In this document: piece by piece, positions 1 to 64,000 of the stretch | Position numbering within the stretch: the first letter of the stretch is position 1 | Layout of the letters: every line of letters starts with the position of its first letter | Origin: Patescibacteria group bacterium | Lineage (GTDB): Bacteria; Patescibacteriota; Microgenomatia; UBA12405 | DNA length: 64,000 nucleotides | Assembly: GCA_013387215.1 (NCBI GenBank) | Contig: WARW01000003.1 | Location: 10,227-74,226, forward strand | Direction of reading: 5' to 3' | Notes under the pieces: generated by a model | Seen by the model: only the letters and a program-made list of their open reading frames with translations | Told to the model about the DNA's origin: nothing | The model's database searches: none | Made by a program: the position numbers and the translations under genes

Positions 1-168
1 ATTTTTGTTGACAATCCTCATCCGTTTTCAGAAATCATAAATTATGAATTTATTGCCGAAGAAGTAATCAGGACTATGGTGGGAAGTATCGGATTGGTTT
101 TAGCAGTGCCAGTAACCACTTTTTTAGCTGCATTAATGTTTAGACAAATTAAAAATAAAAATAAGTGA
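1..168 (+). CDS. 3' end of a membrane protein gene entering from upstream (possibly YibE/F family); partial
   Basis: Frame 1 is open from base 1 to TGA at 166-168. The tail ...EEVIRTMVGSIGLVLAVPVTTFLAALMFRQIKNKNK is a terminal TM helix plus basic end. The family guess is from memory only. Confidence 0.35.
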   Translation: MFVDNPHPFSEIINYEFIAEEVIRTMVGSIGLVLAVPVTTFLAALMFRQIKNKNK

Positions 169-1388
169 AACTAAAAATACTAATAATTGTTTTTTTCATA
201 GTTTCTTTTCTTTTTTTAAGACTTTATCAAATAGATAGGCGGGTAAACTTTTCAATGGATCAGGGTTTGTTTGCTTTAAGAAGCCTACAAATTTTTCAGA
301 ACAAAGAATTAACTTTAATTGGTCCTCCGGCTTCGCCAATAGTCCATACACATCAGTTTTTTCAGGGGCCATTAATTTATTATTCAATGATTTTTATTTT
401 AGGGATATCAAAGTGGAATCCTTTAATATCTTCCTATGTTTTAGTAGGATTAAACCTTATAAGCCTTTGGTTTTTATTCGCTGCTATTAAAACACTGTTT
501 GGAAAAAAGATTGCAGAACTGAGTTTAGTTGTTTATATATTTTTACCAGCATCAATAAATTTTTCTAATTTTTTATGGAACCCAAATTTTCTTTTGATTT
601 TGTTGCCCGTATTTTTATGGTTTTTGAGTAAGTCGATTAAATCTAATAAAATAAAATGGTTTTTAGGTGCAGGTGTAATGGCGGGCATTTGTTTACAATT
701 TCATTTTCAATTCACATTAATATTATTTTTAACTTTAATATTTTTTATTTATAAAAAAATAAAATGGCATGAAATTATTGTCTTTTTGATAGGGATTATT
801 GCTGGCTACTCACCTCTTTTGGTTTTTGATTTGAGAAACAATTTTTATAATATCAAAACAATTTTTGAATGGCTAAGGTTTGGTGGCGACGAAAAATTTA
901 ATTTTCATATTTACTATTTTCTGGCATTTATTCCGCTAATTAGTATAGTTGCAGGAATGATTCTGAATAAATTGAATAATAAATTTATTCAATATGGATT
1001 AATATTAATTCTTATAATCTATTCTTTTTTTACTAAATATACTGAAACTGAAGCCTTTGGAATGCCAAAAGATTGGAGTTATTCAGAATTAGAAAAAACA
1101 AGTAAAATCGTTGAACAAATGGGGACCAATTTTAATGTGGTCAATTTATTGTCAGGCGATACTAGATTTTATTCTTTAAGATATCTTTTAACTAAGGACC
1201 AAAAAAATCCCCGCAATGTGGACTCTTATCAATCGGCTGACGAATTATTTGTGGTTTCGTATGACATGGAAGAAAAGACTTTGAATAATCCAGTGTGGGA
1301 AATTAGCAGTTTTGGAAAAGCGGAAATAAAAAATAAGTGGGAATTAAACAAAAAAGTAAATTTATACGAATTAGTTAAGTCAAAATGA
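165..1388 (+). CDS. Polytopic membrane protein, GT-C fold glycosyltransferase-like (ArnT/PMT-like)
   Basis: 407-aa ORF with a GTG start overlapping the upstream stop. About 9-10 hydrophobic helices are followed by a soluble C-terminal domain. There is an acidic first-loop motif (SMDQGLF). Confidence 0.5.
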   Translation: MKLKILIIVFFIVSFLFLRLYQIDRRVNFSMDQGLFALRSLQIFQNKELTLIGPPASPIVHTHQFFQGPLIYYSMIFILGISKWNPLISSYVLVGLNLISLWFLFAAIKTLFGKKIAELSLVVYIFLPASINFSNFLWNPNFLLILLPVFLWFLSKSIKSNKIKWFLGAGVMAGICLQFHFQFTLILFLTLIFFIYKKIKWHEIIVFLIGIIAGYSPLLVFDLRNNFYNIKTIFEWLRFGGDEKFNFHIYYFLAFIPLISIVAGMILNKLNNKFIQYGLILILIIYSFFTKYTETEAFGMPKDWSYSELEKTSKIVEQMGTNFNVVNLLSGDTRFYSLRYLLTKDQKNPRNVDSYQSADELFVVSYDMEEKTLNNPVWEISSFGKAEIKNKWELNKKVNLYELVKSK

Positions 1389-1401
1389 AGTTTGATAAAA
1401 T

Positions 1402-1782
1402 ATGGGCATGAATAAAAATGATAAATATACATGTCCCTGCTGTGGTTATAAAGTATTTAACGAACAACCAGGATCATTTGAAATTTGTCCAATTTGTTAT
1501 TGGGAAGATGAAGCAAAACAACTAAGATATCCTAAGGAAACTGGAGCCAATAGAATCAGTTTGATTAAAGCGCAGGAAAATTACGAAAAACACGGCGTGA
1601 GCGATTTAAATTTAAAAATGCTGGTTCGTGAAGCAGATGAAAATGAGGAAAAAGATCCAAACTGGCGAAAGTTAGATTTAAAAAAAGATAAAATTGCTGA
1701 AAAAAGAGACAAGGTAAATATATATCCACACGATTTGACCAGGCTTTATTATTGGGAAGAAAATTATTTAGTTGAAGAATAA
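1402..1782 (+). CDS. Cysteine-rich CPCC-domain protein
   Basis: N-terminus CPCCGYKVFNEQPGSFEICPICYWEDE matches the CPCC small-domain pattern. The 3' end overlaps the convergent rnhB by 19 nt. Confidence 0.7.
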   Translation: MGMNKNDKYTCPCCGYKVFNEQPGSFEICPICYWEDEAKQLRYPKETGANRISLIKAQENYEKHGVSDLNLKMLVREADENEEKDPNWRKLDLKKDKIAEKRDKVNIYPHDLTRLYYWEENYLVEE

Positions 1783-2399
1783 TTTTTTACAGGTTTATAG
1801 GAAAAGCGATGAATCGGGCAAGGACCGAGTTTTTCTAGACCTTGCTGATGTGATTTGGTGCCATAACCCTTATTATTGACGAAATCATAACCAGGATAAA
1901 GCTTGTCGAATTCAGTCATTTCTTGATCTCTCATGACTTTGGCACAAATAGAAGCAGCGGCCACAGAAAAACAGTTTAAATCGGCTTTAATAACACTTTT
2001 GTAAGGACAATTTATGTCAAGTTTCATATTGCCGTCAATTAAAACAAAATCATAACGATTTTCAAAAAAAGTAATAGCCTTTTCAATTGAACTAATGATT
2101 GCTTGCTGAATACCCAGAGTGTCGATTTCTTTGGAACTGGAAGAAATTACTTTGAAAGGAAAATTACGCTTTTTGATTTCTTGAAAAGCAGACTCTCTTT
2201 TGGAAGGCAAAAGACATTTGGAGTCTTTAATATTTTTTTGAAAAAATTCCAAATCAAAATTATTAGTGTCCAACAGAAATGCACCAACAGCTACTGATCC
2301 AGCCCAAGGACCGCGACCAACTTCATCAATGCCTAGAATAAAGCGGCAATTTTGAGGGATTAAAGATTTTTCATAATTAAAGTCAGGAGTGTTTTTCAT
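1764..2399 (-). CDS. rnhB: Ribonuclease HII
   Basis: Motifs GIDEVGRGPWAGSVAVGAF, LIDGN and ASICAKVMRD. The start was moved to the internal ATG (MKNTPDF, 2399) because the 2462 start would overlap the divergent pepF. Confidence 0.9.
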   Translation of the reverse strand: MKNTPDFNYEKSLIPQNCRFILGIDEVGRGPWAGSVAVGAFLLDTNNFDLEFFQKNIKDSKCLLPSKRESAFQEIKKRNFPFKVISSSSKEIDTLGIQQAIISSIEKAITFFENRYDFVLIDGNMKLDINCPYKSVIKADLNCFSVAAASICAKVMRDQEMTEFDKLYPGYDFVNNKGYGTKSHQQGLEKLGPCPIHRFSYKPVKNYSSTK

Positions 2400-2430
2400 G
2401 GGAAATATTAGGTAAATTGTATAATAGAGT

Positions 2431-4206
2431 ATGAATATTTTAAAGTGGAACCTGGACGACATATTATCTGTTGAAAAATTTGATGAATTTTTTTGGGAAA
2501 TTCAAAATGATATTGGTTATTATCCACAACTAATTAAAAAACTAGACCCTCGAATGGAAGAGGAATTGTTTAAAGAGATAATAGATTTTGATGAAAATTT
2601 GAGCGAGAAAATTTCCAGATTGAGTTATCTGCCTCACTTAATGGAAACTACCAACCAAAAAGACCAGAAGGCTCAAATTTTAAAATCAAAAGCAGACCAA
2701 ATAATTGTTAGCTATGAGGAAGTTTCAAGAAAATTATTTCACTGGCTTAAGGGAAAAAAGGTTAACGAATTAGAGATTTTGGACAATAAAAATGCAGAAA
2801 GACTATTTGAATCGATTCCTGATTTGGAATTTCAACTTAAACATAATCGTGAAGCATCAAAATACGCTTTAAACGAATCTGAAGAAAACATAATTAGCAA
2901 TAAAAATATTAGCGGAATATTTGCAGTCAAAGATTTACGAAGACAAATATCAACTGGTTTTAGATATAAATTAAAGATTAAAAATCAAAAAACAAGAATA
3001 ATTAAAACACAAGCCGAATTAACAAATTTAGCGCACAGCTCTAAACCAGAAGAAAGAAAAGCGGCCTACTTAAGCTTGTTTAAAGAGTATGAAAAAAATT
3101 TAGATAAATTTTTTATAATTTATCAAGCAGTGGTTAAAGATTGGAATTATGAAGCAAAACTTAGAGGTTATGAAAGCGCCATCAGCATTAGAAATTTTAA
3201 TAATCATATTTCTAATGAAGTAATTGAGATGTTATTAAAAACCTGCAGTGAAAATAAATATGTTTTTCAAAAATATTTTAGATATAAAGCAAAAGAAATG
3301 GGGGTTGAGAAATTAAATCGTTTTGATATTTATGCTCCATTTAAGGCTAGGACTTATAAACACATAGAATTTAATAAAGCAAAAGAGTTGGTTTTAGAAA
3401 CATTTAAAGAATTTTCACCCAGTTTTTACAATCAGGCCAAAAAAATATTTGACGATAAACATATTGATTCCCACCCGAATCCAGAAAAAAGAAGCGGTGC
3501 ATTTTGTGCAACAATCAGTCCTAAAATAACTCCTTACATAATGATGAATTTTACAGGTGAAAAAAATGATTTATATACATTAGCTCATGAACTAGGACAC
3601 GGTATTCACAGTTTATTGGCAAATAATCATTATTATTCAAGTCAGCAGGCTACCCTACCTCTGGCTGAAACCGCTTCCACTTTATCGGAATTAATTTTGT
3701 TTGAAAAAACTTATAAAAATGAACACGATTCTAAAGTTAAAAAAACAATGCTGATTGACCAGATAGCAAGTTCTTATGCAAGCATATTGAGACAAAATTA
3801 TTTTGTGCTATTTGAAATTGAAGCCCATAAATTGATTAATTCAGGGTGCAATTCCAGCCAATTGTCGGAATTGTGGCTAAATACATTAAAGGAGCAGTTT
3901 GGGGATAGTGTAGAGGTGGATAGGGTTTTTAAAAATGAATGGGCTTATATCCCCCATATCTTTGATACACCATTTTATTGCTACAGCTATAATTTTGGAG
4001 AACTATTAAGTTATGCTTTGTATAGTAGATATAAAAAGGAAGGTTTAAGTTTTGTTTCTAAAATTGAAACGATATTGAAAAGCGGAGGTTCAGAGGATCC
4101 CGAAAAAATATTAATGAATGCTGGAATAAATATTAAGGATAAAAACTTTTGGCAGAGTAGTTTTGAGATAATAAATGAATGGCAATCTACATTAGAGAAA
4201 TTGTAA
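2431..4206 (+). CDS. pepF: Oligoendopeptidase F (M3B metallopeptidase)
   Basis: 591 aa, with the zinc motif HELGHGIHS followed by a downstream Glu (LAETAS). Length and layout are typical of PepF. Confidence 0.85.
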   Translation: MNILKWNLDDILSVEKFDEFFWEIQNDIGYYPQLIKKLDPRMEEELFKEIIDFDENLSEKISRLSYLPHLMETTNQKDQKAQILKSKADQIIVSYEEVSRKLFHWLKGKKVNELEILDNKNAERLFESIPDLEFQLKHNREASKYALNESEENIISNKNISGIFAVKDLRRQISTGFRYKLKIKNQKTRIIKTQAELTNLAHSSKPEERKAAYLSLFKEYEKNLDKFFIIYQAVVKDWNYEAKLRGYESAISIRNFNNHISNEVIEMLLKTCSENKYVFQKYFRYKAKEMGVEKLNRFDIYAPFKARTYKHIEFNKAKELVLETFKEFSPSFYNQAKKIFDDKHIDSHPNPEKRSGAFCATISPKITPYIMMNFTGEKNDLYTLAHELGHGIHSLLANNHYYSSQQATLPLAETASTLSELILFEKTYKNEHDSKVKKTMLIDQIASSYASILRQNYFVLFEIEAHKLINSGCNSSQLSELWLNTLKEQFGDSVEVDRVFKNEWAYIPHIFDTPFYCYSYNFGELLSYALYSRYKKEGLSFVSKIETILKSGGSEDPEKILMNAGINIKDKNFWQSSFEIINEWQSTLEKL

Positions 4207-4211
4207 TTAAG

Positions 4212-4234
4212 TGATATAATTTACATGTAAATTA
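4212..4234 (+). promoter_or_regulatory. Extended -10 (TGATATAAT, 4212-4220) overlapping a perfect 18-bp palindrome TAATTTACATGTAAATTA (4217-4234)
   Basis: Read directly. The palindrome equals its own reverse complement. It lies about 100 nt upstream of the small peptide ORF. Confidence 0.35.
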
Positions 4235-4337
4235 AGGGTAATGTTTGTTTATTTCAAACATGAAGTTCATTTTTTATTCATAATTATATTTTTTAATTAA
4301 TTGTTAATAATTAAAAAAATTAAGGTGGTGATAATAA

Positions 4338-4454
4338 ATGAAAAAATTAATGGAAGAAATATTAACAGATAAAAGTGCCCGAAACATGGCTCAAACAGAT
4401 GCTTTATCACTTGCTGTTGAAGAAGTTGGCGATCCATGGCAAAGTATTGCTTAA
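4338..4454 (+). CDS. Small peptide (38 aa), candidate ComX-like pheromone precursor
   Basis: ATG at 4338 is preceded by AAGGTGGTGA (4322-4331), and the stop is TAA at 4452-4454. Translation: MKKLMEEILTDKSARNMAQTDALSLAVEEVGDPWQSIA. It is not in the ORF track because it is under 60 aa. It sits 31 nt upstream of the kinase gene. Confidence 0.55.
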   Translation: MKKLMEEILTDKSARNMAQTDALSLAVEEVGDPWQSIA

Positions 4455-4485
4455 TAATTAAATTAAAACCTAGAAATTAAAACTA

Positions 4486-5961
4486 ATGCTAAAAACAATC
4501 ATAAACAAATTAATTTCTAGGTTTAATAATTACTTATTTAATTTTTCCCGGATAAGTGATGAAGATTTGAGGCGAAAGGCTAAGATTTTTAATATAATCA
4601 CTTTCTCTATTTTTTTATTGACTTTATATTCTCTTGCGACTTGGATATTTGGTTATTGTTTTATTGATAGATCTTCTGACAGAAATTTTAGCCACATAAT
4701 TCCAATTTTAGTACTTACACTATTGCCAATTATATTGTTAAAAGTTTCCTTATTAGGAAAACCAAGATTAGCAGCTTGGATATTAATATCATTACTATTA
4801 TTGGCTACATTAAGAACTTCTTTAATTTATGGTGTAAATGTACCAATGGCAACTGTAAGTTATGCGCTAATAATTTTTATGAGCGGAATCTTGGTTGGGC
4901 CATTAAGTGCTTTTTTATTAACAATAATAATTTTTGGTTGCTTGTTAAGCATTTTCTTTTCCCACACGTGGCATTTTATTGAGGTATATTCTGATTGGAA
5001 GAATAAATCTTCTGATATATCGGATATTCTGATATTGAATGTTATATATTTGGTCATTGCAATAGTGTCATGGTTATCGAGCCGAGAAGTTAACAAATCA
5101 CTTAAAAATGCTAATTTATCAGAACAGAAAGCTTTAATGTTGGCTGACAAATTACAAAAACAAAATGATGATCTGGAAAAAATAGTAGAAGAAAGAACAC
5201 AAGAACTTAGGGAACATCAATTAAAACAGCTGATGGAAATAAATACGTTGGCTGAATTTGGAAAAATATCAGCAGGATTATTACATGATTTGAAGAATCC
5301 ATTAACGGTAATTTCAATGAATTTAGACAGTATTAATGATTACGTTAAAGACAAAAATATTTTAAGTCAATCGGAATGGAAAAAATTAATCAACAATTCT
5401 TTATTAGCTTCCAGAACAGTGGAATCAATGGTCAGAACTTCGCAAAAGCAATTAATTAATGAAGATACTAAAGTATTATTTGATTTAAAAAAGGAAATTA
5501 AAAATACTTTAATACTTTTGAATACAAGAGCAAATAAGTTTGGGATAGAAATAAAATTTGTATGTAAAGAATCAATAAACATATTCGGTTGTCCAACAAA
5601 ACTGTCTAGAGTTTTAGCCAACCTAGTTGTAAATAGTATAGATGCTTTGAGGGATGCAAAAAGAGATTTTCCAAAAATAACTATTGAAGTTCAGAAAAAT
5701 AAAACTTCAATAGAAATTATGATTAAAGATAATGGCTGCGGTATTAAAGACGAAGACAAGAAAAATATTTTTCAAGCATTATTTAGTACAAAAAAAGAAA
5801 TGAATAATTCTGGTTTAGGCCTATTTATCAGTAAAACTATTTTGGATAGTTGTTTTAAAGGTACTATTAGTTTTAAAAGTACCTGGGGTGAAGGAAGTGA
5901 ATTTTTAATCGATATTCCGGTTTTAAAACAAAATGGAGCAAAAACTAAACAAAGTAATTGA
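4486..5961 (+). CDS. Sensor histidine kinase with a 6-TM N-terminal sensor region
   Basis: About six hydrophobic helices lie in aa 30-200, followed by a coiled coil. H-box SAGLLHDLKNPLT, N-box NLVVNSIDAL, G1 DNGCGI, G2 GLGLFIS. Confidence 0.9.
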   Translation: MLKTIINKLISRFNNYLFNFSRISDEDLRRKAKIFNIITFSIFLLTLYSLATWIFGYCFIDRSSDRNFSHIIPILVLTLLPIILLKVSLLGKPRLAAWILISLLLLATLRTSLIYGVNVPMATVSYALIIFMSGILVGPLSAFLLTIIIFGCLLSIFFSHTWHFIEVYSDWKNKSSDISDILILNVIYLVIAIVSWLSSREVNKSLKNANLSEQKALMLADKLQKQNDDLEKIVEERTQELREHQLKQLMEINTLAEFGKISAGLLHDLKNPLTVISMNLDSINDYVKDKNILSQSEWKKLINNSLLASRTVESMVRTSQKQLINEDTKVLFDLKKEIKNTLILLNTRANKFGIEIKFVCKESINIFGCPTKLSRVLANLVVNSIDALRDAKRDFPKITIEVQKNKTSIEIMIKDNGCGIKDEDKKNIFQALFSTKKEMNNSGLGLFISKTILDSCFKGTISFKSTWGEGSEFLIDIPVLKQNGAKTKQSN

Positions 5962-7807
5962 TAAAGGAATTGCCTTTTTAACTGATGAATTAGAAAAGAA
6001 TGTATATTTTGGATTTGAAAGCATATTTCCAATGATTTTGGTTTTTGATTGTCTTAATGAAATTGACAATAAAGGCAGCTACTTGATTAAAGCGAAAATT
6101 AAAAAAGTTTTATTGAAAGAGAAAAATGAATTATGGTCTTTTAATTATTGGAAAAGAAAATCGATAAAAAACAAAATAGAACCATATCCTGAGGATCTTG
6201 ATGATACATGTTTAGCACTTAGTGCTTTATATAGATTTGATAAAAAAGTTTTCAAGGGCAATGATCTTGCAAAAATAATTAATCTTTTAATATTGGCGGA
6301 AGAAAAGATAGGCGGCCCATATCGTACTTGGATATTGGCTAAAGAAAAGTCGGAAAAATGGAGTGATATCGATATTGCAGTTAATAGCAACATTGGATAT
6401 TTTTTAAAATTACAAAAAATTAAGTTAAAGAACTTAACTGAATTAATTGAAAATGGAATCATTAAAGACAAAATATATTCCCCTTTTTATAAAGGTGAGC
6501 TGCCCGTAATTTATTTTATTTCCCGTTTTTATAATGGGAAATTAAAAAATATTTTGAAAGAAAAACTTATCAATAAGGCAAATACTAGCGATTCGGCCTT
6601 AGATTTAGCTTTGATAATAAGCAGTTTAATCAGACTCGGTTATAAAAATATAAAAGAAGACTGGGTTAAGAAAATATGTACAAAACAATCCAAATCAGGA
6701 AATTGGATAGGTGAAGATTTTTATTTTTATGTAGACAAATTAAAACAAACTAATTTTATTGGTACTGAAAGCATTAGTACGGCTTTTATTTTGGAAGCTT
6801 TAACTTTATATATAAATCAAAAACTCAAATTTAAAGATCCATTGTTTTTAGAGATTAATGAGTTTAAAAAAGAAACAGTTTTCAGGCTAGAAAAAGTTTT
6901 TGAAAAGCATCCCGATAAATTAAAAAAGGAAATATTAACATTTATCAAAAACTTAGCTTCGAGCAGTGAATCAGAAATGATAATTGCGACGCCATTAATT
7001 GTTTTAAATTCTATCGATACGGAATTAAAGATCAAAATAACAAAAGATTTTATTGTCAAATTAGGACAAATTAATTTATTGGGATGGTGTGCATATACGA
7101 TTTACGACGATATTATGGACAGTGATTCTTCAGGAAAAATGATTCCAATGGCAAATATAATTTGCAGGGAGATGGAATCAATACTAGGCAGTCTTCCAAT
7201 AAACAAGGAAACAGGTTTTTTTAATTTTTCCAAATTTTTATTGCAAAAAATGGAAATAAGTAATTGGTTTGAACAGAATTATTTATGTCTTAACTCTAGC
7301 AATAATACAATCGATGAGTTTGATTATAAAAAGTTAGCCGATAAGTCTTTAGGACATGCATTGAGCTCAGTAGCAATTTTATGTTATTTGAAACAATCAG
7401 TAAGGTCTTTAGAGGTCCGTTATTTAATGAATTATTTTAGATATTTTATTGTTGCTAAACAGATGAATGATGACGTTCATGATTGGTTAGAAGATTTAGA
7501 AAAAGGCCAAATAAACAGTGCGAGTTATGGATTAATAAAATTTTTAGAAAAAAACAATAAAAGTATTTATAAAGAAATCATGAATAAAGAAAATTTAAAA
7601 TTAATTTTTTGGCAAAATATTGTTCCTGATTATTGTAATAAAATAATATATTTTTCAAATAAAGCGAAAAGAGCATTAAACCAATCCAGTTTAATTATCA
7701 ACAAACTATATTTATTGAATTTAAATAATAAGAATGTAGAATTATGTAGAATTGCATTAAAAGAAAGAAAAAATACATTAGACTTTATAAAAAATTACTA
7801 CAAATGA
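5933..7807 (+). CDS. Two-domain isoprenoid-enzyme-like protein: N-terminal terpene-cyclase/prenyltransferase-repeat-like domain plus C-terminal polyprenyl-synthase/ComQ-like domain
   Basis: DLDDT at aa 88-92 (nt 6194-6208) and a QW-type motif QSKSGNW at aa 252-258 (6686-6706). Two DDxxD motifs: DDIMD aa 392-396 (7106-7120) and DDVHD aa 513-517 (7469-7483), 121 aa apart. It overlaps the kinase gene by 29 nt and the regulator gene by ATGA. Confidence 0.5.
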   Translation: MEQKLNKVIDKGIAFLTDELEKNVYFGFESIFPMILVFDCLNEIDNKGSYLIKAKIKKVLLKEKNELWSFNYWKRKSIKNKIEPYPEDLDDTCLALSALYRFDKKVFKGNDLAKIINLLILAEEKIGGPYRTWILAKEKSEKWSDIDIAVNSNIGYFLKLQKIKLKNLTELIENGIIKDKIYSPFYKGELPVIYFISRFYNGKLKNILKEKLINKANTSDSALDLALIISSLIRLGYKNIKEDWVKKICTKQSKSGNWIGEDFYFYVDKLKQTNFIGTESISTAFILEALTLYINQKLKFKDPLFLEINEFKKETVFRLEKVFEKHPDKLKKEILTFIKNLASSSESEMIIATPLIVLNSIDTELKIKITKDFIVKLGQINLLGWCAYTIYDDIMDSDSSGKMIPMANIICREMESILGSLPINKETGFFNFSKFLLQKMEISNWFEQNYLCLNSSNNTIDEFDYKKLADKSLGHALSSVAILCYLKQSVRSLEVRYLMNYFRYFIVAKQMNDDVHDWLEDLEKGQINSASYGLIKFLEKNNKSIYKEIMNKENLKLIFWQNIVPDYCNKIIYFSNKAKRALNQSSLIINKLYLLNLNNKNVELCRIALKERKNTLDFIKNYYK

Positions 7808-8484
7808 ATATACTATATATAGAAGACGATAAACAATTAGCCAAAACTATCCAACAAAAACTGATTTCTCATTACAATGTTGATATCTCTCCAACTGGTA
7901 AAAAAGGCATCATTTTAGCCGAGAATAAAGAATATGATCTTTTTATAATTGACTACTATCTGCCAGATCAAAACGGAATTCAAGTTTGTAAAAAAATTAG
8001 AGAGGTTGATACCAAAACACCAATTTTGGTTTTTACTACTAACGATACTAAAAAAGATGTGGTTGAAGCGCTTGATGCAGGAGCTGATGATTATTTGACA
8101 AAACCATTTTCTTATCAAGAGTTAGAAGCCAGAATCAGAGCACTTGTAAGAAGAAACAGTCGTAAGCAGCCAACCAAGCAGATAAATGTTGGCAAATTGA
8201 CTATTAAATTGGATGATCAATATATTGTTTTAAACAAACAATATATTAAATTGCCGAGGCAAGAATATATGCTTTTAAAATATTTGACCACAAATAAAGG
8301 AAAATTGGTTTCACGAGAGGAACTCTATGAACATGTATGGGGTAGAGATGATTACTATAATTCAAACACAATAGACGTCCACATAAGGCGTTTGAGAAAA
8401 AGATTAAAAGAACTTGTTGGAGAAAACTGCATTAAGTCGGTTTATGGAAGTGGATATAAAATATATAATTTTCAAGAAGAATAA
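7804..8484 (+). CDS. OmpR-family response regulator (receiver plus winged helix)
   Basis: Receiver motifs (DLFIIDYYLPDQNG, the T of VFTTND, and KPF). C-terminal trans_reg_C pattern (TIDVHIRRLRKRL, GYK). Confidence 0.9.
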   Translation: MNILYIEDDKQLAKTIQQKLISHYNVDISPTGKKGIILAENKEYDLFIIDYYLPDQNGIQVCKKIREVDTKTPILVFTTNDTKKDVVEALDAGADDYLTKPFSYQELEARIRALVRRNSRKQPTKQINVGKLTIKLDDQYIVLNKQYIKLPRQEYMLLKYLTTNKGKLVSREELYEHVWGRDDYYNSNTIDVHIRRLRKRLKELVGENCIKSVYGSGYKIYNFQEE

Positions 8485-8614
8485 GTGGTTAAAAAAAATA
8501 TACTGACTTGAATTATGAACAAGTATCTTTTATGTTATTTTATACATGTTATGATGATATAATTGTTTATTCCAATACAAATAATATTTAATGTTTCTTT
8601 AAAAGAACAAAATA

Positions 8615-9262
8615 ATGAACGAAAAAATCAAAAAACAACTCACGGCATTTTTTAACAAATATAAACTTATAAAGTATAAAAAGGGTCAAATTCTTTTTAA
8701 ACCAGGTGAGAGAATTAATGGTATTTTATTTGATAAAAGTGGTTACGTAAGAGTCTACACTATCTCAAAAGAAGGAAAGGAAATTACACTACCAATGTTA
8801 AAACCTTTATTTTTCTGTTCTTTAGTCGATGCTTTATTGGGCAAAGAAAACAAATATTACATTGAAGCTATTAGCCCAGTGGAATTATGGCTGGCTCCAG
8901 AAAACGAATTTATGGATTTTATCAAACAAGATCCAGATCTTTACGATAAAATGACCAAATCTATGTTGAATGATTTTATGGATTTAACTAATAATGTTCA
9001 ACAGCTTATTTTTGGGGATGCATACACAAAGATTGCCAGTTTAATATATTCGATGTCAGAAAAATTTGGAGAAATGAAAGGCAAAGAAACCGTCATCGGA
9101 TTTAATACTCCCCACAGAATGTTGGCTAGCATGACTGGGTTAACCAGAGAAACAGTGACTCTACAAATCTTAAAATTACAAAAGGAAGGCTTTTTGTATA
9201 ATAAAGGCCGAAGAATTGTAATTAAAGATATGGAAAAACTCAAAGAAATTGCTCAGGTCTAA
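8615..9262 (+). CDS. Crp/Fnr-family transcriptional regulator
   Basis: N-terminal cNMP-binding-like beta-roll, C-terminal HTH (RMLASMTGLTRETVTLQILKLQKEGFL), 215 aa. Confidence 0.8.
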   Translation: MNEKIKKQLTAFFNKYKLIKYKKGQILFKPGERINGILFDKSGYVRVYTISKEGKEITLPMLKPLFFCSLVDALLGKENKYYIEAISPVELWLAPENEFMDFIKQDPDLYDKMTKSMLNDFMDLTNNVQQLIFGDAYTKIASLIYSMSEKFGEMKGKETVIGFNTPHRMLASMTGLTRETVTLQILKLQKEGFLYNKGRRIVIKDMEKLKEIAQV

Positions 9263-9283
9263 TTTTTGGTCTATAATTTGTTT

Positions 9284-9700
9284 ATGACTAGTTCAAGTAG
9301 GATTTACAGATCTAAAAATGAGTACATAATTGCCGGTGTTTGCGGAGGTTTGGCGGAACATTTTAATATTGATCCAACCATAGTTAGGATAATTTTTATC
9401 CTCTTAACTTTAGGTGGCGGGAGCGGAATATTAATATATATAATTCTGTGGTTGGTTTTACCTATGGAAGGAAAAAATGAGCCGGATGATTTGAAAGATA
9501 GAGTTAAAGAAATTTCAGAAGAGTTTAAGAATAATTATTCAAATAGAGAAAAGAGAGGTAACTTTTTGGGAATTATAATATTGTTGATTGGCGTAGTTGC
9601 TTTGTTGGACCAGATTCAACCAGCAATAATCAGATGGGATATTTTTTGGCCAGCCGTTTTGATTATGACAGGGTTGTTTTTGATATTTAGAAAAAGATAA
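9284..9700 (+). CDS. PspC-domain membrane protein
   Basis: YRSKNEYIIAGVCGGLAEHFNIDPTIVRIIFILLTL followed by TM helices. The ATG at 9284 is preferred over the track's TTG at 9266. Confidence 0.8.
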   Translation: MTSSSRIYRSKNEYIIAGVCGGLAEHFNIDPTIVRIIFILLTLGGGSGILIYIILWLVLPMEGKNEPDDLKDRVKEISEEFKNNYSNREKRGNFLGIIILLIGVVALLDQIQPAIIRWDIFWPAVLIMTGLFLIFRKR

Positions 9701-9892
9701 TAGCTAAAAGCAAGAGGTTTCTTCGTTGGTTTTTAAACACGGCTTGCTTGGTTCACATTTGTTATTTTTCCGAGATTAAAGGGATTATTTCCTTTTACTT
9801 CTTTCTTACATAATTCTAATTTGCTACTTAATTCTTATCAGTAACATTGGAAGTAGTTTTTGGTGGAGTTTAATTGTTTTTTGTTTTCTGAA

Positions 9893-10279
9893 ATGATTAA
9901 AAGGATCCTAATAATAATTTCAATAATTGTACTTTATCTAATTCCTAAAAACATTAAATATGATAAAAAAACAAACCCTTCATTGGTAAATAATTCGCAA
10001 GTGATTGTTAGCCAAACCCCCTTAATAAGCAGCAGAGGTATCAAAATAAAAAATATAAATGCCCCTGAGATAATTGGTGTTAACGGAAAAGAAAATTTCT
10101 ATCCAGACCACAGCCTACCTATTAATATAAACAATATCCTATTGATTGGCTCTGCCATATTTATTAGTTCAGGAATTGGTCTTTTAGAAATAGACAATAT
10201 GGTGGCGAGAGTGAGAAATCTTGTTAATAAAATTAACTTTAACGGCTCTTTAGTTAAATTCATTAATAGAATATTATGA
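9893..10279 (+). CDS. Small membrane-anchored hypothetical protein, first gene of the cellulose-synthase-like operon
   Basis: ATG at 9893 (MIKRILIIISIIVLYLIP...) and an ATGA overlap with the next gene. No recognisable domain. Confidence 0.45.
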   Translation: MIKRILIIISIIVLYLIPKNIKYDKKTNPSLVNNSQVIVSQTPLISSRGIKIKNINAPEIIGVNGKENFYPDHSLPININNILLIGSAIFISSGIGLLEIDNMVARVRNLVNKINFNGSLVKFINRIL

Positions 10280-11463
10280 ACAAAAGAATTTTGGGCTATT
10301 TATTTATAGTATTAGGGATTGCAGTTTTTGGATATGTTTTGTATGTTAATAGCCAATACATTGATTTAACTCGGCCGTTTTCGTCATATACTTTGTTGAT
10401 TTCTTCATGGGAAAAATATAAACAAGAATTTATAAATAAAGACGGCAGAGTAATTGATTATTCCCAAAGCGGAATTACAACATCTGAAGGCCAAAGTTAC
10501 GCCATGCTTAGATCAGTATATATTGATGACAAAGGCGCTTTTGACCAAGTTTGGAATTGGAGCAAAATAAATCTTAAAAGACCAACTGATAATCTTTTTG
10601 GGTGGAAATGGGGTTTAACCAGTGATAATAAATATGGGTTTTTAGAAAATGGAGGAAGTAATTCAGCTGCCGATGCAGATACCGATATCGCTTTGGCACT
10701 AATATTTGCGGGAAAGCGCTGGAAAAATGATGAATATATAAACCAATCAAAAACAATCTTAAAGGATATTTGGGATAAAGAAACTGGAGTGGCTGCTGGA
10801 AAAAGATATCTGATTGCCGGGAACTGGGCAACTGATGGAAATATGCTAATTATTAATCCTTCATATTTTGAGCCATACGCCTGGAGAATTTTTGCCACAG
10901 TCGACAAAGATCATGACTGGAATAGTTTAATCGGCCCGGCTTATGCTTTATTGACAGATTCAGGAAAAAGTAATCTGGATAAAAATTCATCGGTGGGACT
11001 GCCTCCAGATTGGGTAGAAATTGATAAAACAACAGGTGTTTTAAAGGCACCAAGTTTTGCCAATTTAACCACAAATTATAGTTTTGATGCTATGAGAATT
11101 CCCTGGAAAATTGGATTGGATTATCAATGGAACAAAAATCAGGAGGCTTACAATTACCTGGCTCAATCATTTAAAAAAATATCGGAAATATATGCGACTG
11201 ATGGTAAGCTGCCAACATCACTGTCTCACGATGGACAAATAGTTCAAGATCAAGAAAATCCAACCATGTACGCAACTGCAATTGGTTATTTTATGTTGGC
11301 TGACCCCATAGCAGCAAAAAAAATATATCAAGAGAAAATCCTCAACTTATATTCCAACGACCAAAACATGTTCAACAGCAATCTTCCCTACTATGAACAA
11401 AACTGGTTATGGTTTGGTTCGGCAATTTACAACCACGAAATAAATAGTTTAAGCAATCAATGA
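10276..11463 (+). CDS. Glycoside hydrolase family 8 endoglucanase (BcsZ-like), membrane anchored
   Basis: SEGQSYAML catalytic-Glu region and a near match to the GH8 signature AADADTDIALALIFAGKRW. N-terminal TM anchor. Confidence 0.8.
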   Translation: MNKRILGYLFIVLGIAVFGYVLYVNSQYIDLTRPFSSYTLLISSWEKYKQEFINKDGRVIDYSQSGITTSEGQSYAMLRSVYIDDKGAFDQVWNWSKINLKRPTDNLFGWKWGLTSDNKYGFLENGGSNSAADADTDIALALIFAGKRWKNDEYINQSKTILKDIWDKETGVAAGKRYLIAGNWATDGNMLIINPSYFEPYAWRIFATVDKDHDWNSLIGPAYALLTDSGKSNLDKNSSVGLPPDWVEIDKTTGVLKAPSFANLTTNYSFDAMRIPWKIGLDYQWNKNQEAYNYLAQSFKKISEIYATDGKLPTSLSHDGQIVQDQENPTMYATAIGYFMLADPIAAKKIYQEKILNLYSNDQNMFNSNLPYYEQNWLWFGSAIYNHEINSLSNQ

Positions 11464-13010
11464 AATTTAATATAAACAAAGGCCTCCTAGAAAGAGGAAA
11501 AATTGATAAGTCGTTAATAGGGCTTAATTTGGCCATGACTGCTTTTTATTTTTCTTGGTGGCTGACACCGTCGCATATAGATAATAAGTTTTTATATTTT
11601 CTATTGTTTATAGGGGAAATTTATCATATTTTTATGGCCTTAACTTTTTGGCACACAATTGCTCCGGGGCAATTAAAAATTAAAAAAGTGAATAGATCTA
11701 AAAAATTCTTGCCTACAGTAGACATATTTATAACAGTAGCAGGAGAACCAGTAGAAATAGTAAAACAGACAATAAACAAAGTTTTGAACATGAACTATCC
11801 AAAATCTTTTATATATATATTGAATGATAGTTTAGTGGCTAAAAAAGAAAATTGGAGAGAGTATGAATATTTAGCTGAAGAAATGGGGGTTTTTTGCATA
11901 ACCAGAACCGTGTCTGGAGGTGCAAAAGCCGGCAATATTAATCATGCCTTAAAAATAACCACAGGCAAATTAATTGCCATCTTTGATGCCGATATGCAAC
12001 CAAGACCGAATTTTTTATCCAGATTAATACCCTATTTTAGAAACAAAAAGGTTGGTTTTGTGCAAACTCCTCAATATTATAAAAACTGGCAAAATAATTT
12101 GGTTAGCAGCGGCGCATGGGCCCAACAAGAGTTTTTTTTCGGCCCAATAATGAAAGGGAAAGAAAAAAGTAATTCGGCTTTTATTTGCGGAACAAATTTT
12201 TTGATAAGACGAACTGCTTTATTGGAAGCTGGCGGAATGCAGGAGAATAATATTGCAGAGGATTTTTTAACATCACTGTTTGTTCATAATAATGGCTGGC
12301 TGTCTTATTATGTAAACGAAGTGTTGAGTGAGGGTCTGGCTCCAGAAGATATGTTGTCATACTTTAAACAACAACTAAGATGGGCCAGAGGGTCATTGGA
12401 AATCGTATTTACTAGAAATAATCCTCTTTTCAAAAAAAGATTGAGTTGGCACCAAAGGATTGAATATTTATCATCATCTTTGTATTACTTTAATGGAATT
12501 ATAGTTCTAATCGATATTGTAATGCCATTGTTGTTTTTATTTTTTGGAATACGACCAGTAGCAGCTAGCTCCACCTCGTTTGCACTTTTCTTTGTACCTT
12601 TTATATTTTTAAATTTATATTCACTAAGAATGGCTTCTGCCGACAGAATATCCTTTCAAGCATTATCATTCACTCAGTCGTCTTGGACACTCCAAATTTT
12701 GGCTCTAAAATCAATTCTTTTAAAACAAAAAATGAAGTTTGAAGTTACTTCAAAAAGGGCTCTGACTGGAAACTACATAAACTTAGCTTATCCTCATATT
12801 ACTTATATTGTTTTAGCATTTATGGGATCGATCACAGCTGTGCTTAGAGAAGGAATTAACCCATCAGTAATAACAAACATTGCCTGGGTATTAGTAAATA
12901 CAATATTATTTATTCCATTTATTATGGCAGCTTATAAGGCTGAAGGTGTTCCACGACCCAAACTGGAAATCGATCTGGCAACTGAAAATGAAAGAAAACA
13001 TGTCAAATAA
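11460..13010 (+). CDS. Family-2 processive beta-glycosyltransferase, cellulose-synthase-like (BcsA-like core, no PilZ domain)
   Basis: DADMQP, QTPQ, FICGTNFLIRR, AED (TED-like) and QQLRW (QxxRW). TM helices lie before and after the GT domain. The protein ends about 200 aa after QxxRW with no RxxxR/DxSxxG PilZ motifs. Confidence 0.8.
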   Translation: MKFNINKGLLERGKIDKSLIGLNLAMTAFYFSWWLTPSHIDNKFLYFLLFIGEIYHIFMALTFWHTIAPGQLKIKKVNRSKKFLPTVDIFITVAGEPVEIVKQTINKVLNMNYPKSFIYILNDSLVAKKENWREYEYLAEEMGVFCITRTVSGGAKAGNINHALKITTGKLIAIFDADMQPRPNFLSRLIPYFRNKKVGFVQTPQYYKNWQNNLVSSGAWAQQEFFFGPIMKGKEKSNSAFICGTNFLIRRTALLEAGGMQENNIAEDFLTSLFVHNNGWLSYYVNEVLSEGLAPEDMLSYFKQQLRWARGSLEIVFTRNNPLFKKRLSWHQRIEYLSSSLYYFNGIIVLIDIVMPLLFLFFGIRPVAASSTSFALFFVPFIFLNLYSLRMASADRISFQALSFTQSSWTLQILALKSILLKQKMKFEVTSKRALTGNYINLAYPHITYIVLAFMGSITAVLREGINPSVITNIAWVLVNTILFIPFIMAAYKAEGVPRPKLEIDLATENERKHVK

Positions 13011-14448
13011 ATTACTAGTGCTGATAGTTCTGGTGACATCCCTAATCAGCATTTATTTTCTTTTTACACAATCGATTCGTTTAGATGAGGCTCAATCGAT
13101 ATGGATGTTTACTAAATCGATTCCCGGGATGCTCAAACTTACTTCTCAAGATGTAAATTTACCGCTTTACGGAATAATTATGCATTTCTGGCTGCAGATA
13201 TTAGGAATAAATATTGTTAGAGCCAGATTATTATCTTTGATATTCTTTTTAATAACATTACCAGTTCTGTACCAACTAATAAAAGAATCGAGCGATAGTG
13301 ATCATGCAATTTTAACAGTAGCATTTTTTGCTTTTTCTCCTTTTATTTTGTGGTACACCAGTGAAGCCCGAACTTATACGTTGTTTATATTAATTGCTTG
13401 TTTACAACAATTATATTTTTTACGATTAATCAGAAGTGGTGGAAATAACGGAAAATTTGGTTATTTTATTGGTACTGCACTTGGATTTTATACACATTAT
13501 TTTTTTATTTTCCTTTTAATTGCCCAAATAGTTTTTGTACTGAGTTTAAGAATAGTTAAAGGTAAAAATAAAAATAGGTTAATTAAACGTCACCTAATTT
13601 TAGATTTTGGAGGTTTATTGGTTTTTATTCCTTGGATTTATTATATTTTTAGGACCGGAGGAGCGGTTAACACACAGCCATTAATTCCTATTCCAAACAG
13701 CTATAGCGTGGTGCAGACTTTTGTTAATTTTGTGGTGGGATTTCAATCTCAATCAATTCAAGCAGTCTTAATTTCTCTTTGGCCACTTTCGACTGTAATT
13801 TTATTTTTAATGTTTACACATAGGAAACAAAAATTGGTTAAAAATGTCGAATACTTTTTTTTAGTCACTTTTTTACCGATTATTTTAGTGTTTTTAATAT
13901 CTTTTATAAAACCCATTTTTTTATCTAGATATTTAATTTTAGTGACACCAACATTATTTTTTATAATTGCATGGATAATTTTGAGTAATTCTAAAAAAAT
14001 ATCTTTTTATTTATCGGTATTAATTTTGCTTTTGATGTTTAGTTTTTTAATGTTTCAGAACATTTCGGCAGCAACTCCAAGTAAAGAAAACTATAGTGAA
14101 GTTAGCCAATATTTGAACCAATATACAACACCAGAAGATATTGTGGCAATTACTGCTCCATTTACTATTTATCCAATTGAATACCAATACCAAGGTGAAG
14201 CTAAATTAGTAACAATTCCTAATTGGGATAAATATGTTGAAGGACCAATCCCCCAATATAATTCTGATAATCTAGTTAAACAAATTAATGACTATAAAAC
14301 TCAATATAATCGTTTGTTTGTGGTTTTTTCGTATGATCAGGGATATGAAAATGATATAAAAAATTATCTGGACACACATTATGCCATCATGGGAATGGGA
14401 AAGTTTTCGGACAGTATTGAAATGAGAATCTACAAATTGAGATACTAG
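12988..14448 (+). CDS. GT-C fold glycosyltransferase (GT39/GT83, ArnT/PMT-like)
   Basis: First-loop motif RLDEAQSIW, more than 10 TM helices and a soluble C-terminal domain. The start is uncertain (ATG at 12946, 12988 or 13000). Confidence 0.65.
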   Translation: MKENMSNKLLVLIVLVTSLISIYFLFTQSIRLDEAQSIWMFTKSIPGMLKLTSQDVNLPLYGIIMHFWLQILGINIVRARLLSLIFFLITLPVLYQLIKESSDSDHAILTVAFFAFSPFILWYTSEARTYTLFILIACLQQLYFLRLIRSGGNNGKFGYFIGTALGFYTHYFFIFLLIAQIVFVLSLRIVKGKNKNRLIKRHLILDFGGLLVFIPWIYYIFRTGGAVNTQPLIPIPNSYSVVQTFVNFVVGFQSQSIQAVLISLWPLSTVILFLMFTHRKQKLVKNVEYFFLVTFLPIILVFLISFIKPIFLSRYLILVTPTLFFIIAWIILSNSKKISFYLSVLILLLMFSFLMFQNISAATPSKENYSEVSQYLNQYTTPEDIVAITAPFTIYPIEYQYQGEAKLVTIPNWDKYVEGPIPQYNSDNLVKQINDYKTQYNRLFVVFSYDQGYENDIKNYLDTHYAIMGMGKFSDSIEMRIYKLRY

Positions 14449-14997
14449 CTATTCCCGACAACAATCAAGAATCTTACCAATAACACCACTAACCTTACCC
14501 ATAAAATCTGTTTTATCGGCTTTTAAAGGTTTGTCTGATTTTGATAAAACTGGAGTATCGTTTTTGGTTTCTGATTTAAAGTCGTCAGATTTAAGCATGC
14601 CAAGATTTAGGCCCCAAAAAAGATTGTAGAGGTTATATGATTTTTTGAAAAATTCTTCCGAAGCTTTAATATCGCCCTTGGTTTGAGCTTTGGTACCAAC
14701 CTCCATAAGTCTCATGGAAGCAGCTAAAAGATGTTTACTAATACACCAGACTTCACCCTCATAATCTTTAATAATCATTTTCAAAAGCCCTTTGCGCATA
14801 TCGCGAACTTCATTAAGAAGATCATAATATTTTGTTTTGCCTGTTTTTCCGCCAGAGAAGAAAAGATGTTCTTCAATGGAAATAAGGTTCATGATGGCAA
14901 TAGATAGGTCTTCATCGGAAGACAAATCCAAAGTTTCACCTTTTTCCATTTTTTTAACTTTGTTTAAAAATTGATTAATATCTTCATTATTGGTCAT
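14449..14997 (-). CDS. Hypothetical protein (last gene of the copper locus), C-terminal CC
   Basis: 182-aa ORF co-directional with copA and 17 nt downstream of the preceding gene. No recognised motif. Its stop codon abuts the stop of the convergent gene (TAGCTA). Confidence 0.5.
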   Translation of the reverse strand: MTNNEDINQFLNKVKKMEKGETLDLSSDEDLSIAIMNLISIEEHLFFSGGKTGKTKYYDLLNEVRDMRKGLLKMIIKDYEGEVWCISKHLLAASMRLMEVGTKAQTKGDIKASEEFFKKSYNLYNLFWGLNLGMLKSDDFKSETKNDTPVLSKSDKPLKADKTDFMGKVSGVIGKILDCCRE

Positions 14998-15014
14998 AGT
15001 TGATTGTACCCTAT

Positions 15015-15470
15015 TTAAAGGTTAAAAATAAGTTTAAAAGCAAGAGTGCTTAGGATTAATAAACTTAGCGGAAAAACAACCCGCTGATAATAAAAAAGAA
15101 CCTTACCGTGGTTGCGTTTTTTGGTGTAAAGATTAATAAAGTTTCCTAAGATTACTGCCACAAGACCTAGAGTTTCACCAAGAACAATTTTATCGATTCC
15201 CAAAATCGAATCCTTTCCACTGATTTGATTAGTAAAACTAAAATAGAACAATGTTAGTCCATATAATATTAAAGATAAAATTATGGGATTTCTTAAAATT
15301 CTATTTTTAAATTTAGAGGCCAAATAGAAAGCGATAACAGTATTAAGACCGCCGATCCAGATATTAATTAAAAGCGAATCAATGCCTAATTTTTCAGCTA
15401 AAATCATACCACCACCAACTGTAACTATACAAACTGGACATTGAGCATAAACTTCTTTGACTAAGAACAT
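15015..15470 (-). CDS. Small polytopic membrane protein with an N-terminal CPVC motif
   Basis: An internal ATG (MFLVKEVYAQCPVCIV...) avoids overlap with copA. It has four to five TM helices. Confidence 0.55.
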   Translation of the reverse strand: MFLVKEVYAQCPVCIVTVGGGMILAEKLGIDSLLINIWIGGLNTVIAFYLASKFKNRILRNPIILSLILYGLTLFYFSFTNQISGKDSILGIDKIVLGETLGLVAVILGNFINLYTKKRNHGKVLFYYQRVVFPLSLLILSTLAFKLIFNL

Positions 15471-15489
15471 AATAGTATATTTTAACTTA

Positions 15490-18400
15490 TTATTTTTGAT
15501 TGAACTTGTAATAATTGTCAGCAAACTGACGAGGCACAAAATGCATCATATCGAGGCTGGTTAAGTTCTTTTTGGGAAGTCCGGTAATAATAATATTACT
15601 GCCAAAAAAATTGTTTATAGTGTCAAACTTTTTTTGAAAAAGCTTTTCTTTTATCATCATTCGAGCCTCATCGTAGCCAACATAAGTGGATAAATATTTA
15701 GTGCCAGCTACTTCATAATTTGTTTTAAGCGGATCGATAATTGATAATAATTGCTGCGGAATATTGGTTTGGTCATACAAATATATTAGTTTCAAATCGC
15801 CAAGAGCAGTTTCGGTAACTAATATATCACTTTTAGCGGTTAGATTGGCAAAAGATTTTTGATTAAAGATGTGATATTCATCGATCAAAGTTCCAGTTGG
15901 GGCAAGAATACCAACAATTTTAATTTTTGGCAGTCCAAAAAAGTTGGGTATTTCAGAACCAACACCTTTAATTAGGCCTTCTTCAATCATCATACTGGCC
16001 TCTTTAGATCCTAAAATAACATTATTTTCTCCTGATAAATCAAAGTTGCCTGCAGATAATTTTAAAGAGGATGGCAGATTGTCGACTCCTAAAATTAATT
16101 TAGGATTATTTTTGACAAAACCAATTTTTGAAGGATTATTTTTTAAAAGCTCATTTATTTCGGTTTTTATGGATGGCCGAGATTGGATATAGGCAACTAG
16201 ACCAGAATTGGATTGGGCATCAGCTCCCATTTTTGAAGAAAAGCTGGCAAATTCAATAAAAATAAGTAAAAAGAATGAAATCATCACAAAAGGAGCCAAT
16301 TTTGATATCCAATTAAACTTCCCTGGTTTGAAAAATTTTAAGGTTAAAGAGTTAGCCACCACTGAAACCGAAGATAAAGCCATGGCCAGACCTGCAAGTT
16401 CAGGTTTAAGAATTAAACCAATCCCCATCAAAGCACGAGCAGCGATGGGAATTCCCAGAATATTATAAAAGAGAGCAAAGAACATATTTTGACGAATTTT
16501 ACCTACGGTTTGGCGAGAAAGATCTATGGCTGTCAGAACTCCATTTAAATCATTACTGATAATGACAATACTACCTGATTCCATGGCGATATCAGCACCA
16601 CTACCCATAGCAATACCAAGATCAGATTGAGTTAAAGCAGGGGCATCGTTGATACCATCGCCAACCATAGCCACTTTAAAACCAGAATCTTGAAGTTTTT
16701 TGACTTCCTCCGCTTTGTTTTGAGGTAAAACTTCAGCTAATACATTGGTAATACCAAGCTGTTTGGCAATTGCGTCAGCAGTACGGTGATTATCACCAGT
16801 GATCATATATACAGCAATGCCCATTTTTTTAAGTTTGGAAACAACAGCAACTGAAGTTTCTTTAAGTTGATCGGCTACAGCAATTAATCCTAAAACTTTT
16901 TCTTTATTGGCGATAAGCATGGCAGTTTTACCATCATTCTCAAGCCTCTCCATATCATAAGAAGAAGTTAAGGGAATTTGATTCGCTTCCAATAGTTTAC
17001 GATTACCAACATAATAGGTTTGACCATTGACTACTGCTTTAACACCAGACCCAGGGATGGCCTGAAAATCTTCAATCGCATAGTTGATTGCCCCACAAGA
17101 TTGGCTATAACGAACAATCGATTCAGCCAAAGGATGTTCAGATTTTTGTTCGATTGAGTATAGAATTGAAAGAATTGTCTGATCACCTGGAAGATAGTTA
17201 ATAAAATCAGTTACTTCAGGTTTACCTTTAGTGAGAGTGCCAGTTTTATCAAAGACAATAGCTTCCAAATTTTGGGCCATTTCCAGCGGTTCGCCACCTT
17301 TAATTAAAACTCCATATTCAGCACCTTTACCAGTTCCAACCATAATAGAGGTAGGAGTGGCCAAACCAAGAGCACAAGGACATGCAATAACGATAACTGC
17401 CACAAAAGCTAATAAGGCGAAAGTTAAAGAAGACCCAAGCAAAAAGTACCAAATTACAAAAGTAAGGACGGCGATACTAATTACAGCTGGTACAAAAATT
17501 GAGGAAATCTTATCGGCAAAACCTTGAATTGGAGCTTTTGAACCTTGAGCATCTTCAATTAATTTGACGATTTGAGACAAAGCAGTGTCGGCACCAATTT
17601 TAGTGGTTTTAAACTCAAAAGAACCAGTCTTATTGATTGAAGCGGTATAAACTTTTGATCCAATTTGTTTTTCAACTGGTAATGATTCGCCAGTTAGAAT
17701 AGATTCATCAACAGCCGAGTAACCAGAAACTACTTCCCCATCCACAGGAATTCTTTCGCCAGGGCGAACAACAACAGTGTCGCCTACCATTACCTGTTCA
17801 ACAGGAATATCCACTGGTTGGCCATTTTTTAGAATACGAGCAGTTTTTGGGGCCAACCCCATTAATTTTTCAATAGCCTCAGAGGTCTTTCCTTTAGCTT
17901 TAGCTTCGAGCCATTTACCTAATGATACAAAAGTGATTAAGAAGGCGGCGACCTCAAAATAAAGATTGGGGATTTTGGAACCATTTAAGCCAATAAATGA
18001 ACCAGTTTCACTAAAATAATTAAAAAATTCAAATATGCTGTAAAAATAGGCTGTACTTGTGCCTATAGCAACTAAAGAATCCATGGAAAAAGTACGCATT
18101 TTTAAGGCTGACCAAAACCCAGCAAAAAAATTAGAACCAACGTAAAAAAGAACCGGAGTGGCTAATAATAAAGAGATCAATCCGGCGTATGGCATGACGA
18201 TGCTTTTAAATGGAACAGTATTGGTAAAATCGTAGACCATGAATAGAATCATGGGGATGCTTAGGATTAAACCGGTGAAGAATTTTGAAAACCAATATTT
18301 TATTTCCTGTTTTCTTTTTTCGTGCTGATTTTCTGTTTTTTCGTTAGGAAGCGAGGCTTTATAACCAGCTGCTTCAATGCTTTTAATCAAATCATCGATT

Positions 18401-18582
18401 TTGGCTGAACTAGGACTGTATACAACTCTGGCTTTTTCAGTGGCAAAATTAACATTAACCTCATTAACACCATTAACTTTTTTTAAAGACCGCTCGATAA
18501 GACCAGCGCAGCTGCTACAATGCATGCCAGTAATATCCAAATTTACGGCAATATTTTTTGTAGATGGGTTTTGATTTTCCAT
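15490..18582 (-). CDS. copA: Copper-translocating P1B-type ATPase with an extra TM helix and a ~270-aa C-terminal extracytoplasmic extension
   Basis: [22 protein letters not shown] ([12 protein letters not shown]), DKTGTLT and GDGINDAP. The canonical end is ...[11 protein letters not shown], followed by the helix [20 protein letters not shown] and about 270 more residues (1030 aa total). Confidence 0.9.
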
Positions 18583-18584
18583 AT

Positions 18585-18803
18585 TTATAGAAGCTGGGCT
18601 GTATAGCCAGAATTTTTTATAATTTTTATTAAATCTTCTGAATTAAGTTTGTCAGAATCAAATTCAACAGTAACTAGTTTTGTTTCTAAATTAGCATCAA
18701 CAGAAATAACACCATTAGTATCTTCTAAGTCCATTTGAATTAATTTTGGACAGGAAGGACAATGCATGTCGGAAACTTTAAATGTATTTTTTTGATTAGT
18801 CAT
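18585..18803 (-). CDS. copZ: Copper chaperone (HMA domain)
   Basis: 72 aa, [14 protein letters not shown] (MxCxxC). Confidence 0.85.
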
Positions 18804-18811
18804 GTTGGTTT

Positions 18812-19222
18812 TTAATTAATAACTTCAAAAGTACCCGTGTACATGCCCATGGTGCAACTGAAACGATAGGTTCCAGGTGCAACTGGAGTAAATTCTTTTG
18901 TAACTTGAGAGTTAGGGATAAGATCAATTCGGTCTGAGAAAAGCCCGTGAGAAACAATACTTCCAGCGCAGCCAGCATTGCCAGATGAAGTAATTTGCCA
19001 AACCACTGGTATGTTGGCTTTAATTTTAAAATTGTTTGGAGAATAACCAGCAGCCGAAGCAGTCATCTTAACAATTTGTTTACCATCTACAACTTGAACT
19101 AAGTCAGGGCCAGAAGCTGCATTGGAAACAGAGGGGTGTTTTTGGCTAAATATGAAAAAACCAAAAACAACGATTAAAACTATCGAACCTAAAACATAAA
19201 ATAGATTAGAAATATTTTTCAT
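18812..19222 (-). CDS. Membrane-anchored cupredoxin-like domain protein
   Basis: N-terminal TM anchor, then a domain paralogous to the C-terminus of the upstream gene (GCAGSIV ... FSCTMGMYTGTFEV). Start moved to ATG at 19222. Confidence 0.65.
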   Translation of the reverse strand: MKNISNLFYVLGSIVLIVVFGFFIFSQKHPSVSNAASGPDLVQVVDGKQIVKMTASAAGYSPNNFKIKANIPVVWQITSSGNAGCAGSIVSHGLFSDRIDLIPNSQVTKEFTPVAPGTYRFSCTMGMYTGTFEVIN

Positions 19223-19230
19223 AGTTTTTA

Positions 19231-20694
19231 TTAATGATGACAACCACAACCTTTTGCACCAGATTCAATAATAGTTGGGGCTGCTCCAACAGAGTTGATA
19301 TTGCCTGATTTATCAAGCACTTCAAAAGTGCCCGTAACCATGCCCATCCAACAACTAAACCGATAAATTCCAGGAGTGTTGACAGTAAATTCTTTAACAC
19401 TGGTGGTTCCTGGAACTAAATCAATTTGACCGGAAAATAGTTGGCGGGAGATGATGGCATTAGTGCAACCACTAGTGCCCGTATCCTCTATTTCCCATTT
19501 AACAGGTATTCCAGCGCGAACTTTAAGTTTATTTGGAGCATATCCAGCAGATGAAGCTTTAATATGGATGATTTGCTTACCATCAATAATTGGAGGTAAG
19601 TCAGTGGCAATATTTTGAGATATGGTTTTAGGGGAAGTTAGAGATTCCAGATTAGAAACGCCTAAAACTGCCAATTGGGCATTTATATTAAAAAAGGCGA
19701 AGAATAAAACCAGAATTCCGGCAATTATAGAAAACTGCTGAGAAAATTTTGGATTAGAAAAAAGTTTAATACTGGTTAAGCCAATTGTGAGCAGGCCTGG
19801 TAGGGTGCCAATAGCAAATAAGCCCATGATTAAGGCACCTTGTATTGGATTACCAGAAGCTAATGCCAGTGCTTGGACTGTAATAGTAAAACCGCAAGGC
19901 AAGAAAAAGGTTAAAGCTCCCATAATTACCGGAGCAAATTTGCCAGTAAAATTAGACTCGTCTGAAAATCGGCGGGTTAAAGATTTGGGTAATTGAAGAC
20001 GAAATTTTTGCAGAGCTTTTATGCCAAGCATTTGTAAACCCAGAAGAATCATTAAGACAGATACAGCGATCACTAGGCTGGCTGAAAAAAGCGGCGTCAA
20101 TCTGAAGAAATTACCAATTTGGCCCAGAATGGCGCCAAAAGCAAGATAAGATAAAACCCGACCAGTATTAAACAAAAAGTGCGGTTGTAGTTTTTTGACG
20201 GTGGAATCGGAATTTGAATAAAGATTGTTCCATTGTTGAGACAAAGATAAAATAATACCGCCAACAAGAGCCGCGCAACTGGAAAAACCAGCGAGCAGAC
20301 CGAAAAGGAAAAACACAGGTAGAGAACTTTGTGCATTAACTGATATTAAAGAGGAAAATCCAGATTTACCTAATAAAATAAAAACTAAAATAAATAAAAG
20401 GCTAAAAAATAATGAAGAAAAAACATTGAGACGTTTTTTTTCTATTGGGCAAGAAACAGCTTTGGTGTTTTGTTTAGAAAATGGCTTGAGTGAAAACCGA
20501 TAGTTATCTTTTAAAAAGATATCGTTTAAATCTTTTAAAGATATTTTTATATTTCTTTTTGTTTCAAGAGATAAAGTTGACTTAGCTAAGGAAACCTCGG
20601 CTTTAACAACTCCTTGCTGCTTTAAAAGTTTCTTTTCGATTAGAATTTCACAAGAAGGACAATGCAGGCCAGAAATATAAAATAATTGTTTCAT
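19231..20694 (-). CDS. Triple fusion: HMA domain, CcdA/DsbD-like polytopic membrane domain and cupredoxin-like domain with a GCGCHH tail
   Basis: GLHCPSCEILIEKKL, then 6-7 TM helices containing FFLPCGFT, then the C-terminal domain GCTNAII ... FSCWMGMVTGTFEV, ending ...GAKGCGCHH. Start taken at ATG 20694 (MKQLFYISG). Confidence 0.7.
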   Translation of the reverse strand: MKQLFYISGLHCPSCEILIEKKLLKQQGVVKAEVSLAKSTLSLETKRNIKISLKDLNDIFLKDNYRFSLKPFSKQNTKAVSCPIEKKRLNVFSSLFFSLLFILVFILLGKSGFSSLISVNAQSSLPVFFLFGLLAGFSSCAALVGGIILSLSQQWNNLYSNSDSTVKKLQPHFLFNTGRVLSYLAFGAILGQIGNFFRLTPLFSASLVIAVSVLMILLGLQMLGIKALQKFRLQLPKSLTRRFSDESNFTGKFAPVIMGALTFFLPCGFTITVQALALASGNPIQGALIMGLFAIGTLPGLLTIGLTSIKLFSNPKFSQQFSIIAGILVLFFAFFNINAQLAVLGVSNLESLTSPKTISQNIATDLPPIIDGKQIIHIKASSAGYAPNKLKVRAGIPVKWEIEDTGTSGCTNAIISRQLFSGQIDLVPGTTSVKEFTVNTPGIYRFSCWMGMVTGTFEVLDKSGNINSVGAAPTIIESGAKGCGCHH

Positions 20695-20710
20695 ACTACG
20701 TAGTGTAGTA
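20694..20710. promoter_or_regulatory. 17-nt dyad-containing motif TACTACGTAGTGTAGTA abutting the start codon of the HMA-CcdA-cupredoxin gene
   Basis: 15 of 17 nt are identical to the motif at 21986-22002. It contains the perfect palindrome ACTACGTAGT and occupies the 23-nt gap after the BlaR1-like gene. Confidence 0.45.
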
Positions 20711-20717
20711 GATGTTT

Positions 20718-21626
20718 TCATTCTTTGCAATGGTCTGATAAAGAGATGTTTTGGTGAGAGAATAAAACTTCGACACATTTGACCAAATGGTTGCATTGAT
20801 AGAAAATTGTAGATTTACCAATAAAGGTAGTAGTAAACAAAATGAGAACCAATAAAAATGAATTTAGGGTAAAGAAGTTTTTGAAATTAGGCTTCTTTTT
20901 ATCAACTAAAACCGAAACGCGTTCATGAAATTCAGAAAAATTATTGAGATAAAAATTATTTCTTGTGTCAGGTTCTTCTATTTTTAACAGAGCAGAAACC
21001 AATGGTGTTTTTGATTTCAATTGAGTTTGGGCATAATTATCACAATTTATTTCTACCAATGCAGAATAATTTTTGAATATCCAGACTTTCTTTGGGAAAG
21101 AAGGTAAAAAGTGGTTGATTAAATCAACAATAAAATCTTTTAAAGGGTCAAAATTAAATTGATGTTTTTGTTCATGAAAAATAATCGCTTCCAATTCTTT
21201 TGGATTAACGGTTTTAATTAATTTTTCCGATATATAGATTTGAGGATTTAAAAAACCTGAAGTAAAGGCAATGACTTCTTTAATTTTGATCAAGTTATAC
21301 TGATTTTGTCTTTTTGATTTAAGGTTGTTTAAAAATTTTTTAGTTAAAAATATTTTATTAAAAGAATAATCGAGAGATTTAAAGAAGCGAAGTAAAAGAA
21401 TAAATAATATTATTCCGGATAAAACATTTATATAAAATGTCGAAGAAATAATTAAGGGAATTAAATTTTGATGATTATTTTTTAGGGCATCTATTAAAAA
21501 TATCAACTGCATCGAAAATCCAGAGAATATCTTTAAAAAGGCGAGTGATAAAAAGGATATGTAAAGAATTCCTAAAGTTAGGATGAATAAAAAAGCTAGA
21601 TTTCTTTGAAAACTGATTTTAGTCAT
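20718..21626 (-). CDS. BlaR1/MecR1-type M56 membrane metallopeptidase (signal-transducer-like)
   Basis: Polytopic N-terminus, HExxH (FHEQKHQ), and an 8-nt overlap with the upstream BlaI/CopY-type repressor gene. Confidence 0.7.
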   Translation of the reverse strand: MTKISFQRNLAFLFILTLGILYISFLSLAFLKIFSGFSMQLIFLIDALKNNHQNLIPLIISSTFYINVLSGIILFILLLRFFKSLDYSFNKIFLTKKFLNNLKSKRQNQYNLIKIKEVIAFTSGFLNPQIYISEKLIKTVNPKELEAIIFHEQKHQFNFDPLKDFIVDLINHFLPSFPKKVWIFKNYSALVEINCDNYAQTQLKSKTPLVSALLKIEEPDTRNNFYLNNFSEFHERVSVLVDKKKPNFKNFFTLNSFLLVLILFTTTFIGKSTIFYQCNHLVKCVEVLFSHQNISLSDHCKE

Positions 21627-21984
21627 TATTTTTCAAATATTCTTTTAATAACTCAATATCATTTTTATTGTTTTTAATAGTATCGACAAATTGGGAAATA
21701 GCCAACTTACCATATGAACCGACCAAATTGCCGTAAATTCCAGACAGATTAGATTCGATAAACTGATCTTTATTTAAAATGGGAGTATAAAAATAAACTT
21801 TACCTTCTAGTTTTCTTTTGACTATTTTTTTATCTGACATTCGCTTGAGAACAGTCATAATTGTGGTGTAGGCCTGATCCCCTTTTAGACTCACTAGAAC
21901 TTCGGCAGGTTTTAAAGGACGGTTGGACTGCCAAAGGATATCCATTATCTTCTGTTCTAATTCACCAAGCATTTGGGTTTTCAT
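21619..21984 (-). CDS. BlaI/MecI/CopY-family winged-helix repressor
   Basis: 121 aa. LGELEQKIMDILW ... YTTIMTVLKRMSDKKIVKR pattern, typical of the Penicillinase_R family. Confidence 0.8.
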   Translation of the reverse strand: MKTQMLGELEQKIMDILWQSNRPLKPAEVLVSLKGDQAYTTIMTVLKRMSDKKIVKRKLEGKVYFYTPILNKDQFIESNLSGIYGNLVGSYGKLAISQFVDTIKNNKNDIELLKEYLKNND

Positions 21985-21985
21985 A

Positions 21986-22002
21986 TACTACTTAGTGTAG
22001 CA
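21986..22002. promoter_or_regulatory. 17-nt motif TACTACTTAGTGTAGCA immediately upstream of the repressor start codon (candidate operator)
   Basis: Outer dyad CTAC-N5-GTAG. It is a near-identical copy of the motif at 20694-20710. Confidence 0.45.
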
Positions 22003-22031
22003 TATTTTTAAAACTCCATGTTTATCAGTGA

Positions 22032-23420
22032 TTATTGCTTACATTGACCATTGTAGACTGGTGAACAACCAAGTTGGCTGTCGGTTCGCTGGCCAGAAGT
22101 GTCGTCAATATGTTTACGAAGCACTTGTTCTAGCTCATACCCTTTTTGAGGAATGGTGGAGATTAAATTGTTTTGCTCTTTAGGATCGTCATTTAGGTTA
22201 TAAAGCTCTTTGTTGCCGTTTTCTAAAGTTAAAATAAATTTCCAGCCATCTGGAGTCTGATAGGACCTTTTAAATGTATAAAGTCGATAATCAGTTTCAC
22301 TAAATACACTGTGGGCGACAGATTTACCATCAAAAACCGGAGTAAGATCAGCACCTTTTGTCTGTTCAGGAACAGGGTTTTTTATTCCCAATAAATCAAG
22401 CGCAGTTGGAACTATATCGAGAGTGCTTACTAGTTCATTAATTCTTTGGCCTTTGGTTTGGCCTGGTTTGTGAATAGCAAACAAAACATCAACTAGTTCA
22501 CCATAAAGAGTGTGGCCATGATCAAAACGATTATGTTCGTAGAATTCAGTGCCATGATCACTCATAACGATAATAATTGTATTATCCAAAAGTTTCATGT
22601 TGTTGATCTGATCCATAAAGTTTTTGAATTCAGCATCGGTACGATTAATCTTTTCATCATAAATAGCCCGCCAAAAAGCCACATCTTCGGGTGATAGATT
22701 TAAACTTTTACCAGCTAAACCGTCTTCACGAAGTTGACCTTGTTCGGTTGGACTGCCAGTATATTTGCCGTTATATGGCTTTGAAACATAGCGATAATCA
22801 AAACCACCGGCTGGTGCATGCTGCCCGTGAACATCATAGCCATGAAGGAAAAGGAAAAACTGCTTGTTTTTATTCTGCTTTAACCAGTCAACTGCTCTTG
22901 GTATGCTGCCATCGAAACCACCGAAGGTGCCAGTGGGTTCATAATAAGTATCAAAACCTTGACTAAAACCAAACTGCGGCCCAACTCCAGCATCGCCAGT
23001 AAAACCGCCAGTAACAAAACCTTGTTTTTTAAGAATTTCAGCAAGGGTCATGGCATTCGGAGAAAGTTTTTTTAAATTAGAAATAGTTCCCTTTTGGGCT
23101 TTCATATCGTAATCACTAAATTTGTTGACAACTTTATGTTCGGATGGATACATAGAAGTAAAGACAGACATGTGGGTTGGCACTGTCCAAGATGACGGAC
23201 TGACAGTATTGGTAAATAAAGTTGACTTATCAATAAAAGAATCTAAATTGGGAGTCGTGTTCAAAGAATAGCCATATTCATGCAAATGCTTGGCCTGCAA
23301 GCCATCGATCGAAACAAGAATAAGATTATATTTTTTATGAAATAGTTTTGGAGAAATCTTTATTGCAGCAACGGTTAGTAAGCTTAGAACAATGACACCA
23401 ATAAGAAATTTAATTTTCAT
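22032..23420 (-). CDS. Sulfatase-fold (alkaline-phosphatase superfamily) ectoenzyme, Thr-nucleophile type, divergent seventh paralogue
   Basis: N-terminal anchor, SIDGLQAKHL, TVPTHMSVFTSMYP (Thr at the position of the sulfatase Cys/Ser) and SDHGTEFYEH. Confidence 0.75.
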   Translation of the reverse strand: MKIKFLIGVIVLSLLTVAAIKISPKLFHKKYNLILVSIDGLQAKHLHEYGYSLNTTPNLDSFIDKSTLFTNTVSPSSWTVPTHMSVFTSMYPSEHKVVNKFSDYDMKAQKGTISNLKKLSPNAMTLAEILKKQGFVTGGFTGDAGVGPQFGFSQGFDTYYEPTGTFGGFDGSIPRAVDWLKQNKNKQFFLFLHGYDVHGQHAPAGGFDYRYVSKPYNGKYTGSPTEQGQLREDGLAGKSLNLSPEDVAFWRAIYDEKINRTDAEFKNFMDQINNMKLLDNTIIIVMSDHGTEFYEHNRFDHGHTLYGELVDVLFAIHKPGQTKGQRINELVSTLDIVPTALDLLGIKNPVPEQTKGADLTPVFDGKSVAHSVFSETDYRLYTFKRSYQTPDGWKFILTLENGNKELYNLNDDPKEQNNLISTIPQKGYELEQVLRKHIDDTSGQRTDSQLGCSPVYNGQCKQ

Positions 23421-23493
23421 ATCAAGTAAATCAAATTATATAAATGATATAAGTGTTATATTAAATTTATCTTTTAAAAGCAATAGACCGTAA

Positions 23494-25023
23494 ATGCGAT
23501 TGGGTAAAAAAATATTTATATTTGGTTTGCTGGGATTGATGATAATTGGGAGCGGTTTTTTGATTATTAAAAAAGTATCAAAAAAAACCTGCGATAAATG
23601 CAACATAATGCTTATCGATGTTGATATTTTGAGAGCAGATGAACTTCCCTGCTATGGATATCCCCGAAACACAATGCCAAACATTTGTGAATTTGCCAAA
23701 AAATCAGTAAGTTTTAAAGATAATTATTCGACTTCATATTGGACACTACCAAGTATTTTTTCAGTAATTACTTCACTATATCCAACTTTTCATCAAATGC
23801 AGGTTAATTATATGTTTGCACTGTCGTCTAGAATTCCGACTTTAGCAGAAACTTTACATAAGCAAGGATATAAGACTGTTTATGTGGGACAAAAAGACGA
23901 TTTAATGTCTAGTTATAATGGCGGTTTCCGCGGTTATGATTTAGTAACTCAAGAACCAATTGAAAAAGTAATTGATGAACTTTCAAAAAGTTCTCAACCA
24001 TGGTTTATACATAGGTATATCAGTGAATTGCATATGCCCTATTTATTGCCAGATAATTTAAAACCTGTGGAAGATTTGCCGGTTCCAAAAAATTTACCAA
24101 CTACTTATTACACTTTCGATTTATTTTTTAATAAATATTTAAAAGAACATTACAAAGAAATATTTAAACAGAAAGCAATCGATGAATATAGAGCAATTAT
24201 TTTAGGACCAGATAAGGCAGATGATATTAGTGTGACCAATCTTTTTGATAAATTGAGAGCTGACGATAAAACCATAAATGAATATTTATTAGATGCCTGG
24301 AGACCGAGATTAGATTTTTATTTAAAATCGTTTGACGGAAAAAATCCCCAAGATGTGGCTTATTTAAGAATGATGTATGACACTAAACTAAAATATCTTG
24401 ATGAAAAACTAAAACCTCTTTTACAAAGACTAGACTCGAGTTCATTGTCAAAAAACACTATTACAGTGATTATGTCGGATCATGGTGAAGCATTTGGCGA
24501 GCACGGAACGTTTTCACATGAGGATAATCATTTCACTGAACTATTTTACACTCCTTTAATAATCAGGGCTCCTCAATTTGAAGCAAAACAAGTTGAACAA
24601 ACCACAAATATAGTGGATATATTTCCGACTATTTTAGATTTAACAGGTGAGAAAAAAATTGATATGCATCAAGGGCAATCATTAGTACCTTATATGAATG
24701 GCCAAACTAAAAACGATACTACATTCAGCTTGAGCCAATCAATAGAAGGAACGCTTTTACAAAATAAGAATTGGCTGTACTTTTTACCAAACAGCGCTAA
24801 AGATATGAATGAATCAGAACTCTATAATAAAACCATCGACCCCCTGGAAAAAGTGAATGTGACTGGACAGAATCAAGATTTAGTTAAAACACTTTTTAAA
24901 AAAGCTGATTTATTCCGCTCATACGGAGGGATTGATTATGAAAAAGAAGAAATACCGTTGCCAAACCGGATGAAGTTGGACCCAGATAAAATAGAACGCC
25001 TTAAAAAAGAAGGATATTTTTAA
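23494..25023 (+). CDS. Sulfatase-fold ectoenzyme paralogue 1 (Thr-nucleophile type)
   Basis: TM anchor, CDKCNIMLIDVDILRADELPCYGY...PNIC, SYWTLPSIFSVITSLYPTFH, SDHGEAFGEHG and the tail ERLKKEGYF. Confidence 0.8.
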   Translation: MRLGKKIFIFGLLGLMIIGSGFLIIKKVSKKTCDKCNIMLIDVDILRADELPCYGYPRNTMPNICEFAKKSVSFKDNYSTSYWTLPSIFSVITSLYPTFHQMQVNYMFALSSRIPTLAETLHKQGYKTVYVGQKDDLMSSYNGGFRGYDLVTQEPIEKVIDELSKSSQPWFIHRYISELHMPYLLPDNLKPVEDLPVPKNLPTTYYTFDLFFNKYLKEHYKEIFKQKAIDEYRAIILGPDKADDISVTNLFDKLRADDKTINEYLLDAWRPRLDFYLKSFDGKNPQDVAYLRMMYDTKLKYLDEKLKPLLQRLDSSSLSKNTITVIMSDHGEAFGEHGTFSHEDNHFTELFYTPLIIRAPQFEAKQVEQTTNIVDIFPTILDLTGEKKIDMHQGQSLVPYMNGQTKNDTTFSLSQSIEGTLLQNKNWLYFLPNSAKDMNESELYNKTIDPLEKVNVTGQNQDLVKTLFKKADLFRSYGGIDYEKEEIPLPNRMKLDPDKIERLKKEGYF

Positions 25024-25068
25024 TAGGTGGTATATTAAACTGATAATTAAAAGTAATAGGCTGTTTTA

Positions 25069-26613
25069 ATGCTCAAAAGAAAATATCAAAAAATTATAAT
25101 CGGAGCGGGATTTATTTTGTTGATTATATTTGGGCTAATAGGACTTTTTAAACGAACAAACAAATTGCCATTTAAAGCCTGTACCAACTGCAACATTATA
25201 TTAATTGATATTGATATTTTAAGAGCTGATGAATTGCCTTGCTACGGATATTCCCGAAATACCACCCCAAACATTTGTAATTTTGCGAAAAAGGGTATGA
25301 TTTTTAATGACAACTATTCTCCATCCTATTGGACTATGCCTAGTATGTTTTCCACAATAACGTCTCTTTATCCAACTTTCCACCGAATCCAAATGAATTA
25401 CACTGAAGCTTTGTCGCCTAAAATTCCAACCCTTGCAGAAACTTTACACAAACAAGGCTACCGAACAATCTATATTGGCCCGGAAGACGACATGTTAAAA
25501 CACAATAATGGCGGCTTACGCGGTTATGATTTAGTGACTCAAGAACCGATTGAAAAAGTGGTAAGCGAATTGTCGAAAAGTTCTCAACCATGGTTTGTGC
25601 ATTACTATAATAGTGATTTGCATGCCCCATATTTATTTAATGAAAAACCTCAATTGATTGATAATCTTCCCGCCCCTAAAAATTTTCCAATTACTTATTT
25701 AGATTTCAGTATTCTTCTAAATAAATATTTAAAAGAACATTACAAAGAAATATTCAAACAGAAAGCTATCGATGAATATAGAGCAATTATTTTAGGACCA
25801 GATAAAGCAGATGATATTAGTGTAACTACTCTTTTTAACAATATTAGAGGCGATAAGAAAATAATGAATGATTATTTATTTGATGCCTGGGTGCCAATAT
25901 TAAACACTTATCTTGGTTCTTTTGATAAAAATAATGCCGATAATGTGGCATATTTACGCATGATATATGATACTAAACTTAAGATAATAGACGATAAGTT
26001 GGGAGCGCTTTTTCAAGAGTTGGATTCAGAAGCACTATCTAAAAACACCATAACAGCAATTTCGTCAGACCACGGAGAAGCGTTTGGAGAACATGGAACT
26101 TTTTCACATGAGGTTAACCATTTCACTGAACTATATTACACACCTTTAATAATCAAGGCTCCACAATTTTCAGGAAAAATAATTAATGAAACCAGCAGCA
26201 ACATTGATATTTTCCCGACTTTTTTAGACTTAACCGGCAGCGAAAAAATTAATAATCAGCAAGGCAAATCACTAGTTTCTTATATGAATAATGAAAATAA
26301 AAGTTTAGAGGGCTTTAGTGTCAGTGAATGTTCGGAAGGAATATTGCTGCAAAATAAAAAATGGTTGTATTTTTTATCAAATGAGGTTTCAGAATTTAAT
26401 AAATCGGAACTTTACGACAGGAAAAATGATCCATTAGAAAAAAATAATGTGGTTGGAAAGAATCCAGAATTAGCTAGATCACTTTACCGACAGGCTGATT
26501 TGTTCCGATCCTATGGCAAAATTGAATATAAAAAAGAAGAGATACCAATTAGTGAGCAAATTAAGTTGGATCCAGAAAAGATCGAACGTCTTAAAAAAGA
26601 AGGCTATTTTTAA
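25069..26613 (+). CDS. Sulfatase-fold ectoenzyme paralogue 2
   Basis: Same motif set as paralogue 1 (CTNCNI, SYWTMPS, SDHGEAFGEHG, ERLKKEGYF). Confidence 0.8.
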   Translation: MLKRKYQKIIIGAGFILLIIFGLIGLFKRTNKLPFKACTNCNIILIDIDILRADELPCYGYSRNTTPNICNFAKKGMIFNDNYSPSYWTMPSMFSTITSLYPTFHRIQMNYTEALSPKIPTLAETLHKQGYRTIYIGPEDDMLKHNNGGLRGYDLVTQEPIEKVVSELSKSSQPWFVHYYNSDLHAPYLFNEKPQLIDNLPAPKNFPITYLDFSILLNKYLKEHYKEIFKQKAIDEYRAIILGPDKADDISVTTLFNNIRGDKKIMNDYLFDAWVPILNTYLGSFDKNNADNVAYLRMIYDTKLKIIDDKLGALFQELDSEALSKNTITAISSDHGEAFGEHGTFSHEVNHFTELYYTPLIIKAPQFSGKIINETSSNIDIFPTFLDLTGSEKINNQQGKSLVSYMNNENKSLEGFSVSECSEGILLQNKKWLYFLSNEVSEFNKSELYDRKNDPLEKNNVVGKNPELARSLYRQADLFRSYGKIEYKKEEIPISEQIKLDPEKIERLKKEGYF

Positions 26614-26654
26614 TTAGGTTAATATATAAATAATATATTGAATAAATAAATTAC

Positions 26655-28196
26655 ATGAAGATTCTTTTTTTTAGAGAAAAAAAATACCGCAAGATTATTG
26701 TGTTAGTTGGTATAGCATTAATAATTGGGTTAGTACTTGCATGGAAAAGATTGCCTGAAAAAAAGTGTGAACACTGCAATATTGTAATGGTAGATATTGA
26801 TGTCTTAAGAGCTGATGAGTTGCCTTGTTATGGATATTCCCGAAACACCACTCCCAATATTTGCCAGTTTGCCAAAAAGGCGACTATTTTTAAAGATAAT
26901 TATTCGACTTCATATTGGACTTTACCTAGTATGTTTTCAACAATTACCTCTATGCTACCCACCTTTCATAAGGTGAGAACTGAATTTATCAACAAACTGT
27001 CCCCTGATACAAAAACACTAGCCGAAGTTTTACATAGCCAGGGATATCGAACAGTATATATTGGCGACGGCCAGAATCCTGCTTTATTAACCAAAGATAA
27101 CGGAGGCTTGAGAGGTTACGATATTGTGACAAAAGAACCGATCGAAAAAGTAATTGCAGATCTTTCAAAAAGCTCACAGCCATGGTTTATCCACTATTAT
27201 TTAGTTGATTTACATATGCCTTATTTATTACCAGAAAATGTGAAACCAATGGAAGATCTGCCAGCTCCAAAAAATTTGCCAATAAACCAAACCGATTTTG
27301 ACCGCATGTTAAATACCTATTTAAAAAAGCACTATAAACAAATATTTAATGAAAAAGCGATTGGAAAATACGGCTCGGTTATTTTAGCTCCAGATAAAGC
27401 AGATGATACCAGTGTGACTAAACTTTTCAACGATTTAAGATGGACTAGTAAAAGCATGACTGAATATTTTATTGACAGCTGGAAGCCTATTTTTAATTCA
27501 TATATGGATTCATTTGATAAGAATAATCCCAATGATGTGGCATATATTAGAATGATGTACGATACAAAATTAAAACTGGCTGACGAGCAACTACAATCTC
27601 TTTTTATAAAATTAGAGACAAAACCATTTTCTGAAAATACGATCTCGATAATTATGTCAGATCATGGAGAAGCGTTTGGAGAACATGGAACTTTTTCCCA
27701 TGACAATAATAGTTATACGGAACTTTATCACACGCCGTTAATAATTCGGGCACCTGGACTGCCTGCTAAAATTGTGGACCAAACTTCAAGCAACCTAGAT
27801 ATTTTTCCAACAGTTTTAGACTTAAATGAAATAAAAAAATTAGACAGTTTTCAGGGAAAATCATTAGTGGACAGTGTCAATAAAAAAACAGAAACTAAAT
27901 CATTTAGTCTAAGCGAATATTCTGATGGTGTAATTTTACAAAACCATGACTGGCTGTATTTCTTACCATTTTGGGTTGATAAGTTTGAAAACTCAATGTT
28001 GTTTGATAGAAATAAAGATCCTAAGGAAAAAAATAATGCAGCAAAACAGAATTTAGAGTTAACTCACTTTCTTTATAAACAAGCTGATTTATTGAGATCT
28101 TATAATGGAATTATTTATAAGCCAGAGGAAATTCCAAGCGATATTAAATTAAATCCTGAAAAAATAGAGCGTCTTAAAAAAGAAGGCTATTTTTAA
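26655..28196 (+). CDS. Sulfatase-fold ectoenzyme paralogue 3
   Basis: CEHCNI, SYWTLPS, SDHGEAFGEHG, ERLKKEGYF. Confidence 0.8.
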   Translation: MKILFFREKKYRKIIVLVGIALIIGLVLAWKRLPEKKCEHCNIVMVDIDVLRADELPCYGYSRNTTPNICQFAKKATIFKDNYSTSYWTLPSMFSTITSMLPTFHKVRTEFINKLSPDTKTLAEVLHSQGYRTVYIGDGQNPALLTKDNGGLRGYDIVTKEPIEKVIADLSKSSQPWFIHYYLVDLHMPYLLPENVKPMEDLPAPKNLPINQTDFDRMLNTYLKKHYKQIFNEKAIGKYGSVILAPDKADDTSVTKLFNDLRWTSKSMTEYFIDSWKPIFNSYMDSFDKNNPNDVAYIRMMYDTKLKLADEQLQSLFIKLETKPFSENTISIIMSDHGEAFGEHGTFSHDNNSYTELYHTPLIIRAPGLPAKIVDQTSSNLDIFPTVLDLNEIKKLDSFQGKSLVDSVNKKTETKSFSLSEYSDGVILQNHDWLYFLPFWVDKFENSMLFDRNKDPKEKNNAAKQNLELTHFLYKQADLLRSYNGIIYKPEEIPSDIKLNPEKIERLKKEGYF

Positions 28197-28209
28197 ATAA
28201 ATTTGAAAG

Positions 28210-29727
28210 ATGGATAAAAAAATAAGAAATGTTTTATTGGTTTTGTTAATTTTTGTCGTGGGAACGGCAGTATTTGCATTAATAAAGACTAGGACAAAGA
28301 AAACCTGTGATCATTGCAATATTGTGATAATGGATATTGATATTTTAAGAGCTGATGAATTGCCCTGTTACGGATATTCCAGAAATACGACCCCAAATAT
28401 TTGCCAGTTTGCCAAAAAGGCAACTGTTTTTAAGGATAATTATTCAACTTCTGTTTTAACACTACCAGATATGTTTTCGATAATTACATCTCTTTATCCA
28501 ACTTTTCACCATGTGAACACAGCAACAATCGATAAACTTTCAGCAAACATCCCTACTTTGACTGAGATATTGAAAAAAGAAGGCTACAGGACAGTTTTTA
28601 TTGGAGATAGTGAATATTCTGGAACAATAAATAATCAAAACAATGGGCTAAGAGGCTTTGATATGGTGACACAAGAACCGATTGAAAAGGTAATGGAAGA
28701 ATTATCAAAAAGTTCTCAACCATGGTTTATATATTATTACTCAGGCGACTTACATATGCCTTATTTACTGCCGAAAAACACAAAACCGATGGAAAATATG
28801 CCGGCTCCAAAAAACTTACCGATAAACCAAACTGATTTTGATAAACGGTTAAATATTTATTTAAAAAATCACTACAAAGAGGTTTTTAATAAAAAAGCCA
28901 TTAAAGAATATTCTTCAATAATATTATCGCCAGATAAACCAGCAACTGAACTGTTTTATTCCTTAAAAAGTGACAATGAAAAGATGAAAGAATACTTAAT
29001 CGATGTGTGGAAACCTGAGTTTAACGTGTATATGGAATCATTTGATCAAAATAATTCTTCAGAGGTAAGTTATGTCCGAATGATTTATGATACAAAGTTA
29101 AATTTAGTTGATAATAAACTTGAAAAGGTGCTTAAAAAACTGGACACAAAAGAATCAATAAAAAATACGATTACTTTAATTTCATCAAACCACGGAGAAA
29201 GCTTTGGAGAACATGGAAATTTTTCCCATAATTTTAGTCCTCACTCAGAACTTTATTACACTCCATTAATAATTAAAGCGCCACAACTTAAGGCAAAACA
29301 AATCCAAAATACTTCAAGTAATATGGATATCCTACCCACAATTTTGGATTTAACTGGAATAAAAAAGTTAGACAGTTTTCAAGGAAACTCATTGATCGCT
29401 AGTATTAATCAAAAAGAAAACTTAGAAAATTTTGCCATGAGTGAATATTGGGGAAATATAATTTTACAAAATAAAAAATGGCTATATTTTTTACCAGCAG
29501 AAGCTAAATACATTGAGCAATCAATGCTTTTTAATAAAGAGAATGATAAAGATGAAAATACCAATGTGTCGATGCAAAATACAGAACTAGTAAAGATGCT
29601 TTACAAAAGGGCGGATTTGCTACGTTCTTATAGTGGAATTAATTATAAAATAGAAACTATTCCTACTAATGAAATAAAAATAGATCCTGAAAAAATTAAG
29701 AGGATTCAAAAAGAAGGATATTTTTAA
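28210..29727 (+). CDS. Sulfatase-fold ectoenzyme paralogue 4 (variant metal-ligand motif SNHGE)
   Basis: CDHCNI, SVLTLPD, SSNHGESFGEHG (Asn where the other copies have Asp) and KRIQKEGYF. Confidence 0.75.
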   Translation: MDKKIRNVLLVLLIFVVGTAVFALIKTRTKKTCDHCNIVIMDIDILRADELPCYGYSRNTTPNICQFAKKATVFKDNYSTSVLTLPDMFSIITSLYPTFHHVNTATIDKLSANIPTLTEILKKEGYRTVFIGDSEYSGTINNQNNGLRGFDMVTQEPIEKVMEELSKSSQPWFIYYYSGDLHMPYLLPKNTKPMENMPAPKNLPINQTDFDKRLNIYLKNHYKEVFNKKAIKEYSSIILSPDKPATELFYSLKSDNEKMKEYLIDVWKPEFNVYMESFDQNNSSEVSYVRMIYDTKLNLVDNKLEKVLKKLDTKESIKNTITLISSNHGESFGEHGNFSHNFSPHSELYYTPLIIKAPQLKAKQIQNTSSNMDILPTILDLTGIKKLDSFQGNSLIASINQKENLENFAMSEYWGNIILQNKKWLYFLPAEAKYIEQSMLFNKENDKDENTNVSMQNTELVKMLYKRADLLRSYSGINYKIETIPTNEIKIDPEKIKRIQKEGYF

Positions 29728-31292
29728 TGAAAGGCTTTTTAAGTAGAAAAAAACTTTTGTTGCTAGCATTATTGATTTTATTGTCGATAGTAATTGGTTT
29801 TGGATCGTGGACTTTTTATAAAAAAACAGAAAATAAGTCCGAAAAAAAGTGCGAGAATTGCAACATAATGCTTATTGATATTGATATTTTAAGAGGTGAT
29901 GAATTATCCTGTTTGGGATATTCCCGAAATACCACCCCAAACATTTGTGAATTTGCCAAAAATGGAGCTGTTTTTAAGGATAATTATTCGACTTCATATT
30001 GGACTCTTCCAAGTATATTTTCAACCATGACTTCTTTGTATCCGACTTTTCATGGGATGCAAAATGCAGGCAAGGATATTCTCTCTCCAAACATTACAAC
30101 TTTGGCTGAGGTGTTACATAAAAAAGGATATATGACGGTTATGGTAAACGGAAATAAAGATACAATGCAAATGCTGTTTGGCGATAATGAGGGTTTGAGA
30201 GGCTTTGAAATGGTTACAGCTGATCCGGTTGAAAAAGTTATAGATGACTTATCAAAAGACAATAGACCTTGGTTTATTTATTACTATAACTCAGAGCTGC
30301 ACTTTCCATATTTATTGCCAGAAAACACAAAACCGATGGAAGATTTGCCAGCTCCAAAAAATTTACCAATAAACCAAACTGATTTTGATACTTTACTAAA
30401 TAAATATTTAAAGACTCATTATACAGAAATATTTAAGCCAAAGATAATTGATAAGTACGGTTCGATTATTTTAGGGTCAAATAAAGAAGATGATATGGGT
30501 ATGGTGAAAATGTTTAATACTTTAAAAGCGGATCCTTCAAAAGTAAGCGAATATTTTATTAATGACTGGAATGCAAATTACCAAACTTACATGGAGTCGT
30601 TTGATCAAAATAATCCATCTGACGTTAAATATGTGCGAATGCTTTACGATACAAAATTAAAATTACTTGATAATAAAATGGGAAGTGTTTTACAAAAATT
30701 AAATTCGAAACAGCTTTCAGAAAATACAATCACAGTTATTACTTCAGACCATGGAGAAAATTTTGGAGAACATGGTTTTTTTACCCATATTGCCGATTTT
30801 CATTCCGAAGTGTTTTATATTCCATTAATTATTAAATCACCCAACATTTTACCGACAACAATCGAGCAAACAACAAGTAATATTGACATATTCCCTACTC
30901 TTTTAGATTTAACTGGCATCAATAGCCCGGGCGGACTACAAGGGATTTCTTTAGTTCCGTATATTAATAATCAGCACACAGAAAAACAATCATTTGCTAT
31001 GAGTGAATATTGGGGAAATGTGATTTTAGAGAATCATGATTGGCTGTATTTTTTACCTAAAGATGAGCAAGGTGTAGTCAAACCCACGTTCTATGACAGA
31101 ATTAAAGATCCGGCAGAAAAAGAAAATGTCATAGATAAATATCCTGAGATGGTAAATTCCCTTTATAAACAAGCCAGCCTGCTTCGCTCTTATAATGTTT
31201 TCTATGAAAATAAACCAATAGTAAAACCTGATGTAATCAAAAACATTGATAAAGTAAAATTAGATCGATTAAGGAAAGAAGGTTATTTTTAA
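29727..31292 (+). CDS. Sulfatase-fold ectoenzyme paralogue 5
   Basis: CENCNI, SYWTLPS, SDHGENFGEHG, DRLRKEGYF. Its start codon overlaps the stop of paralogue 4 (TAATG). Confidence 0.8.
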   Translation: MKGFLSRKKLLLLALLILLSIVIGFGSWTFYKKTENKSEKKCENCNIMLIDIDILRGDELSCLGYSRNTTPNICEFAKNGAVFKDNYSTSYWTLPSIFSTMTSLYPTFHGMQNAGKDILSPNITTLAEVLHKKGYMTVMVNGNKDTMQMLFGDNEGLRGFEMVTADPVEKVIDDLSKDNRPWFIYYYNSELHFPYLLPENTKPMEDLPAPKNLPINQTDFDTLLNKYLKTHYTEIFKPKIIDKYGSIILGSNKEDDMGMVKMFNTLKADPSKVSEYFINDWNANYQTYMESFDQNNPSDVKYVRMLYDTKLKLLDNKMGSVLQKLNSKQLSENTITVITSDHGENFGEHGFFTHIADFHSEVFYIPLIIKSPNILPTTIEQTTSNIDIFPTLLDLTGINSPGGLQGISLVPYINNQHTEKQSFAMSEYWGNVILENHDWLYFLPKDEQGVVKPTFYDRIKDPAEKENVIDKYPEMVNSLYKQASLLRSYNVFYENKPIVKPDVIKNIDKVKLDRLRKEGYF

Positions 31293-31298
31293 AAACAG

Positions 31299-32831
31299 AT
31301 GAAAAAAAAGATAAGTTTATTATTAATTGGATTAATGGTTTTTTTTACAATCGCTGCTTTTTTAATAAAAAAAGAAGTTATTAATAAACCTAAAATCTGC
31401 AAGCATTGCAATATCATGCTTATTGATGTGGATGTATTGAGAGGAGATGAATTGCCCTGCTATGGATATTCCCGAAACACCACCCCAAACATTTGTGAAT
31501 TTGCCAAAAATGGAGCTGTTTTTAAGGATAATTATTCGAACTCAATAATGACGCTGCCAAGTATGTTTTCCACTATCACTTCGCTTTATTTAACTTTTCA
31601 TAAAGTAGAAGTAAGTTTTGCTGATAGACTTTCGATAAAAATACCAACTTTAGCAGAGACATTACAAAAAGAAGGATATAGAACTGTATTTATAGGCAAA
31701 AGCGATGACCCTTCCACACTAAACCAAGAAAATGGAGGTTTACGAGGTTATGATTTAGTGACTCAAGATTCAATCGATAAGGTTGTGGACGATTTATCAA
31801 AAAGTTCTCAACCTTGGTTTGTGCACTACTATAATTCAGATTTACATATGCCCTATTTATTGTATGATGGCATGAAACCAATGGAAAATTTGCCAGCTCC
31901 GAAAAATATGCCAATCAGTTATTCGGATTTCGATAAACTGTTAAATACTTATTTAAAAAAACATTCAACTGAAATATTTAATAAAAAAGCAATTGAGGAA
32001 TATTCATCAACAATATTGGCACCAGATAAAGAAAACGATGTGAGCGTGACCCAGCTTTTTTATACCCTTCGCAATGATCCTAATAAAATGAAAAAATATT
32101 TAATTGATGGCTGGAAACCGATTTTTGATTCTTATATGGGATCGTTTGATAAAAATAATGAAAAAGATTTGGCTTATTTAAGGATGATGTATGATTCTAA
32201 TCTTAATTTGGTGGACAAAAAGTTGGAGCCAGTTTTGAATAAATTAAAATCAAAATTATTAGCAAAAAACACTATAAGTATATTTATGTCAGACCATGGC
32301 GAAGCTTTTGGTGAACACGGAACTTTTACTCACGACTACAACCATCACACAGAGCTATTTTATACACCATTAATAATTAAAAGTCCTAGTTTTTCAGGAA
32401 AAGTGATTGACCAAACTACAAGTAATATCGATATTTTTCCAACTATTCTCGAACTTGCAGGAATTAGAGACCCAGGTGTTTTACAAGGACAATCGTTGGT
32501 TCCGCATATGAAGGGAGTGGCCGAAAATTCAAGACCATTTGCCATAAGTGAATATTACAATGGCACGGTTTTACAAAACCATAACTGGTTTTATTATTTA
32601 CTGAACAGTGAAAATATTGAAAATTCGATACTTTATGACAAAATAAATGATCCTTTGGAAAAGGATAATGTATCTTTAAAACATCCAGACTTAACAATGA
32701 ATCTTTTCAAACAAGCAGATATTTTGCGTGTATATAATAGAAATTATAATAAGGAAGAGATTCTAAGATCCGAAAAGACTGGATTAGATCAGACAAAAAT
32801 AAAAAGGATTCAAAAAGAAGGATATTTTTAA
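31299..32831 (+). CDS. Sulfatase-fold ectoenzyme paralogue 6
   Basis: CKHCNI, SIMTLPS, SDHGEAFGEHG, KRIQKEGYF. Confidence 0.8.
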   Translation: MKKKISLLLIGLMVFFTIAAFLIKKEVINKPKICKHCNIMLIDVDVLRGDELPCYGYSRNTTPNICEFAKNGAVFKDNYSNSIMTLPSMFSTITSLYLTFHKVEVSFADRLSIKIPTLAETLQKEGYRTVFIGKSDDPSTLNQENGGLRGYDLVTQDSIDKVVDDLSKSSQPWFVHYYNSDLHMPYLLYDGMKPMENLPAPKNMPISYSDFDKLLNTYLKKHSTEIFNKKAIEEYSSTILAPDKENDVSVTQLFYTLRNDPNKMKKYLIDGWKPIFDSYMGSFDKNNEKDLAYLRMMYDSNLNLVDKKLEPVLNKLKSKLLAKNTISIFMSDHGEAFGEHGTFTHDYNHHTELFYTPLIIKSPSFSGKVIDQTTSNIDIFPTILELAGIRDPGVLQGQSLVPHMKGVAENSRPFAISEYYNGTVLQNHNWFYYLLNSENIENSILYDKINDPLEKDNVSLKHPDLTMNLFKQADILRVYNRNYNKEEILRSEKTGLDQTKIKRIQKEGYF

Positions 32832-32838
32832 AAAATAA

Positions 32839-34227
32839 ATGAAAAAAAATTATTTTTATATAGTTTTGGCAATTTTTAGCGGATTAATGATGTTCCCCCA
32901 ATTGATGATTAAGTACCCTTCTTTAATTGATGATGGAGTTAATTTTTTAACAGTAAAAAACAATAATTTTTTTCAAATATTTTGGCACCAACTATTTATT
33001 GATGAAAGAACAAGACCATTACAACTGATTTTTAGAAAAATACTTTTTGAAATTTGGGGATTTAATATATCGGGGAATTTTTTGGCTTACACCTTATTAC
33101 TTTTTGGAGTTGGGGTTATGGTTTGGAAAATTTTGGAAGGCATATTTAATGACAATAAAATAAAATGGTTAAGCCTTTTACTGTTTACTTTACCAGGAGT
33201 TTATGCGAATTTTTATCGTTTAGGCACAGATGAAACTATACAATTATTTTCAATTTTGGTAGTTATTGCCTTAGTAATCAGAAAGAAGTGGAAATGGGGC
33301 ATGATTGTGATGTTAATAAGTTTATTAACGAAGGAAACTTCTATTTTATTTTTGATGGCTCTTTTAGTGTTTTATTTGGTAAACAAACGAAAAAAAGAAG
33401 CGGTTTGGGGTGTGATTGGAGCTGGATTATTTATTTTTTTAGTCTGTTTTAAATATCAGTTTTATGAATCGGCAACATATATCCGAACTGGAGAATTATC
33501 TTGGAAACATATAATGTATAGTTTTACCTCTCACCCAGTCTTGGCAATACTGGTGATTGTTTTGCCAATTTTACTTTGGATAAAAAGAAAGGCTTTGGGA
33601 GAAAGAAATGCCTTATTAATGGCCTTATTAATTAGCAGTTGTATTGGAGAAATTGTAATTTGGGATGTAAGACAGGAATACTACTGGTTAATAATAGAAG
33701 TATTAATCTCGATTGGAATTGCGATGGCTCTTAGTCAAATAAAATATTGGCCGTTAATGCTGGTAATGTTGGCGTACTTAAATTTTAATAACACCATGTA
33801 TGAGATTAAGTATTGGCACGGAAAATATCTGAAAGACGAAGTCTTGGTTGAATATTTACTCAACAAAAATTGGAAAAATACAAATGTTTATATAGACGAT
33901 AATGATTTTGAAGAAAACGATAAGATACGCTATTATATTAGTTCCTGGAACACTGGGGCAAAAAGTATTTATCCAGATACTGATATTTGGCTAGTAAATC
34001 AAACTAAAAAAGATAGAAATTATTTTATCGAAACAGCCAAAAATTCAATTAAGCTATTTAACGAAAATAAAACCAATAGCGTTTTGATTTCAAATAATGA
34101 AGAAGATTTATATAAAATGGGAAAAGAACTTTCAGTTGATTTTCAGCAAGCAGCTAGAAAAATATGCGGAAAGTCATGGTTGCTTTCTAATCCCGATTGT
34201 TTTTTGATTATTGAAAAGAATCAATAA
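32839..34227 (+). CDS. Polytopic membrane protein, GT-C glycosyltransferase-like
   Basis: 462 aa with more than 10 TM helices, an acidic first loop (LIDDGVNFL) and a soluble C-terminal domain. It starts 7 nt after the sulfatase-like array. Confidence 0.45.
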   Translation: MKKNYFYIVLAIFSGLMMFPQLMIKYPSLIDDGVNFLTVKNNNFFQIFWHQLFIDERTRPLQLIFRKILFEIWGFNISGNFLAYTLLLFGVGVMVWKILEGIFNDNKIKWLSLLLFTLPGVYANFYRLGTDETIQLFSILVVIALVIRKKWKWGMIVMLISLLTKETSILFLMALLVFYLVNKRKKEAVWGVIGAGLFIFLVCFKYQFYESATYIRTGELSWKHIMYSFTSHPVLAILVIVLPILLWIKRKALGERNALLMALLISSCIGEIVIWDVRQEYYWLIIEVLISIGIAMALSQIKYWPLMLVMLAYLNFNNTMYEIKYWHGKYLKDEVLVEYLLNKNWKNTNVYIDDNDFEENDKIRYYISSWNTGAKSIYPDTDIWLVNQTKKDRNYFIETAKNSIKLFNENKTNSVLISNNEEDLYKMGKELSVDFQQAARKICGKSWLLSNPDCFLIIEKNQ

Positions 34228-34236
34228 TAATTCGAT

Positions 34237-34704
34237 TTACTTGATTGCTTTTTCGCGATGACAGACCAAATTCTGTTGGTGCTTCTTTTCTAAATAATCA
34301 GGAATAGATTGGGCAGTTTTTTGATAATAGCTATAGATGGCTTCAGTGAGAGCGTCAGCGGCTAAAAGGGAACAATGAATTTTGACAACCGGAAGATTGT
34401 CGAGAGCTTTGATAACATCTTGATTACCAATTTTTAGAGCATCTTCAAGAGTCTTGTTTTTAGCCAAATCAGTGACCACACTACTGGTAGCAATAGCAGC
34501 AGCGCAACCAAGGGTCTCGAATTTAACATCTTCAATAAATTCTTTGCCTTCCGAATTTTTAGAAATTTTTAAATATAGTTTCATAACATCACCGCAAGTC
34601 AGATTGCCAACCTCGCCAACTGCGTCCGCATTGCTAATAGAGCCAAAATTATGGGGATTTCGAAAATGTTCTAAAACTTTTGGAGAGTAAGATAAATTGG
34701 TCAT
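34237..34704 (-). CDS. iscU: Fe-S cluster assembly scaffold (IscU/NifU N-terminal type)
   Basis: GNLTCGDVMKLYL, LGCAAAIATSS and KIHCSLLAADAL supply the three conserved Cys. Confidence 0.85.
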   Translation of the reverse strand: MTNLSYSPKVLEHFRNPHNFGSISNADAVGEVGNLTCGDVMKLYLKISKNSEGKEFIEDVKFETLGCAAAIATSSVVTDLAKNKTLEDALKIGNQDVIKALDNLPVVKIHCSLLAADALTEAIYSYYQKTAQSIPDYLEKKHQQNLVCHREKAIK

Positions 34705-35864
34705 AGTTTAAATGGAGATAAAATTCTAAATTTATTAATAACTTGAGGAATGACTTCTAGAAGATAATCGATCTCTTCTTCCGTAGTCCAGCGACCAATA
34801 CTAAAACGAAGTGAACCGTGAGCCTGGTGGGCTTTTAAACCGGTAGCTAATAGAACATGGCTTGGCTCCAAAGAGTTAGAGGAACAAGCAGAACCAGTTG
34901 AGCAAGCAATACCGGCAAAATCGAGCTGAAGCATCAAGGACTCCCCTTCAACTTTTGAGAATGAAATATTAATATTATTTGAAAGCCTTTGAGTTGGATG
35001 GCCGTTTAGATAGCTGCCTTCAATAGAAGTTAAAATACTATTAATTAATTTATCGCGAAGTTTAGTCAATCTTTCTGTTTCTTGGGGCATTTCTTCAATA
35101 CAAAGTTCAGCTGCCTTGGCAAAGCCAGCAATTAAGGGCACGTTTACAGTGGAGGAACGAAGGCCATATTCGTGACCACCACCATGTAGAAGCGGTTCAA
35201 TTTTAGTGCCTGATTTTATATAAAGAAGAGCTACTCCTTTGGGACCATAAATTTTGTGTGAAGAAGCGGTTAATAAATCTAAATTCATTTTTTGAACATC
35301 AATTGGGGTTTTTCCAAAACTCTGGGAAGCGTCAGTGTGAAAATAGACTTTATTTTCTTTACAAATTTTACCGATGGCTTCCAAGTCCTGAATAGTACCA
35401 ATTTCATTGTTGCCATGAATTATGGAAACTAAAATTGTATCGGGGCGAATAGATAATTTTAGAGCTTCAAGATCGATCAAACCAAATTTATCGACTGGCA
35501 CTTTAGTAATTTCAAAACCCATTTTTTTAAGCCAATTAGAGCTTTCAACAATACAATCGTGTTCAATTGAAGAAATAATAATATGCTTGCCTTTTTTTTG
35601 ATTGGCAAAAGCAATACCCTTTAAAACAGTGTTGTTAGATTCGGTTGCAGAACCAGTAAAAATTATTTCTTGAGGCTTAGAATTAAGAATTTTAGCAAAA
35701 GTATTTCGACTTTCTTCCACAATTTCTGAAGCTTTCTGGCCAAAGGAATGAAGCGACATGGTGTTGCCACAAAAATCGAATTCAAATAATGGCAACATGG
35801 TCTTTAACACCCGAGGGTCTAAAGGAGTTGAAGCAGCATAGTCGAAATAGATTTGTTTATTCAT
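34701..35864 (-). CDS. iscS: Cysteine desulfurase (NifS/IscS class)
   Basis: PLP lysine motif SSHKIYGPKG, active-site loop STGSACSS, 387 aa. Confidence 0.9.
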   Translation of the reverse strand: MNKQIYFDYAASTPLDPRVLKTMLPLFEFDFCGNTMSLHSFGQKASEIVEESRNTFAKILNSKPQEIIFTGSATESNNTVLKGIAFANQKKGKHIIISSIEHDCIVESSNWLKKMGFEITKVPVDKFGLIDLEALKLSIRPDTILVSIIHGNNEIGTIQDLEAIGKICKENKVYFHTDASQSFGKTPIDVQKMNLDLLTASSHKIYGPKGVALLYIKSGTKIEPLLHGGGHEYGLRSSTVNVPLIAGFAKAAELCIEEMPQETERLTKLRDKLINSILTSIEGSYLNGHPTQRLSNNINISFSKVEGESLMLQLDFAGIACSTGSACSSNSLEPSHVLLATGLKAHQAHGSLRFSIGRWTTEEEIDYLLEVIPQVINKFRILSPFKL

Positions 35865-36258
35865 TTTCAGAAACTAAACTTAATAACGAAATAGAATTTA
35901 AAGTGGCAATAAAACCGTCTTGAATTTTCTTCCACATTCTTTGGGTTAAACATTTTTGACTGTCGGGACAATTAAAATGACCATCAACACATTTAACAGG
36001 GGTAAATTTGCCTTCTAACGATTGCATGATTTCGCCAACGGTAATATTTTTTGGTTCACGGCTTAAAGTGTAGCCACCAAGTACTCCCCTTTTAACAGTG
36101 AGTAAGCCGTCTTTTTTAAGTTTAGAAAATATTTTTTCTAGGTATTCAAAAGGAATTTTTTCCACATCAGATATTTCTTTGGTTGAGCAACATTTGTTGT
36201 GCAAAGCTAAATAAGCCATTGCTTTGAGCCCATAACGGGAACGGGTTGATATTTTCAT
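35857..36258 (-). CDS. iscR: Rrf2-family regulator with a three-Cys cluster (IscR-like)
   Basis: MKISTRSRYGLKAMAYLA HTH N-terminus and the CVDGHFNCPDSQKC Cys triad. It lies upstream of iscS-iscU. Confidence 0.8.
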   Translation of the reverse strand: MKISTRSRYGLKAMAYLALHNKCCSTKEISDVEKIPFEYLEKIFSKLKKDGLLTVKRGVLGGYTLSREPKNITVGEIMQSLEGKFTPVKCVDGHFNCPDSQKCLTQRMWKKIQDGFIATLNSISLLSLVSENE

Positions 36259-36264
36259 AAAACT

Positions 36265-36279
36265 GGACTAATTTAGTCC
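36265..36279. promoter_or_regulatory. Perfect 7-1-7 dyad GGACTAA-T-TTAGTCC, 6 nt upstream of the Rrf2 start codon (candidate IscR operator)
   Basis: Read directly. It fills most of the 25-nt gap between the HAD gene stop and the iscR start. Confidence 0.45.
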
Positions 36280-36283
36280 GATT

Positions 36284-36910
36284 TTATATAGAAACGGAAA
36301 GCTTGTCAACAAGATAGTTGTCGATGATTGGTTTAAATTCGAGATAGTTTTTAAAAATTATTCCATTAATTCCCAGTTTTTGAGCAGCCTCAACATTTTC
36401 AGGCTTGTCATCAATAAATATAATTTCCTCTGGTTTATAATCTCCGTACTGAAAAATATTTTGATAAATTTCTGGATTTGGTTTTCGTTGATGAACAGCC
36501 CAAGATAAGATAGAGTAATCAAAATAGGGTTCGATATATTTTTTAAAATAATTGCCAATAAAGTTTTCGGTGTTAGAAAGGCAAGCAACTTTAAGACCTG
36601 ATTCTTGGATGGTTTTGATTAAATCAAGCATGTTTTTATCAAGGTATGAATTGAAAAGGTCGGCGTTACCAAAAATGTCGTCTATTTTTTTCATGAAATC
36701 TTTGGGGTCAACACTGGGGGCCAAAACCTTAAACCAATCTTCGATCTGGGTTTGTCCAGTTTCAAAACCAAGATAGACTTTTTCGTATTCATTTCGAAAA
36801 TCATTAAAAGAAATGTCAGCTAAAATCGACCAAGATAAAAATAATTGATCGAATAAAGGGCGAAATTCCCAAATAACATTACCAATATCAAAAACATAAA
36901 ATTTGATCAT
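36284..36910 (-). CDS. HAD-superfamily hydrolase (subfamily IA-like)
   Basis: Motif I FDIGNV, motif II LSN, motif IV IFIDDKPENV. Confidence 0.75.
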   Translation of the reverse strand: MIKFYVFDIGNVIWEFRPLFDQLFLSWSILADISFNDFRNEYEKVYLGFETGQTQIEDWFKVLAPSVDPKDFMKKIDDIFGNADLFNSYLDKNMLDLIKTIQESGLKVACLSNTENFIGNYFKKYIEPYFDYSILSWAVHQRKPNPEIYQNIFQYGDYKPEEIIFIDDKPENVEAAQKLGINGIIFKNYLEFKPIIDNYLVDKLSVSI

Positions 36911-36953
36911 GGGAAAATTTTAAACTAGAGCCAGGAAAAAGTATAATACTTGT

Positions 36954-37496
36954 ATGACAGATGAAGAGATTGTTAAGTCGATTCAAGACGGAAATAAAGA
37001 AAACTACGAACTAATTGTTGAGAGATATGAAAAGAAATTGTTTTTTTATATCAAAAAAATGATCAATCAGCCGGCGGAAGAAGTTGAGGATGTGCTACAA
37101 GAGGTGTTTATTAATTCATATATAAATATTCAAAGCTTCGACACTAAAAAAAAGTTTTCGAGCTGGATTTATAGAATTGCCCATAATAAAAGTGTTGATT
37201 ATATTAAAAAGGTTAAATTGAAAATCAAAATATGTGAAGATGACGATTTGTTTGAAGAAAACAATAAATTAATTGAAGACGTTTTGGTTGAAGAAGAAAA
37301 TAAAACTCAAGTGTTTAGATCAATTAATCTTTTGGAAGAAAAATACAAAGAAGTAGTTCTTTTGTATTATTATGAAAATAAAAGTTATGAAGAAATTTCG
37401 GAAATATTAAGAATACCAACAAATAATGTTGGGGTAATGCTTTTTAGAGCCAAAGAAAAATTAAAAGTTTTTTTAAAAAATTATGAAAAAAACTAA
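36954..37496 (+). CDS. ECF-type RNA polymerase sigma factor
   Basis: Region 2 (FSSWIYRIAHNKSVDYIKK) and region 4 HTH (YEEISEILRIPTNNVGVMLFRAKEKLK). Confidence 0.85.
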   Translation: MTDEEIVKSIQDGNKENYELIVERYEKKLFFYIKKMINQPAEEVEDVLQEVFINSYINIQSFDTKKKFSSWIYRIAHNKSVDYIKKVKLKIKICEDDDLFEENNKLIEDVLVEEENKTQVFRSINLLEEKYKEVVLLYYYENKSYEEISEILRIPTNNVGVMLFRAKEKLKVFLKNYEKN

Positions 37497-37914
37497 ATTA
37501 GAAAAACAAATAATGGAAAAAATTGAAAACAAAGAAATAAAAATGAAATCAAAATGGTGGTTTTTTGCTAAAACCACAAGTTTAAGAGGAATAATTTTGC
37601 TCAATATATTACTCTGTTCAATAATATTGTCAGCTACTGTTTATCTAGTAAGTTTAAAAACTCCACTGGAACTCTTTTCATACGGAAATATTGGCATGGA
37701 AATATTTTTTAATGATTTCCCATATATTTGGCTTATTAGTGCTGTTGTATTAATAATAAGCGGAACAATCTTACTATCGAAAGTGGGAGATAACTATCGA
37801 AAAACAACAAAAACAGTATTGGCTATAAATATTGTTTTTATAATTATCGCAACTTTGATTTTTGGATTACTAAAAAACTCTTTTAACTTAGAAAGTTGGC
37901 TCGGTAGATTTTAA
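37483..37914 (+). CDS. Membrane protein overlapping the sigma factor gene (possible anti-sigma factor)
   Basis: 14-nt overlap with the ECF sigma gene and four TM helices. No recognisable anti-sigma zinc motif. Confidence 0.35.
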   Translation: MKKTKLEKQIMEKIENKEIKMKSKWWFFAKTTSLRGIILLNILLCSIILSATVYLVSLKTPLELFSYGNIGMEIFFNDFPYIWLISAVVLIISGTILLSKVGDNYRKTTKTVLAINIVFIIIATLIFGLLKNSFNLESWLGRF

Positions 37915-38163
37915 TTCTTTATCCAATTGATCAAATTGAAAATTTAAGATAGTTTCATTTGTGCCATCAAGATCTTTCATTAGCTGTTCATCAGTTTCTT
38001 TTATAGTTTGAATGTTGTTTTCTTGATTAATTTTTTCGAGTTTAGTGTCTATTTTATTATCGATTTTGTTTAATATTTTTAATTCTGTTTTATCTTTAAA
38101 GGAACAAGCAGAAAGAAAAATTGTAGAAAAAGCCAAAACCGGAATAATAATTTTGTATTTCAT
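37888..38163 (-). CDS. Small lipoprotein
   Basis: MKYKIIIPVLAFSTIFLSAC has signal-peptide features plus a lipobox (LSAC). Start moved to ATG 38163, which clears the terminator upstream. Confidence 0.55.
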   Translation of the reverse strand: MKYKIIIPVLAFSTIFLSACSFKDKTELKILNKIDNKIDTKLEKINQENNIQTIKETDEQLMKDLDGTNETILNFQFDQLDKELKSTEPTF

Positions 38164-38175
38164 TAAATATGATAA

Positions 38176-38208
38176 CAAAAAACTGCCACTAGTTTAAACT
38201 AGCGGCAG
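38176..38208 (-). terminator. Rho-independent terminator after the Ala-rich secreted protein gene
   Basis: The minus-strand RNA CUGCCGCUAGU-UUAA-ACUAGUGGCAG forms an 11-bp stem with one G-U pair, followed by UUUUUUG. Confidence 0.8.
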
Positions 38209-38226
38209 TTAACTATTGACTAATAA

Positions 38227-38835
38227 TTAAGCTTTTACAATAAGTCTTAATGAATCAGTTAAAATCTTTCGAAGAGAATTAAGATCGGTTCTGACTAAAG
38301 TAGCAGGGGCCTTTAATTCAGCAGCCAATGTTTTTGGAGTGGCTGTGGTAGATAATTCATTGAATTTTGCTGTAAAAGCAGCTAAATCTTTTTGATAAGT
38401 TGCTTCGGCGGCGGTAAATTCTGCTAATTTTGCAGTAGCAGCTGTAACATTTTTACCTTGAGATTGTTTTTCGTTTAGTCTGGCGGTTATTTTAGCTTGG
38501 GTTTGAACCAAAACATTATGCCTATTATTAAATTCCTTTAACATAGCAGAATAAATTGCATCAATTCTTTTTTTCTGCATGGCTAATACTTGTTCTTTTC
38601 TAGCTGCTTTTTCGGCATTGGCCTGAACTTTTAAAGCTTGTCTGTCTTGGACAGCAGTGGTTTTTATTTCCTTTATTTCGGCTTGACCAGTTTTTCTAAC
38701 ATCTTTAAGTTCCTGTCTCATTTCTTTTCTAATTCCAGTTGGGGTGGCACTAACAGTGTCAGCAGCAAAAGATGGAGTGGCTAAAACTAAAAACATTAAA
38801 CTAGTAAGCGAAAAAATGATTTTTTTATTGCACAT
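38227..38835 (-). CDS. Secreted Ala/Lys/Thr-rich coiled-coil-like protein
   Basis: Signal peptide MCNKKIIFSLTSLMFLVLATPSFA. The mature part is helical low-complexity sequence (AAELKAPATL..., AKLAEFTAAEATYQKDLAAF), and the gene looks more GC-rich than its neighbours. Confidence 0.6.
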   Translation of the reverse strand: MCNKKIIFSLTSLMFLVLATPSFAADTVSATPTGIRKEMRQELKDVRKTGQAEIKEIKTTAVQDRQALKVQANAEKAARKEQVLAMQKKRIDAIYSAMLKEFNNRHNVLVQTQAKITARLNEKQSQGKNVTAATAKLAEFTAAEATYQKDLAAFTAKFNELSTTATPKTLAAELKAPATLVRTDLNSLRKILTDSLRLIVKA

Positions 38836-38906
38836 ATTTTGAATTTAATAATTTATAACTTCAATAATTGATACGACAAGCTAATTAAAATATTACAAGC
38901 AATTTT

Positions 38907-39749
38907 TTATTTCTGACAATGCGGACAGTAAAAGGTGCCACGTCCACCAAGCTTAATTCTTTTAATAGGAGTTTTACAAATCAAACAAGGCTCTCCGTCA
39001 CGCTGATAAACCCGAAAATTAAATTGGTTTTGACCACTAGAACCATCAGGCCGAATATATTTATTATCTTTAGCTGTGGAACCTCCTGCTAAAATCGATT
39101 CTTTCATTATTTGGATTAAAAATTTACGAAGCTTGGTGGCTTTTTCTGAACTTATTTGATTGGATGGAGTCTGGGGATTAATTTTAGCTAAAAATAAGGC
39201 ATCGTTAGCATAAATATTACCAATACCGGCAAATTTAGATTGATCAAGCAAGACTGATTTAACTGGTCTTTTAGAGGTTTGGAGTTGTTGAAAAAAATAT
39301 TTGAGAGTAAAGTTTGAATCCAAAATATCACGCCCCAGGTTTTTTTGAGATTTTTCAAGATTCTCCGGGGTAAAAATTTTGACCCAGCCAAACTTGCGCT
39401 GATCATTAAAAAATAATTTGGACCCATTAGAAAAAGTGAAAACGAGTCTGGTTGATTTATTAGGTAAAATTGATTTGTCTTCTTTTGGGGTCGGGTGTCC
39501 AAAAATAAATTCTCCTAAAATAATTTGACCGGTCATTTTTAAATGAAATAGAAGGACTAAATTATTTTCCAAATGAATCGAAAGTTGTTTGCCAATGCGA
39601 GAGGTTTTAATGATTTTCTGGTTTTGGGCTAATTTAGGATCCCCAATAAAAGATTTGGGAGTGAGAATTTCAATATTGGAAATAGTTTTACCAAGAAGAT
39701 GACCGTCTAAAAACTGACGAACAACTTCAACTTCGGGAAGTTCTGGCAT
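38907..39749 (-). CDS. mutM: Formamidopyrimidine-DNA glycosylase
   Basis: N-terminal MPELPEVE and C-terminal zinc finger CLICKTPIKRIKLGGRGTFYCPHCQ. Confidence 0.9.
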   Translation of the reverse strand: MPELPEVEVVRQFLDGHLLGKTISNIEILTPKSFIGDPKLAQNQKIIKTSRIGKQLSIHLENNLVLLFHLKMTGQIILGEFIFGHPTPKEDKSILPNKSTRLVFTFSNGSKLFFNDQRKFGWVKIFTPENLEKSQKNLGRDILDSNFTLKYFFQQLQTSKRPVKSVLLDQSKFAGIGNIYANDALFLAKINPQTPSNQISSEKATKLRKFLIQIMKESILAGGSTAKDNKYIRPDGSSGQNQFNFRVYQRDGEPCLICKTPIKRIKLGGRGTFYCPHCQK

Positions 39750-39753
39750 ATCC

Positions 39754-40677
39754 CTATCTTATCAGATCATCCAGGTCAATATTGGTGACCGTTTCGCTTT
39801 TTCCAAGACGATAAAGAGCAACTCGAGTATCAGCTAATTTGTCTTTTAAAAGGCTTAAAGAATTTAAAAATATCTGAGTGGAACCTAGATAGCCAATGAT
39901 AAGGATTAATCCAGAAATATTTTTAGTCCCCTGATTGACTTCAAAAATCAAATAAAGCAGAGCGGCAGAATAAAAACAAATAGAAATATTTTGAAGTGTG
40001 AACCATTCAATAAAATTCCAACTACAAATTTTTTGATGAACCCGGTTATATTGTTTTTCTTCAAGATCGATGTCGTTAGTGCCTTGAAGCCGAGCATAAT
40101 AAGCTTCGACTTTGGCATTTTGAAGATTTTTTAAGTAAATATAGCGCTGGGTGGTGTAGACATCGACGAAAAAGTACACAACAATATAGACTATTTCAAA
40201 AATAAAGATTTTAAAATCTAAGAAAAATAAAATTAAAGGTGTAGCGATTAAAGAGACCACACTGTCGACTCCAGGCTGACGAATTAGTTCAAGCGTCAAA
40301 CGAACAGCTTCAGAAAAGTTTCTGATAGCCTGGATGGCTTCAAAACGAGCTGATTTGTTTTTTAATTCAAGATCGGGAATTAAAAAATTATGAACTTCAA
40401 ATTGAATGCCACTAATAAGATATTCCAGTTTATTAATAGACAGAAGACGGGTGAAATTTTCCAAAAGATAAATAATAAAAATTAGGGCAACTAGATATAA
40501 AACCGTAGAAAAATTAGATTTATTCTCGACAAGAGCGATGATCTGTGAAAATAAATAGATGGAAAAAATGGGAAAAAGAGCTGAGATAAAGCGAATAAAA
40601 AACCAAAAGAAAAAAGAACCTTTATGACTGATGAATTTTAAAATAAATTTTATTATATTTCGAGTTTCCGGAGTCAT
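39754..40677 (-). CDS. ABC-exporter-type transmembrane domain protein without a nucleotide-binding domain
   Basis: 307 aa with a six-helix type-I exporter TMD layout. It ends where an NBD would begin, and the next gene downstream is mutM. Confidence 0.45.
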   Translation of the reverse strand: MTPETRNIIKFILKFISHKGSFFFWFFIRFISALFPIFSIYLFSQIIALVENKSNFSTVLYLVALIFIIYLLENFTRLLSINKLEYLISGIQFEVHNFLIPDLELKNKSARFEAIQAIRNFSEAVRLTLELIRQPGVDSVVSLIATPLILFFLDFKIFIFEIVYIVVYFFVDVYTTQRYIYLKNLQNAKVEAYYARLQGTNDIDLEEKQYNRVHQKICSWNFIEWFTLQNISICFYSAALLYLIFEVNQGTKNISGLILIIGYLGSTQIFLNSLSLLKDKLADTRVALYRLGKSETVTNIDLDDLIR

Positions 40678-40728
40678 TATTTAAATGATACTAAAAAACA
40701 GGTGTAGAAGTAAAAACTAGATGATAAA

Positions 40729-41688
40729 ATGGGAAATATGCCAGAGACAAAAGAAATTTTTGACACAATTATTGTGGGATCAGGTCCAGCCGGATTAACA
40801 GCTGCAATTTACAATATTAGAGCAGCTTTAAAAACCGTGGTAATTGCGGGAAATCAGCCAGGCGGACAATTAACCATTACCACTTATGTTGATAATTATC
40901 CTGGTTTTCCAACCGGAATCGGCGGAGTTAAATTGATGATGGATATGCAGGCTCAGGTGAAAAATTTAGGCGGTGAAATTCGCCAAGGATTAGTAAAAGA
41001 AATTCAAAAGAAAGACGGTGTGTTTGAAGTATGTTTTAATGATGAGTCAATTCTTAAAGCCAAATCGGTGATTGTGACAACCGGCGCCAGCGCTAAATGG
41101 TTGGGACTTCCAAACGAAAAAGAATTAGTAGGTAGAGGTGTCAGCGGATGTGCAACTTGTGATGGAATGTTTTTTAAAGATAAAATTGTGGCGGTGGTTG
41201 GCGGTGGAGACACGGCTTGCGAAGATGCAGTGTTTTTAACAAGATTTGCCAATAAAGTTATTTTGATTCATCGACGAGACAAATTCCGAGCTGCACCAAT
41301 GGAGCAAAGCAAAGTGTTTGAAAATAATAAAATTGAAACTTTATGGAATACTGAAGTTGAAGAGATTATAGGAAAAGATAAACTAGAAGCCATTAAAATA
41401 ATTAATAATCAAACCAAAGAAGAAAAAGAAATTCAAATTAATGGACTATTTATGGCTATAGGCCATGATCCGGCTACTCAATTTATTAAAGATTTGGTTG
41501 AATTAAAAGAAACTGGGCAAGTTGTTGTGGGTAAAAATCAAAACTATCCAACCATGACTAACGTTGAAGGTTTATTTGCAGCTGGTGATTGTGCTGATGA
41601 TGTTTACAGACAAGCAATAGTGGCAGCGGGAAATGGCTGCAAAGCAGCCATTGATGCTCAACATTGGCTGGAAAATCAAGAAGCTTAA
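40729..41688 (+). CDS. trxB: Thioredoxin-disulfide reductase
   Basis: GSGPAG FAD motif, redox centre CATCDG, NADPH motif GGGDTACEDA, C-terminal GDC. Confidence 0.9.
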   Translation: MGNMPETKEIFDTIIVGSGPAGLTAAIYNIRAALKTVVIAGNQPGGQLTITTYVDNYPGFPTGIGGVKLMMDMQAQVKNLGGEIRQGLVKEIQKKDGVFEVCFNDESILKAKSVIVTTGASAKWLGLPNEKELVGRGVSGCATCDGMFFKDKIVAVVGGGDTACEDAVFLTRFANKVILIHRRDKFRAAPMEQSKVFENNKIETLWNTEVEEIIGKDKLEAIKIINNQTKEEKEIQINGLFMAIGHDPATQFIKDLVELKETGQVVVGKNQNYPTMTNVEGLFAAGDCADDVYRQAIVAAGNGCKAAIDAQHWLENQEA

Positions 41689-42893
41689 ATCAATTTTTTG
41701 ATTGATTTAATAAAGTTGTCTTTAGAAAAACAATCGGCTCGATTAATACAATTTTGAGATATTTTTTGAGAATCTTTTGGAGTTTTAGTAAGTTTTTCCA
41801 ATTCTTGGATTGCCCTAGCACAAGATTCCGGAGTTAATTTATCAAATAAAACTCCGGTTTTACCATCAATAACAGTTTCAGCAGTTCCACCACTTTTAAA
41901 ACCAACAACAGGACAACCAAAAGACATGGCCTCTACCGGAACCATGCCAAAATCTTCATTGTCGGAACAAAACAGAAAAGCTTTGGCTTGGAAATATAGT
42001 TTTTCTTTTTGTTCTTGATTTACTTCACCTAAAAATTCAATGGTGGGGCCAGAGATATTTTTGAGTTCATCCATAAACCCAGCAAAATCACGGCCAAATA
42101 TTTTTAATTTAAGATTCAATTGGTTGCAGGCTTTAATGGCAACATCATAACGCTTAGCTCTAGCTAGTCTGCCGCCTGCTAAAAAGTATGACTCAGATAA
42201 AATTTGGCGGTGCTCGCTACCTTCGGGCTCGACTTCGTTTCGCGTTCGCTGTGCTCCTGAAATTTTATTCTTCGTATTAACGAGCTTCGCCATTTTTGGA
42301 ATTTCTATAGGAGGATTTATAACTATACTGTTTTTACGGTAAAATTTTTCAATGCGGGCGGCAGTGGTTTGAGAATTGGCAATAAATTGATCGACGTTTT
42401 GGGCAAATCTAAAATCTAAAAATCTTAAAAAGTGATTTAAGAATTGAACTATAAAATAAATAAATTTGTTTTTGGTTAAAACTCTGGCAGTGGGCAGACC
42501 ATATAAATAACGAGGCGGAGTGTGGCAATAACAAATTAATTTAGCTTGTTTTTTGTTTAAAGCATTTGGAAAATAGGCACCAGTGGCGGAACTGATAATC
42601 AAGTCGTAATCAGAAAAATCAAAAGAATAAAAAGCTAGCGGCGAAAATAAACGAAGCGGACTGATTATTTTTCTGGCAAAAGGTATAAATTTAAAAAAGC
42701 TTTGATGAATACGACCCGCCCATTTTTTTTGAAGACGATTTTGATGAGGACCTAGAAATTTTGGGCAATAAAGTGAAGTGTAAATCGGAGCATCGGGAAA
42801 AATATCGGAAAAAGTTTCTAGAACTGACTCGGCTCCCCCAAATTCTTTTATATAATCATGAACTAGGGCTATTTTGAGTTTAGTTTGGGTCAT
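41685..42893 (-). CDS. Family-4 glycosyltransferase carrying an in-frame repeat-element segment
   Basis: GT-B C-terminal motif EDFGMVPVEAMSFGCPVV and LAGGRLARAKRYD. The inter-domain segment KISGAQRTRNEVEPEGSEHRQIL is encoded by the GC-core palindromic element. Confidence 0.8.
   Translation of the reverse strand: MTQTKLKIALVHDYIKEFGGAESVLETFSDIFPDAPIYTSLYCPKFLGPHQNRLQKKWAGRIHQSFFKFIPFARKIISPLRLFSPLAFYSFDFSDYDLIISSATGAYFPNALNKKQAKLICYCHTPPRYLYGLPTARVLTKNKFIYFIVQFLNHFLRFLDFRFAQNVDQFIANSQTTAARIEKFYRKNSIVINPPIEIPKMAKLVNTKNKISGAQRTRNEVEPEGSEHRQILSESYFLAGGRLARAKRYDVAIKACNQLNLKLKIFGRDFAGFMDELKNISGPTIEFLGEVNQEQKEKLYFQAKAFLFCSDNEDFGMVPVEAMSFGCPVVGFKSGGTAETVIDGKTGVLFDKLTPESCARAIQELEKLTKTPKDSQKISQNCINRADCFSKDNFIKSIKKLI
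42198..42267. repeat. Palindromic GC-core element, intragenic copy (G)
   Basis: AT-rich inverted arms AAAATTT/AAATTTT flank GGCGGTGCTCGCTACCTTCGGGCTCGACTTCGTTTCGCGTTCGCTGTGCTCC. It shares GTGCTCG..CCTTCG with copy A, and CGTTTCGC..GTGCTCC with copy C. Confidence 0.55.
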
Positions 42894-42896
42894 AAA

Positions 42897-43847
42897 TTAA
42901 AATAAACTGGTTTGGTTGGGGTCTTCATTTTTTTTGCTTGGTTTGACAATATTATTGTTTTTTTCAAGACGTGCAATTAATGATTTAAAATTATAAGACT
43001 TAAAAACAGCAATTAAGTTTTGCACACAAGTATCACACCATTTAGCATCTGATAATTTAAACTTAAGTGGAATATTATAAACCAAAGTAGCTAGTTTTTG
43101 CGAAAGGTAGGCGTTTTCTTTACCAGAAATTAATTTTTCTTTAAGGCTTGGCTTAATGTTGTCTATATTTTTATAAATATTATCGAGATTTTGATATTCG
43201 GTCAGAAGATCAATAGCAGCTTTAGGGCCGATTCCAGCAACACCTGGATAATTATCCGACATATCACCCATTAAGGCTTTAAGATCAACAACTTGAGTCG
43301 GAAGCACTCCAAGTTTTTCTTTGACTCCTTCGGAATTGATGGTTTTTGTTTCCGAAAGACCACGAATAGGCATAAACAATTCAACTTTTGGCCCAACTAA
43401 CTGCATAATATCTTTATCGCCAGTAATAATGGTGACATTGTCAATAATTCTTTTTTTAGCACCAGTTTGGCTGACTTTTATTTTATTTAAGGCTTTTTTA
43501 GTAATGGTGGCAATTAAATCATCGGCTTCAAAACCACCAATGGCAAAATTAGGGATTTTGGCCTCCTCAAGACTTGATTGAAGCTTCGGAAATTGGCTGA
43601 TCAAATCCATGTCGGCAGGTTTACGTTTCGCACGATAACCAATAAATTCCTCATTGCGAAAATTAGGACCAGGCGAATCGAGACAAACAATTAAATAGTC
43701 CGGTTTTAAGGTGTTAACTGCTGTTAAGATCATGGAATAAAATCCATATAAAGCATTAACCGGCTCGCCGTTTACAGTTAAGGGCGGAATAGAATGATAG
43801 GCACGATGGATGATTGCATGACCATCAACAATGATAAGTTTGGACAT
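42897..43847 (-). CDS. Standalone 5'-3' exonuclease (Pol I N-terminal domain / FEN-like)
   Basis: LIIVDGHAIIHRAYH, an acidic cluster (GFEADDLIAT, ITGDKDIMQL) and a helix-hairpin-helix (PGVAGIGPKAAIDLL). There is no polymerase domain. Confidence 0.85.
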   Translation of the reverse strand: MSKLIIVDGHAIIHRAYHSIPPLTVNGEPVNALYGFYSMILTAVNTLKPDYLIVCLDSPGPNFRNEEFIGYRAKRKPADMDLISQFPKLQSSLEEAKIPNFAIGGFEADDLIATITKKALNKIKVSQTGAKKRIIDNVTIITGDKDIMQLVGPKVELFMPIRGLSETKTINSEGVKEKLGVLPTQVVDLKALMGDMSDNYPGVAGIGPKAAIDLLTEYQNLDNIYKNIDNIKPSLKEKLISGKENAYLSQKLATLVYNIPLKFKLSDAKWCDTCVQNLIAVFKSYNFKSLIARLEKNNNIVKPSKKNEDPNQTSLF

Positions 43848-43876
43848 AAGTTAGTTTAGCAGGTAAAATTTAGGTA

Positions 43877-44782
43877 ATGGAACAACACGCGATTCCACAG
43901 CAGATTTCGTCCTACGAATTTAAATTAGTGGGAGAAATGACGCTAAAACAGTTTATTAAGGCAGCGGCGGGAATTATCCTGGCACTATTAATTAACGCAA
44001 CCAAATTAATTATTATTGTTAAGTGGCCTTTAATGGCAGTTTGCGCTGGAGGCGGATTACTTTTAGCTTTTGTTCCTTTTGAAGACAGACCGCTGGAAAC
44101 CTGGGCAGTAGCTTTTATTAAATCGATTTATTCCCCGACTGTTTATATTTATAAAAAAAGAGCAAGTAAAAATTGGCTAGAAATTGATTTGAATAATATT
44201 ACAGATACAGATGGTGCTGAAACAAACGATGACGAAGAAGTACTAGTGGTTAAAGATAAAACTAAAGTAAGAGAATTTATTCAATCACTGCCTTCAGTTA
44301 AAAGAGAAGTAAAAGAAGAAGTTGAAGAAGTAAAAGAAGTGAAAAAAGTACAAGTACCAGTGAGCAATCCTCAAGTGCAAACCCAAACAGAGGTGGTTAA
44401 AAATATACAAAAGACTGAGGATTGGCATGATCAAAAAACTAATTTGAATTTAAAAACCGAAAAACTCGAAGCGACAGGAAAGGCAAATTTTGGAGCAATA
44501 CCAATGCCTGATATTCCAGAAGTTCCAAATATAGTGGTAGGAATGGCGATGGATAGCAATGGTAAAATTGTGGACGGAGTGATTATTGAAATCCAAGATG
44601 AACATGGTAATCCTTCAAGAGTATTAAAAACCAATTCTTTAGGACAATTTAAAACTTCAACTCCATTAGCTAATGGAAGATATTTATTAGTTTGTGAAAA
44701 AGAAAATTTCAGTTTTGATAGGGTCAATATTGATGTTAAGGGTGAGATTATTAAACCGATAAGGATTATTGCCAATAATTAA
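43877..44782 (+). CDS. PrgI-like T4SS membrane protein with a C-terminal carboxypeptidase-regulatory-like beta domain
   Basis: N-terminus IPQQISSYEFKLVGEMTLKQFIKAAAGIILALLI plus a second TM helix. C-terminus GKIVDGVIIEIQDEHGNPSRVLKTNSLGQFKTSTPLANGRYLLVCEKENF. Confidence 0.55.
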   Translation: MEQHAIPQQISSYEFKLVGEMTLKQFIKAAAGIILALLINATKLIIIVKWPLMAVCAGGGLLLAFVPFEDRPLETWAVAFIKSIYSPTVYIYKKRASKNWLEIDLNNITDTDGAETNDDEEVLVVKDKTKVREFIQSLPSVKREVKEEVEEVKEVKKVQVPVSNPQVQTQTEVVKNIQKTEDWHDQKTNLNLKTEKLEATGKANFGAIPMPDIPEVPNIVVGMAMDSNGKIVDGVIIEIQDEHGNPSRVLKTNSLGQFKTSTPLANGRYLLVCEKENFSFDRVNIDVKGEIIKPIRIIANN

Positions 44783-44816
44783 TATATGATTAAAATATTA
44801 GTTATAAAAAAATAGT

Positions 44817-45524
44817 ATGGCTACCGATCCACTTAAAATTGCCATTAAAGGTACAACTCAAGACCATTTGCCCATCGAAGATGTGGTTGATGGAGTGGTG
44901 ATTTTGAAAGACGGATCATGTGCGATGGTAATGCAGATATCTTCCGTCAATTTTGATTTGTTATCAGAAAAGGAACAATCGGCTTTGGTTTTTGCTTATG
45001 GCGGAATTTTAAATTCTTTGAACTTTCCAATTCAAATAATTATCAGATCAAACGCTAAAGATGTGTCGGTTTATCTTAATAATTTGAAAGACGCCGAAGA
45101 AAAACAAAGCAATTCTCTTTTGAAACAAAGAATTCAACTATACCGAAAGTTTGTTGAAGAAACGGTTAAAAAAAATGATGTGTTATCAAAATCTTTTTAT
45201 GTGGTGGCTCATTTTTCTGCGTTGGAACTGGGAATAAAAAATGCCGGCAAGCAAACATTGAGCACTATTCTGCCTCCTTTAGGAAAATCGCGTTCAACAG
45301 AATTACCATTTTCCAAAGATTATATTCTAGATAAAGCAAAAGCTAGTTTGGAACCGAAAAGAGATCATTTAATGAGATTGTTTTCCCGATTAGGATTGGA
45401 AATTAAACAATTAAACACCAAAGAATTAATCGAACTGTATTATAAAATTTATAATGAAGAAACGGCTGTAAATCAGAAACTGCAAACACTGAATTACAAT
45501 GCACCAATTGTTACCACTAAATAA
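44817..45524 (+). CDS. T4SS-associated hypothetical protein, possibly related to the VirB4 N-terminal domain
   Basis: 235 aa. LPIEDVVDGVVILKDGSCAMVMQISSVNFDLLSEKEQ... resembles, by eye, the layout of the N-terminus of the following ATPase. Confidence 0.4.
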   Translation: MATDPLKIAIKGTTQDHLPIEDVVDGVVILKDGSCAMVMQISSVNFDLLSEKEQSALVFAYGGILNSLNFPIQIIIRSNAKDVSVYLNNLKDAEEKQSNSLLKQRIQLYRKFVEETVKKNDVLSKSFYVVAHFSALELGIKNAGKQTLSTILPPLGKSRSTELPFSKDYILDKAKASLEPKRDHLMRLFSRLGLEIKQLNTKELIELYYKIYNEETAVNQKLQTLNYNAPIVTTK

Positions 45525-45525
45525 A

Positions 45526-48213
45526 ATGAGTATTTTAGATAAATTAATTAAAAAACCGGCAGCTGCACCAAGTACTACTCCAAGTACAACCCAAACTGAT
45601 CCCGTTGAAGAGACCAAACCTTTTACTGAAGGATTAGTGTCGACAAAAGATATTATTGCCCCATCTGCCTTAGAAGTTGATTTTAATCATTTAAGAATTG
45701 ATAATAAATATTACCGAACTTTGTTTGTGGCTGGATATCCAAGATTTGTGGGTATTAATTGGTTGTCGTCTTTGATTAACTTTGATGCTTCTTTGAATAT
45801 TGCTATGTATGTTTATCCAACAGACGGCAAGGCAATTTTGGATGATTTGAGGCGAAAAGTAACGGAAATGGAGGCAGAAATCAGCACTGACATTCAAAGA
45901 GGTAGAGTGGTTAATCCAGCAACACAGGCTAAACTTGAAGATGCATTAAATTTGCAAGCAGATTTAGTAAAAGGTGAAGAAAGATTTTTTCAATTTGGAC
46001 TTTATATTACGATTACTTCAGATTCAAAAGAAGAATTAAACAGAATCAATAAAAATTTGGAAGCAGCTTTGGGATCACTTTTAATTGTGAGCAAAAAAGC
46101 TACTTTGCAAATGGAAGAAGGATTTGTGACCACTCTCCCCGCTTGCGACGATAAACTGCAAATTACCCGAAACATGGATACGACTTCACTAGCCACTACT
46201 TTTCCATTTGTGTCTTCTGATTTATCAGATGATAAAGGAATAATGTATGGAATTAATGCCCACAACGGGTCTTTAGTTATCTTCGACCGATTCTCGATGC
46301 AAAACTACAATTCAGTAGTATTTGCAACTGCCGGTGCCGGAAAGTCTTACATGATAAAACTTGAGGCATTAAGATCTTTAATGCTTGGTTCAGAAATAAT
46401 TGTAATTGATCCAGAAAACGAATATAGAGATTTGTGTGAAGCAGTTGGCGGACAATATATTGCCTTTGGATATGGTGAAGTTTCAAAAATTAATCCTTTT
46501 GATTTATCTTTGGTAGAAGAAGATGGTGAAAATGCTTTAAACAGCAAAGTTTTAAGTCTTCATAAACTTTTCAAAGTGATGATTGGAGCTATGGATCCAA
46601 TTGAAGAATCTATCCTAGATAAGGCAATTATGGAAGCTTATAAAGCTAAGGGAGTGACACCAGATCCAGAAACACAAAAGAGAGAACCCCCGTTGATTGA
46701 AGATTTATATAAAGCATTAATCGGGATGGAAGAACAAAAAGCCCAAAGTTTGGCTGCCCGATTTGAAAAATTTATTAAAGGTTCGTTTGCTGGAATATTT
46801 AATCAAAAGACAACAGTTAATTTGACTAATCCGTTTGTGGTTTTTGGAATTAAAAATCTTGAAGATGCTTTAAGACCAGTAGCTATGCAAATTATTTTGG
46901 ATTACATTTGGACAGTAGTTAAAGCAACTTTAAAAAGAAGAATCTTAGTGGTCGATGAAGCTTGGTATTTGATGCAATATGATGATTCAGCAGAGTTTTT
47001 AAGAGGAATAGTAAAAAGAGGCCGAAAATATTATTTAGGAGTAACAACAATTACCCAAGATGTGGATGATTTTTTGAAAACTAGTTATGGAAAGGAAATT
47101 GTGACTAACAGTGCTATCCAAATTCTTTTAAAACAACATAGTGCGGCAATTGATCAAATCGGTGAAGTTTTTTATTTATCGGAAGGAGAAAAACAATTAT
47201 TATTAAGCGCAGATAAAGGTGAAGGAATATTTTTTGCCGGTCAAAATCATGTGGCTATTCGAGTTATCTCTTCCGATGACGAACATCAATTAATTACTTC
47301 CAACCCAGAAGAGGTTTTAAAAATTAAAAAAACCCAAGCACAAGCTCAAGATTTACCCAAGCCTCCAGTGTTTCCTCCAATAAAAGAAAGTCCTGTGGTT
47401 AATGCTCAGCCAATCAATAATCCAACTCCGATAAATAAACCAATAATTGAAACTAAACCGGAAATTCCTATGACTCCTCCAACATTAGTTGTTGAAAAGG
47501 TAGTGGAAATTAAAATGCCAGAAATTAAGACTCAAGAGACAAATAATGTCAATCCAAGCCCGGTAATAAATAATCCGACACCAGTAAGTCCAACTGTTTT
47601 ACAAACTCCAGCAAGCAATTCTGGGAATCGACCAGAAGTGGTAGTTTTAGATTTACAACAAAGAATTAATGAACTTGAGGAAAAAGAAAAAATAGAATTA
47701 AAAGAACATCAAGAAAAAGAAGAACAAATTAAGCAGGCAAACCAAACACCGGTGTTTACAAAAGAAGGTGAATTGCCAAAGTATCAAGATATATTTAAAA
47801 CACCAAATCCAGTTCAAACAAACCAACTTCCTCCTCTGCCAAAATTAGACCAACCAGTAAATAATAATGTGATTTTAAAAACGGAAACAATTGGAAACTC
47901 AACAAATAATTCTCAATCAAATAATTTGGAAAACAAAAAACCAATCTTTTTGAATCAAGTTGAACAAAAAATTCCGCAGCCACCACAACTGGCCAAAAAA
48001 ATTGTGCCAGAATTTGTGGCGCCAACTCAAAAAACTCCAAGCCAATCTCCTACTCCGACAAGTGAAATAAAACTGCCACCAGTAAAAGCAGCTTCGATTA
48101 ATCCAATACAAACTCCGATTGCAAAAGTAGAAACTCCTAGCACTAATACAGACAAACCTAAAGAAGAGAAAAAACTGAATTATGATGATATTTTTGGTGA
48201 CGGGATTGTGTAA
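45526..48213 (+). CDS. virB4: VirB4/TrbE/PrgJ-type T4SS ATPase with a ~290-aa Pro/Gln/Asn-rich C-terminal tail
   Basis: Walker A ATAGAGKSY (46323-46349), Walker B RILVVDEAW and the N-terminal YYRTLFVAGYPRFV pattern. The start is ATG 45526, 1 nt after the upstream stop. Confidence 0.85.
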   Translation: MSILDKLIKKPAAAPSTTPSTTQTDPVEETKPFTEGLVSTKDIIAPSALEVDFNHLRIDNKYYRTLFVAGYPRFVGINWLSSLINFDASLNIAMYVYPTDGKAILDDLRRKVTEMEAEISTDIQRGRVVNPATQAKLEDALNLQADLVKGEERFFQFGLYITITSDSKEELNRINKNLEAALGSLLIVSKKATLQMEEGFVTTLPACDDKLQITRNMDTTSLATTFPFVSSDLSDDKGIMYGINAHNGSLVIFDRFSMQNYNSVVFATAGAGKSYMIKLEALRSLMLGSEIIVIDPENEYRDLCEAVGGQYIAFGYGEVSKINPFDLSLVEEDGENALNSKVLSLHKLFKVMIGAMDPIEESILDKAIMEAYKAKGVTPDPETQKREPPLIEDLYKALIGMEEQKAQSLAARFEKFIKGSFAGIFNQKTTVNLTNPFVVFGIKNLEDALRPVAMQIILDYIWTVVKATLKRRILVVDEAWYLMQYDDSAEFLRGIVKRGRKYYLGVTTITQDVDDFLKTSYGKEIVTNSAIQILLKQHSAAIDQIGEVFYLSEGEKQLLLSADKGEGIFFAGQNHVAIRVISSDDEHQLITSNPEEVLKIKKTQAQAQDLPKPPVFPPIKESPVVNAQPINNPTPINKPIIETKPEIPMTPPTLVVEKVVEIKMPEIKTQETNNVNPSPVINNPTPVSPTVLQTPASNSGNRPEVVVLDLQQRINELEEKEKIELKEHQEKEEQIKQANQTPVFTKEGELPKYQDIFKTPNPVQTNQLPPLPKLDQPVNNNVILKTETIGNSTNNSQSNNLENKKPIFLNQVEQKIPQPPQLAKKIVPEFVAPTQKTPSQSPTPTSEIKLPPVKAASINPIQTPIAKVETPSTNTDKPKEEKKLNYDDIFGDGIV

Positions 48214-48247
48214 GTTTTAGGTCTGAATGATTGATATAATTTGTATA

Positions 48248-48281
48248 AACAGTGCCTTGTTAATATCTAACACTGTTTTTT
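48248..48281 (+). terminator. Rho-independent terminator after the VirB4-like gene
   Basis: AAACAGTG-15 nt-CACTGTTT followed by TTT. The stem is AT-rich and the loop is long, so the call is moderate. Confidence 0.5.
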
Positions 48282-48316
48282 ACGCTTTTGTAAATTTTAT
48301 TTATATCTTGTAATAA

Positions 48317-51300
48317 ATGCCAGATCTAGCGACTGCTCAGAAAAATCCGATTGAGAAAAAAATAGACTACTTAAATGCGAGTGAAATTTCGACTCCTGAA
48401 GAAGCTATTGAGGTATTAAGAGAACTAAGAAATATTGGTGGAAAATTAATTAAAGGAAGTGTTCTTGAAAAAAGTATTGAGAATTATTTAGGCGAACTTG
48501 AGGTTTATGATGTGCCAAGCGTTATTGAAGCATTGAAAGACTTTGAGACAAAGACGGATGATAATTTTGATAAAGCGGCAGTTCCAGTCGCAAAAATTGA
48601 TGAATTAGTAGACGAATATGAAGAATATCTAGAAAAAGGATTTGACAGTGAAGAGGCTGCAGATAAAATTTATAAAGAAAATAAGGGATTAATTTCAAGA
48701 AAAACTATTGATAGTTTTGTTCAAAGACAACGAGAAATTTTTGAAAACAATTTAAAGAAAGTAAATGAAACTAAAAAACCTTTAACTCAGGAAAAATTAA
48801 TCGATTTAAATAAATACCGACAAGAAAGTGAAGCGACAACTCAAAACATAAAGACAGGTTTTAATGAAAAAGATAATAATTCCGAAAATAATGTAATTGA
48901 TTTAGGGAAATATAAGCAAAATACGATTGATGATTTTTATGATTTAAAACCAGACGTAAAAGAAAATAAAAAATATGATTTAAAACCAGAAAATAAAGCG
49001 AAAAAAGTTATTGATTTGGACTCATATATTCAAGGAAAAGAAGAGGTTGAAGATATAACTACTAATACTGATGCAGGAAAATATGAATCAAATAAAAATA
49101 AAGTAGAAGAACAAGTTGAAATAATCAGTAAAGAACAATTTAAATTTGAGAATAAAGTTGAAGAAGAATTATTAAAGTATCAAAAACAAGACATAAAATC
49201 AGACAGCAGTGTTGATGAAAAAGTAAAAGAAGAATTAAAAAAAGTATCAAGAGATATTTCAAAACAAACATTCGAATCTGTAGTTTTAAACGAAAAAGAT
49301 GTGGATATAGAAACAGTTGATAGAGTTGTAGAAAAGATAAGCGATGAATTGCCTTACTCCATAATTAAACCAGAAGAAAAAGAAACATTTAAAGCTAATT
49401 TAAAAGAAGAAATTGAAGTCGTTACCGCTAATATTGCCGTTGAAGCAAAAACTGAGGAAATTAGCCAGAAAATAATTTTAGAATTAAAGAAAGACGAAAG
49501 AACCGAGGAATTAATTAAGAGAAACAGCGACGTTGTTGAAAATAAAATCGAGACAGCAGTTAAGAATGTAATTTTAGGCGAAGAGGTTGTTACTAAAACA
49601 GAGCAAATAAATGACTTAAATTCCGAAATTATTAGGATTCTAAAAGAAGAAGATGTGAGCGACTTTAAACACGAAGCTCCAGTAAATAAAACCGCCATAA
49701 AAACAATCGATTTAGAATTAAATAAATGGGTAGAAACAAATAGAGAAACGGTTCAAGATTTTAGAGGCGATCATCTTGAAAAAATAATTGATCTTCAAAT
49801 CCAAAAAGAAAATCCATATTTAAGCGAAGAACAAAAAGTCCAAGTCCAAAAATATAAACAATTAATCAGAGAAATATATTATTCCGACAGCACACTTGAA
49901 AAATATAAAAATGATGCCGTAAATAATGCCTCTAAAACTAATAGTCCAGGACAAATAAATCAAGCTTGGACCGATTTAAAAGGAATAACAAATTTACTTA
50001 AAAAAAAGCCTGGGGATGTTAAAGATATTTTTAAAAGATATGATGACATTAAAAAGGGACTTGGCAATATTAATTTACCTTTTGATATTAAAGAATGCCG
50101 ATCTTTTGAGAATATTGCAAATGTTTTAACTAATCCCCAAATTAACGTTTTATTTGGAAAAGCGCAAAAATACATTACTTATCTAGAAAAATTAGATAGC
50201 TTTTCAGGAGGACTTTTGGGAAAAGCCGGAATGAAGGGGGCTAATTATATTATAGAGAGAATTGGCAACCAGGCAGTAAAGGCTTTTGCAGAAAATTCAT
50301 TAAAAATAATTGCAGAAAAAGGTTTACAGGAAGGTTTTGGAATTGTATTGAGAGGAATTTTAAGTGGTGGTGTGCAAGCTGGTGCTAGCGCAGCCGCCAG
50401 CGGAGCTGCAGTAGCAGGTGGAGCAGCGGCAACAGGAGTAGCAGTAGTCGGAGGGGCGGCTTTATCAGCAACAGGAGTTGGAGCAATTGTAGTAGCGGCA
50501 GCGACAGTTTTAGGAGTAGTAAAAAAAGTTGTTAATAAAATAAAAGATGGGATTTTAAAATCTTTAGGGATTGAGTCTGGTTTATTTGGAGCTAAACAGT
50601 TTTTTCAGGATAATTTTGGTAAAGGTTTAGGTGGAATATTAGGTAAAGGAGTAGAGTTAGTAGAATTATTAGTAGTAGGAACCATTGCTTTGGTTGCAGC
50701 TGTTTCAGCAGCAGCAGTCGGCCCAATAATAATTGCCTTTTTTGTGGGATTATTTGGATATCAAATGCTTCAAGGACACACTGTTTCCAGTTTAGTTCCA
50801 CCAACCACACTCCAAGACAGCACAGATATAAATGAGGAAGGCGGACAAGTTTTTGATCCAGGCAGTGTTCATAGTTTAAATTTAAGTTTTAATGTGCCAG
50901 TGGTAGGCGCTGAGTTTACTCGAGCGGATTTAGTGAATGTGGCCCAATCATTATTGGGATTACCTTATTTTTGGGGCGGAAAATATCCTCATAAAGGAGC
51001 AAACCCTAGCTGGGGGCAATTAAAAACAGTAACTGCTGATAAGAGTTGGTCAACCGGACTCCAAATTCCATCAGGATTAGATTGTTCTGGATTCGTTGAT
51101 TGGGCTTATTTTCAATTAACAGGCAGACAAATTTCAAACGGCGGCGGATCGGCAGATATCTGCAATTTAGCGGCACCAGTGGCTAGAGCAAGCTTAAAAG
51201 CTGGAGATGTGGGTTGTATGGATGGCCATGTAGCATTGTGTATTGGAACTGATCCGACAGATGGAGAGCCATTATTTATCCAAGCTGTTGGTCAAAGATA

Positions 51301-51430
51301 TAGAGATAATTCAAAAGGGTTGGTGGCTGGTCAAGTTTTGATATTAAAAGAAGGGATAGAATATAATGGTTATGTAGGACCTACTTTTACTAGTTACGGA
51401 CGACCAAATGTTACTTTTAAGGATAATTGA
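48317..51430 (+). CDS. Large T4SS protein: acidic repeat-containing N-terminal region, Gly/Ala-rich polytopic segment and C-terminal NlpC/P60 peptidoglycan hydrolase
   Basis: 1037 aa with TM-rich aa ~660-800 (GGVQAGASAAASGAAVAGGAAATGVAVVGG...). NlpC/P60 motifs are GLPYFWGGKYP, GLDCSGFVDWAY (Cys codon 51084-51086) and GHVALCIG. Confidence 0.75.
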   Translation: MPDLATAQKNPIEKKIDYLNASEISTPEEAIEVLRELRNIGGKLIKGSVLEKSIENYLGELEVYDVPSVIEALKDFETKTDDNFDKAAVPVAKIDELVDEYEEYLEKGFDSEEAADKIYKENKGLISRKTIDSFVQRQREIFENNLKKVNETKKPLTQEKLIDLNKYRQESEATTQNIKTGFNEKDNNSENNVIDLGKYKQNTIDDFYDLKPDVKENKKYDLKPENKAKKVIDLDSYIQGKEEVEDITTNTDAGKYESNKNKVEEQVEIISKEQFKFENKVEEELLKYQKQDIKSDSSVDEKVKEELKKVSRDISKQTFESVVLNEKDVDIETVDRVVEKISDELPYSIIKPEEKETFKANLKEEIEVVTANIAVEAKTEEISQKIILELKKDERTEELIKRNSDVVENKIETAVKNVILGEEVVTKTEQINDLNSEIIRILKEEDVSDFKHEAPVNKTAIKTIDLELNKWVETNRETVQDFRGDHLEKIIDLQIQKENPYLSEEQKVQVQKYKQLIREIYYSDSTLEKYKNDAVNNASKTNSPGQINQAWTDLKGITNLLKKKPGDVKDIFKRYDDIKKGLGNINLPFDIKECRSFENIANVLTNPQINVLFGKAQKYITYLEKLDSFSGGLLGKAGMKGANYIIERIGNQAVKAFAENSLKIIAEKGLQEGFGIVLRGILSGGVQAGASAAASGAAVAGGAAATGVAVVGGAALSATGVGAIVVAAATVLGVVKKVVNKIKDGILKSLGIESGLFGAKQFFQDNFGKGLGGILGKGVELVELLVVGTIALVAAVSAAAVGPIIIAFFVGLFGYQMLQGHTVSSLVPPTTLQDSTDINEEGGQVFDPGSVHSLNLSFNVPVVGAEFTRADLVNVAQSLLGLPYFWGGKYPHKGANPSWGQLKTVTADKSWSTGLQIPSGLDCSGFVDWAYFQLTGRQISNGGGSADICNLAAPVARASLKAGDVGCMDGHVALCIGTDPTDGEPLFIQAVGQRYRDNSKGLVAGQVLILKEGIEYNGYVGPTFTSYGRPNVTFKDN

Positions 51431-51869
51431 TCAAATAATTGAATTTGTTAAAAAGCATAAAATAATTTCTGGAATTTTGGGAGTTTTACTATTTTTTTTA
51501 TTACTCCAATTAAACAACCCTAAAACCCAAACAAAAACCAAAACTGAAAATCAAAATAAAATTGATCAAAATAATAGTTCAGAAACAGTTAATTTAAAAG
51601 ACCACCTTCTCCCCACTTTATCAACTGCAAAAACAACCCCTGAGCCATTTGATATTACCAACAGTGATCCCCAATATCCTTTAGAACAATTTTTGCCATA
51701 TGAAGGTAAAGGATTTACGGTGGAAAAATATTTAGCGCCATTAGTATTGGAAGTGAAGGTAAAAAATAAAGCTGATATTTCAAATATTGAACCGTTATTA
51801 AAAGCATGGTTAAAAGATAAAGAGCTAATTAAGGGCGAAAATAAAATCACTTGGAAATACGGTGAATAG
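51408..51869 (+). CDS. Membrane-anchored hypothetical protein
   Basis: 153 aa with an N-terminal TM helix (ISGILGVLLFFLLLQL). It overlaps the upstream gene by 23 nt. Confidence 0.45.
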   Translation: MLLLRIIDQIIEFVKKHKIISGILGVLLFFLLLQLNNPKTQTKTKTENQNKIDQNNSSETVNLKDHLLPTLSTAKTTPEPFDITNSDPQYPLEQFLPYEGKGFTVEKYLAPLVLEVKVKNKADISNIEPLLKAWLKDKELIKGENKITWKYGE

Positions 51870-51897
51870 TTTTTGGGAAATATAATATAATTTTAAT

Positions 51898-52326
51898 ATG
51901 AATCTTTTTCAGTTCGTAAAGAAATATCAATTGATTTTAATTTTAAGTTTTATAGCAATAAGTTTGTTTATAATTAAATCGGTTTACGGATATAAAGATT
52001 CTGGAGTGAAACCAGAAATTTCTATCTCGCCTACTCCATCGGCTTCAGCTGAAATTTCACCAACAAATATCCCAACAATTCCTGTTTCCAGCTCAAGTTC
52101 TAAATTAAAAACTTCTATTATTAAAGAAGTATCAAAAAGTGCAACAAATAAGTTAAAATTACCCTACTCTTCAAAAAATTTTATTGTTCAAGAATTTGAT
52201 TCGGTTAATACTTTTAAAGTAAAACTATTGAATCCTGATAAGGCAGTTGTTATACAGGAAATAATAAAATGGCTGGAGAAGAATGGATTAAATCCAGTAG
52301 ATTACCAAGTAGTTTTTGTTAATTAA
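51898..52326 (+). CDS. Membrane-anchored hypothetical protein with a Ser/Pro/Thr linker
   Basis: 142 aa with an N-terminal TM helix and a layout similar to the preceding gene. Confidence 0.45.
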   Translation: MNLFQFVKKYQLILILSFIAISLFIIKSVYGYKDSGVKPEISISPTPSASAEISPTNIPTIPVSSSSSKLKTSIIKEVSKSATNKLKLPYSSKNFIVQEFDSVNTFKVKLLNPDKAVVIQEIIKWLEKNGLNPVDYQVVFVN

Positions 52327-53441
52327 TCTTGCAAACGGACAGGCATGATGATGTGGGTGAATTGAGGATCAGATTGGTCATGAAAACAGCCAGGAGTTAA
52401 TGGTTCATTTAATTCAATTAAAATTTCTTGGCTTTTACAAACATTTAGGAAATCAGATAAGAATTTATAATTAAAAGCAATTTCTAAAGTTTCCCCTTCT
52501 ATCTTAGATTCAATTGAAGCTTTGTTTTGACCAACTTGAGGAGCATTGGCGGTAATATCGATGGAATTAGTTTTAATATTTAATTTAATAACATTAGCTG
52601 ATTCTTTAGCAAAAACTGAAGCAATTTTGACTGCTTGAGTAAATTCATCTTTATTTAAAAATAATTTAGTAGTGAAAGATTCAGGAATAATTCTTTTATA
52701 TTCCGGATAATCCCCTTCAATAAGACGGGAAACCAACTCTACGTCGTCTAGAACGAATACAACTTGGTGACCATCAGGTGTTAGCCCTATTTTTATTTTC
52801 TTGGCGTTTTTAGCAAGTTTAGTGACTTCGATTAAACTTTTTGCCGGAATTAAGAAAGTAATTTGGTCAGAATTTAAATTTATTGGATTGACGAGTTTAA
52901 TACTTTTAAAAGAAAGTCTAAAACCATCGGTGGCAGCTAAGGTTAAATTATCTTCAGAAAATTGACAAAGAATAGCAGTTAAAGCTGGTCGAGTGTCATC
53001 GGTGGCAGCGGCAAAGGCTAGTTGGGTAATAGCTTGATTTAAAATAGACAAATCGATTTCAAAGGAAGTGTTTGGATCGATACTTGGAAATTCAGGAAAA
53101 TCAGCAGCACTAACAGTGGTAAAACTTGATTCAGATTTAGCAGAAGAAAGAGTAAGTAAATTATTCTCATTTAAAGTGAGGTCGACTTTACCTGAGGAGA
53201 GATAAGAAACAAATTCTGTAATCTCTTTGGCTGGGATAGTTATACTTCCCTCTTCTTCAATTTTGGCACCAATCCAATAATTAATACTCAACTCTAAATT
53301 AGTAGCTGAGAGTTTAAGACGACCATTATCAGTAGATAAGAGAATGTTATTAAGAATAGGTAGTTGTGACTTAGAAGAAACGAACCGAGACACATTACTT
53401 AGGGCAGTTGTAAGATTCTCTTGTAGAAGGGAAAGCTTCAT
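52323..53441 (-). CDS. dnaN: DNA polymerase III beta sliding clamp
   Basis: 372 aa, three-domain clamp pattern (MKLSLLQENL..., ILNNILL, ATDGFRLS), located downstream of dnaA. Confidence 0.9.
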   Translation of the reverse strand: MKLSLLQENLTTALSNVSRFVSSKSQLPILNNILLSTDNGRLKLSATNLELSINYWIGAKIEEEGSITIPAKEITEFVSYLSSGKVDLTLNENNLLTLSSAKSESSFTTVSAADFPEFPSIDPNTSFEIDLSILNQAITQLAFAAATDDTRPALTAILCQFSEDNLTLAATDGFRLSFKSIKLVNPINLNSDQITFLIPAKSLIEVTKLAKNAKKIKIGLTPDGHQVVFVLDDVELVSRLIEGDYPEYKRIIPESFTTKLFLNKDEFTQAVKIASVFAKESANVIKLNIKTNSIDITANAPQVGQNKASIESKIEGETLEIAFNYKFLSDFLNVCKSQEILIELNEPLTPGCFHDQSDPQFTHIIMPVRLQD

Positions 53442-53755
53442 TGGCTTTATGTTATCAACAAATTAACAAAGTTTAAAGCTCTTAATAAAATTAAATATTT
53501 ATATCAAGAATAGTAGTAGGTATTAGTAGGGAGAGTGAATAAGTGGAGTATTTTTTAATTTGACCGAAAATTTGGCAATTTTTAAATAAAATAGTGGTGG
53601 AAAGTATTAAAATGGTTGTAGTAGTGGTGAAAAAAGATGTTTTTATCTTATAAGGTAAACTTGAGTTTGGGTAAGTTTCGGGGGAAAAGACAAAATTAAA
53701 ATGTGGATAAGTTTGTGGATAAGTGGAATCCAAGTGTGGAAAACTTCAGACAGGG
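53442..53755. other. oriC: Candidate oriC segment (dnaA-dnaN spacer) with a DnaA-box cluster and an AT-rich stretch
   Basis: Two perfect boxes and one near-perfect box at 53702-53743, TTATCAACA at 53452-53460 and an AT-rich tract at about 53461-53515. Confidence 0.7.
53702..53743. promoter_or_regulatory. DnaA boxes: TGTGGATAA (53702-53710), TGTGGATAA (53714-53722), TGTGGAAAA (53735-53743)
   Basis: The first two are the exact reverse complement of the consensus TTATCCACA. All three have the same orientation. Confidence 0.8.
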
Positions 53756-55117
53756 TTAGAAAGCACTTTTAATTTGGTTGATAAGTTGTCTGAGTTGTGG
53801 ATTAGTGGAAAAATCAGTGCTGACTTTGTCACGGGCGTGCATAATACTGGTATGGTCGCGGCCACCAAGCAAATGCCCTACTTCTTCAAGGGGTAAATTT
53901 ATTTCTGTTAATAAAAGATAAGCAGTGATATGGCGGGCGGAAACTAATTCTTTTTTACGGCTTTTTCCGCAAAGATCACTAGTTTTTATATTAAAATGTT
54001 TAGCACAGATAGAAATTATATGGCGAGGAGAAACCTTTTCAGAGCTGACAGAAAAAATCGAACTAGAATTAGGATTAGTTTGAGGGTGTAAATAATTTTC
54101 AATAAAATCCACATCAATCATACTGACTCGTTGGGCCATGGATTGAACAACAACCTCTTGGAGTTTACCTTCAATTTCACGAATATTTGCAGGGATATTA
54201 TTAGCAAGAACTTGAACGGCTTCAGGAGTTATTTGAACGCCTTTTTCTTCGACTTTTTGATTAATAATAGCGACCCGCATTTCATAGTCAGGAAGCTGAA
54301 TATCGACGGTTAATCCCCCCATAAACCGGGAAACTAAACGATCTTCAAGGCGATCGATTTCACTAGGCTTGCGGTCGGAAGTTAAAATTACCTGTTTTCC
54401 GGCCATATGAAGAGCATTGAAAGTGTGGAAAAATTCTTCTTGAATATATTCTTTGCCAGCAATAAATTGAATATCATCAACTAAAATACAATCAAGTTTT
54501 CGATATTTATCTTTAAACTGATTCATGTTTTTAGATTTGAGAGCGCTTATCAGTTCATTACTAAAGGTTTCGGCGGGAAAATACTTAATTTTCATGTCAG
54601 GAGAATGCTTTAGAAGTTCATGGCCAATAGCCTGCATTAAATGGGTTTTACCAACACCGACTCCACCCCAAATAAAGAATGGGTTGTAAGAAAGACCAGG
54701 ATTTTTAACAATACCTTGAGCGGCAGCATAGGCAAAATTATTACTATTGCCGACAATTAAGGTTTCAAAAGTATATTTAGGATGAAGACAAGAGAAATCG
54801 ATAGTGTTTTTTTGAGGAGAAAAGGAGAAAAGCGGGGCGGAAGTGCTGTCTACTATAGAATCCCCTTTTGGGGCTTCCTGGATAATAAAATTTAAAACAT
54901 TACTGGATTTAGTTTGGTTATCAAGGGCACTTTTAAAAAGATCGTAATAGCGTTTATGATTAATATCAACTAAATAAGAATTAGGACAAGCAATAATAGC
55001 AATATTATTTTCAATACTGATTAATTGAGTTTTGGCAACAAAAGTTTGGAAGACAGCGGGAGCTAGAACTATTTTAAGTTCCTCTTGTGTGTTTTTCCAA
55101 ATTCTTATCAAATCCAT
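53756..55117 (-). CDS. dnaA: Chromosomal replication initiator DnaA
   Basis: Walker A GGVGVGKTHLMQAIG, Walker B ILVDDIQF and the C-terminal DNA-binding domain (ARHITAYLL, DHTSIMHA). Confidence 0.95.
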   Translation of the reverse strand: MDLIRIWKNTQEELKIVLAPAVFQTFVAKTQLISIENNIAIIACPNSYLVDINHKRYYDLFKSALDNQTKSSNVLNFIIQEAPKGDSIVDSTSAPLFSFSPQKNTIDFSCLHPKYTFETLIVGNSNNFAYAAAQGIVKNPGLSYNPFFIWGGVGVGKTHLMQAIGHELLKHSPDMKIKYFPAETFSNELISALKSKNMNQFKDKYRKLDCILVDDIQFIAGKEYIQEEFFHTFNALHMAGKQVILTSDRKPSEIDRLEDRLVSRFMGGLTVDIQLPDYEMRVAIINQKVEEKGVQITPEAVQVLANNIPANIREIEGKLQEVVVQSMAQRVSMIDVDFIENYLHPQTNPNSSSIFSVSSEKVSPRHIISICAKHFNIKTSDLCGKSRKKELVSARHITAYLLLTEINLPLEEVGHLLGGRDHTSIMHARDKVSTDFSTNPQLRQLINQIKSAF

Positions 55118-55196
55118 AATTATTTTTGTTTTATAAAGGCATTAATATGCCTATTTTTAGGCAGGAAATAAATTAACTTCGGGGCAGAGATTTAAG

Positions 55197-55228
55197 TTAT
55201 CCACATTATAATAAAGTAGTTTTCCACA
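55197..55228. promoter_or_regulatory. DnaA boxes upstream of dnaA: TTATCCACA (55197-55205) and TTTTCCACA (55220-55228)
   Basis: One perfect consensus box and one single-mismatch box in the dnaA/rpmH divergent spacer. Confidence 0.75.
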
Positions 55229-55323
55229 AAAGAAAAGATGTCAGTTTAGGGATATTAAAGTCATTTTAATACAAATTCAGATTAATTACAAAAGTGGCGG
55301 TTGTTTATGATAAAATACTTTCT

Positions 55324-55461
55324 ATGTCTAAGCAAACTTTTCAACCAAAAACTAAAAAAAGAACCAGAGTTCACGGATTTTTAAAAAGAATGATGTCTCA
55401 TGACGGCCGAAACGTTTTAAAAAGAAGAAGAGCTAAAGGTAGAGCAAAACTAACGGTATAA
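55324..55461 (+). CDS. rpmH: 50S ribosomal protein L34
   Basis: A 45-aa ORF not in the track: [45 protein letters not shown]. It occupies the canonical position before rnpA. Confidence 0.95.
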
Positions 55462-55468
55462 TTAGTGA

Positions 55469-55810
55469 ATGCTAAAGAAAATTAACCGGATTAAAAGCAA
55501 AAAAGATTTCGGGGAGATTAAAAATCGAGGGGTAATGTATCATTCCCCTCTTTTTAGTTTTGTATATATAAAATCAGAATTAAACGATCTAACTCATACT
55601 CAATTCGGTTTTATAATTTCTAAAAAGATTTCCAAAAAAGCTGTAGATAGAAATAGAATTAAAAGATTATTATCCTCCAGCCTGCAAGATAACTTAGAAA
55701 AATTTAAAAATAATTTAAAGGGAGTATTTTTAGTAAAGAGAGTGATTTTAGAAAAAGACCAAACGGAAATTAATCAGGAAATTGAAAAACTAGCAGATAG
55801 AATACAATGA
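55469..55810 (+). CDS. rnpA: Ribonuclease P protein component
   Basis: 113 aa and basic, with the KKAVDRNRIKRLL (RNR) motif. It follows rpmH. Confidence 0.9.
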   Translation: MLKKINRIKSKKDFGEIKNRGVMYHSPLFSFVYIKSELNDLTHTQFGFIISKKISKKAVDRNRIKRLLSSSLQDNLEKFKNNLKGVFLVKRVILEKDQTEINQEIEKLADRIQ

Positions 55811-56010
55811 AAAAAATAGTTTTAAAAATACTTGTCTTTTATAAAAAATACCTGTCTTACGGGTATAATTGTAGATTTATCCCAACATGTTCGGAATATA
55901 CATATGAAGCCGTGGAAAAATATGGTGTAATTAAAGGAATGGGTTTAGGAATAAGAAGAATATTAAAATGTCACCCATGGGGTAAAAAAGGAATAGATTT
56001 GTTAAAATAG
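55807..56010 (+). CDS. yidD: Membrane protein insertion efficiency factor YidD
   Basis: CRFIPTCSEYTYEAVEKYG and an ATGA overlap with rnpA. Confidence 0.9.
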   Translation: MKKIVLKILVFYKKYLSYGYNCRFIPTCSEYTYEAVEKYGVIKGMGLGIRRILKCHPWGKKGIDLLK

Positions 56011-56016
56011 TAACTT

Positions 56017-56796
56017 ATGAATATTTTTATTGCACCGTTTGTGAACGCCCTATTTGGAGCCTACTATTTAGTAGGAAACTTAGGTTGGGCAATTATTTTG
56101 GTAACCATTTTAATTAAATTAATTTTGATTCCATTGGTTATTCCCAGTTTAAAAACCGCTCAAAAACAACGATTATTACAGCCAAAATTAAGTAAATTAA
56201 AAGAAAAATACGGCAATGATAAACAAGCTATGGCTAAGGCGCAAATGGATTTGTATAAGCAGGAAGGAATCAATCCAATGGCCGGATGTTTGCCCCAAAT
56301 ACTTCAAATCGCCGTATTACTTTTATTCTTCTCTGCTTTCAATATGGTGACTCAATATTCTGAGGGTAAAGGCAGTATGGATAATATTAATAATAATTTA
56401 ATTCAGAATTTTAAGATCAATCATGATTTTAAATTTGATGTGAACTTTTTTGGTTCGAATTTAACTCAAGTGCCTTCAAAGATTTTTTCACAAGGAATTA
56501 GTTTGAGTTTAGTTTTACCTTTAATCCTTTTATTGGGATCAGGTTTATTGCAATTTTGGAGTGCTAAATTAATGATGCCAGCTCCAAAAGCTGATGAAAA
56601 AATTGCTAAAGCAACTGCTGATAAAGAGGATGATATGATGGCGGCAATGAGAACCCAATCAACCTATCTTATGCCTTTAATGACAATTATTATTGGCTGG
56701 AATTTTTCATTAGGTTTATTGCTGTATTGGTTTGTTAATTCAGCGGCAATGATCGGTCAACAATTAATCTTTAATAAATTTTCAAAAAATAAATAG
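56017..56796 (+). CDS. yidC: Membrane insertase YidC (short form)
   Basis: KLILIPL, QPKLSKLKEKY, GINPMAGCLPQILQIAVLL and the C-terminal LLLYWFVNS. Confidence 0.9.
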   Translation: MNIFIAPFVNALFGAYYLVGNLGWAIILVTILIKLILIPLVIPSLKTAQKQRLLQPKLSKLKEKYGNDKQAMAKAQMDLYKQEGINPMAGCLPQILQIAVLLLFFSAFNMVTQYSEGKGSMDNINNNLIQNFKINHDFKFDVNFFGSNLTQVPSKIFSQGISLSLVLPLILLLGSGLLQFWSAKLMMPAPKADEKIAKATADKEDDMMAAMRTQSTYLMPLMTIIIGWNFSLGLLLYWFVNSAAMIGQQLIFNKFSKNK

Positions 56797-56841
56797 TAAT
56801 ATTGGGGATTAAAACTCAATAATGCATGGTAAAATAGCCCT

Positions 56842-57312
56842 ATGGATAACAAAGAAAGAAATGAAAAAATCTTAAAGATCGCTTGTGATCTTTTGGAAAA
56901 AATGAATTTTGAAGTAGAAAAAGCCTTCGTTGAGGATGTGGAAGGAGAGGAAGATCAAGTTTGGGTGGGAGTAACTGTGAAAAATCCAGGCGGTTTGATT
57001 GGATTTAGAGGCCGAAATTTAGCATCAATTCAAATTTTAATGTCGATGATTGTTAAGACTCAAGTCGATGAAAAGATCAGAGTGCTTTTGGATGTAAATA
57101 ATTATCGCGGTGAACAAAAAGTCAGATTAGAAAATATGGTAAAAAGTTTAGCTGAAAAAGTAATCCAAACCGGAATACCTGTCAGTTTAACTAATATGAG
57201 TTCGTATGAAAGAAGAATTTGCCATATGGCAGCTTCAAATATTGAAGAAATAGTGTCGGAGTCTGAGGGTGAAGGTGAAGAAAGACACGTAGTAATAAAA
57301 CTAAAGGCATAA
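56842..57312 (+). CDS. jag: Jag/KhpB-type RNA-binding protein (KH plus R3H)
   Basis: GLIGFRGRNLASIQ (KH-like) and SSYERRICHMA (R3H), in the canonical position after yidC. Confidence 0.8.
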   Translation: MDNKERNEKILKIACDLLEKMNFEVEKAFVEDVEGEEDQVWVGVTVKNPGGLIGFRGRNLASIQILMSMIVKTQVDEKIRVLLDVNNYRGEQKVRLENMVKSLAEKVIQTGIPVSLTNMSSYERRICHMAASNIEEIVSESEGEGEERHVVIKLKA

Positions 57313-57334
57313 AATATTTATGCTAAGATAGGGC

Positions 57335-58552
57335 GTGGTTGAAATTCGGCAAAAAATAAGCAGTTGGCTGCTTTTCATATTTTTATTTTTAATTCCAACT
57401 CAATTAGGAAAACATTTTTGGCCGGATTGGAGTTATATTTTGGGAATCAGAATCGATTTTTTATCCCCTACTTTGTATTTTTTAGATTTAATTTGGATTG
57501 GATTATTTTTAATTAATTTCAGTTTTGAAAAAATTAAAAGAATTTTAAAATGGGAATATTTTTTATTGACCCTATTTGTGGGAATTAATCTATTAGTAGC
57601 GGAAAATAAGGGCGTGGCTGTTTACCGGTGGCTTATTATTTTACAAATTATTTGGACTATAAATTTTTTAAAAAGCCAAAAAAATGAAGTTAAAAAATAT
57701 CTTTTTAAAATTATTCCAGTTTGGATTATCGGTGAAAGTATTTTAGGTTTGAGCCAGATGGTTTCTGGTGGAAGTTTAGATGGTATTTGGTATTTTTTAG
57801 GAGAAAGAAATTTTAATATTAATACAGTTGGGATTGCCCAAATGTCAATATTTGGGAAAGGAATTTTGAGAGCTTATGGAACTTTTTCCCACCCAAATAG
57901 TCTAGCGGGATTTGTTTTGTTAAGTTTGGTTTTATGGATTAGATTTAAAAGCAAAATAAAAAATAAGGTGTGGTGGTGGACAGTTTGTTGGTTTGGAATT
58001 TTAGGAATTATTATTAGCGGCAGCCGATTAATATGGTTTTTAGCTTTGATTTTGGGATATTATTTTTGCTGGCAAAAGATAAAAAATAAAAAGAAAGCCG
58101 TTGGTATAACTTTAATAAGTTTAGGGGTTTTAATGATGCTAAGCGCTGTAATTATTAATAAATATCCTTTAAATAATTTGATTGGAGGCTGGGATAAAGA
58201 AAGTTTTAGTAAAAGATGGGATTTGAATGTGGCGGCTTTTAAAATGATTCGTGGTTCGTTGTGGACTGGAGAAGGATTAGGAAACTTTATTGTTGAATTA
58301 CCTAGGTACGAAAAGAACAATTCTTTGTTGCAGCCGGTTCATAATATTTTATTGTTGATAGTTAGTGAAACTGGACTCTTAGGTTTAGGACTTTTAGGAT
58401 TAAGCTTAATTAATTTTTATAAAAATAAAGTTGGGAAAATTTCCGATAAATTGATTTTAATTTTGATTTTAATAAGTGGAATGTGGGACCATTATTGGAT
58501 TACCCTGCCCCAAAATTGGTGGCTTTTAACCGTGGTGTTGGGAATAATATAA
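57335..58552 (+). CDS. O-antigen ligase-like (Wzy_C) polytopic membrane protein
   Basis: More than 10 TM helices, SGSRLIWFLAL and QPVHNILLLIVSETGLLGL motifs, GTG start. Confidence 0.7.
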   Translation: MVEIRQKISSWLLFIFLFLIPTQLGKHFWPDWSYILGIRIDFLSPTLYFLDLIWIGLFLINFSFEKIKRILKWEYFLLTLFVGINLLVAENKGVAVYRWLIILQIIWTINFLKSQKNEVKKYLFKIIPVWIIGESILGLSQMVSGGSLDGIWYFLGERNFNINTVGIAQMSIFGKGILRAYGTFSHPNSLAGFVLLSLVLWIRFKSKIKNKVWWWTVCWFGILGIIISGSRLIWFLALILGYYFCWQKIKNKKKAVGITLISLGVLMMLSAVIINKYPLNNLIGGWDKESFSKRWDLNVAAFKMIRGSLWTGEGLGNFIVELPRYEKNNSLLQPVHNILLLIVSETGLLGLGLLGLSLINFYKNKVGKISDKLILILILISGMWDHYWITLPQNWWLLTVVLGII

Positions 58553-58587
58553 ATAAAAAGTCAGGATAGGAATGGTAAAATTGATGG

Positions 58588-59805
58588 ATGTTAAAGAAAC
58601 CGATTATTAATACGGCAGTACAAGTGTTTGGTAAAGGAATTACTGTTTTAATTAGCTTGGTAACAACCGGTATTTTGACCAGAAAATTAGGACCGGATGT
58701 TTACGGCAGTTATACATTAGTAACTTCGGTGTTTATTATTCTTGATTCTTTGGCGGATTTCGGCACAAAAATTATTGGTGTCAGAGAAGCATCTTTGAAA
58801 ACTGGCAAAGAAAGAGAAAATATTTTTATTCAAGCAACCTGGCTGAGATTAATGACTTCAACAATTGCCTTTTTAGTTGGACTTTTGGTGATATTTTTAT
58901 GGAATGGATTTGCGGAAATTAGAATTGAATCGTTAGTTTCTTTATCGATGATTTGGTTCACTTCAATTGCGGGGAGCTTAGAAATCGTGTTTCAAACGAA
59001 ATTGAGAATGGATTTGAAAGTATTAATTGATATCGTATTCCCCTCTTTATTTTTGATTGCCCTTTTAAGTTGGAATAAACCAATTACTTTATTGTGGGTG
59101 TTTGGAGTTTATTTGCTAGCCAGAATCATTAGTTTAGTGTTTGGAATCGGATTGGTACGAGAAGTGTTTAATTTGGAAGCAATTAGATCAATAAACTGGG
59201 TATTTTTGAAAAAATTTTTGAAAGAATCTTGGCCAATGGGAATGTATTTAATCGTATTTGCCGGTTATGACCGGGCTATCGATTCCCTATTGATTCAAAA
59301 ATATATCGGCATTAAAGAAGTCGCTTTTTACGGTTTGGCTTATAAAATCTATTCTAATTTAATCCAACCGGCTTATTTTTTTGTGAATAGTATTTTTCCT
59401 TTGATGTCTTCTGAAACCACAGAAAGAAGAAAATTGTTTAAATCTTCAACTTTACTAATCGTTTTAGGTTTGATTTTACTCATTCCAACAGTTTATTTAC
59501 TCTCCCCTTTTATTATTAACGTGCTTGGAGGCGCTAGTTTTGCACCATCTATTCCGGTTTTAAGGGTGCTTTTAATTGCTTTGGCTTTCTCATATATCGG
59601 CCACTTGGTTGGATTTACTTTGATTGCTAAAGGCGGGCAAAAAGATATTTTGATTTTTAGCTTAATTTCGTTAACAGTGAATATTGCTGCAAACCTATGG
59701 GCGGTTCCCCGCTATGGAATGATGGGTGCAGCGGTGGTGACAGGCATAACTGAAGCTACTAATTGTATTTTGATGAGTTGGAGACTTTGGAAAAAGGCTA
59801 GGTAG
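58588..59805 (+). CDS. Polysaccharide flippase (Wzx/MOP superfamily)
   Basis: 405 aa with about 12 TM helices and an N-terminal VFGKGITVLISLVTTGILTRKLGPDVYG pattern. Confidence 0.7.
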   Translation: MLKKPIINTAVQVFGKGITVLISLVTTGILTRKLGPDVYGSYTLVTSVFIILDSLADFGTKIIGVREASLKTGKERENIFIQATWLRLMTSTIAFLVGLLVIFLWNGFAEIRIESLVSLSMIWFTSIAGSLEIVFQTKLRMDLKVLIDIVFPSLFLIALLSWNKPITLLWVFGVYLLARIISLVFGIGLVREVFNLEAIRSINWVFLKKFLKESWPMGMYLIVFAGYDRAIDSLLIQKYIGIKEVAFYGLAYKIYSNLIQPAYFFVNSIFPLMSSETTERRKLFKSSTLLIVLGLILLIPTVYLLSPFIINVLGGASFAPSIPVLRVLLIALAFSYIGHLVGFTLIAKGGQKDILIFSLISLTVNIAANLWAVPRYGMMGAAVVTGITEATNCILMSWRLWKKAR

Positions 59806-59813
59806 TGTTTTAT

Positions 59814-59892
59814 ATTTAGCTTTGTAATTTGCAGTGCTCGAGCCTTCGTAATATCCACTCAGATACTGCGCGCTTAAATAACAAAGCTAAAT
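59814..59892. repeat. Palindromic GC-core element copy A
   Basis: Arms ATTTAGCTTTGT / ACAAAGCTAAAT (12 bp, perfect) flank the core AATTTGCAGTGCTCGAGCCTTCGTAATATCCACTCAGATACTGCGCGCTTAAATA. Confidence 0.6.
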
Positions 59893-59904
59893 TTATTCCA
59901 TTTT

Positions 59905-59978
59905 TTTTAGATCGTGATTTGCGGTACTCACGCGTTCACTTTGTTCACATGATTCCGTTCCTAAATCACGACCTAAAA
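59905..59978. repeat. Palindromic GC-core element copy B
   Basis: Arms TTTTAGATCGTGATTT / AAATCACGACCTAAAA (15 of 16 complementary) flank the core GCGGTACTCACGCGTTCACTTTGTTCACATGATTCCGTTCCT. Confidence 0.6.
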
Positions 59979-60318
59979 TAATATACATTTGATATATTCC
60001 CCTAGCTAAAATAATGACGTTTTTACAACGTGAAAACCCCTAAAATCAGTACTGTGCTGACATTTTTTTGATAGAAAATTTTTTCTTTTCAAGATTCCCC
60101 TCTCGGAACCAGGTTCGATTTTGAAAAATACCATCTGAACTCGTTTGTATTTACATTAAAAATACTTACATATATCTATAATCACGTCATTACATTTTTT
60201 CACGTTACTCCTTATAATTAATTAGCTTGGTTATGACTATTTTTGGCAAGTAATAACCGCATAATAACCGATTTATTACCGTAAGAAAATAGTAAACATT
60301 TAAACTAAAATAAGTAGT

Positions 60319-63300
60319 ATGAACTCCGATTTACCAAACGCTTTAATTATTGGAATCGGACATTTTGCTGCTAAAAAACTAGCCGAAGAAATTGTAAGTA
60401 AAGACATTAACGTGGTAGGAGTGGGGGAATATGTGGATGGGTTGAATGAGATTAAGAATTTCAATTATTTTGCTAATTTAGAGGAAGTAGAGGGTAATTT
60501 TAATTATGTTTTTGATTTTAACGGGGATCTTGGAGCTTGGAATAATTTAGTGGAAGAAAGTGAAAAAATAACCATAATTTGCATTAATAACCAGTTGAAG
60601 TCAGAGCAATTGCAAGGCCAGTTGAAAAACAATAAGTTGAATTGGCGATTGGTGGAAGCTAATGGAGTATATGGGCCGGGGATGGATGATAATGAAGAAA
60701 GCAAAGATACTGGATTTTTAGTGGCGGCTTTTAAACAAGCAGTACTTAATAAAAATTTATTGCTGCCACCAGTAGAGGATAGATTTAGGTTGTTGTGTGT
60801 GGAAGATTTGGTAGATGCAGTTTTAAGAGCAAGTTTTTTGTCCGGAACTGAAGAAGAAATTTATACGTTAGCGGGAAGTGAAATTAATTCAGAAATATTA
60901 GCCGGCGTTTTGATAAACGAGGCTAAGATGACAAGGTATAAGGTGATGCAAAAAAAGATGGAACTTTTGGAATGGGATGAAAAGAAAATTTTGGAAACTC
61001 AAAAGAAACTGAGATGGCAGGCAAGGATTGATTTTAATGATGGAGTTAAAGAAACGTTGCAATATTTTTTTGTAAAAATAGATGAAGAAAGTAGAAGAAA
61101 ACCTGAGAAAAAAGAAGTGAAGAAAACAGTAATTTTGCCGGAAGTTGAAGAAAAAAGAGAAAGCCCTAAAAAATCATTTGAAGTAATTGTGGAAGAAAAA
61201 ATTGAAGAAGAACCGGTAAAAATAATTGAAGAGGAAGAAGTAAAAGAGGTGGAAAAGCCAATAGAAAAGGAAATAATTAAGAAAGAAGAAAAAAAAGAGG
61301 AACACCCAACTCATATTTTTAAACCATTGTCGTTTGAAGAAAAAAAAGAAGAAGAAGCAGTTTTGGTTGAAGAAATGGACGATTTTAGTCAATTTGTGGT
61401 AAAGAATTCAAACATGAGACAGGCAAGAAGCGAGCCGGTTGAGGAAAGTAAACCAGAAGAGAAAAAACCAGAAATAATAGAAGAAAAAAGAACGGAAAAG
61501 AAGAATAGAAGACCAAGCTTAAAAATAAAAATAAATAAGAAAGCCTTAATTTTTGCGATTGTTTCAGTATTAATTGTGGTTTTAGCCGTGCCAGTCGGTT
61601 GGGGAATCTCGACTTATAAGGCTTGGAAAAGCATAAATGAAATATCAGTTTTGACTAAAAATAAAAAGTATACTGAAGCTGAAAATTTGGGAAATAAGCA
61701 TTTGATTAAACTGAGAACGATTGATGGAAAAATTGACGATTGGGGATTAAATCAATTTGCGGGAATGCGGCATTATCAAACTGTTATTAAAGCGGAAGAA
61801 GAAGCATTGGGACTAGAAAGCAAATTGGTTGAATTGGCCCAATCGGGAGATGAAATAAATGATGCGATTTTTAAAAACAAAGCCATAGATTGGGATAAGG
61901 AATTAAATTCAGTTTCGGGAAATTTAGATGATGTTTCAAGCAAAATCGGAGTGCTTCAAGCCAGACTGAGTGGAGATTGGGAGTGGCTGCCAATGAGATG
62001 GAGAAGCGGACTGCAGAAGAAAATTGCTGACCTGAATCAAGGCAAAAAATATATTGAGTTATCTTCAAAAGCAATAAAAATTGCTCCGGACTTTTTGGGT
62101 TTAGATGGAAAGAAACGAGAATATTTAGTTTTGCTTCAAAATGAAACAGAAATAAGACCTGGCGGCGGATTTATTGGCTCATATGGGCTTTTGAGTTTCG
62201 AGAAGGGAAAGCTTTTAAATTTTGAAATCAAAGATGTTTATGAGGCTGACGGCCAGCTGAATGGACATGTGGAACCACCAGAAGAAATCAAAAATTATTT
62301 GGGAGAAGCCAACTATTATATGAGAGATGCAAATTGGAATGCTAATTTTCCAGATGCAGCAGTTGATTTACAATGGTTTTTAGACAAGGAAACTGGCAAA
62401 AAAGTAGATGGGGTGATTGGAATTAACTTGGGAGTGGCAAGAGCAGTTCTTGGGGCTGTTGGAGAGGTATTTGTCCCTGATTTTAAAGAAAGGATTAATA
62501 AAGATAATTTGTATGAACAAGCAGAATTTTATGCCGAAACAAAATTTTTCCCAGGATCAACTCAAAAGGCAAGCTTTTTGGGAGGTTTAGGAAAACAATT
62601 ATTTGATAATATTCAAAACCTAAAAGCTGATCAGAAATTAAGTTTAGTGGAAGCCTTAATCGACTCTTTGCAAAAAAATAATATGCAGATTGCACTTAAT
62701 AATAAAAATTCTGCCAATGTTTTGGCGGATTTGAATTGGAATGGAGCCATATATCAGGGAAAATGCGGAGTGGAGGGTTGCATTAGTGATTATCTGTATG
62801 TGGTTGAAGCTAATTTGGGAGTAAATAAAGCCAACTACTTTTTGTATCGAACCATGGAAGAAACAGTTGATTTTTCCAACCAATCTTTAAGCCGAGTATT
62901 AAAAATCAATTATGAAAATACGGCTAAAAATGCTAATTGGCCAGGCGGTGACTATAAAAACTATATGAGAATTTATTTGCCAAGCAATGTCAATTTGTCA
63001 CAAGTAAGTTTGATTGATACCAATAATCCAACATCTAAAAAAACATATTCTGATGGGGAGTTGAAAATAAGAGAAATTAATGGAAAAAAAGAAATTGGTT
63101 TTCTGATGACAGTGCCAGTTTCGACCAAAAGAACTGTGGAAGTCAGATATTCAACCGGAATTGATTTGAGTAAAATGAATAAAATTTCTTATGTTAATTA
63201 TTTTCAAAAACAATCAGGTTTTGGAGATACAGGTTTGGTTACTTTAATTTCATATCCACCAGAATGGCAGGCAGTTCAAGTGCAACCTACTGCTAGTTTA

Positions 63301-63372
63301 GTGGGAGGAAAACTATTGTTTAATTCTAAATTGGATCAGGATATTAAGATGGGGATTGAGTTGGACAAATAA
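60319..63372 (+). CDS. Fusion protein: Rossmann/epimerase-like N-domain, Glu/Lys-rich linker, TM helix and extracytoplasmic DUF4012 domain
   Basis: IIGIGHFAAKKL (GxGxxA) and YGPGMDD, then an about 150-aa E/K-rich region, the TM helix ALIFAIVSVLIVVLAVPVGWGI, and the DUF4012-like EYLVLLQNETEIRPGGGFIGSYGLL. Confidence 0.7.
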   Translation: MNSDLPNALIIGIGHFAAKKLAEEIVSKDINVVGVGEYVDGLNEIKNFNYFANLEEVEGNFNYVFDFNGDLGAWNNLVEESEKITIICINNQLKSEQLQGQLKNNKLNWRLVEANGVYGPGMDDNEESKDTGFLVAAFKQAVLNKNLLLPPVEDRFRLLCVEDLVDAVLRASFLSGTEEEIYTLAGSEINSEILAGVLINEAKMTRYKVMQKKMELLEWDEKKILETQKKLRWQARIDFNDGVKETLQYFFVKIDEESRRKPEKKEVKKTVILPEVEEKRESPKKSFEVIVEEKIEEEPVKIIEEEEVKEVEKPIEKEIIKKEEKKEEHPTHIFKPLSFEEKKEEEAVLVEEMDDFSQFVVKNSNMRQARSEPVEESKPEEKKPEIIEEKRTEKKNRRPSLKIKINKKALIFAIVSVLIVVLAVPVGWGISTYKAWKSINEISVLTKNKKYTEAENLGNKHLIKLRTIDGKIDDWGLNQFAGMRHYQTVIKAEEEALGLESKLVELAQSGDEINDAIFKNKAIDWDKELNSVSGNLDDVSSKIGVLQARLSGDWEWLPMRWRSGLQKKIADLNQGKKYIELSSKAIKIAPDFLGLDGKKREYLVLLQNETEIRPGGGFIGSYGLLSFEKGKLLNFEIKDVYEADGQLNGHVEPPEEIKNYLGEANYYMRDANWNANFPDAAVDLQWFLDKETGKKVDGVIGINLGVARAVLGAVGEVFVPDFKERINKDNLYEQAEFYAETKFFPGSTQKASFLGGLGKQLFDNIQNLKADQKLSLVEALIDSLQKNNMQIALNNKNSANVLADLNWNGAIYQGKCGVEGCISDYLYVVEANLGVNKANYFLYRTMEETVDFSNQSLSRVLKINYENTAKNANWPGGDYKNYMRIYLPSNVNLSQVSLIDTNNPTSKKTYSDGELKIREINGKKEIGFLMTVPVSTKRTVEVRYSTGIDLSKMNKISYVNYFQKQSGFGDTGLVTLISYPPEWQAVQVQPTASLVGGKLLFNSKLDQDIKMGIELDK

Positions 63373-63382
63373 ATTTTGTTTC

Positions 63383-63478
63383 GTTTTGAGATTTCCGGTG
63401 TCCTCTAAAAGGACTCGCTTCGCAGCGCTCACGCGTTTCGCTTCGCTCACATGATTGTGCTCCGTAGAATCTCAAAAC
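63383..63478. repeat. Palindromic GC-core element copy C
   Basis: Arms GTTTTGAGATT / AATCTCAAAAC (11 bp, perfect). The core shares CTCACGCGTT and TCACATGATT blocks with copy B. It lies 10 nt after the DUF4012 gene stop. Confidence 0.6.
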
Positions 63479-63545
63479 TTCACTTTATATCGTGCTAAAA
63501 ATTTCTTTTGCTTCGCCAGCATTATTTGATTGATAAAATAGGGAT

Positions 63546-63839
63546 ATGAAAATGAAAAAAGTGGTGGAGAATTTTAGATGTGAAAATTGCGGTTTTGAAA
63601 TGAAAGGCGATGGCTGTACTGATCATTGCTCACAGTGTTTATGGGGAAAACATGTGGATGAAGCAGTGCCTGGCGATAGGTTAAGCGGTTGCAAAGGTTT
63701 GATGGAGCCGATTAGAACCAGCTATCAAAATGATAATTTTAGAATTTATTACAAGTGCACTAAGTGTAATCATGATTTTTGGGTTAGGGAAGGCAAGGAT
63801 GATAATAGAGATAAATTAATTGAATTGAGTGGTAATTAA
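63546..63839 (+). CDS. RNHCP-domain zinc-ribbon protein
   Basis: FRCENCGFE ... CTDHCSQCLWGKHVD ... GDRLSGCKGLMEP ... CTKCNH, a Cys pattern typical of the RNHCP family. Confidence 0.65.
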   Translation: MKMKKVVENFRCENCGFEMKGDGCTDHCSQCLWGKHVDEAVPGDRLSGCKGLMEPIRTSYQNDNFRIYYKCTKCNHDFWVREGKDDNRDKLIELSGN

Positions 63840-63844
63840 TTAAC

Positions 63845-63933
63845 AAGTAAATAAATTTTTGCTACGAATTTTTTTCTCCCTCAATGCGTTACCGCGTTGA
63901 AACTCGTAAAAAATTGTAGCCTTAAATTTACTT
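63845..63933. repeat. Palindromic GC-core element copy D (more divergent)
   Basis: Imperfect long arms AAGTAAAT..GCTACGAATTTTTT / AAAAAATTGTAGC..AAATTTACTT surround the core CTCCCTCAATGCGTTACCGCGTTGAAACTCG. It lies 5 nt after the RNHCP gene stop. Confidence 0.45.
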
Positions 63934-64000
63934 CGAGAATAGAATTAATTGCGGAATAAAATCGGTTAATATACGGTAATATTTTTATCAGTTAGCTATA

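Follow-up and report, generated by a model that had tools for sequence, protein, structure and literature searches.

Bacterial peptides carrying a prenylated tryptophan are known from several systems. ComQ and PalQ are tryptophan prenyltransferases resembling trans-isoprenyl diphosphate synthases (hereafter trans-IDS) and are encoded beside kinases (PMC13290415, PMC10853753). ComQ is devoid of the second Asp-rich motif (PMC10853753). The PalPXQ system, whose sequence is distant from that of ComQ, came to light by means of genome mining and AlphaFold; its precursor PalX is of the NHLP type and its Trp must be C-terminal (PMC10853753). ChrPC (Hubrich et al., Chem 2024;10:3224) is described in a review as prenylating an internal Trp with C10-C20 donors, after which the attached prenyl group is cyclised (PMC13290415). 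ComQXPA and PalPXQ are the systems closest to the locus described here. As regards the enzyme, the closest known counterparts would be, judging by the review description, the ChrPC-type prenyltransferase-cyclase RiPP maturases and not ComQ alone.

The locus lies in a 64-kb stretch of DNA, hereafter the window. On balance, we read it as a four-gene module that makes and senses a prenylated, cyclised Trp peptide and is conserved across Patescibacteria (CPR). Its features are as follows.

4322-4331, + strand: Shine-Dalgarno sequence of the peptide gene, AAGGTGGTGA, spacer 6 nt, read directly from the sequence
4338-4454, + strand: putative precursor peptide gene, 38 aa, MKKLMEEILTDKSARNMAQTDALSLAVEEVGDPWQSIA
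4466-4480 and 4510-4524 (whole 4466-4524), + strand: perfect inverted repeat with 15 nt arms, a stem-loop around the kinase start codon at 4486
4486-5961, + strand: sensor histidine kinase, 491 aa, HisKA and HATPase_c
5933-7807, + strand: fused enzyme, whole, 624 aa
5933-6835, + strand: enzyme N-terminal domain, aa 1 to ~301, predicted single beta-domain class II terpene cyclase
6191-6208, + strand: DxDD motif EDLDDT, enzyme aa 87-92; D90 is invariant and the predicted general acid
6839-7807, + strand: enzyme C-terminal domain, aa ~303-624, trans-isoprenyl-diphosphate-synthase fold, predicted Trp prenyltransferase
7106-7120, + strand: first Asp-rich motif, DDIMD, D392-D396
7460-7495, + strand: second Asp-rich region, Q510-x-x-D513-D-x-H-D517-W-x-x-D521, containing DDVHD (aa 513-517)
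7804-8484, + strand: OmpR-type response regulator, 226 aa, Response_reg and Trans_reg_C (receiver and winged-helix DNA-binding domains)

The preliminary description had presented the four ORFs as co-directional and tightly packed, with a near-consensus Shine-Dalgarno sequence before the first, and this is what the sequence contains: the peptide and kinase genes are separated by 31 nt, the kinase and enzyme genes overlap by 29 nt and the enzyme and regulator genes by ATGA. In the kinase, about six hydrophobic helices joined by short loops fall within aa 37-199, and it has no sizeable extracytoplasmic domain; its pairing with an OmpR-type regulator, also proposed earlier, agrees with the domains found in both proteins. 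The peptide-kinase-enzyme-regulator order (X-P-Q-A) holds for the window, but it is the order of a sub-lineage; regulator-peptide-kinase-enzyme (A-X-P-Q) is the commonest arrangement in other loci. Downstream of the module, genes coding for Crp and PspC are located in the window and in close relatives. The upstream pepF, mentioned previously as a possible link to peptide turnover, is outside the module and is syntenic in the closest relatives only (L081 and L082, against 0 of 80 loci).

The fused enzyme was found in at least 358 species genomes and at least 1477 clusters at 50% identity (E<=1e-30), and the kinase, the 624-aa enzyme and the OmpR-type regulator co-occur across Patescibacteria. 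The only large genes common to the loci are those of the enzyme (81/81), the kinase (78/81) and the regulator (67/81). Homologues of the kinase, its transmembrane region included, are located directly upstream of the enzyme gene in 77-78 of 80 loci, and the regulator was found in 65-67 of 80, mostly upstream of the peptide gene. In two loci (L054, L079) the peptide and kinase genes are on the strand opposite to the enzyme gene, yet still adjacent to it. This recurrence of peptide, kinase and enzyme together is more than chance, and the four-part logic of peptide, polytopic kinase, isoprenoid enzyme and regulator proposed for the window proves to be conserved across Patescibacteria. No protease, exporter/transporter or immunity gene is conserved in the loci compared.

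The 38-codon ORF is a genuine gene and did not arise by chance. Its exact product is recorded in a protein collection from the NCBI contig, and an orthologous 38-aa gene was predicted by a gene caller in locus L081. tblastn found the peptide upstream of the kinase gene in 15 loci; reading of ORFs combined with alignment extended the set to 68-72 orthologues. A profile HMM built for the peptide and run against 83 related sequences (1.0 Mb, 28,472 six-frame segments) gave one match per locus, directly upstream of the kinase gene, in 73 of them at E<=1e-3, and no second match in any at this threshold. Five of the matched loci (L017, L054, L079, L081 and L082) had been absent from model building. 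The next-best hit, a weak one, occupies the same position in L028, and the remaining sequences are cut at contig ends. As the preliminary description had required for its reading to stand, a small ORF with a Trp near its C-terminus is thus conserved upstream of the kinase gene in essentially every related locus that has the region. At least 45 of the 68 orthologous genes are preceded by a strong, GAAAGGAGGTGA-like Shine-Dalgarno sequence.

As noted before, the window peptide has no Cys and a single Trp. This residue, W34 (codon 4437-4439), is located four residues before the end and is preceded by Pro. The conservation is strongest at the amino-acid level in residues 1-16, and an N-terminal LTDKxAR-like motif is kept in all 72 peptides read. 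Trp occupies position 33-35 in 68/68 tabulated orthologues, is the only one in 66 of these and directly follows Pro in 58; it is never terminal, 1-7 residues following it in every case. Between Met and Trp, these 68 sequences align with hardly any gaps. Such a fixed length (34 residues) is unusual for a leader followed by a variable core, and this counts against the explanation we prefer.

All enzyme motifs pointed out in the preliminary description are present: EDLDDT, a QW-like QSKSGNW, and DDIMD and DDVHD 121 residues apart. In the AF2 model (mean pLDDT 93) the N-terminal half is an alpha/alpha-barrel beta domain and has no gamma domain. Among solved structures, drimenol synthase (AsDMS) is its nearest relative, with 22% identity over the beta domain, and the invariant D90 of the D88-L-D90-D91-T92 motif aligns with AsDMS D323, the general-acid Asp of a DxDD-type motif (PMC12232559). 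From these sequence and model features this half, which had been left unassigned earlier, is predicted to be a single-domain class II terpene cyclase. The enzyme is indeed twice the size of ComQ, as had been remarked, and the additional domain explains this. In AsDMS, phosphate is bound by R368, R370 and R415 (PMC12232559). The corresponding positions here are W143 (invariant), D145 and P184, which argues for a cyclase substrate without a diphosphate. The presence of the cyclase domain changes the expected product from plain geranyl- or farnesyl-Trp to a cyclised terpenoid on Trp.

The C-terminal half matches the fold of trans-isoprenyl diphosphate synthases, a similarity on which the preliminary description had made its reading depend. 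Canonical enzymes of this kind, including the prenyltransferase domain of the fungal PvCPS, share with it both Asp-rich motifs in register (FARM and SARM); D513, D514 and D517 show no or almost no variation, and Q510 and D513 are invariant in 48/48 members. For Trp recognition, a Gln located just upstream of the second Asp-rich motif has been cited along with the first Asp of that motif (PMC13290415). Since FQxxDD also occurs in canonical synthases, Q510 does not discriminate Trp prenyltransferases. The hhalign alignment and the conservation table contain neither of the IPP-site motifs, GKxxR (motif I) and the RRG expected to follow the first Asp-rich motif, and the Pfam polyprenyl_synt profile PF00348 matches 0/48 members. 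We predict from sequence and model that this half is a Trp prenyltransferase with a trans-IPPS fold. Two other assignments were rejected: a canonical chain-elongating synthase, which would be expected to match PF00348 and to have GKxxR and RRG, and membership in the ComQ family, given the retained second Asp-rich motif and the lack of any Pfam or NCBIfam match for the window enzyme.

The locus shares with Bacillus subtilis ComQXPA the same four roles, all encoded co-directionally and adjacently. The position of W34 near the end of a 38-residue peptide resembles that of the ComX tryptophan; the two are analogous, not homologous, and the modification is here predicted. The enzyme has only the fold in common with ComQ, from which it differs by the profile results and by its cyclase domain. 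In contrast to ComP and ComA, the kinase and regulator are of the HisKA/OmpR and not the HisKA_3/NarL class, and neither gene order found here is Q-X-P-A. Paenibacillus alvei PalP-PalX-PalQ is similar in that a kinase, a precursor with a Trp and a Trp prenyltransferase of trans-IDS-like type are encoded in one cluster (PMC10853753), but PalQ has no cyclase domain and the Trp here is not terminal. ChrPC, as the review describes it, is a single polypeptide combining a trans-IDS-like Trp prenyltransferase with a single-domain MstE-like class II cyclase (PMC13290415). Here, too, the prenyltransferase and class II cyclase are fused and encoded with a Trp-containing precursor, as is characteristic of the ChrPC type; architecture and folds agree with that description, and the predicted substrate is likewise a Trp inside a ribosomal peptide. 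Unlike in ChrPC, the cyclase domain is N-terminal and is nearest in sequence to the drimenol synthase beta domain, the precursor is very short and of fixed length, and the module includes a two-component system and is spread across Patescibacteria. AsDMS differs in being fused to a phosphatase and using free FPP (PMC12232559), and MstE stands alone as an enzyme, its substrate being a prenylated benzoate.

Gene, synteny, fold and conservation evidence thus supports the prenyl-peptide signalling system suggested earlier, with the refinements given above; peptide modification and signalling are what we infer from it. The 38-aa peptide would be a ribosomal precursor. The C-terminal half, having lost the IPP site, would bind a prenyl diphosphate (C15-C20 being the likeliest) via its two Asp-rich motifs and transfer the prenyl group to W34, the sole internal Trp, in the manner of ComQ, PalQ and the ChrPC P domain. 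The N-terminal half could then use D90 to protonate the attached prenyl chain at its distal double bond and so form rings; MstE, acting on a prenylated aromatic, and the ChrPC C domain, acting on a prenyl-Trp peptide, are precedents. The resulting cyclic-terpenoid peptide, possibly trimmed, would leave the cell and partition into membranes; the six-TM kinase may sense it and phosphorylate the OmpR-type regulator, which would control this module along with other genes. Within the window, the search for a prenyl-diphosphate synthase gave no match; a separate canonical polyprenyl synthase gene (PF00348, E 8e-55) adjoins the module in 17/80 loci and could supply the donor there.

The conserved Trp peptide beside a kinase, a regulator and a fused enzyme in hundreds of CPR bacteria is probably a lipid-decorated signal similar to that of ComQXPA and, if so, a rare candidate for cell-to-cell signalling among these ultrasmall bacteria. 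More tentatively, it may be a lineage-wide pheromone of the Patescibacteria's own, a peptide whose only Trp bears a sterol-like terpenoid of several rings, produced by one fused enzyme and perceived by a dedicated six-TM kinase. Should this be true, a huge and barely cultivated group would have a candidate circuit dedicated to cell-to-cell or episymbiont-host signalling, and bacterial autoinducers would gain a new chemical class.

In keeping with the lifestyle of CPR bacteria, which are attached to host cells, the modified peptide could be a membrane-active effector, antimicrobial or host-directed, and not an autoinducer, with the two-component system regulating only its production or a protective response. 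A review treats the characterised cyclic-terpene RiPPs and prenylated peptides chiefly as bioactive compounds that interact with membranes (PMC13290415), and the downstream Crp and PspC genes would fit an envelope-stress theme. Still, we find an effector unlikely: immunity, transporter and protease genes do not accompany the module, whereas the kinase is the peptide's tightest partner, adjacent and co-oriented even when the enzyme gene is on the other strand, and its membrane-only sensor repeats the pattern of ComX/ComP and PalX/PalP. Somewhat less probable still is a small-molecule terpenoid synthase comparable to the fungal prenyltransferase-copalyl diphosphate synthase fusions and to drimenyl diphosphate synthases, in which a prenyl diphosphate made or ionised by the synthase-fold half is cyclised by the class II half, and the small protein assists the kinase instead of being a substrate. 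The missing IPP-site motifs and PF00348 matches and the replaced phosphate-holding Arg residues speak against it, and the separate synthase next door in 17 loci makes chain elongation by the fusion unnecessary. Strict conservation in the peptide is limited to the N-terminal motif and the Trp at a fixed distance; a TM-like stretch in only 10/72 peptides argues against a membrane mini-protein.

The stem-loop at 4466-4524 could suggest that the ORF is a regulatory leader, in which ribosome pausing near Pro-Trp controls the kinase operon by trp-type attenuation or TnaC-like arrest. The structure is stable (MFE -14.8 kcal/mol, z -4.84, equal folding in 0/200 shuffles) and contains the kinase start codon, the regions 3' of the peptide genes of relatives likewise surpass mononucleotide shuffles in folding (mean z -2.5), and Pro-Trp is close to the stop codon. 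Nevertheless, we regard a leader as very improbable, as there is one Trp and not a run, the best conserved residues are far from the stop codon, and the tail after Trp varies in length and sequence, leaving no fixed stall site. Nor would a leader explain why the Shine-Dalgarno sequence is strong and why the ORF is strictly paired with an enzyme resembling Trp prenyltransferases. In a module producing and sensing a modified Trp peptide, the stem-loop may possibly act as an attenuator or a transcript-end structure that sets the ratio of peptide to kinase expression.

The four co-directional genes proposed in the preliminary description as a ComQXPA-like peptide-pheromone module were recovered by ORF reading in an AT-rich window (about 30% G+C), in the following arrangement:

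4338-4454, plus strand: precursor peptide gene
4486-5961, plus strand: sensor kinase gene
5933-7807, plus strand: gene of the 624-aa enzyme
7804-8484, plus strand: response regulator gene (OmpR type)
2431-4206, 1764-2462 (minus strand) and 8615-9700: module flanks, coding for RNase HII, an M3 oligoendopeptidase (PepF-like) and a Crp-family regulator with a PspC/LiaF-like membrane protein

The spacing is as originally described: a 31-nt gap separates the peptide gene from the kinase gene, which overlaps the enzyme gene by 29 nt, and the enzyme and regulator genes overlap by ATGA. The peptide has a single Trp (W34), and its gene is preceded by the Shine-Dalgarno sequence AAGGTGGTGA with a 6-nt spacer. 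The enzyme motifs (DLDDT, a QW-like motif and two DDxxD motifs spaced 121 residues apart) were all found. The kinase sensor does consist of about six hydrophobic helices with short loops (aa 37-199), followed by HisKA and HATPase_c, and domain scans agree on the OmpR type of the regulator.

A perfect 15-nt inverted repeat (window 4466-4524), able to form a stem-loop (MFE -14.8 kcal/mol, z -4.84), is located directly after the peptide stop codon. The kinase start codon lies in the loop, the 3' arm is inside the kinase gene, and no obvious Shine-Dalgarno sequence was found ahead of the window kinase ATG. Folding in excess of shuffles (mean z -2.5) is also seen in the regions 3' of orthologous peptide genes, and strong GAAAGGAGGTGA-like Shine-Dalgarno sequences precede at least 45 of 68 such genes. 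The combination of a strong Shine-Dalgarno sequence and a stem-loop after the peptide gene may favour production of the peptide over that of the downstream gene products.

The small ORF is a genuine gene and is conserved: ORF reading and a peptide HMM locate an orthologue upstream of the kinase gene in almost every related locus (L001-L082, surrounding enzyme relatives in other genomes). Tblastn with the 38-aa peptide found matches in 15 loci, each time just upstream of the kinase. The 68 orthologous peptides (67 distinct) align nearly without gaps from Met to Trp and have the consensus M-K-x-L-x-K-K-(I/V)-L-T-D-K-x-A-R-N, then a variable stretch and P-W. Trp occupies position 33-35, is the only one in 66 of the 68, follows Pro in 58 and is itself always followed by one to seven residues. 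Two peptides, those of L010 and L018, end in PWCC and PWECC; no other peptide has such a Cys pair after Trp, and in those lineages it could point to an additional modification or a disulfide.

The complete six-frame translation of 83 sequences (1.0 Mb, 28,472 segments) was searched with the peptide profile HMM. At E ≤ 1e-3 it matched exactly one segment in 73 of the sequences and nothing else; the next-best match (L028, E 0.007) likewise immediately precedes the kinase gene. Nine sequences lack any match: eight are cut at a contig end, and the ninth is L029. Five matches were outside the training set (L017, L054, L079, L081, L082). Two of these five come from Saccharimonadales loci, L054 (~5622-5726, minus strand) and L079 (~4397-4780, minus strand; its peptide region holds a masked run of N), where peptide and kinase genes are both encoded opposite to the enzyme gene and diverge from it. 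As the pair stays together there, the peptide-kinase linkage survives rearrangement. No second copy of the peptide gene was found within the 64-kb window.

A conserved transmembrane mini-protein was also considered as a reading of the peptide. It is unlikely, since a membrane-helix-like hydrophobic stretch is present in just 10 of 72 peptides and 44 of the 72 have at least two mid-peptide charges.

With the window proteins as queries, tblastn detected the kinase in 77 of 80 loci and the regulator in 65. The kinase gene is directly upstream of the enzyme gene on the same strand in nearly all loci that have it. All-against-all ORF clustering gave similar numbers (enzyme 81/81, kinase 78/81, regulator 67/81) and showed no other large gene to be shared by the loci. 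The commonest gene order is regulator, peptide, kinase, enzyme; the regulator-last order of the window is common to its closest relatives L081 and L082. In the closest relative, L081 (enzyme 57% identical), the kinase region (3553-4999) is split between two called ORFs, of 292 and 204 aa, possibly reflecting a frameshift, a pseudogene or an assembly error.

The enzyme was modelled by AlphaFold with the family alignment at high confidence (mean pLDDT 93, pTM 0.87). Phmmer with the single enzyme sequence found no match among PDB sequences, so a family profile was needed; it matched the drimenol synthase AsDMS with an E-value of 1.4e-14 over a region spanning the PDDLDxT motif. Foldseek concurs with reading the N-terminal half (aa 1 to ~300) as a class II terpene cyclase. 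In D88-L-D90-D91 the middle Asp, D90, is invariant and aligned to D323, the general acid of AsDMS (PMC12232559). In AsDMS, R368, R370 and R415 hold the substrate phosphate (PMC12232559); the alignment places W143 (which is invariant), D145 and P184 at these positions, and we read this as a sign that the cyclase substrate carries no diphosphate.

After the kinase and regulator, the most frequent neighbour is a protein of about 348 aa, encoded directly beside the module in 17 loci and identified as a canonical polyprenyl synthase (PF00348, E 8e-55). Its gene mostly overlaps or abuts the 3' end of the enzyme gene (e.g., L014 7917-8963); the loci include L001, L006, L007, L014, L021, L030, L031, L033, L034, L039, L040, L041, L046, L058, L061 and L071. 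This synthase is likely a dedicated supplier of the prenyl donor; none was found within the 64-kb window.

Hhalign of the C-terminal half (aa ~303-624) with these neighbouring synthases (E 2.2e-5) puts its first (YTIYDDxxD) and second (QxxDDxHD) motifs in register with the canonical ones. The PF00348 (polyprenyl_synt) profile, which the preliminary description had suggested as a check, matches none of 48 family members. The GKxxR and RRG motifs of canonical synthases have no counterpart, and the only well-conserved basic positions in this half are R412, K/R471 and K/R509. The C-terminal domain thus seems equipped for binding and ionising a prenyl diphosphate, and not for binding IPP. Q510, located just upstream of the second Asp-rich motif, is invariant among family members. 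A conserved Gln at this place was described as part of Trp recognition (PMC13290415). Since canonical synthases share FQxxDD, Q510 is consistent with Trp recognition and not diagnostic of it.

A 2026 review places ComQ and PalQ together with the ChrPC P domain in one group of trans-IDS-like prenyltransferases, all of them targeting Trp (PMC13290415). According to the same review, ChrPC and NctPC (Hubrich et al., Chem 2024) are prenyltransferases fused to an MstE-like cyclase: a peptide Trp is prenylated, with donors up to C20, and the prenyl group is cyclised afterwards (PMC13290415). By architecture, the enzyme family is a ChrPC-like maturase, as judged against that description of ChrPC. ComQ and ChrPC both target an internal Trp, as would be needed for the window peptide. 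PalQ is encoded together with kinase PalP and precursor PalX, and requires a C-terminal Trp (PMC10853753). The module resembles ComQXPA and PalPXQ in system logic, and to this extent the originally proposed likeness stands; as ComQXPA proper it fails on enzyme profile, kinase/regulator class and gene order alike.

We propose that a ribosomally made precursor of about 35-40 aa would be prenylated at W34 by the C-terminal domain, and the attached chain would then be cyclised by the N-terminal domain in a protonation-initiated reaction via D90. The product would be released, possibly after trimming, and detected within the membrane by the 6-TM kinase, with phosphotransfer to the OmpR-type regulator. 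Modification of the peptide Trp by the enzyme is probable; the whole chain including signalling we hold to be slightly better than an even guess.

The chemistry may be as proposed and the product an effector instead of a signal, which we consider unlikely. Somewhat less likely still is a free-terpenoid synthase accompanied by a small protein serving as a kinase accessory. The residues at the phosphate-binding positions and the conserved single Trp speak against it. That the small ORF, followed by a stem-loop and with Pro-Trp close to its stop codon, is a regulatory leader peptide seems very improbable. Peptide modification followed by signalling remains our preferred reading.

The enzyme family is large and mostly confined to CPR bacteria (Patescibacteria). 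The first homologue search yielded 52 full-length relatives of 550-680 aa, and a repeat with the alignment as query recovered the same proteins. When one genome per species was scanned with a pattern, at least 358 genomes proved to hold relatives; the best 80 of these almost all carry the label Patescibacteria (Microgenomates lineages, Saccharibacteria, Parcubacteria lineages and Doudnabacteria). An exhaustive profile search, covering 1.84 billion cluster representatives, retrieved 3212 proteins at E ≤ 1e-3, of which 1477 reach E ≤ 1e-30; each of the top 150 is full-length. Neither the window enzyme nor the peptide has a usable match in Pfam or NCBIfam, and only some enzyme homologues match SQHop_cyclase_C, TED_complement or Prenyltrans weakly. 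Precomputed annotation assigns PF28380, a model absent from our Pfam scan, to homologues P0021, P0024, P0030 and P0042; this entry may already define part of the family.

CPR bacteria account for a large part of bacterial diversity; their genomes are tiny, and little is understood of how they regulate their activities and communicate. The four-gene module occurs in at least 358 species genomes and about 1,500 sequence clusters; that reduced genomes have retained it so widely suggests an important function. To our knowledge, prenyl-Trp peptide signalling has so far been known from Bacillus and Paenibacillus. If the prediction is true, it reaches a distant superphylum, the recently found cyclic-terpene peptide chemistry becomes tied to signal transduction, and one peptide, enzyme and kinase provide a concrete, testable way to study how these episymbionts perceive one another or their hosts. 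For peptide lipidation, the module would moreover be a source of compact prenyltransferase-cyclases in many natural variants.

Neither the enzyme class (2024) nor the concept of Trp-prenyl peptide pheromones is new. Three features appear to be so: a cyclase-prenyltransferase fusion is strictly coupled to a two-component system, the precursor is very short, of fixed length and marked by the LTDKxAR motif, and the module is spread broadly across Patescibacteria. The literature searched contained no CPR paper also mentioning peptide prenyltransferases, terpene cyclases or precursor peptides, and nothing relevant pairing CPR with ComQ, ComX, terpene or RiPP; a CPR quorum-sensing survey mentions neither ComQ nor ComX.

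PepF, tentatively linked to the module in the preliminary description, is present in none of the 80 loci and is syntenic only in the nearest relatives L081 and L082; it therefore counts as a neighbour in this lineage and does not belong to the module. The whole flanking arrangement of RNase HII, M3 oligoendopeptidase and the Crp-family and PspC/LiaF-like genes recurs in the same two loci and not in the other 80. Farther out (window 10276-13010, 165-1388 and 12946-14448) a GH8 glycoside hydrolase gene precedes one for a cellulose-synthase-like GT2, and both sides code for large PMT_2-type membrane glycosyltransferase-like proteins, which suggests an exopolysaccharide or cell-surface glycan locus adjoining the module. 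Window 1402-1782 codes for a 126-aa Cys-rich protein of the CPCC family (PF14206, E 1.8e-26).

Follow-up and report, generated by a model that had tools for sequence, protein, structure and literature searches.

The open reading frame at positions 5933-7807 of the window (the whole 64,000-nucleotide stretch that was analysed) probably encodes a bifunctional peptide maturase, which is predicted to act in a four-gene peptide-signalling cassette analogous to comQXPA. The enzyme joins a cyclase-type domain to a domain folded like a trans-isoprenyl diphosphate synthase (abbreviated trans-IDS). Its features are the following.

5933-7807, forward strand: enzyme ORF, an open frame of 624 aa
5933..6883, forward strand: N-terminal domain (aa 1-317), predicted class II terpene cyclase with a beta domain only, MstE/drimenol-synthase type
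6194..6208, forward strand: DxDD(T) general-acid motif D88-L-D90-D91-T92; D90 is invariant and aligned with the general acid of AsDMS
6884..7807, forward strand: C-terminal domain (aa 318-624), trans-isoprenyl-diphosphate-synthase-like fold, proposed Trp prenyltransferase of the ComQ / ChrPC-P type
7106..7120, forward strand: FARM D392-D393-I-M-D396; D392 and D396 are invariant, aligned with LIHDDIxD of canonical IDS
7460..7483, forward strand: SARM with preceding Gln, Q510-M-N-D513-D514-V-H516-D517; Q510, D513, H516 and D517 are invariant, aligned with AFQIxDDxLG of canonical IDS

The initial annotation had described a DxDDT motif, a QxxxGxW repeat and two DDxxD motifs in this polypeptide, and had taken the first two as class II cyclase-type and the last two as FARM/SARM-like. 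All of them are present: EDLDDT at 87-92 (D-x-D-D at 88-91), KQSKSGNW at 251-258 (QW-like QxxxGxW at 252-258), YDDIMDSD at 391-398 (DDxxD at 392-396) and NDDVHD at 512-517 (DDxxD at 513-517). Motif matches alone are weak evidence, as about 0.1 chance DDxxD matches are expected per protein at 5.4% D. The DxDD, QW-like and both DDxxD motifs are conserved in the enzyme family, which comprises at least 1,477 sequence clusters. In 48 full-length homologues (27-57% identical), D90, D392, D396, Q510, D513, H516, D517 and D521 are invariant, and all of these except D90 are likewise invariant in an alignment of 59 C-terminal domains. D90 aligns to the catalytic general acid of the drimenol synthase AsDMS, D323 in the numbering of PMC12232559. 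In alignment with canonical trans-prenyl synthases, both DDxxD motifs fall in register with the FARM and SARM, and in the predicted structure (pLDDT 93) they lie on helices 371-395 and 493-523. The invariance, the alignment of D90, the register and the helix placement together show that the motifs are real.

The initial annotation had also suggested domain parsing by HMM and structure prediction. The window enzyme has no match in Pfam or NCBIfam, and none of the 48 homologues matches polyprenyl_synt. The structural model gave two recognizable folds. The N-terminal domain has the alpha/alpha-barrel beta-domain fold of beta-only class II cyclases, with the DxDD general-acid motif at the homologous position. 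The C-terminal domain shows the all-alpha trans-IDS fold (~305 aa) shared by trans-IDS-like peptide Trp prenyltransferases, supporting its FARM and SARM as genuine motifs on a trans-prenyl-synthase fold. A profile of this domain found no sequence match among PDB chains, and no sequence similarity to ComQ or PF00348/polyprenyl_synt is detectable. The link of the C-terminal domain to peptide prenyltransferases rests on fold, motifs and gene context.

The gene context is decisive for the interpretation. A 38-aa ORF and a two-component system, which the initial annotation had mentioned in passing, are real neighbours of the enzyme gene, and they prove to be the central clue, since the four genes for peptide, kinase, enzyme and regulator make up a strictly conserved module. 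The features around the enzyme gene are the following.

4266..4281, forward strand: direct repeat TTCAT-N6-TTCAT with 11-nt phasing, putative OmpR/PhoB-type regulator box, 72 nt upstream of the peptide start
4292..4297, forward strand: -10-like hexamer TTTAAT, placed 10 nt downstream from the repeats, a candidate at the level of consensus
4322..4331, forward strand: Shine-Dalgarno sequence AAGGTGGTGA, ending 6 nt 5' of the peptide ATG
4338..4454, forward strand: precursor peptide of 38 aa, MKKLMEEILTDKSARNMAQTDALSLAVEEVGDPWQSIA, whose leader spans roughly residues 1-16 and is followed by a variable core; its only Trp (W35) is four residues from the C-terminus
4486..5961, forward strand: sensor histidine kinase of 491 aa, with Pfam HisKA and HATPase_c
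7804..8484, forward strand: OmpR/PhoB-family response regulator of 226 aa, with Pfam Response_reg and Trans_reg_C, RppA/PhoB-like in NCBIfam

Among 86 loci compared, almost all from Patescibacteria, only four genes stay together: the response regulator, a 33-41 aa peptide, a histidine kinase with 5-7 transmembrane (TM) helices, and the enzyme. A homologous kinase lies immediately 5' of the enzyme gene in 83 loci, a regulator homologue is found within the cassette in 71, and a canonical trans-prenyl synthase gene adjoins it in 19 (22%). No other gene family recurs around the enzyme in more than 11 of the 86 loci, and no gene for an exporter, leader protease, immunity protein or transporter is conserved in the cassette. 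The usual order is regulator-peptide-kinase-enzyme; the regulator comes last in the window and in two other loci (L001 and L002). In the window, the kinase stop overlaps the enzyme start by 29 nt, and the regulator start overlaps the enzyme stop codon (ATGA). At least 358 species-level genomes and ~1,500 sequence clusters retain the module, which implies an important function.

The peptide was found in 76 of the 76 loci having enough upstream flank. A peptide HMM placed it directly 5' of the kinase gene in 75 loci, and the copy in L033 has a CTG start. Of the peptide ORFs, 57% have a Shine-Dalgarno core of 5 nt or more in front of them, compared with 6% of random ATGs. Members of the family share a leader, MKKLxKKxLTDKxAR, and an invariant Trp close to the C-terminus, and their core is hypervariable. 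In the 74 peptides analysed, L9 and R15 are near-invariant, and Trp is located 1-7 residues from the end in every case, as a single Trp in 72 and after Pro in 59. W35 is the proposed prenylation site in the window. The kinase has about 6-7 TM helices predicted by hydropathy in its first ~200 aa, without a large extracytoplasmic loop, and the His of its DHp domain lies in HDLKNP at aa 267-272. The kinase is proposed to act as receptor for the modified peptide.

These genes lie together as in ComQXPA systems, in which genes for a trans-IDS-fold prenyltransferase, a short pre-peptide with one Trp close to the C-terminus, a multi-pass histidine kinase and a response regulator are adjacent on the same strand. 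As in ComQXPA, divergence is fastest in the peptide core and the sensor domain, and the cassette is without a dedicated exporter or protease. The differences are also clear. The enzyme here carries an extra class II cyclase domain and has no detectable sequence similarity to ComQ, and its SARM is a full DDxxD in contrast to the pseudo-SARM NDxxx of ComQ and StheQ. Instead of a ComP-type kinase and a ComA regulator of the NarL/LuxR type, there are a HisKA/HATPase_c kinase and an OmpR-type regulator with Trans_reg_C. The gene order, RR-X-HK-Q (X-HK-Q-RR in the window), and the host, Patescibacteria versus Bacillota, differ as well.

The characterised trans-IDS-like peptide prenyltransferases, ComQ, PalQ, StheQ and ChrPC-P, all prenylate a peptide Trp, and a conserved Gln upstream of the SARM is described as a determinant of Trp recognition in them (PMC13290415). 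In the window enzyme, the invariant Q510 stands three residues before D513-D514-x-x-D517. Genes for enzymes of this kind adjoin those for Trp-containing precursors also in PalP-PalX-PalQ of Paenibacillus alvei, a cluster with a histidine kinase, and in StheQ-StheX of Sphaerobacter thermophilus. The Trp of PalX and StheX is at or beside the C-terminus. Unlike the present cassette, those systems are without a cyclase domain, have longer precursors (NHLP type, or 69 aa) and belong to Bacillota or Chloroflexota.

The closest likeness for the two-domain architecture is ChrPC. ChrPC and NctPC are RiPP maturases in which a prenyltransferase is fused to a terpene cyclase (Hubrich et al. 2024, Chem 10:3224, by the account in PMC13290415). 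By that description, ChrPC unites a trans-IDS-like peptide-Trp transferase and a monodomain MstE-like class II cyclase in one polypeptide, as the window enzyme is predicted to do, and the cyclase acts on the installed C10-C20 prenyl group. In the window enzyme the cyclase domain comes first, at the N-terminal end, and the transferase domain second; the order in ChrPC is implied only by its name. The short ComX-like precursor and the two-component system, in a CPR host, also set the present cassette apart from the fused maturases, whose characterised examples reportedly include a proteusin-type RiPP. MstE itself, the merosterolic acid synthase (PDB 6sbb), is a stand-alone monodomain class II cyclase with a small-molecule substrate, and it uses DxD, not DxDD (PMC12414744).

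Under the peptide-maturase reading, the 38-aa precursor would be held via its conserved N-terminal leader. The C-terminal domain would bind an allylic prenyl diphosphate of about C15-C20 via Mg2+ at the FARM and SARM and would move the prenyl group onto W35, the single conserved Trp. D90 of the beta-only cyclase domain may then protonate the distal double bond of the peptide-bound chain and close the chain into a polycyclic terpenoid; such a cyclisation is reported for the ChrPC/NctPC maturases. Once exported and freed of its leader, the short terpenylated peptide would be sensed by the adjacent multi-pass kinase. The OmpR-type regulator would turn on the precursor promoter via the 11-nt phased repeats, leading to autoinduction, as well as further targets. 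As for a prenyl donor, a scan of the window ORFs of at least 150 aa beyond 16 kb and of those near the cassette revealed neither a prenyl synthase nor an isoprenoid-pathway gene. When the prenyl synthases encoded beside the cassettes of L003 and L005 were run with phmmer against every window ORF of 80 aa or more, no match was obtained.

The upstream repeats are consistent with such a circuit. The syntenic relatives L001 and L002 also keep the TTCAT box, and L083 has three copies of it. Among 71 loci, exact 6-mer direct repeats 5' of the peptide gene have a spacing of 11 in 12 loci and of 22 in 10, and every other spacing from 6 to 30 occurs in 0-3 loci. L001 and L002 show the same layout of box, 10 nt and hexamer, as do L027 and L083 with TATAAT. 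A generic promoter scan was not above chance. The TTCAT box is a putative binding site of the response regulator.

CPR/Patescibacteria make up a large share of bacterial diversity, and have tiny genomes and mostly episymbiotic lifestyles. Full-text literature searches turned up no description of a dedicated system for cell-cell signalling in CPR bacteria. The cassette may represent a phylum-wide, self-contained pheromone system, in which the fused enzyme puts a cyclised (polycyclic) terpenoid on the Trp of a ComX-like peptide, a dedicated multi-pass kinase reads that peptide under OmpR-type autoinduction, and the hypervariable cores define pherotypes; this broader claim is advanced tentatively, at slightly under even confidence. 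If true, it would be the first cell-cell signalling system reported for CPR in the literature searched and would bring a new chemical class of bacterial pheromone. ComX-type Trp-prenyl pheromone signalling would extend far beyond Bacillota, and would be joined to the recently discovered cyclised-terpene RiPP chemistry. The enzyme, the 38-aa peptide, the kinase/regulator pair and the promoter box would offer a handle on kin or host sensing by ultra-small bacteria. The enzyme, if its predicted activity is true, would be a compact biocatalyst to put polycyclic terpenoids on peptides.

It is also conceivable, though unlikely, that the enzyme terpenylates the Trp to make a RiPP product outside of signalling, such as a lipopeptide with antimicrobial or membrane activity or with a part in host interaction. 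The role of the two-component system would then be confined to regulating production or sensing envelope stress caused by the product, as in lantibiotic and Lia/Bce-type circuits. A hydrophobic middle segment, possibly membrane-inserting, is present in about 39% of the peptides, and a surface or host-directed lipopeptide is plausible for episymbiotic CPR bacteria. The characterised ChrPC/NctPC products, as outlined in PMC13290415, are RiPP natural products, not pheromones. Against this, immunity, transporter or protease genes are not conserved among the 86 loci. The kinase gene, which is coupled in translation to that of the enzyme, is also the one linked to it most tightly (83 of 86 loci). 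The precursor is very short, with a Trp position resembling that of ComX and StheX, and regulator-type boxes are located directly 5' of the precursor gene, as in autoinduction loops. These features argue against a product outside of signalling.

It is improbable that the enzyme is a prenyl synthase plus class II cyclase making a free cyclic terpenoid or cyclic prenyl diphosphate, with the peptide and the two-component system as mere neighbours or regulators. Here, the C-terminal domain would supply or elongate FPP or GGPP and the N-terminal domain would cyclise it as in drimenyl-diphosphate synthase. There is a precedent for such a fusion in the fungal copalyl diphosphate synthase PvCPS, but the IDS domain there is a genuine GGPP synthase that has IPP-binding motifs, and the cyclase is a beta-gamma didomain acting on GGPP. 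GGKxxR and RRG, the IPP-binding motifs, do not vary among the canonical IDS encoded beside the cassette (A3), and nothing among the conserved residues of the C-terminal domain corresponds to them; hhalign relates the domain only weakly to canonical IDS (probability 20%). This domain retains the FARM, [KR]S and QxxDDxxD. It is therefore predicted to work as a transferase, not as a chain-elongating synthase. The separate, complete trans-IDS adjoining the cassette in 22% of loci also speaks against this reading. AsDMS of Aquimarina spongiae (PDB 9mhs, 9m7d), whose substrate is free FPP, pairs a beta-only class II cyclase with a HAD phosphatase, not with a prenyltransferase. Its phosphate-binding residues R368, R370 and R415 align to W143, D145 and P184 of the window enzyme in a profile alignment through loop regions, and W, D and P stand there in the enzyme family. 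By this replacement, the cyclase domain probably does not take a diphosphate substrate. A free terpenoid would further leave the invariant-Trp peptide in 76 of 76 loci unexplained.

A bacterial class II plus class I terpene synthase, as the initial annotation had proposed, in which the C-terminal domain would ionise a bicyclic diphosphate made by the N-terminal domain and form the final hydrocarbon or alcohol, is very improbable: it would account for DxDD and two Asp-rich motifs in one polypeptide and for the weak match of one of the 48 homologues to Pfam Terpene_syn_C_2 (E 1e-5), but the NSE/DTE metal-binding motif of class I enzymes is absent from the enzyme, where the second motif is QxxDDxxD, and the top structural neighbours of the C-terminal domain are IDS and not cyclases. 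The class II part of that proposal is supported for the N-terminal domain by its fold and by the alignment of D90 with the general acid of AsDMS.

The cassette in the window comprises four genes on the forward strand, in the order peptide, histidine kinase, enzyme and response regulator:

4338-4454, +, ORF for the 38-aa peptide, the first gene of the cassette
4486-5961, +, histidine kinase, overlapping the start of the enzyme gene by 29 nt
5933-7807, +, the 624-aa enzyme, with a putative N-terminal cyclase domain and a putative C-terminal transferase domain (C-domain)
7804-8484, +, OmpR-type response regulator, with an ATGA overlap at the enzyme stop

The initial annotation had reported two class II cyclase-type motifs and two DDxxD-type motifs in the enzyme. 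All four lie exactly where it had placed them in the intact ORF: EDLDDT (aa 87-92), KQSKSGNW (aa 251-258), YDDIMDSD (aa 391-398) and NDDVHD (aa 512-517). Motif matches by themselves are weak evidence, and therefore their conservation was tested among homologues. A word-indexed search yielded 52 full-length homologues of 552-677 aa. The cluster representatives matched in an exhaustive search with an HMM built from the alignment of the word-search homologues numbered 3,212 at E <= 1e-3, of which 1,477 reached E <= 1e-30. The top 150 matches are essentially all two-domain proteins of ~570-770 aa and cover nearly the whole profile. In an alignment of 48 sequences, D90, G127-G128-P129-Y130, W133, W143, D147, D392, D396, E447, S472, Q510, D513, H516, D517 and D521 are invariant. 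The G+C content of the window is ~26-35%. The window enzyme shows no match to Pfam and NCBIfam models, and a PDB search with its single sequence found nothing. Some homologues weakly match SQHop_cyclase_C, the complement TED domain or AstC-like_C, and one matches Terpene_syn_C_2.

A scan of species-representative genomes revealed 358 stretches encoding a relative of the enzyme. The loci compared here were five obtained by exact protein look-up and the 80 best from these genomes. Of the best 80 among the 358, 58 are labelled as CPR/Patescibacteria (Saccharibacteria, Microgenomates, Parcubacteria, Levyi-, Morani-, Doudna-, Shapiro-, Roizman-, Taylor-, Colwell- and Daviesbacteria), and most of the others have labels that are generic or doubtful. 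In one such case, the cassette of L028, a locus labelled "Gammaproteobacteria", is identical in gene coordinates and peptide to that of L029 from Microgenomates.

Clustering of the neighbouring ORFs found the enzyme in 86/86 loci, a kinase immediately upstream of it in 83/86, the regulator in 71/86, and a canonical trans-prenyl synthase (PF00348) in 19/86. Only these four protein families recur; every other gene family is present in 11 or fewer of the 86 loci. Because the flanking genes vary among loci, the linkage of the cassette is functional, beyond mere synteny. The commonest gene order in the related loci is regulator-peptide-kinase-enzyme. Among 56 complete cassettes, the regulator is the most conserved, followed by the kinase catalytic core and the peptide leader at a similar level, the cyclase domain, the transferase domain, the transmembrane (TM) sensor of the kinase and, far behind, the peptide core. 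Two genes flank the window cassette. An M3-family oligoendopeptidase (2431-4206, +) is directly 5' of the peptide promoter; its counterparts in L001 and L002, which are syntenic, belong to PF01432. Since it adjoins the cassette only in close relatives of the window (3 loci), it is probably not a cassette member; it is still a candidate leader peptidase. A Crp/Fnr-type regulator (cNMP_binding and HTH_Crp_2; 8615-9262, +) is just 3' of the cassette, with a homologue nearby in 7/86 loci.

The small ORFs 5' of the kinase constitute one family. HMM members were found in 75 loci and a CTG-start copy in L033, so that the peptide is present in all 76 loci with enough upstream sequence. The peptides are 33-41 aa long. 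Their conserved leader is M-[KS]-x-L-x-K-K-x-L-T-D-K-x-A-R, with L9 and R15 near-invariant, and their middle and C-terminal parts are hypervariable. A single Trp is present in 72 of 74 peptides, the Trp is always 1-7 residues from the C-terminus, and Pro precedes it in 59/74. An SD core is seen 5' of 57% of the peptide ORFs, compared with 6% of random ATGs; the window's SD core is AAGGTGGTGA, with 6 nt between its end and the ATG. This anatomy is that of the ComX and StheX precursors, in which a Trp close to the C-terminal end receives its prenyl group from an enzyme with a trans-isoprenyl diphosphate synthase (trans-IDS) fold. Sec-type export was rejected as a general route for the precursor, as a hydrophobic h-region is seen in only 29/74 peptides and not in the window peptide.

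A profile of 59 C-domain sequences gave only chance matches to PDB sequences, and at the sequence level the C-domain is an orphan. Its profile-profile match to the adjacent canonical trans-IDS genes is weak (E 1e-3), yet three motifs are in register. TIYDDFLD of the C-domain corresponds to LIHDDIxD at the first Asp-rich motif (FARM), [KR]S-x-G-H to KTA-x-Y-T, and ARQLNDDAHDW to AFQIxDDxLG at the second Asp-rich motif (SARM). The IPP-binding GGKxxR and RRG are invariant in the adjacent canonical trans-IDS, whereas they have no conserved counterpart in the enzyme family. With the motifs in register and these residues missing, the C-domain looks like a prenyl-diphosphate-binding transferase, not an elongating synthase or a class I cyclase.

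In the cyclase domain, the invariant D90 is aligned with the general acid of the drimenol synthase AsDMS, which is the central Asp of DxDTT (D323 by the numbering of PMC12232559). The QxxxGxW of the enzyme also aligns with AsDMS. The phosphate in AsDMS is held by three arginines, R368, R370 and R415, which are replaced in the enzyme family by W143, D145 and P184, respectively. Because of this replacement, and because R198 is the sole conserved basic residue of the domain, we infer that the cyclase domain does not bind prenyl diphosphate.

In the proposed mechanism, the leader would guide the binding of the precursor by the enzyme. The C-domain would transfer a C15-C20 prenyl group from its diphosphate to W35, the single Trp of the window peptide, in a Mg2+-dependent manner, and the N-terminal domain would cyclise the peptide-bound chain, with D90 initiating. 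The modified peptide would then be exported and trimmed. The kinase would sense it, with feedback via the regulator. The steps of Trp transfer and cyclisation are proposed because of published precedents (PMC13290415). The characterised trans-IDS-like peptide prenyltransferases all act on Trp and have in common a Gln just ahead of the SARM, and in ChrPC a trans-IDS-like domain is coupled with an MstE-like cyclase, by which the prenyl group, once installed, is cyclised (PMC13290415). PalPXQ of Paenibacillus is a known kinase-precursor-prenyltransferase cluster.

It is possible, but rather unlikely, that the product is a RiPP without a signalling role and that the two-component system is regulatory. 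It is improbable that an elongating synthase and a cyclase produce a free terpenoid; this fits poorly with the missing IPP- and diphosphate-binding residues and leaves the invariant-Trp peptide unexplained. A terpene synthase combining class II and class I activity has the same poor fit, likewise leaves the peptide unexplained and is very improbable.

In concept, the enzyme agrees with the fused prenyltransferase-cyclase RiPP maturases already published, and the cassette agrees with comQXPA. Literature searches for such a system in CPR/Patescibacteria or Saccharibacteria gave nothing relevant. Within the searchable literature, no description was found of the joining of the two concepts, the cyclase-then-transferase domain order, the OmpR/HisKA signalling pair, the very short ComX-like precursor, or the very broad distribution that is nearly confined to CPR. 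The genome mining published with ChrPC may already list CPR homologues.

Regarding the prenyl donor, a canonical synthase adjoins the cassette in 22% of the related loci. When the prenyl synthases next to the cassettes of L003 and L005 were run by phmmer against every window ORF of 80 aa or more, no trans-IDS was found, and no isoprenoid-pathway gene was seen among the window ORFs scanned with Pfam. The residues before the FARM of the adjacent IDS are too heterogeneous in pattern to call chain length. Some adjacent trans-IDS (L006, L011, L036, L038 and L051) have degenerate motifs, such as RYDG or ERRHK for RRG and DDYMN or DDHSD for DDxxD; these synthases may themselves be specialised.

The first ~200 residues of the kinase contain ~5-7 predicted TM helices, and a large loop is absent. 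Receptors whose ligands are peptides or lipid-like typically have such a sensor. Exact 6-mer direct repeats 5' of the peptide gene are spaced by 11 in 12 loci and by 22 in 10 loci; each of the remaining spacings between 6 and 30 is seen in 0-3 loci. Repeats of 8-mers with one mismatch peak at 11, 22 and 33. The repeat motif is TCTTTAC in L006, L020, L025, L027, L037 and L071, and (G/C)TTCAT in the window, L001, L002, L008 and L083. The window repeat box is TTCATTTTTTATTCAT at 4266-4281. A -10-like hexamer lies 10 nt after the repeats, an arrangement that PhoB/OmpR-type activator sites also have. From this arrangement, we infer that the cassette regulator drives the precursor gene, which would make an autoinduction loop. 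Further TTCAY-N6-TTCAY boxes in the window, as regulon targets, were not significant (3 observed, 1.6 expected), and a generic promoter/terminator scan was not above chance.

Another element, (A)AGGTCGA(R), is conserved at 26-59 nt 5' of the peptide ATG, within the leader of the gene, in L003, L006, L008, L010, L014, L017, L020, L022, L025, L027, L032, L037, L038, L047, L049, L069-L071, L082, L083 and L085, and is not present in the window. These loci have their own promoter region and are mostly without an SD beside the ATG. In 26/72 loci, GGTCG is found in the 120 nt preceding the peptide ATG, compared with 0.075 expected. The element often appears to lie in a hairpin loop. A structured 5'-UTR hairpin around AAGGTCGA was rejected, as enclosing stems in 15/23 cases are not significant against 62% for shuffled flanks, and this leader matched no Rfam family. 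Matches to the Rfam LOOT RNA (RF03000) were seen in L020 (15809-15926, +) and L022 (1856-1987, +), several kb from the cassette.

Elsewhere in the window, four genes surround a gap of ~900 nt (55118-56016), which is probably the replication origin region:

52323-53441, -, dnaN
53756-55117, -, dnaA
56017-56796, +, yidC
56842-57312, +, jag/KhpB

GC skew is nevertheless positive throughout the window. Six tandem paralogues of the sulfatase/alkaline-phosphatase superfamily (PF00884; ~505-521 aa, 52-66% identical) occupy 23494-32831 (+), and a seventh, more distant copy is on the opposite strand (22032-23420, -). The region 43877-51430 (+) encodes a PrgI-family protein, a 904-aa TraG/VirB4-like P-loop ATPase and a 1037-aa protein with a C-terminal NlpC/P60 domain, which jointly resemble a gene set for type IV secretion or a conjugation-like process.

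Follow-up and report, generated by a model that had tools for sequence, protein, structure and literature searches.

The BlaI/BlaR1 and MecI/MecR1 systems of Staphylococcus aureus are autoregulated pairs of a winged-helix repressor (PF03965) and a membrane protease with a penicillin-binding sensor domain. The sequence ACTAC-AAAT-GTAGT upstream of mecA, with 4 nt between its arms, is the MecI operator. In Firmicutes, CopY, CopR and TcrY, which belong to the same family, repress copZ-copA type operons from two operators, 24-39 bp apart at one promoter, that have the cop box form KACANNTGTA (O'Brien et al. 2020, PMC7253601). The closest precedent for the locus described here is PetR/PetP of Synechocystis sp. 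PCC 6803, in which a BlaI-type regulator undergoes proteolysis in response to copper. Degradation of PetR by PetP requires the presence of copper, and PetR recognizes GACA-N3-TGTC, with the core GAC-N5-GTC (Garcia-Canas et al., bioRxiv 10.1101/2020.07.31.226407; see also the PNAS 2021 commentary on PetR/PetP, PMC7896320).

We analysed a 64-kb stretch of DNA (hereafter the window) from a candidate-phyla-radiation bacterium of the Patescibacteria that contains an operon for copper export headed by a repressor gene and a protease gene. All parts of this operon described below lie on the minus strand. The genes run in one direction and the repressor gene leads, whereas the S. aureus pairs are divergent from their target gene.

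Two near-identical dyads in a copper operon

Two 17-nt dyads of the general form TACTAC-N5-GTAGTA, O1 (21986..22002) and O2 (20694..20710), are present in the window. Their plus-strand sequences, TACTACTTAGTGTAGCA at 21986-22002 and TACTACGTAGTGTAGTA at 20694-20710, are identical at 15 of 17 positions, as originally predicted. Read on the minus strand, O1 is TGCTAC-ACTAA-GTAGTA-t-ATG, with the single nucleotide 21985 separating it from the repressor ATG (21984-21982), and O2 is TACTAC-ACTAC-GTAGTA-TG. The final A of O2 is the A of the next start codon (20694-20692), at the end of the 23-nt gap that follows the protease stop codon (20718-20720). The predicted geometry was thus correct, except that the overlap had been assigned to the last base of this ATG; the shared base is the first in gene orientation and the last only in plus-strand coordinates. 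The perfect palindrome ACTACGTAGT noted within O2 is indeed present, but it is specific to the window, arising because the O2 spacer happens to be ACTAC here, and is not conserved across related loci.

The dyad is rare in the window. Searching the window for TACTACNTAGTGTAG with up to two mismatches gave three matches against 0.12 expected, a number reached in none of 100 shuffles, and the only exact matches were O1 and O2. Likewise, CTAC-N5-GTAG occurs at these two sites only (0.16 expected). For TACTAC-N5-GTAGTA with up to two mismatches, we found six matches against 1.03 expected, and O1 and O2 alone had zero or one mismatch.

The gene that begins at O2 (19231..20694) encodes a 487-aa fusion of an HMA domain, a CcdA/DsbD-type thiol-disulfide transporter and a cupredoxin-like domain (PF00403, PF13386 and PF13473), ending in GCGCHH. 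Its synteny is kept in loci L002-L010, and it would be the first regulated gene. It is followed by genes for a membrane-anchored cupredoxin-like protein of 136 aa (18812..19222; PF13473), a CopZ-like HMA copper chaperone of 72 aa (18585..18803; PF00403, 60 bits) and the 1030-aa P1B-type ATPase CopA (15490..18582; Pfam E1-E2_ATPase, Hydrolase and HMA). The CopA translation contains CPC, YNx4P and MxxSS, the signature of Cu(I) P1B-1 transporters; its C-terminal extension of ~290 aa matched no Pfam family. The last operon gene is probably that for a conserved, CPVC-containing membrane protein (15015..15539, likely start 15470), which falls in no Pfam or NCBIfam family and accompanies cop genes in related loci.

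Both dyads overlap predicted leaderless promoters

O1 overlaps an extended -10 element, P1 (21994..22002), composed of TG (22002-22001), c and TACACT (21999-21994), with the ATG 9 nt downstream and no recognizable -35 box in the sequence upstream of the dyad. O2 overlaps the -10 box of an internal promoter, P2 (20702..20730), in which a -35 box (TTGCAA, 20725-20730) within the last protease-gene codons is followed by a 17-nt spacer, TACACT (20702-20707) and 7 nt to the ATG. Orthologous P2 sites have a perfect TTGACA-N17-TACACT-N7-ATG. The sites without TTGACA (O1, L004_s1 and L009_s1) all have TGC instead of TAC, which creates an extended -10 element there. With the -10 hexamer inside the motif 7-9 nt before the ATG, and TTGACA 17 nt upstream in relatives, transcripts are predicted to start at or beside the ATG and to lack the dyad. 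The P2 transcript would be leaderless, and the P1 transcript leaderless or with a 2-nt leader. The window as a whole is essentially free of Shine-Dalgarno (SD) sequences: an SD-like motif precedes 1 of 52 genes (background 9.7%), whereas 28 of 52 have a TANNNT box whose end lies 5-10 nt upstream of the start (background 15.6%).

These observations speak against a post-transcriptional role, which the original prediction had allowed on the basis of the motif's position and the missing SD sequence. A hairpin over the start codon could control translation or stability, for example on P1 read-through transcripts entering the copper genes; we consider this very improbable. The two dyads do fold as RNA at -8.4 and -13.3 kcal/mol (z = -3.2 and -3.5), a left arm with TGC would still pair via G-U, and read-through RNA with O2 probably exists, given that we found no terminator between the protease gene and the fusion gene. 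However, every DNA dyad folds as RNA, and a -10 box within the dyad means that P1 and P2 transcripts would begin after it. The arms are invariant with no compensatory changes, single left-arm mismatches being uncompensated; the fixed 17-nt TTGACA spacing is a DNA-level feature; and the dyad lies at varying distances from the start codon. The absence of an SD sequence is common to the whole window.

Promoter and dyad are conserved as a unit

Alignment of 26 sites from related Patescibacteria loci gave the consensus TTGACA-N17-(TAC/TGC)TACA(C/A)T-NN-GTAGTA. The right arm, GTAGTA, is invariant in 24 of the 26 sites, and the two central bases vary. The region downstream of a -10 box is not normally conserved in promoters, and an invariant right arm beside a variable centre is the signature of a site for a dimeric protein rather than of a promoter alone. 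O1 keeps its position in L001-L009, L039, L042 and L049, and in L002-L009 and L019 the orthologue of the fusion gene is preceded by O2. We counted 26 dyads with at most one mismatch in 171,570 nt from 14 related loci linked to the protease. Nearly all of them stand in front of either the repressor gene or the leading copper gene, and the extra copies precede a cupredoxin or HCC-like gene. In more distant relatives, the TTGACA-dyad unit lies 15-30 nt or more from the start codon, and in L040, L042 and L043 it lies 15-30 nt before the gene. Because the distance to the ATG varies while the unit is kept, it is best read as promoter plus operator and not as a translation element. In L010, the spacer is 4 nt instead of 5 nt at both sites, a concerted change expected if one protein reads both.

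We also examined an unbiased metagenome sample of the dyad. An HCC gene, a DsbA-like gene or a CPVC protein gene followed 11 of 17 dyads with a perfect -35 box but only ~5 of 107 without one (Fisher p = 2.5e-8); DsbA-like genes followed 8 of the 11 specific sites. In locus L164, a TTGACA-dyad promoter lies directly 5' of the CPVC-protein orthologue. These patterns support the view that the dyad behaves as a conserved, copper-regulon-specific operator of the BlaI/CopY type.

The conserved sequence might instead be a strong leaderless promoter or initiation context only, consisting of a -10 box and a favoured initially transcribed or 5'-terminal sequence, with incidental dyad symmetry. TACACT or TACAAT is plausible as a -10 box, the window has many leaderless promoters, and one unrelated gene (60319, DUF4012) has TAAAAT-aagtagt-ATG. 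We nevertheless judge this improbable. GTAGT is absent from the other ~26 -10-proximal starts in the window, and the TAC upstream and GTAGTA downstream of the -10 box are mirror images that are both kept while the centre varies. The dyad is retained at sites 15-30 nt from the ATG, and its occurrence is limited to genes adjoining this repressor family. Moreover, its arms, ACTAC and GTAGT, match those upstream of mecA, ATACTACAAATGTAGTCT (PMC7424258), although its spacer is 5 nt rather than the 4 nt of S. aureus.

Dyads of the TACA/TGTA type are a trait of the BlaI/CopY family, as the original prediction held, but the spacing here (TACA-N3-nGTA) is one central base longer than in the cop box (TACA-N2-TGTA). 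The geometry TAC-N5-GTA instead equals that of the PetR site, with T in place of G in the half-site. As in CopY/CopR/TcrY operons, the half-sites overlap promoters and there are two operators, but 1.3 kb separates them and each lies on a promoter of its own. The 17-bp motif is most likely the binding site of the BlaI/CopY-type repressor, placed so that it covers the -10 box and the start point in each of two putative leaderless promoters.

A Cys-free repressor coupled to a membrane protease

The repressor (21619..21984, 121 aa) belongs to the BlaI/MecI/CopY winged-helix family (PF03965, 82 bits), and its PDB matches are M. tuberculosis BlaI (2g9w), BlaI and MecI. Its MKT start is kept in homologues. 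Phe99 (21688-21690) aligns with the cleavage-site Phe102 of S. aureus BlaI and is invariant in 34 homologues; PetR has a conserved Phe at this position as well. The prediction that the repressor lacks a C-terminal CxC motif proved correct in a stronger form: the protein contains neither Cys nor His and would thus be unable to sense copper itself.

As predicted, the repressor gene is coupled, by an 8-nt overlap (21619-21626), to one for an M56-type protein. This 302-aa, BlaR1/PetP-like membrane metalloprotease (20718..21626) carries HEQKH (21162-21176) and Glu192 in a cytoplasmic gluzincin domain, and the HExxH motif and the Glu are invariant among its homologues. Its Pfam M56 score is 27.3, under the threshold of 31; a PDB sequence search with its profile did not reach BlaR1, and the fold similarity is moderate (TM 0.42). 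The arrangement resembles PetR/PetP, where the regulator, of the BlaI/CopY family but lacking the Cys motif of CopY, has its stop overlapped by the start of the next gene, which encodes an M48/M56 membrane protease. In both proteases, three membrane segments near the N-terminus are followed by a cytoplasmic HExxH domain and then a fourth segment, at almost matching positions (reported at 4-21, 28-50, 65-87 and 256-278 in PetP; at about 10-28, 30-48, 64-82 and 251-275 here). Neither has a beta-lactam sensor domain and, unlike for BlaR1 and MecR1, the signal here would not be a beta-lactam.

Could the repressor respond to copper without the protease, directly or via CopZ delivery as for CopY, leaving the protease an unrelated housekeeping role? 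Its best NCBIfam model is CopY_TcrY (45.5 bits), and CopZ is encoded in the operon. However, this score is far under the equivalog cut-off of 121.95, and the match ends before the model's Cys-rich C-terminus. The C-terminal CxCx4CxC of CopY has no counterpart in a protein devoid of Cys and His. The repressor and protease genes, moreover, overlap and strictly co-occur, and relatives without the protease have acquired a Cys4 motif of their own. Protease-free sensing is therefore hardly credible to us.

Patescibacteria repressors with this N-terminal motif (MxCxCxCxxKC; L013-L038), of which we found no description in the literature searched, are 45-59% identical to the window repressor. The protease is never the next gene after ~29 such repressors, and the motif is absent from every protease-followed repressor (18 Patescibacteria loci and the window). 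They adjoin the same HMA-CcdA-cupredoxin, CopA and CPVC genes, and in their loci, too, promoters are leaderless and a dyad overlaps the -10 box. Unlike the window repressor, they lack a C-terminal LLKxYL segment, and their dyads, where present, have the classical cop-box spacing, CTACA-NN-TGTAG.

The protease tail as a candidate sensor

The C-terminal tail of the protease (20721..20813) contains C278-x-H280-x3-C284 (20775-20795) and D298-H299-C300 (20727-20735) and, from the charge distribution, is predicted to be extracytoplasmic after the last membrane helix. The motif is kept in locus homologues and database homologues: CxHx2-4C is present in 45 of the 67 best full-length protease representatives, and a further downstream Cys in 42 of 46 representatives carrying CxHx2-4C. 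Model confidence in the tail is low, with pLDDT falling from 78 to 44 across the last ~30 residues. The CxHx3C...HC tail is a candidate copper or thiol sensor; a structural disulfide between its extracytoplasmic Cys residues is equally possible. The proposed Met53/Met58 ligands of PetP, in its TM2-TM3 loop, are without counterpart here, so the PetP sensing step, itself unproven, cannot simply be transferred.

In distant relatives, the first regulated gene is that for a DsbA-like thioredoxin, or a DsbB/VKOR gene adjoins the repressor-protease pair, so the primary signal may be envelope thiol oxidation and not copper binding. With operator and protease relay unchanged, disulfide stress, which copper can catalyse, would then form a disulfide between the two CxHx3C Cys residues and switch the protease on. 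Consistent with this, distant protease-linked loci have a gene for a membrane DsbA-like thioredoxin under the dyad promoter and DsbB/VKOR beside the pair, DsbA-like genes predominate after the specific metagenome sites, and the window's first regulated gene includes a CcdA/DsbD thiol-disulfide transporter. Against it, CopZ, CopA and cupredoxins dominate the regulon in the window and its closest relatives, and the Cys4 motif of the protease-free alternative repressors is typical of metal binding. The His within the Cys pair and the HC at the tail end fit a metal site, and PetP responds to copper. Taking both sides together, we regard thiol oxidation as possible but unlikely to be the signal.

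A model for proteolytic copper control

Our preferred reading, to which we assign a probability of roughly 60%, is that the dyad is the repressor operator in two leaderless sigma-70-type promoters, that the protease is the copper sensor and that cleavage derepresses both. Transcription would start at, or at most 2 nt from, each start codon. P1 (TGn-TACACT) would drive the repressor and protease genes, making the pair autoregulated as in S. aureus, and P2 (TTGCAA-N17-TACACT-N7-ATG) would drive the HMA-CcdA-cupredoxin, cupredoxin, CopZ and CopA genes and probably that for the CPVC membrane protein. Bound to the dyad, a dimer of the repressor would span roughly -15 to +2 and shut out RNA polymerase. 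Copper, or copper-driven thiol oxidation, would be sensed outside the membrane by the co-translated metalloprotease, most likely through the CxHx3C...HC tail, which takes the position of the penicillin-binding domain in BlaR1. The cytoplasmic HExxH domain would then cut the repressor near Phe99, and the cut repressor would lose dimerization and DNA binding, derepressing P1 and P2. Of this reading, sequence and comparison establish the dyad with its conservation and specificity, the promoter elements, the protein families and fold, the lack of Cys and the tail motif; the transcription starts, the binding of the repressor, its proteolysis and copper as the tail's ligand are inferred.

Sensing would thus be outsourced to a protease, unlike in CopY/CopR/TcrY systems, and the regulon would be copper homeostasis, unlike in the staphylococcal systems. 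The regulon is copper-related in PetR/PetP too, but there it is the plastocyanin/cytochrome c6 swap (four genes), whereas here it comprises copper export and envelope thiol genes. PetR also activates, whereas only repression is indicated here, in Patescibacteria and from operators on predicted leaderless promoters. BlaR1-like proteolytic control had been proposed in the original prediction, which did not cite PetR/PetP. Although we infer the cleavage itself, the Cys-free repressor, the adjoining protease and this precedent make proteolytic copper control plausible in this bacterium.

A copper operon headed by a repressor-protease pair

The operon lies on the minus strand, and a sulfatase gene (22032-23420, minus strand) is directly upstream of it. 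It begins with genes for a 121-aa repressor assigned to PF03965 by Pfam (21619-21984) and a 302-aa HExxH membrane protease (20718-21626). These are followed by genes for an HMA-CcdA-cupredoxin fusion (HCC; 19231-20694), the first gene under a putative internal promoter, a cupredoxin (18812-19222), a CopZ-like chaperone (18585-18803), a CopA P1B-ATPase (15490-18582) and a small membrane protein that bears a CPVC motif (15015-15539, likely start 15470), all on the minus strand. Coupling of the first two genes had been predicted, and they are indeed co-directional, with an 8-nt overlap in the window (21619-21626) and 4-nt overlaps in relatives. We gathered 79 loci encoding repressor relatives, the closest of which are mostly labelled as Shapirobacteria, Collierbacteria or other Patescibacteria. 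The gene order repressor, protease, HCC, sometimes cupredoxin, CopZ and CopA is kept in loci L002-L010 of this collection. The translated CopA contains CPC, YNx4P and MxxSS motifs, which together form the Cu(I) signature.

The HCC protein joins a cytoplasmic HMA domain, a CcdA/DsbD_2 thiol-disulfide transporter in which both Cys are present (SSCAAL, LPCGF) and, on the extracytoplasmic side, a cupredoxin-like domain whose last residues are GCGCHH; this three-part fusion is unusual and conserved clade-wide. CopA has a C-terminal extension of ~290 aa beyond the ATPase core (15493-16365, minus strand) without a Pfam match; CopA genes of comparable length occur in L002, L004, L006, L007 and L019 and not in L005, L009 and L010. 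The CPVC protein is conserved (~150-174 aa, motif N-terminal) and matches no Pfam or NCBIfam family. Its gene accompanies cop genes or comes right after genes for repressors with an N-terminal four-cysteine (Cys4) motif (L014, L029 and L030), and is preceded in L164 by a separate TTGACA-dyad promoter. The region 22032-34227 holds eight paralogous sulfatase/alkaline-phosphatase-superfamily genes, one on the minus strand adjoining the operon upstream and seven on the plus strand.

A cysteine-free repressor and a protease with a Cys/His tail

The repressor matched PF03965 with 82.2 bits (cut-off 22.6) over residues 6-118 of 121, and its sequence matches in the PDB were M. tuberculosis BlaI (2g9w), BlaI (1sd4) and MecI (1okr). 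Its score against the NCBIfam CopY_TcrY equivalog model TIGR02698 was 45.5 bits, below the cut-off of 121.95, and the match spans model positions 6-116 of 130, stopping short of the model's Cys-rich end. The C-terminal CxCx4CxC site of CopY/TcrY binds Zn(II) or Cu(I). That motif is absent here, and the repressor contains no Cys and no His at all, which bears out the original prediction that it has no obvious C-terminal CxC motif. The repressor is thus a member of the BlaI/MecI/CopY family and not a CopY/TcrY equivalog, given its low model score, the missing Cys site and an operator that is one central base longer than the cop box. We set aside Met5 as the start (as in the 117-aa database entry P0001), as homologues begin MKT/MKS with Leu at position 5. 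Phe99 is invariant in 34 homologues and is aligned by HMMER with BlaI Phe102 (...isqFvdt... over ...vlnFakn...). In BlaI, Asn101-Phe102 is the BlaR1/MecR1 cleavage site, Phe102 being the residue after the cut.

The homologue alignment of the protease showed an invariant gluzincin site, comprising HEQKH at residues 151-155 and Glu192. The protein passed the Pfam threshold for M48 (PF01435; 31.0 bits versus 20.3) and fell below that for M56 (PF05569; 27.3 bits versus a gathering threshold of 31). A PDB sequence search with the protease returned no match, a profile of seven protease homologues did not reach BlaR1 among PDB sequences, and an exact look-up of the protease on contigs gave no match. 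At the level of structure, the membrane and protease module has a BlaR1-like fold. Hydrophobic segments lie at about residues 10-28, 30-48, 64-82 and 251-275. The catalytic domain has membrane segments on either side and strongly basic flanks (7 and 5 Lys/Arg). It is therefore predicted to be cytoplasmic, and the 30-residue C-terminal tail should consequently lie outside the membrane, at the place where BlaR1 carries its penicillin-binding domain. Pfam detected no C-terminal penicillin-binding (class D beta-lactamase-like) sensor domain, and the protein ends 30 residues past its last helix.

The tail reads FYQ-C-N-H-LVK-C ... D-H-C. Its CxHx3C motif is present in all close homologues and in 45 of the 67 best full-length cluster representatives, and a further Cys follows downstream in 42 of 46 motif-bearing proteins. 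Confidence in the tail model is low, with pLDDT falling from 78 to 44 across the last ~30 residues. The loop between TM2 and TM3 (about residues 49-63, KNNHQNLIPLIISST) contains no Met and is poorly conserved. We propose, with a probability of roughly one in three, that the extracytoplasmic CxHx3C...(D)HC tail is a minimal sensor of copper or of copper-driven thiol oxidation, placed where BlaR1 has its beta-lactam domain.

Dyads built into predicted leaderless promoters

The two motifs first noticed in the operon are identical at 15 of 17 positions and are the sole exact matches to the originally described pattern in the 64 kb (0.12 expected, with two or fewer mismatches); these sites alone also carry CTAC-N5-GTAG dyads. 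In gene orientation, the dyad before the repressor gene (O1; 22002-21986) reads TGCTAC-ACTAA-GTAGTA-t-ATG, and that before the HCC gene (O2; 20710-20694) reads TACTAC-ACTAC-GTAGTA-TG. O2 and the start codon have one base in common, which is the A of the ATG and not its last base as had been stated. The perfect palindrome ACTACGTAGT attributed to O2 is present there, but it arises by chance from the local spacer sequence and lacks conservation in relatives. In the closest loci, the same dyad lies directly on the repressor ATG. A second one follows the protease gene and lies in the same way on the start codon of the orthologous HCC gene.

Each dyad overlaps a putative promoter. P2, before the HCC gene, comprises TTGCAA (20730-20725), 17 nt, TACACT (20707-20702), 7 nt and ATG, and P1, before the repressor gene, comprises TGcTACACT (22002-21994), 9 nt and ATG. 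Both have the layout of a leaderless sigma-70 promoter, in which the -10 hexamer precedes the start codon by 6-9 nt, a -35 element or TGn is suitably spaced from it, and no Shine-Dalgarno (SD) sequence is present. The ATG being 7-9 nt past the -10 box, promoter position implies transcripts that would begin at the start codon or within 2 nt of it. A promoter scanner run on the window listed neither P1 nor P2, each of which scored 8/12, under its threshold.

An alignment of 26 sites gave the consensus TTGACA-N17-(TAC/TGC)TACA(C/A)T-NN-GTAGTA, in which the -10 hexamer (TACACT/TACAAT) is made up of the inner half of the left arm and the first spacer bases. Most of the 26 sites have a perfect TTGACA 17 nt upstream, so that relatives read TTGACA-N17-TACAMT-N7/9-ATG. 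Three sites are without it (O1, L004_s1 and L009_s1), and all three carry TGC instead of TAC, which creates a TGn extended -10. We also considered TAGTAT as the -10 box, with a start further downstream. This option was dropped because the start would then fall inside the HMA gene, whose N-terminus (MKQLFYISGLHCPSC) is required, and because relatives have TTGACA 17 nt from TACAMT.

The original prediction had allowed a post-transcriptional role for the motif, given its position on the translation-initiation region. As RNA, the dyads do fold (-8.4 and -13.3 kcal/mol, z about -3), as any DNA dyad does. We reject this role on the position of the motif within promoter elements, its varying distance from the ATG, its non-covarying arms and the scarcity of SD sequences window-wide. 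Since the -10 box is within the dyad, P1 and P2 transcripts would not contain it. In the 26-site alignment, the arms are conserved in sequence and show no covariation, and in L040, L042 and L043 a gap of 15-30 nt separates the TTGACA-dyad unit from the gene start. An SD-like motif (-18 to -4) precedes only 1 of 52 window genes, under the background of 9.7%, and TANNNT ends 5-10 nt before the start in 28 of the 52, against a background of 15.6%. Judging from these 52 long ORFs, the genome appears essentially SD-free and rich in leaderless starts, and the abutment of the motif on start codons would reflect the usual position of promoters in this organism. Examples of leaderless starts in the window are ggTATAATtagtgaATG at 55469 and gTATAATacttgtATG at 36954. 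A literature search for leaderless translation in Patescibacteria found no relevant paper. The hairpin may still play a minor part on read-through RNA from P1, there being no terminator between the protease gene and the next gene.

The dyad as a probable operator

Several features argue for the dyad being an operator, and not merely a promoter. Promoters are normally unconstrained downstream of the -10 box. Here, the right arm GTAGTA, which lies downstream of that box, is invariant in 24 of the 26 sites while the two bases preceding it vary freely, and it mirrors the left arm, half of which is upstream of the -10 box. Elsewhere in the window, start codons with a nearby -10 box lack GTAGT, with one exception at 60319. 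This third, weak match (60303-60319, plus strand; TAAAAT-aagtagt-ATG), before the gene for a 1017-aa DUF4012 protein (60319-63372), we take to be probably a chance one because it keeps the right arm alone. In locus L010 (933-3589), both operators have a 4-nt spacer instead of 5 nt (TACTAC-ACTC-ATAGTA and TACTAC-AATC-GTAGTA), a concerted change that is expected if one protein reads both sites.

The genomic distribution of the motif points the same way. Across 14 protease-linked loci (171,570 nt), we found 26 dyads with at most one mismatch, nearly all at the repressor and HCC positions; the extra ones are found in front of a cupredoxin gene (L002:3267) and, in two loci, of an HCC-like gene (L040:10236 and L043:10251). 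A scan of metagenome contigs for TACTACAMTNNGTAGTA returned at least 124 sites in at least 120 stretches. Most of these bare dyads are chance matches in unrelated DNA, as expected with 15 specified bases and a very large collection. Among the listed sites, 17 have a perfect TTGACA 16-18 nt before the -10 box, and the next gene encodes HCC, a DsbA-like thioredoxin or the CPVC protein in 11 of them, compared with ~5 of the other 107 (Fisher p = 2.5e-8). Because the -35-bearing sites are tied to copper and thiol genes, the motif would be a promoter-operator module of one regulon. It has few copies in the window, and the concern that it might be a generic repeat was thus not borne out.

Dyads lead into membrane-anchored DsbA-like genes (PF13462/PF01323) after the protease gene in L011, L012, L016, L039 and L040, and also in L085, L088, L097, L111, L128, L157, L159, L189 and L190. 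A DsbB/VKOR gene adjoins the pair in L011, and L,D-transpeptidase and sortase genes are near it in L039 and L040.

Comparison with known systems

On sequence grounds, the window system is predicted to work like PetR/PetP (PetRP) of Synechocystis and, more remotely, like BlaI/BlaR1. The protease is unlike BlaR1/MecR1 in lacking the sensor domain that defines them. The mecA upstream sequence ATACTACAAATGTAGTCT, which we take to be the MecI operator, has arms equal to those of the window dyad. That sequence occurs in a published primer, with arms ACTAC/GTAGT (PMC7424258). The cop box of CopY/TcrY is KACANNTGTA (RNYKACANNTGTMRNY) (PMC7253601); by contrast, the window sites TACA-CTA-AGTA and TACA-CTA-CGTA have three central bases instead of two, and the consensus of relatives is TACA-(C/A)TN-TGTA.

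[quoted passage not shown] Both systems have adjacent, co-directional and overlapping regulator and protease genes, a conserved Phe in the regulator, and a four-helix protease with almost coincident segments and no sensor domain; HExxH is at 151 in the window protease. Their operators share spacing and symmetry, although the half-site is TAC/GTA here and GAC/GTC in PetR. They differ in regulon, which is a photosynthetic protein swap for PetP and copper export here, and in candidate ligands: the Met pair proposed to bind copper in the TM2-TM3 loop of PetP is absent from the window protease, which has the Cys/His tail instead.

Two repressor designs in Patescibacteria

None of the protease-linked repressors, from 18 Patescibacteria loci and the window, has an N-terminal Cys4 motif. 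By contrast, ~29 other Patescibacteria repressors start with MxCxCxCxxKC and are missing the C-terminal segment, and a protease gene never follows theirs. These Cys4 repressors adjoin the same HCC, CopA and CPVC genes, and their dyads, where present, have the classical cop-box spacing CTACA-NN-TGTAG. Both kinds lie a few kb apart on some contigs, the second, Cys4-type gene being at 2841-3104 in L001, 1663-2019 in L003, 5308-5664 in L006 and 2530-2886 in L007. That protease and Cys4 motif exclude each other is an argument for the protease taking the place of a repressor-borne metal site.

In the Cys4 subfamily (L013-L038), the cluster often includes His and replaces the C-terminal CxCx4CxC of CopY, and many members have CTACA-NN-TGTAG boxes over a leaderless -10. 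The records for L003, L013, L015, L017, L026, L027, L035, L039, L040, L042 and L043 are titled 'uncultured Gammaproteobacteria', and others 'Methanoperedens' or 'Aquificales'. These mislabelled-looking MAG records carry the same AT-rich, leaderless, Patescibacteria-type copper loci, and their organism labels look unreliable.

Proposed mechanism and its implications

We propose that, at low copper, repressor dimers on O1 and O2 would block RNA polymerase by covering each promoter from about -15 to +2. Copper outside the cell would be sensed by the Cys/His tail of the protease, activating the cytoplasmic gluzincin domain, which would cut the repressor near Phe99, in the dimerisation region. Both promoters would then open, and autoregulation would bring repressor and protease back, as it does in the bla and mec systems. 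Three points underlie the assignment of copper as the signal: a regulon that includes CopZ, cupredoxins and a CopA carrying CPC, YNx4P and MxxSS; the alternative Cys4 repressors; and the copper-only degradation of PetR by PetP.

Alternatively, the signal could be copper-driven oxidation of envelope thiols and not copper binding itself, as suggested by associations with DsbA-like, DsbB and CcdA proteins. In more distant protease-linked loci, a gene for a membrane DsbA-like thioredoxin is under the dyad promoter, or DsbB/VKOR adjoins the pair; DsbA-like genes are the commonest targets among the listed metagenome sites; and the first gene under P2 in the window includes a CcdA-type thiol-disulfide transporter. 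We consider this alternative unlikely. The targets in distant relatives point to a wider regulon of envelope thiol and copper stress.

To our knowledge, cyanobacterial PetR/PetP is the only pair for which proteolysis of a BlaI-type regulator has been demonstrated to mediate copper control. Such control by a BlaI/BlaR1-type pair is thus already known (PetRP, 2021), and databases name the proteins described here 'BlaI/MecI/CopY family regulator' and 'M56 family metallopeptidase'. What appears to be new is the link between such a pair and a copper-export operon in Patescibacteria, the predicted two-promoter leaderless architecture in which a putative operator incorporates the -10 box, the candidate sensor provided by the conserved Cys/His tail and the apparently exclusive alternation with Cys4 repressors. 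Literature searches on these four points found no paper, and one on BlaR1-like proteins adjoining copA found no relevant paper. At the sequence level, the reading as a whole is solidly supported.

The locus and its relatives would bring a classical copper-export operon of candidate-phyla-radiation bacteria under a PetRP-type design. Promoters predicted to lie on start codons, together with the near-absence of SD sequences, alter the reading of any ATG-abutting motif in such genomes. Because the organisms are uncultured, the value of the system is mainly comparative and for heterologous reconstitution, and sister repressors with a Cys4 cluster and no protease provide a natural control. If the tail is the sensor, Patescibacteria would hold two interchangeable designs for one copper regulon: a trans design, in which a membrane protease destroys a Cys-free repressor, and a cis design, with an N-terminal Cys4 cluster on the repressor itself. 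The tail would then be a specific candidate, open to mutation, for the part with which PetP-type proteases sense copper, and bacteria with very small genomes would read external copper by regulated proteolysis.
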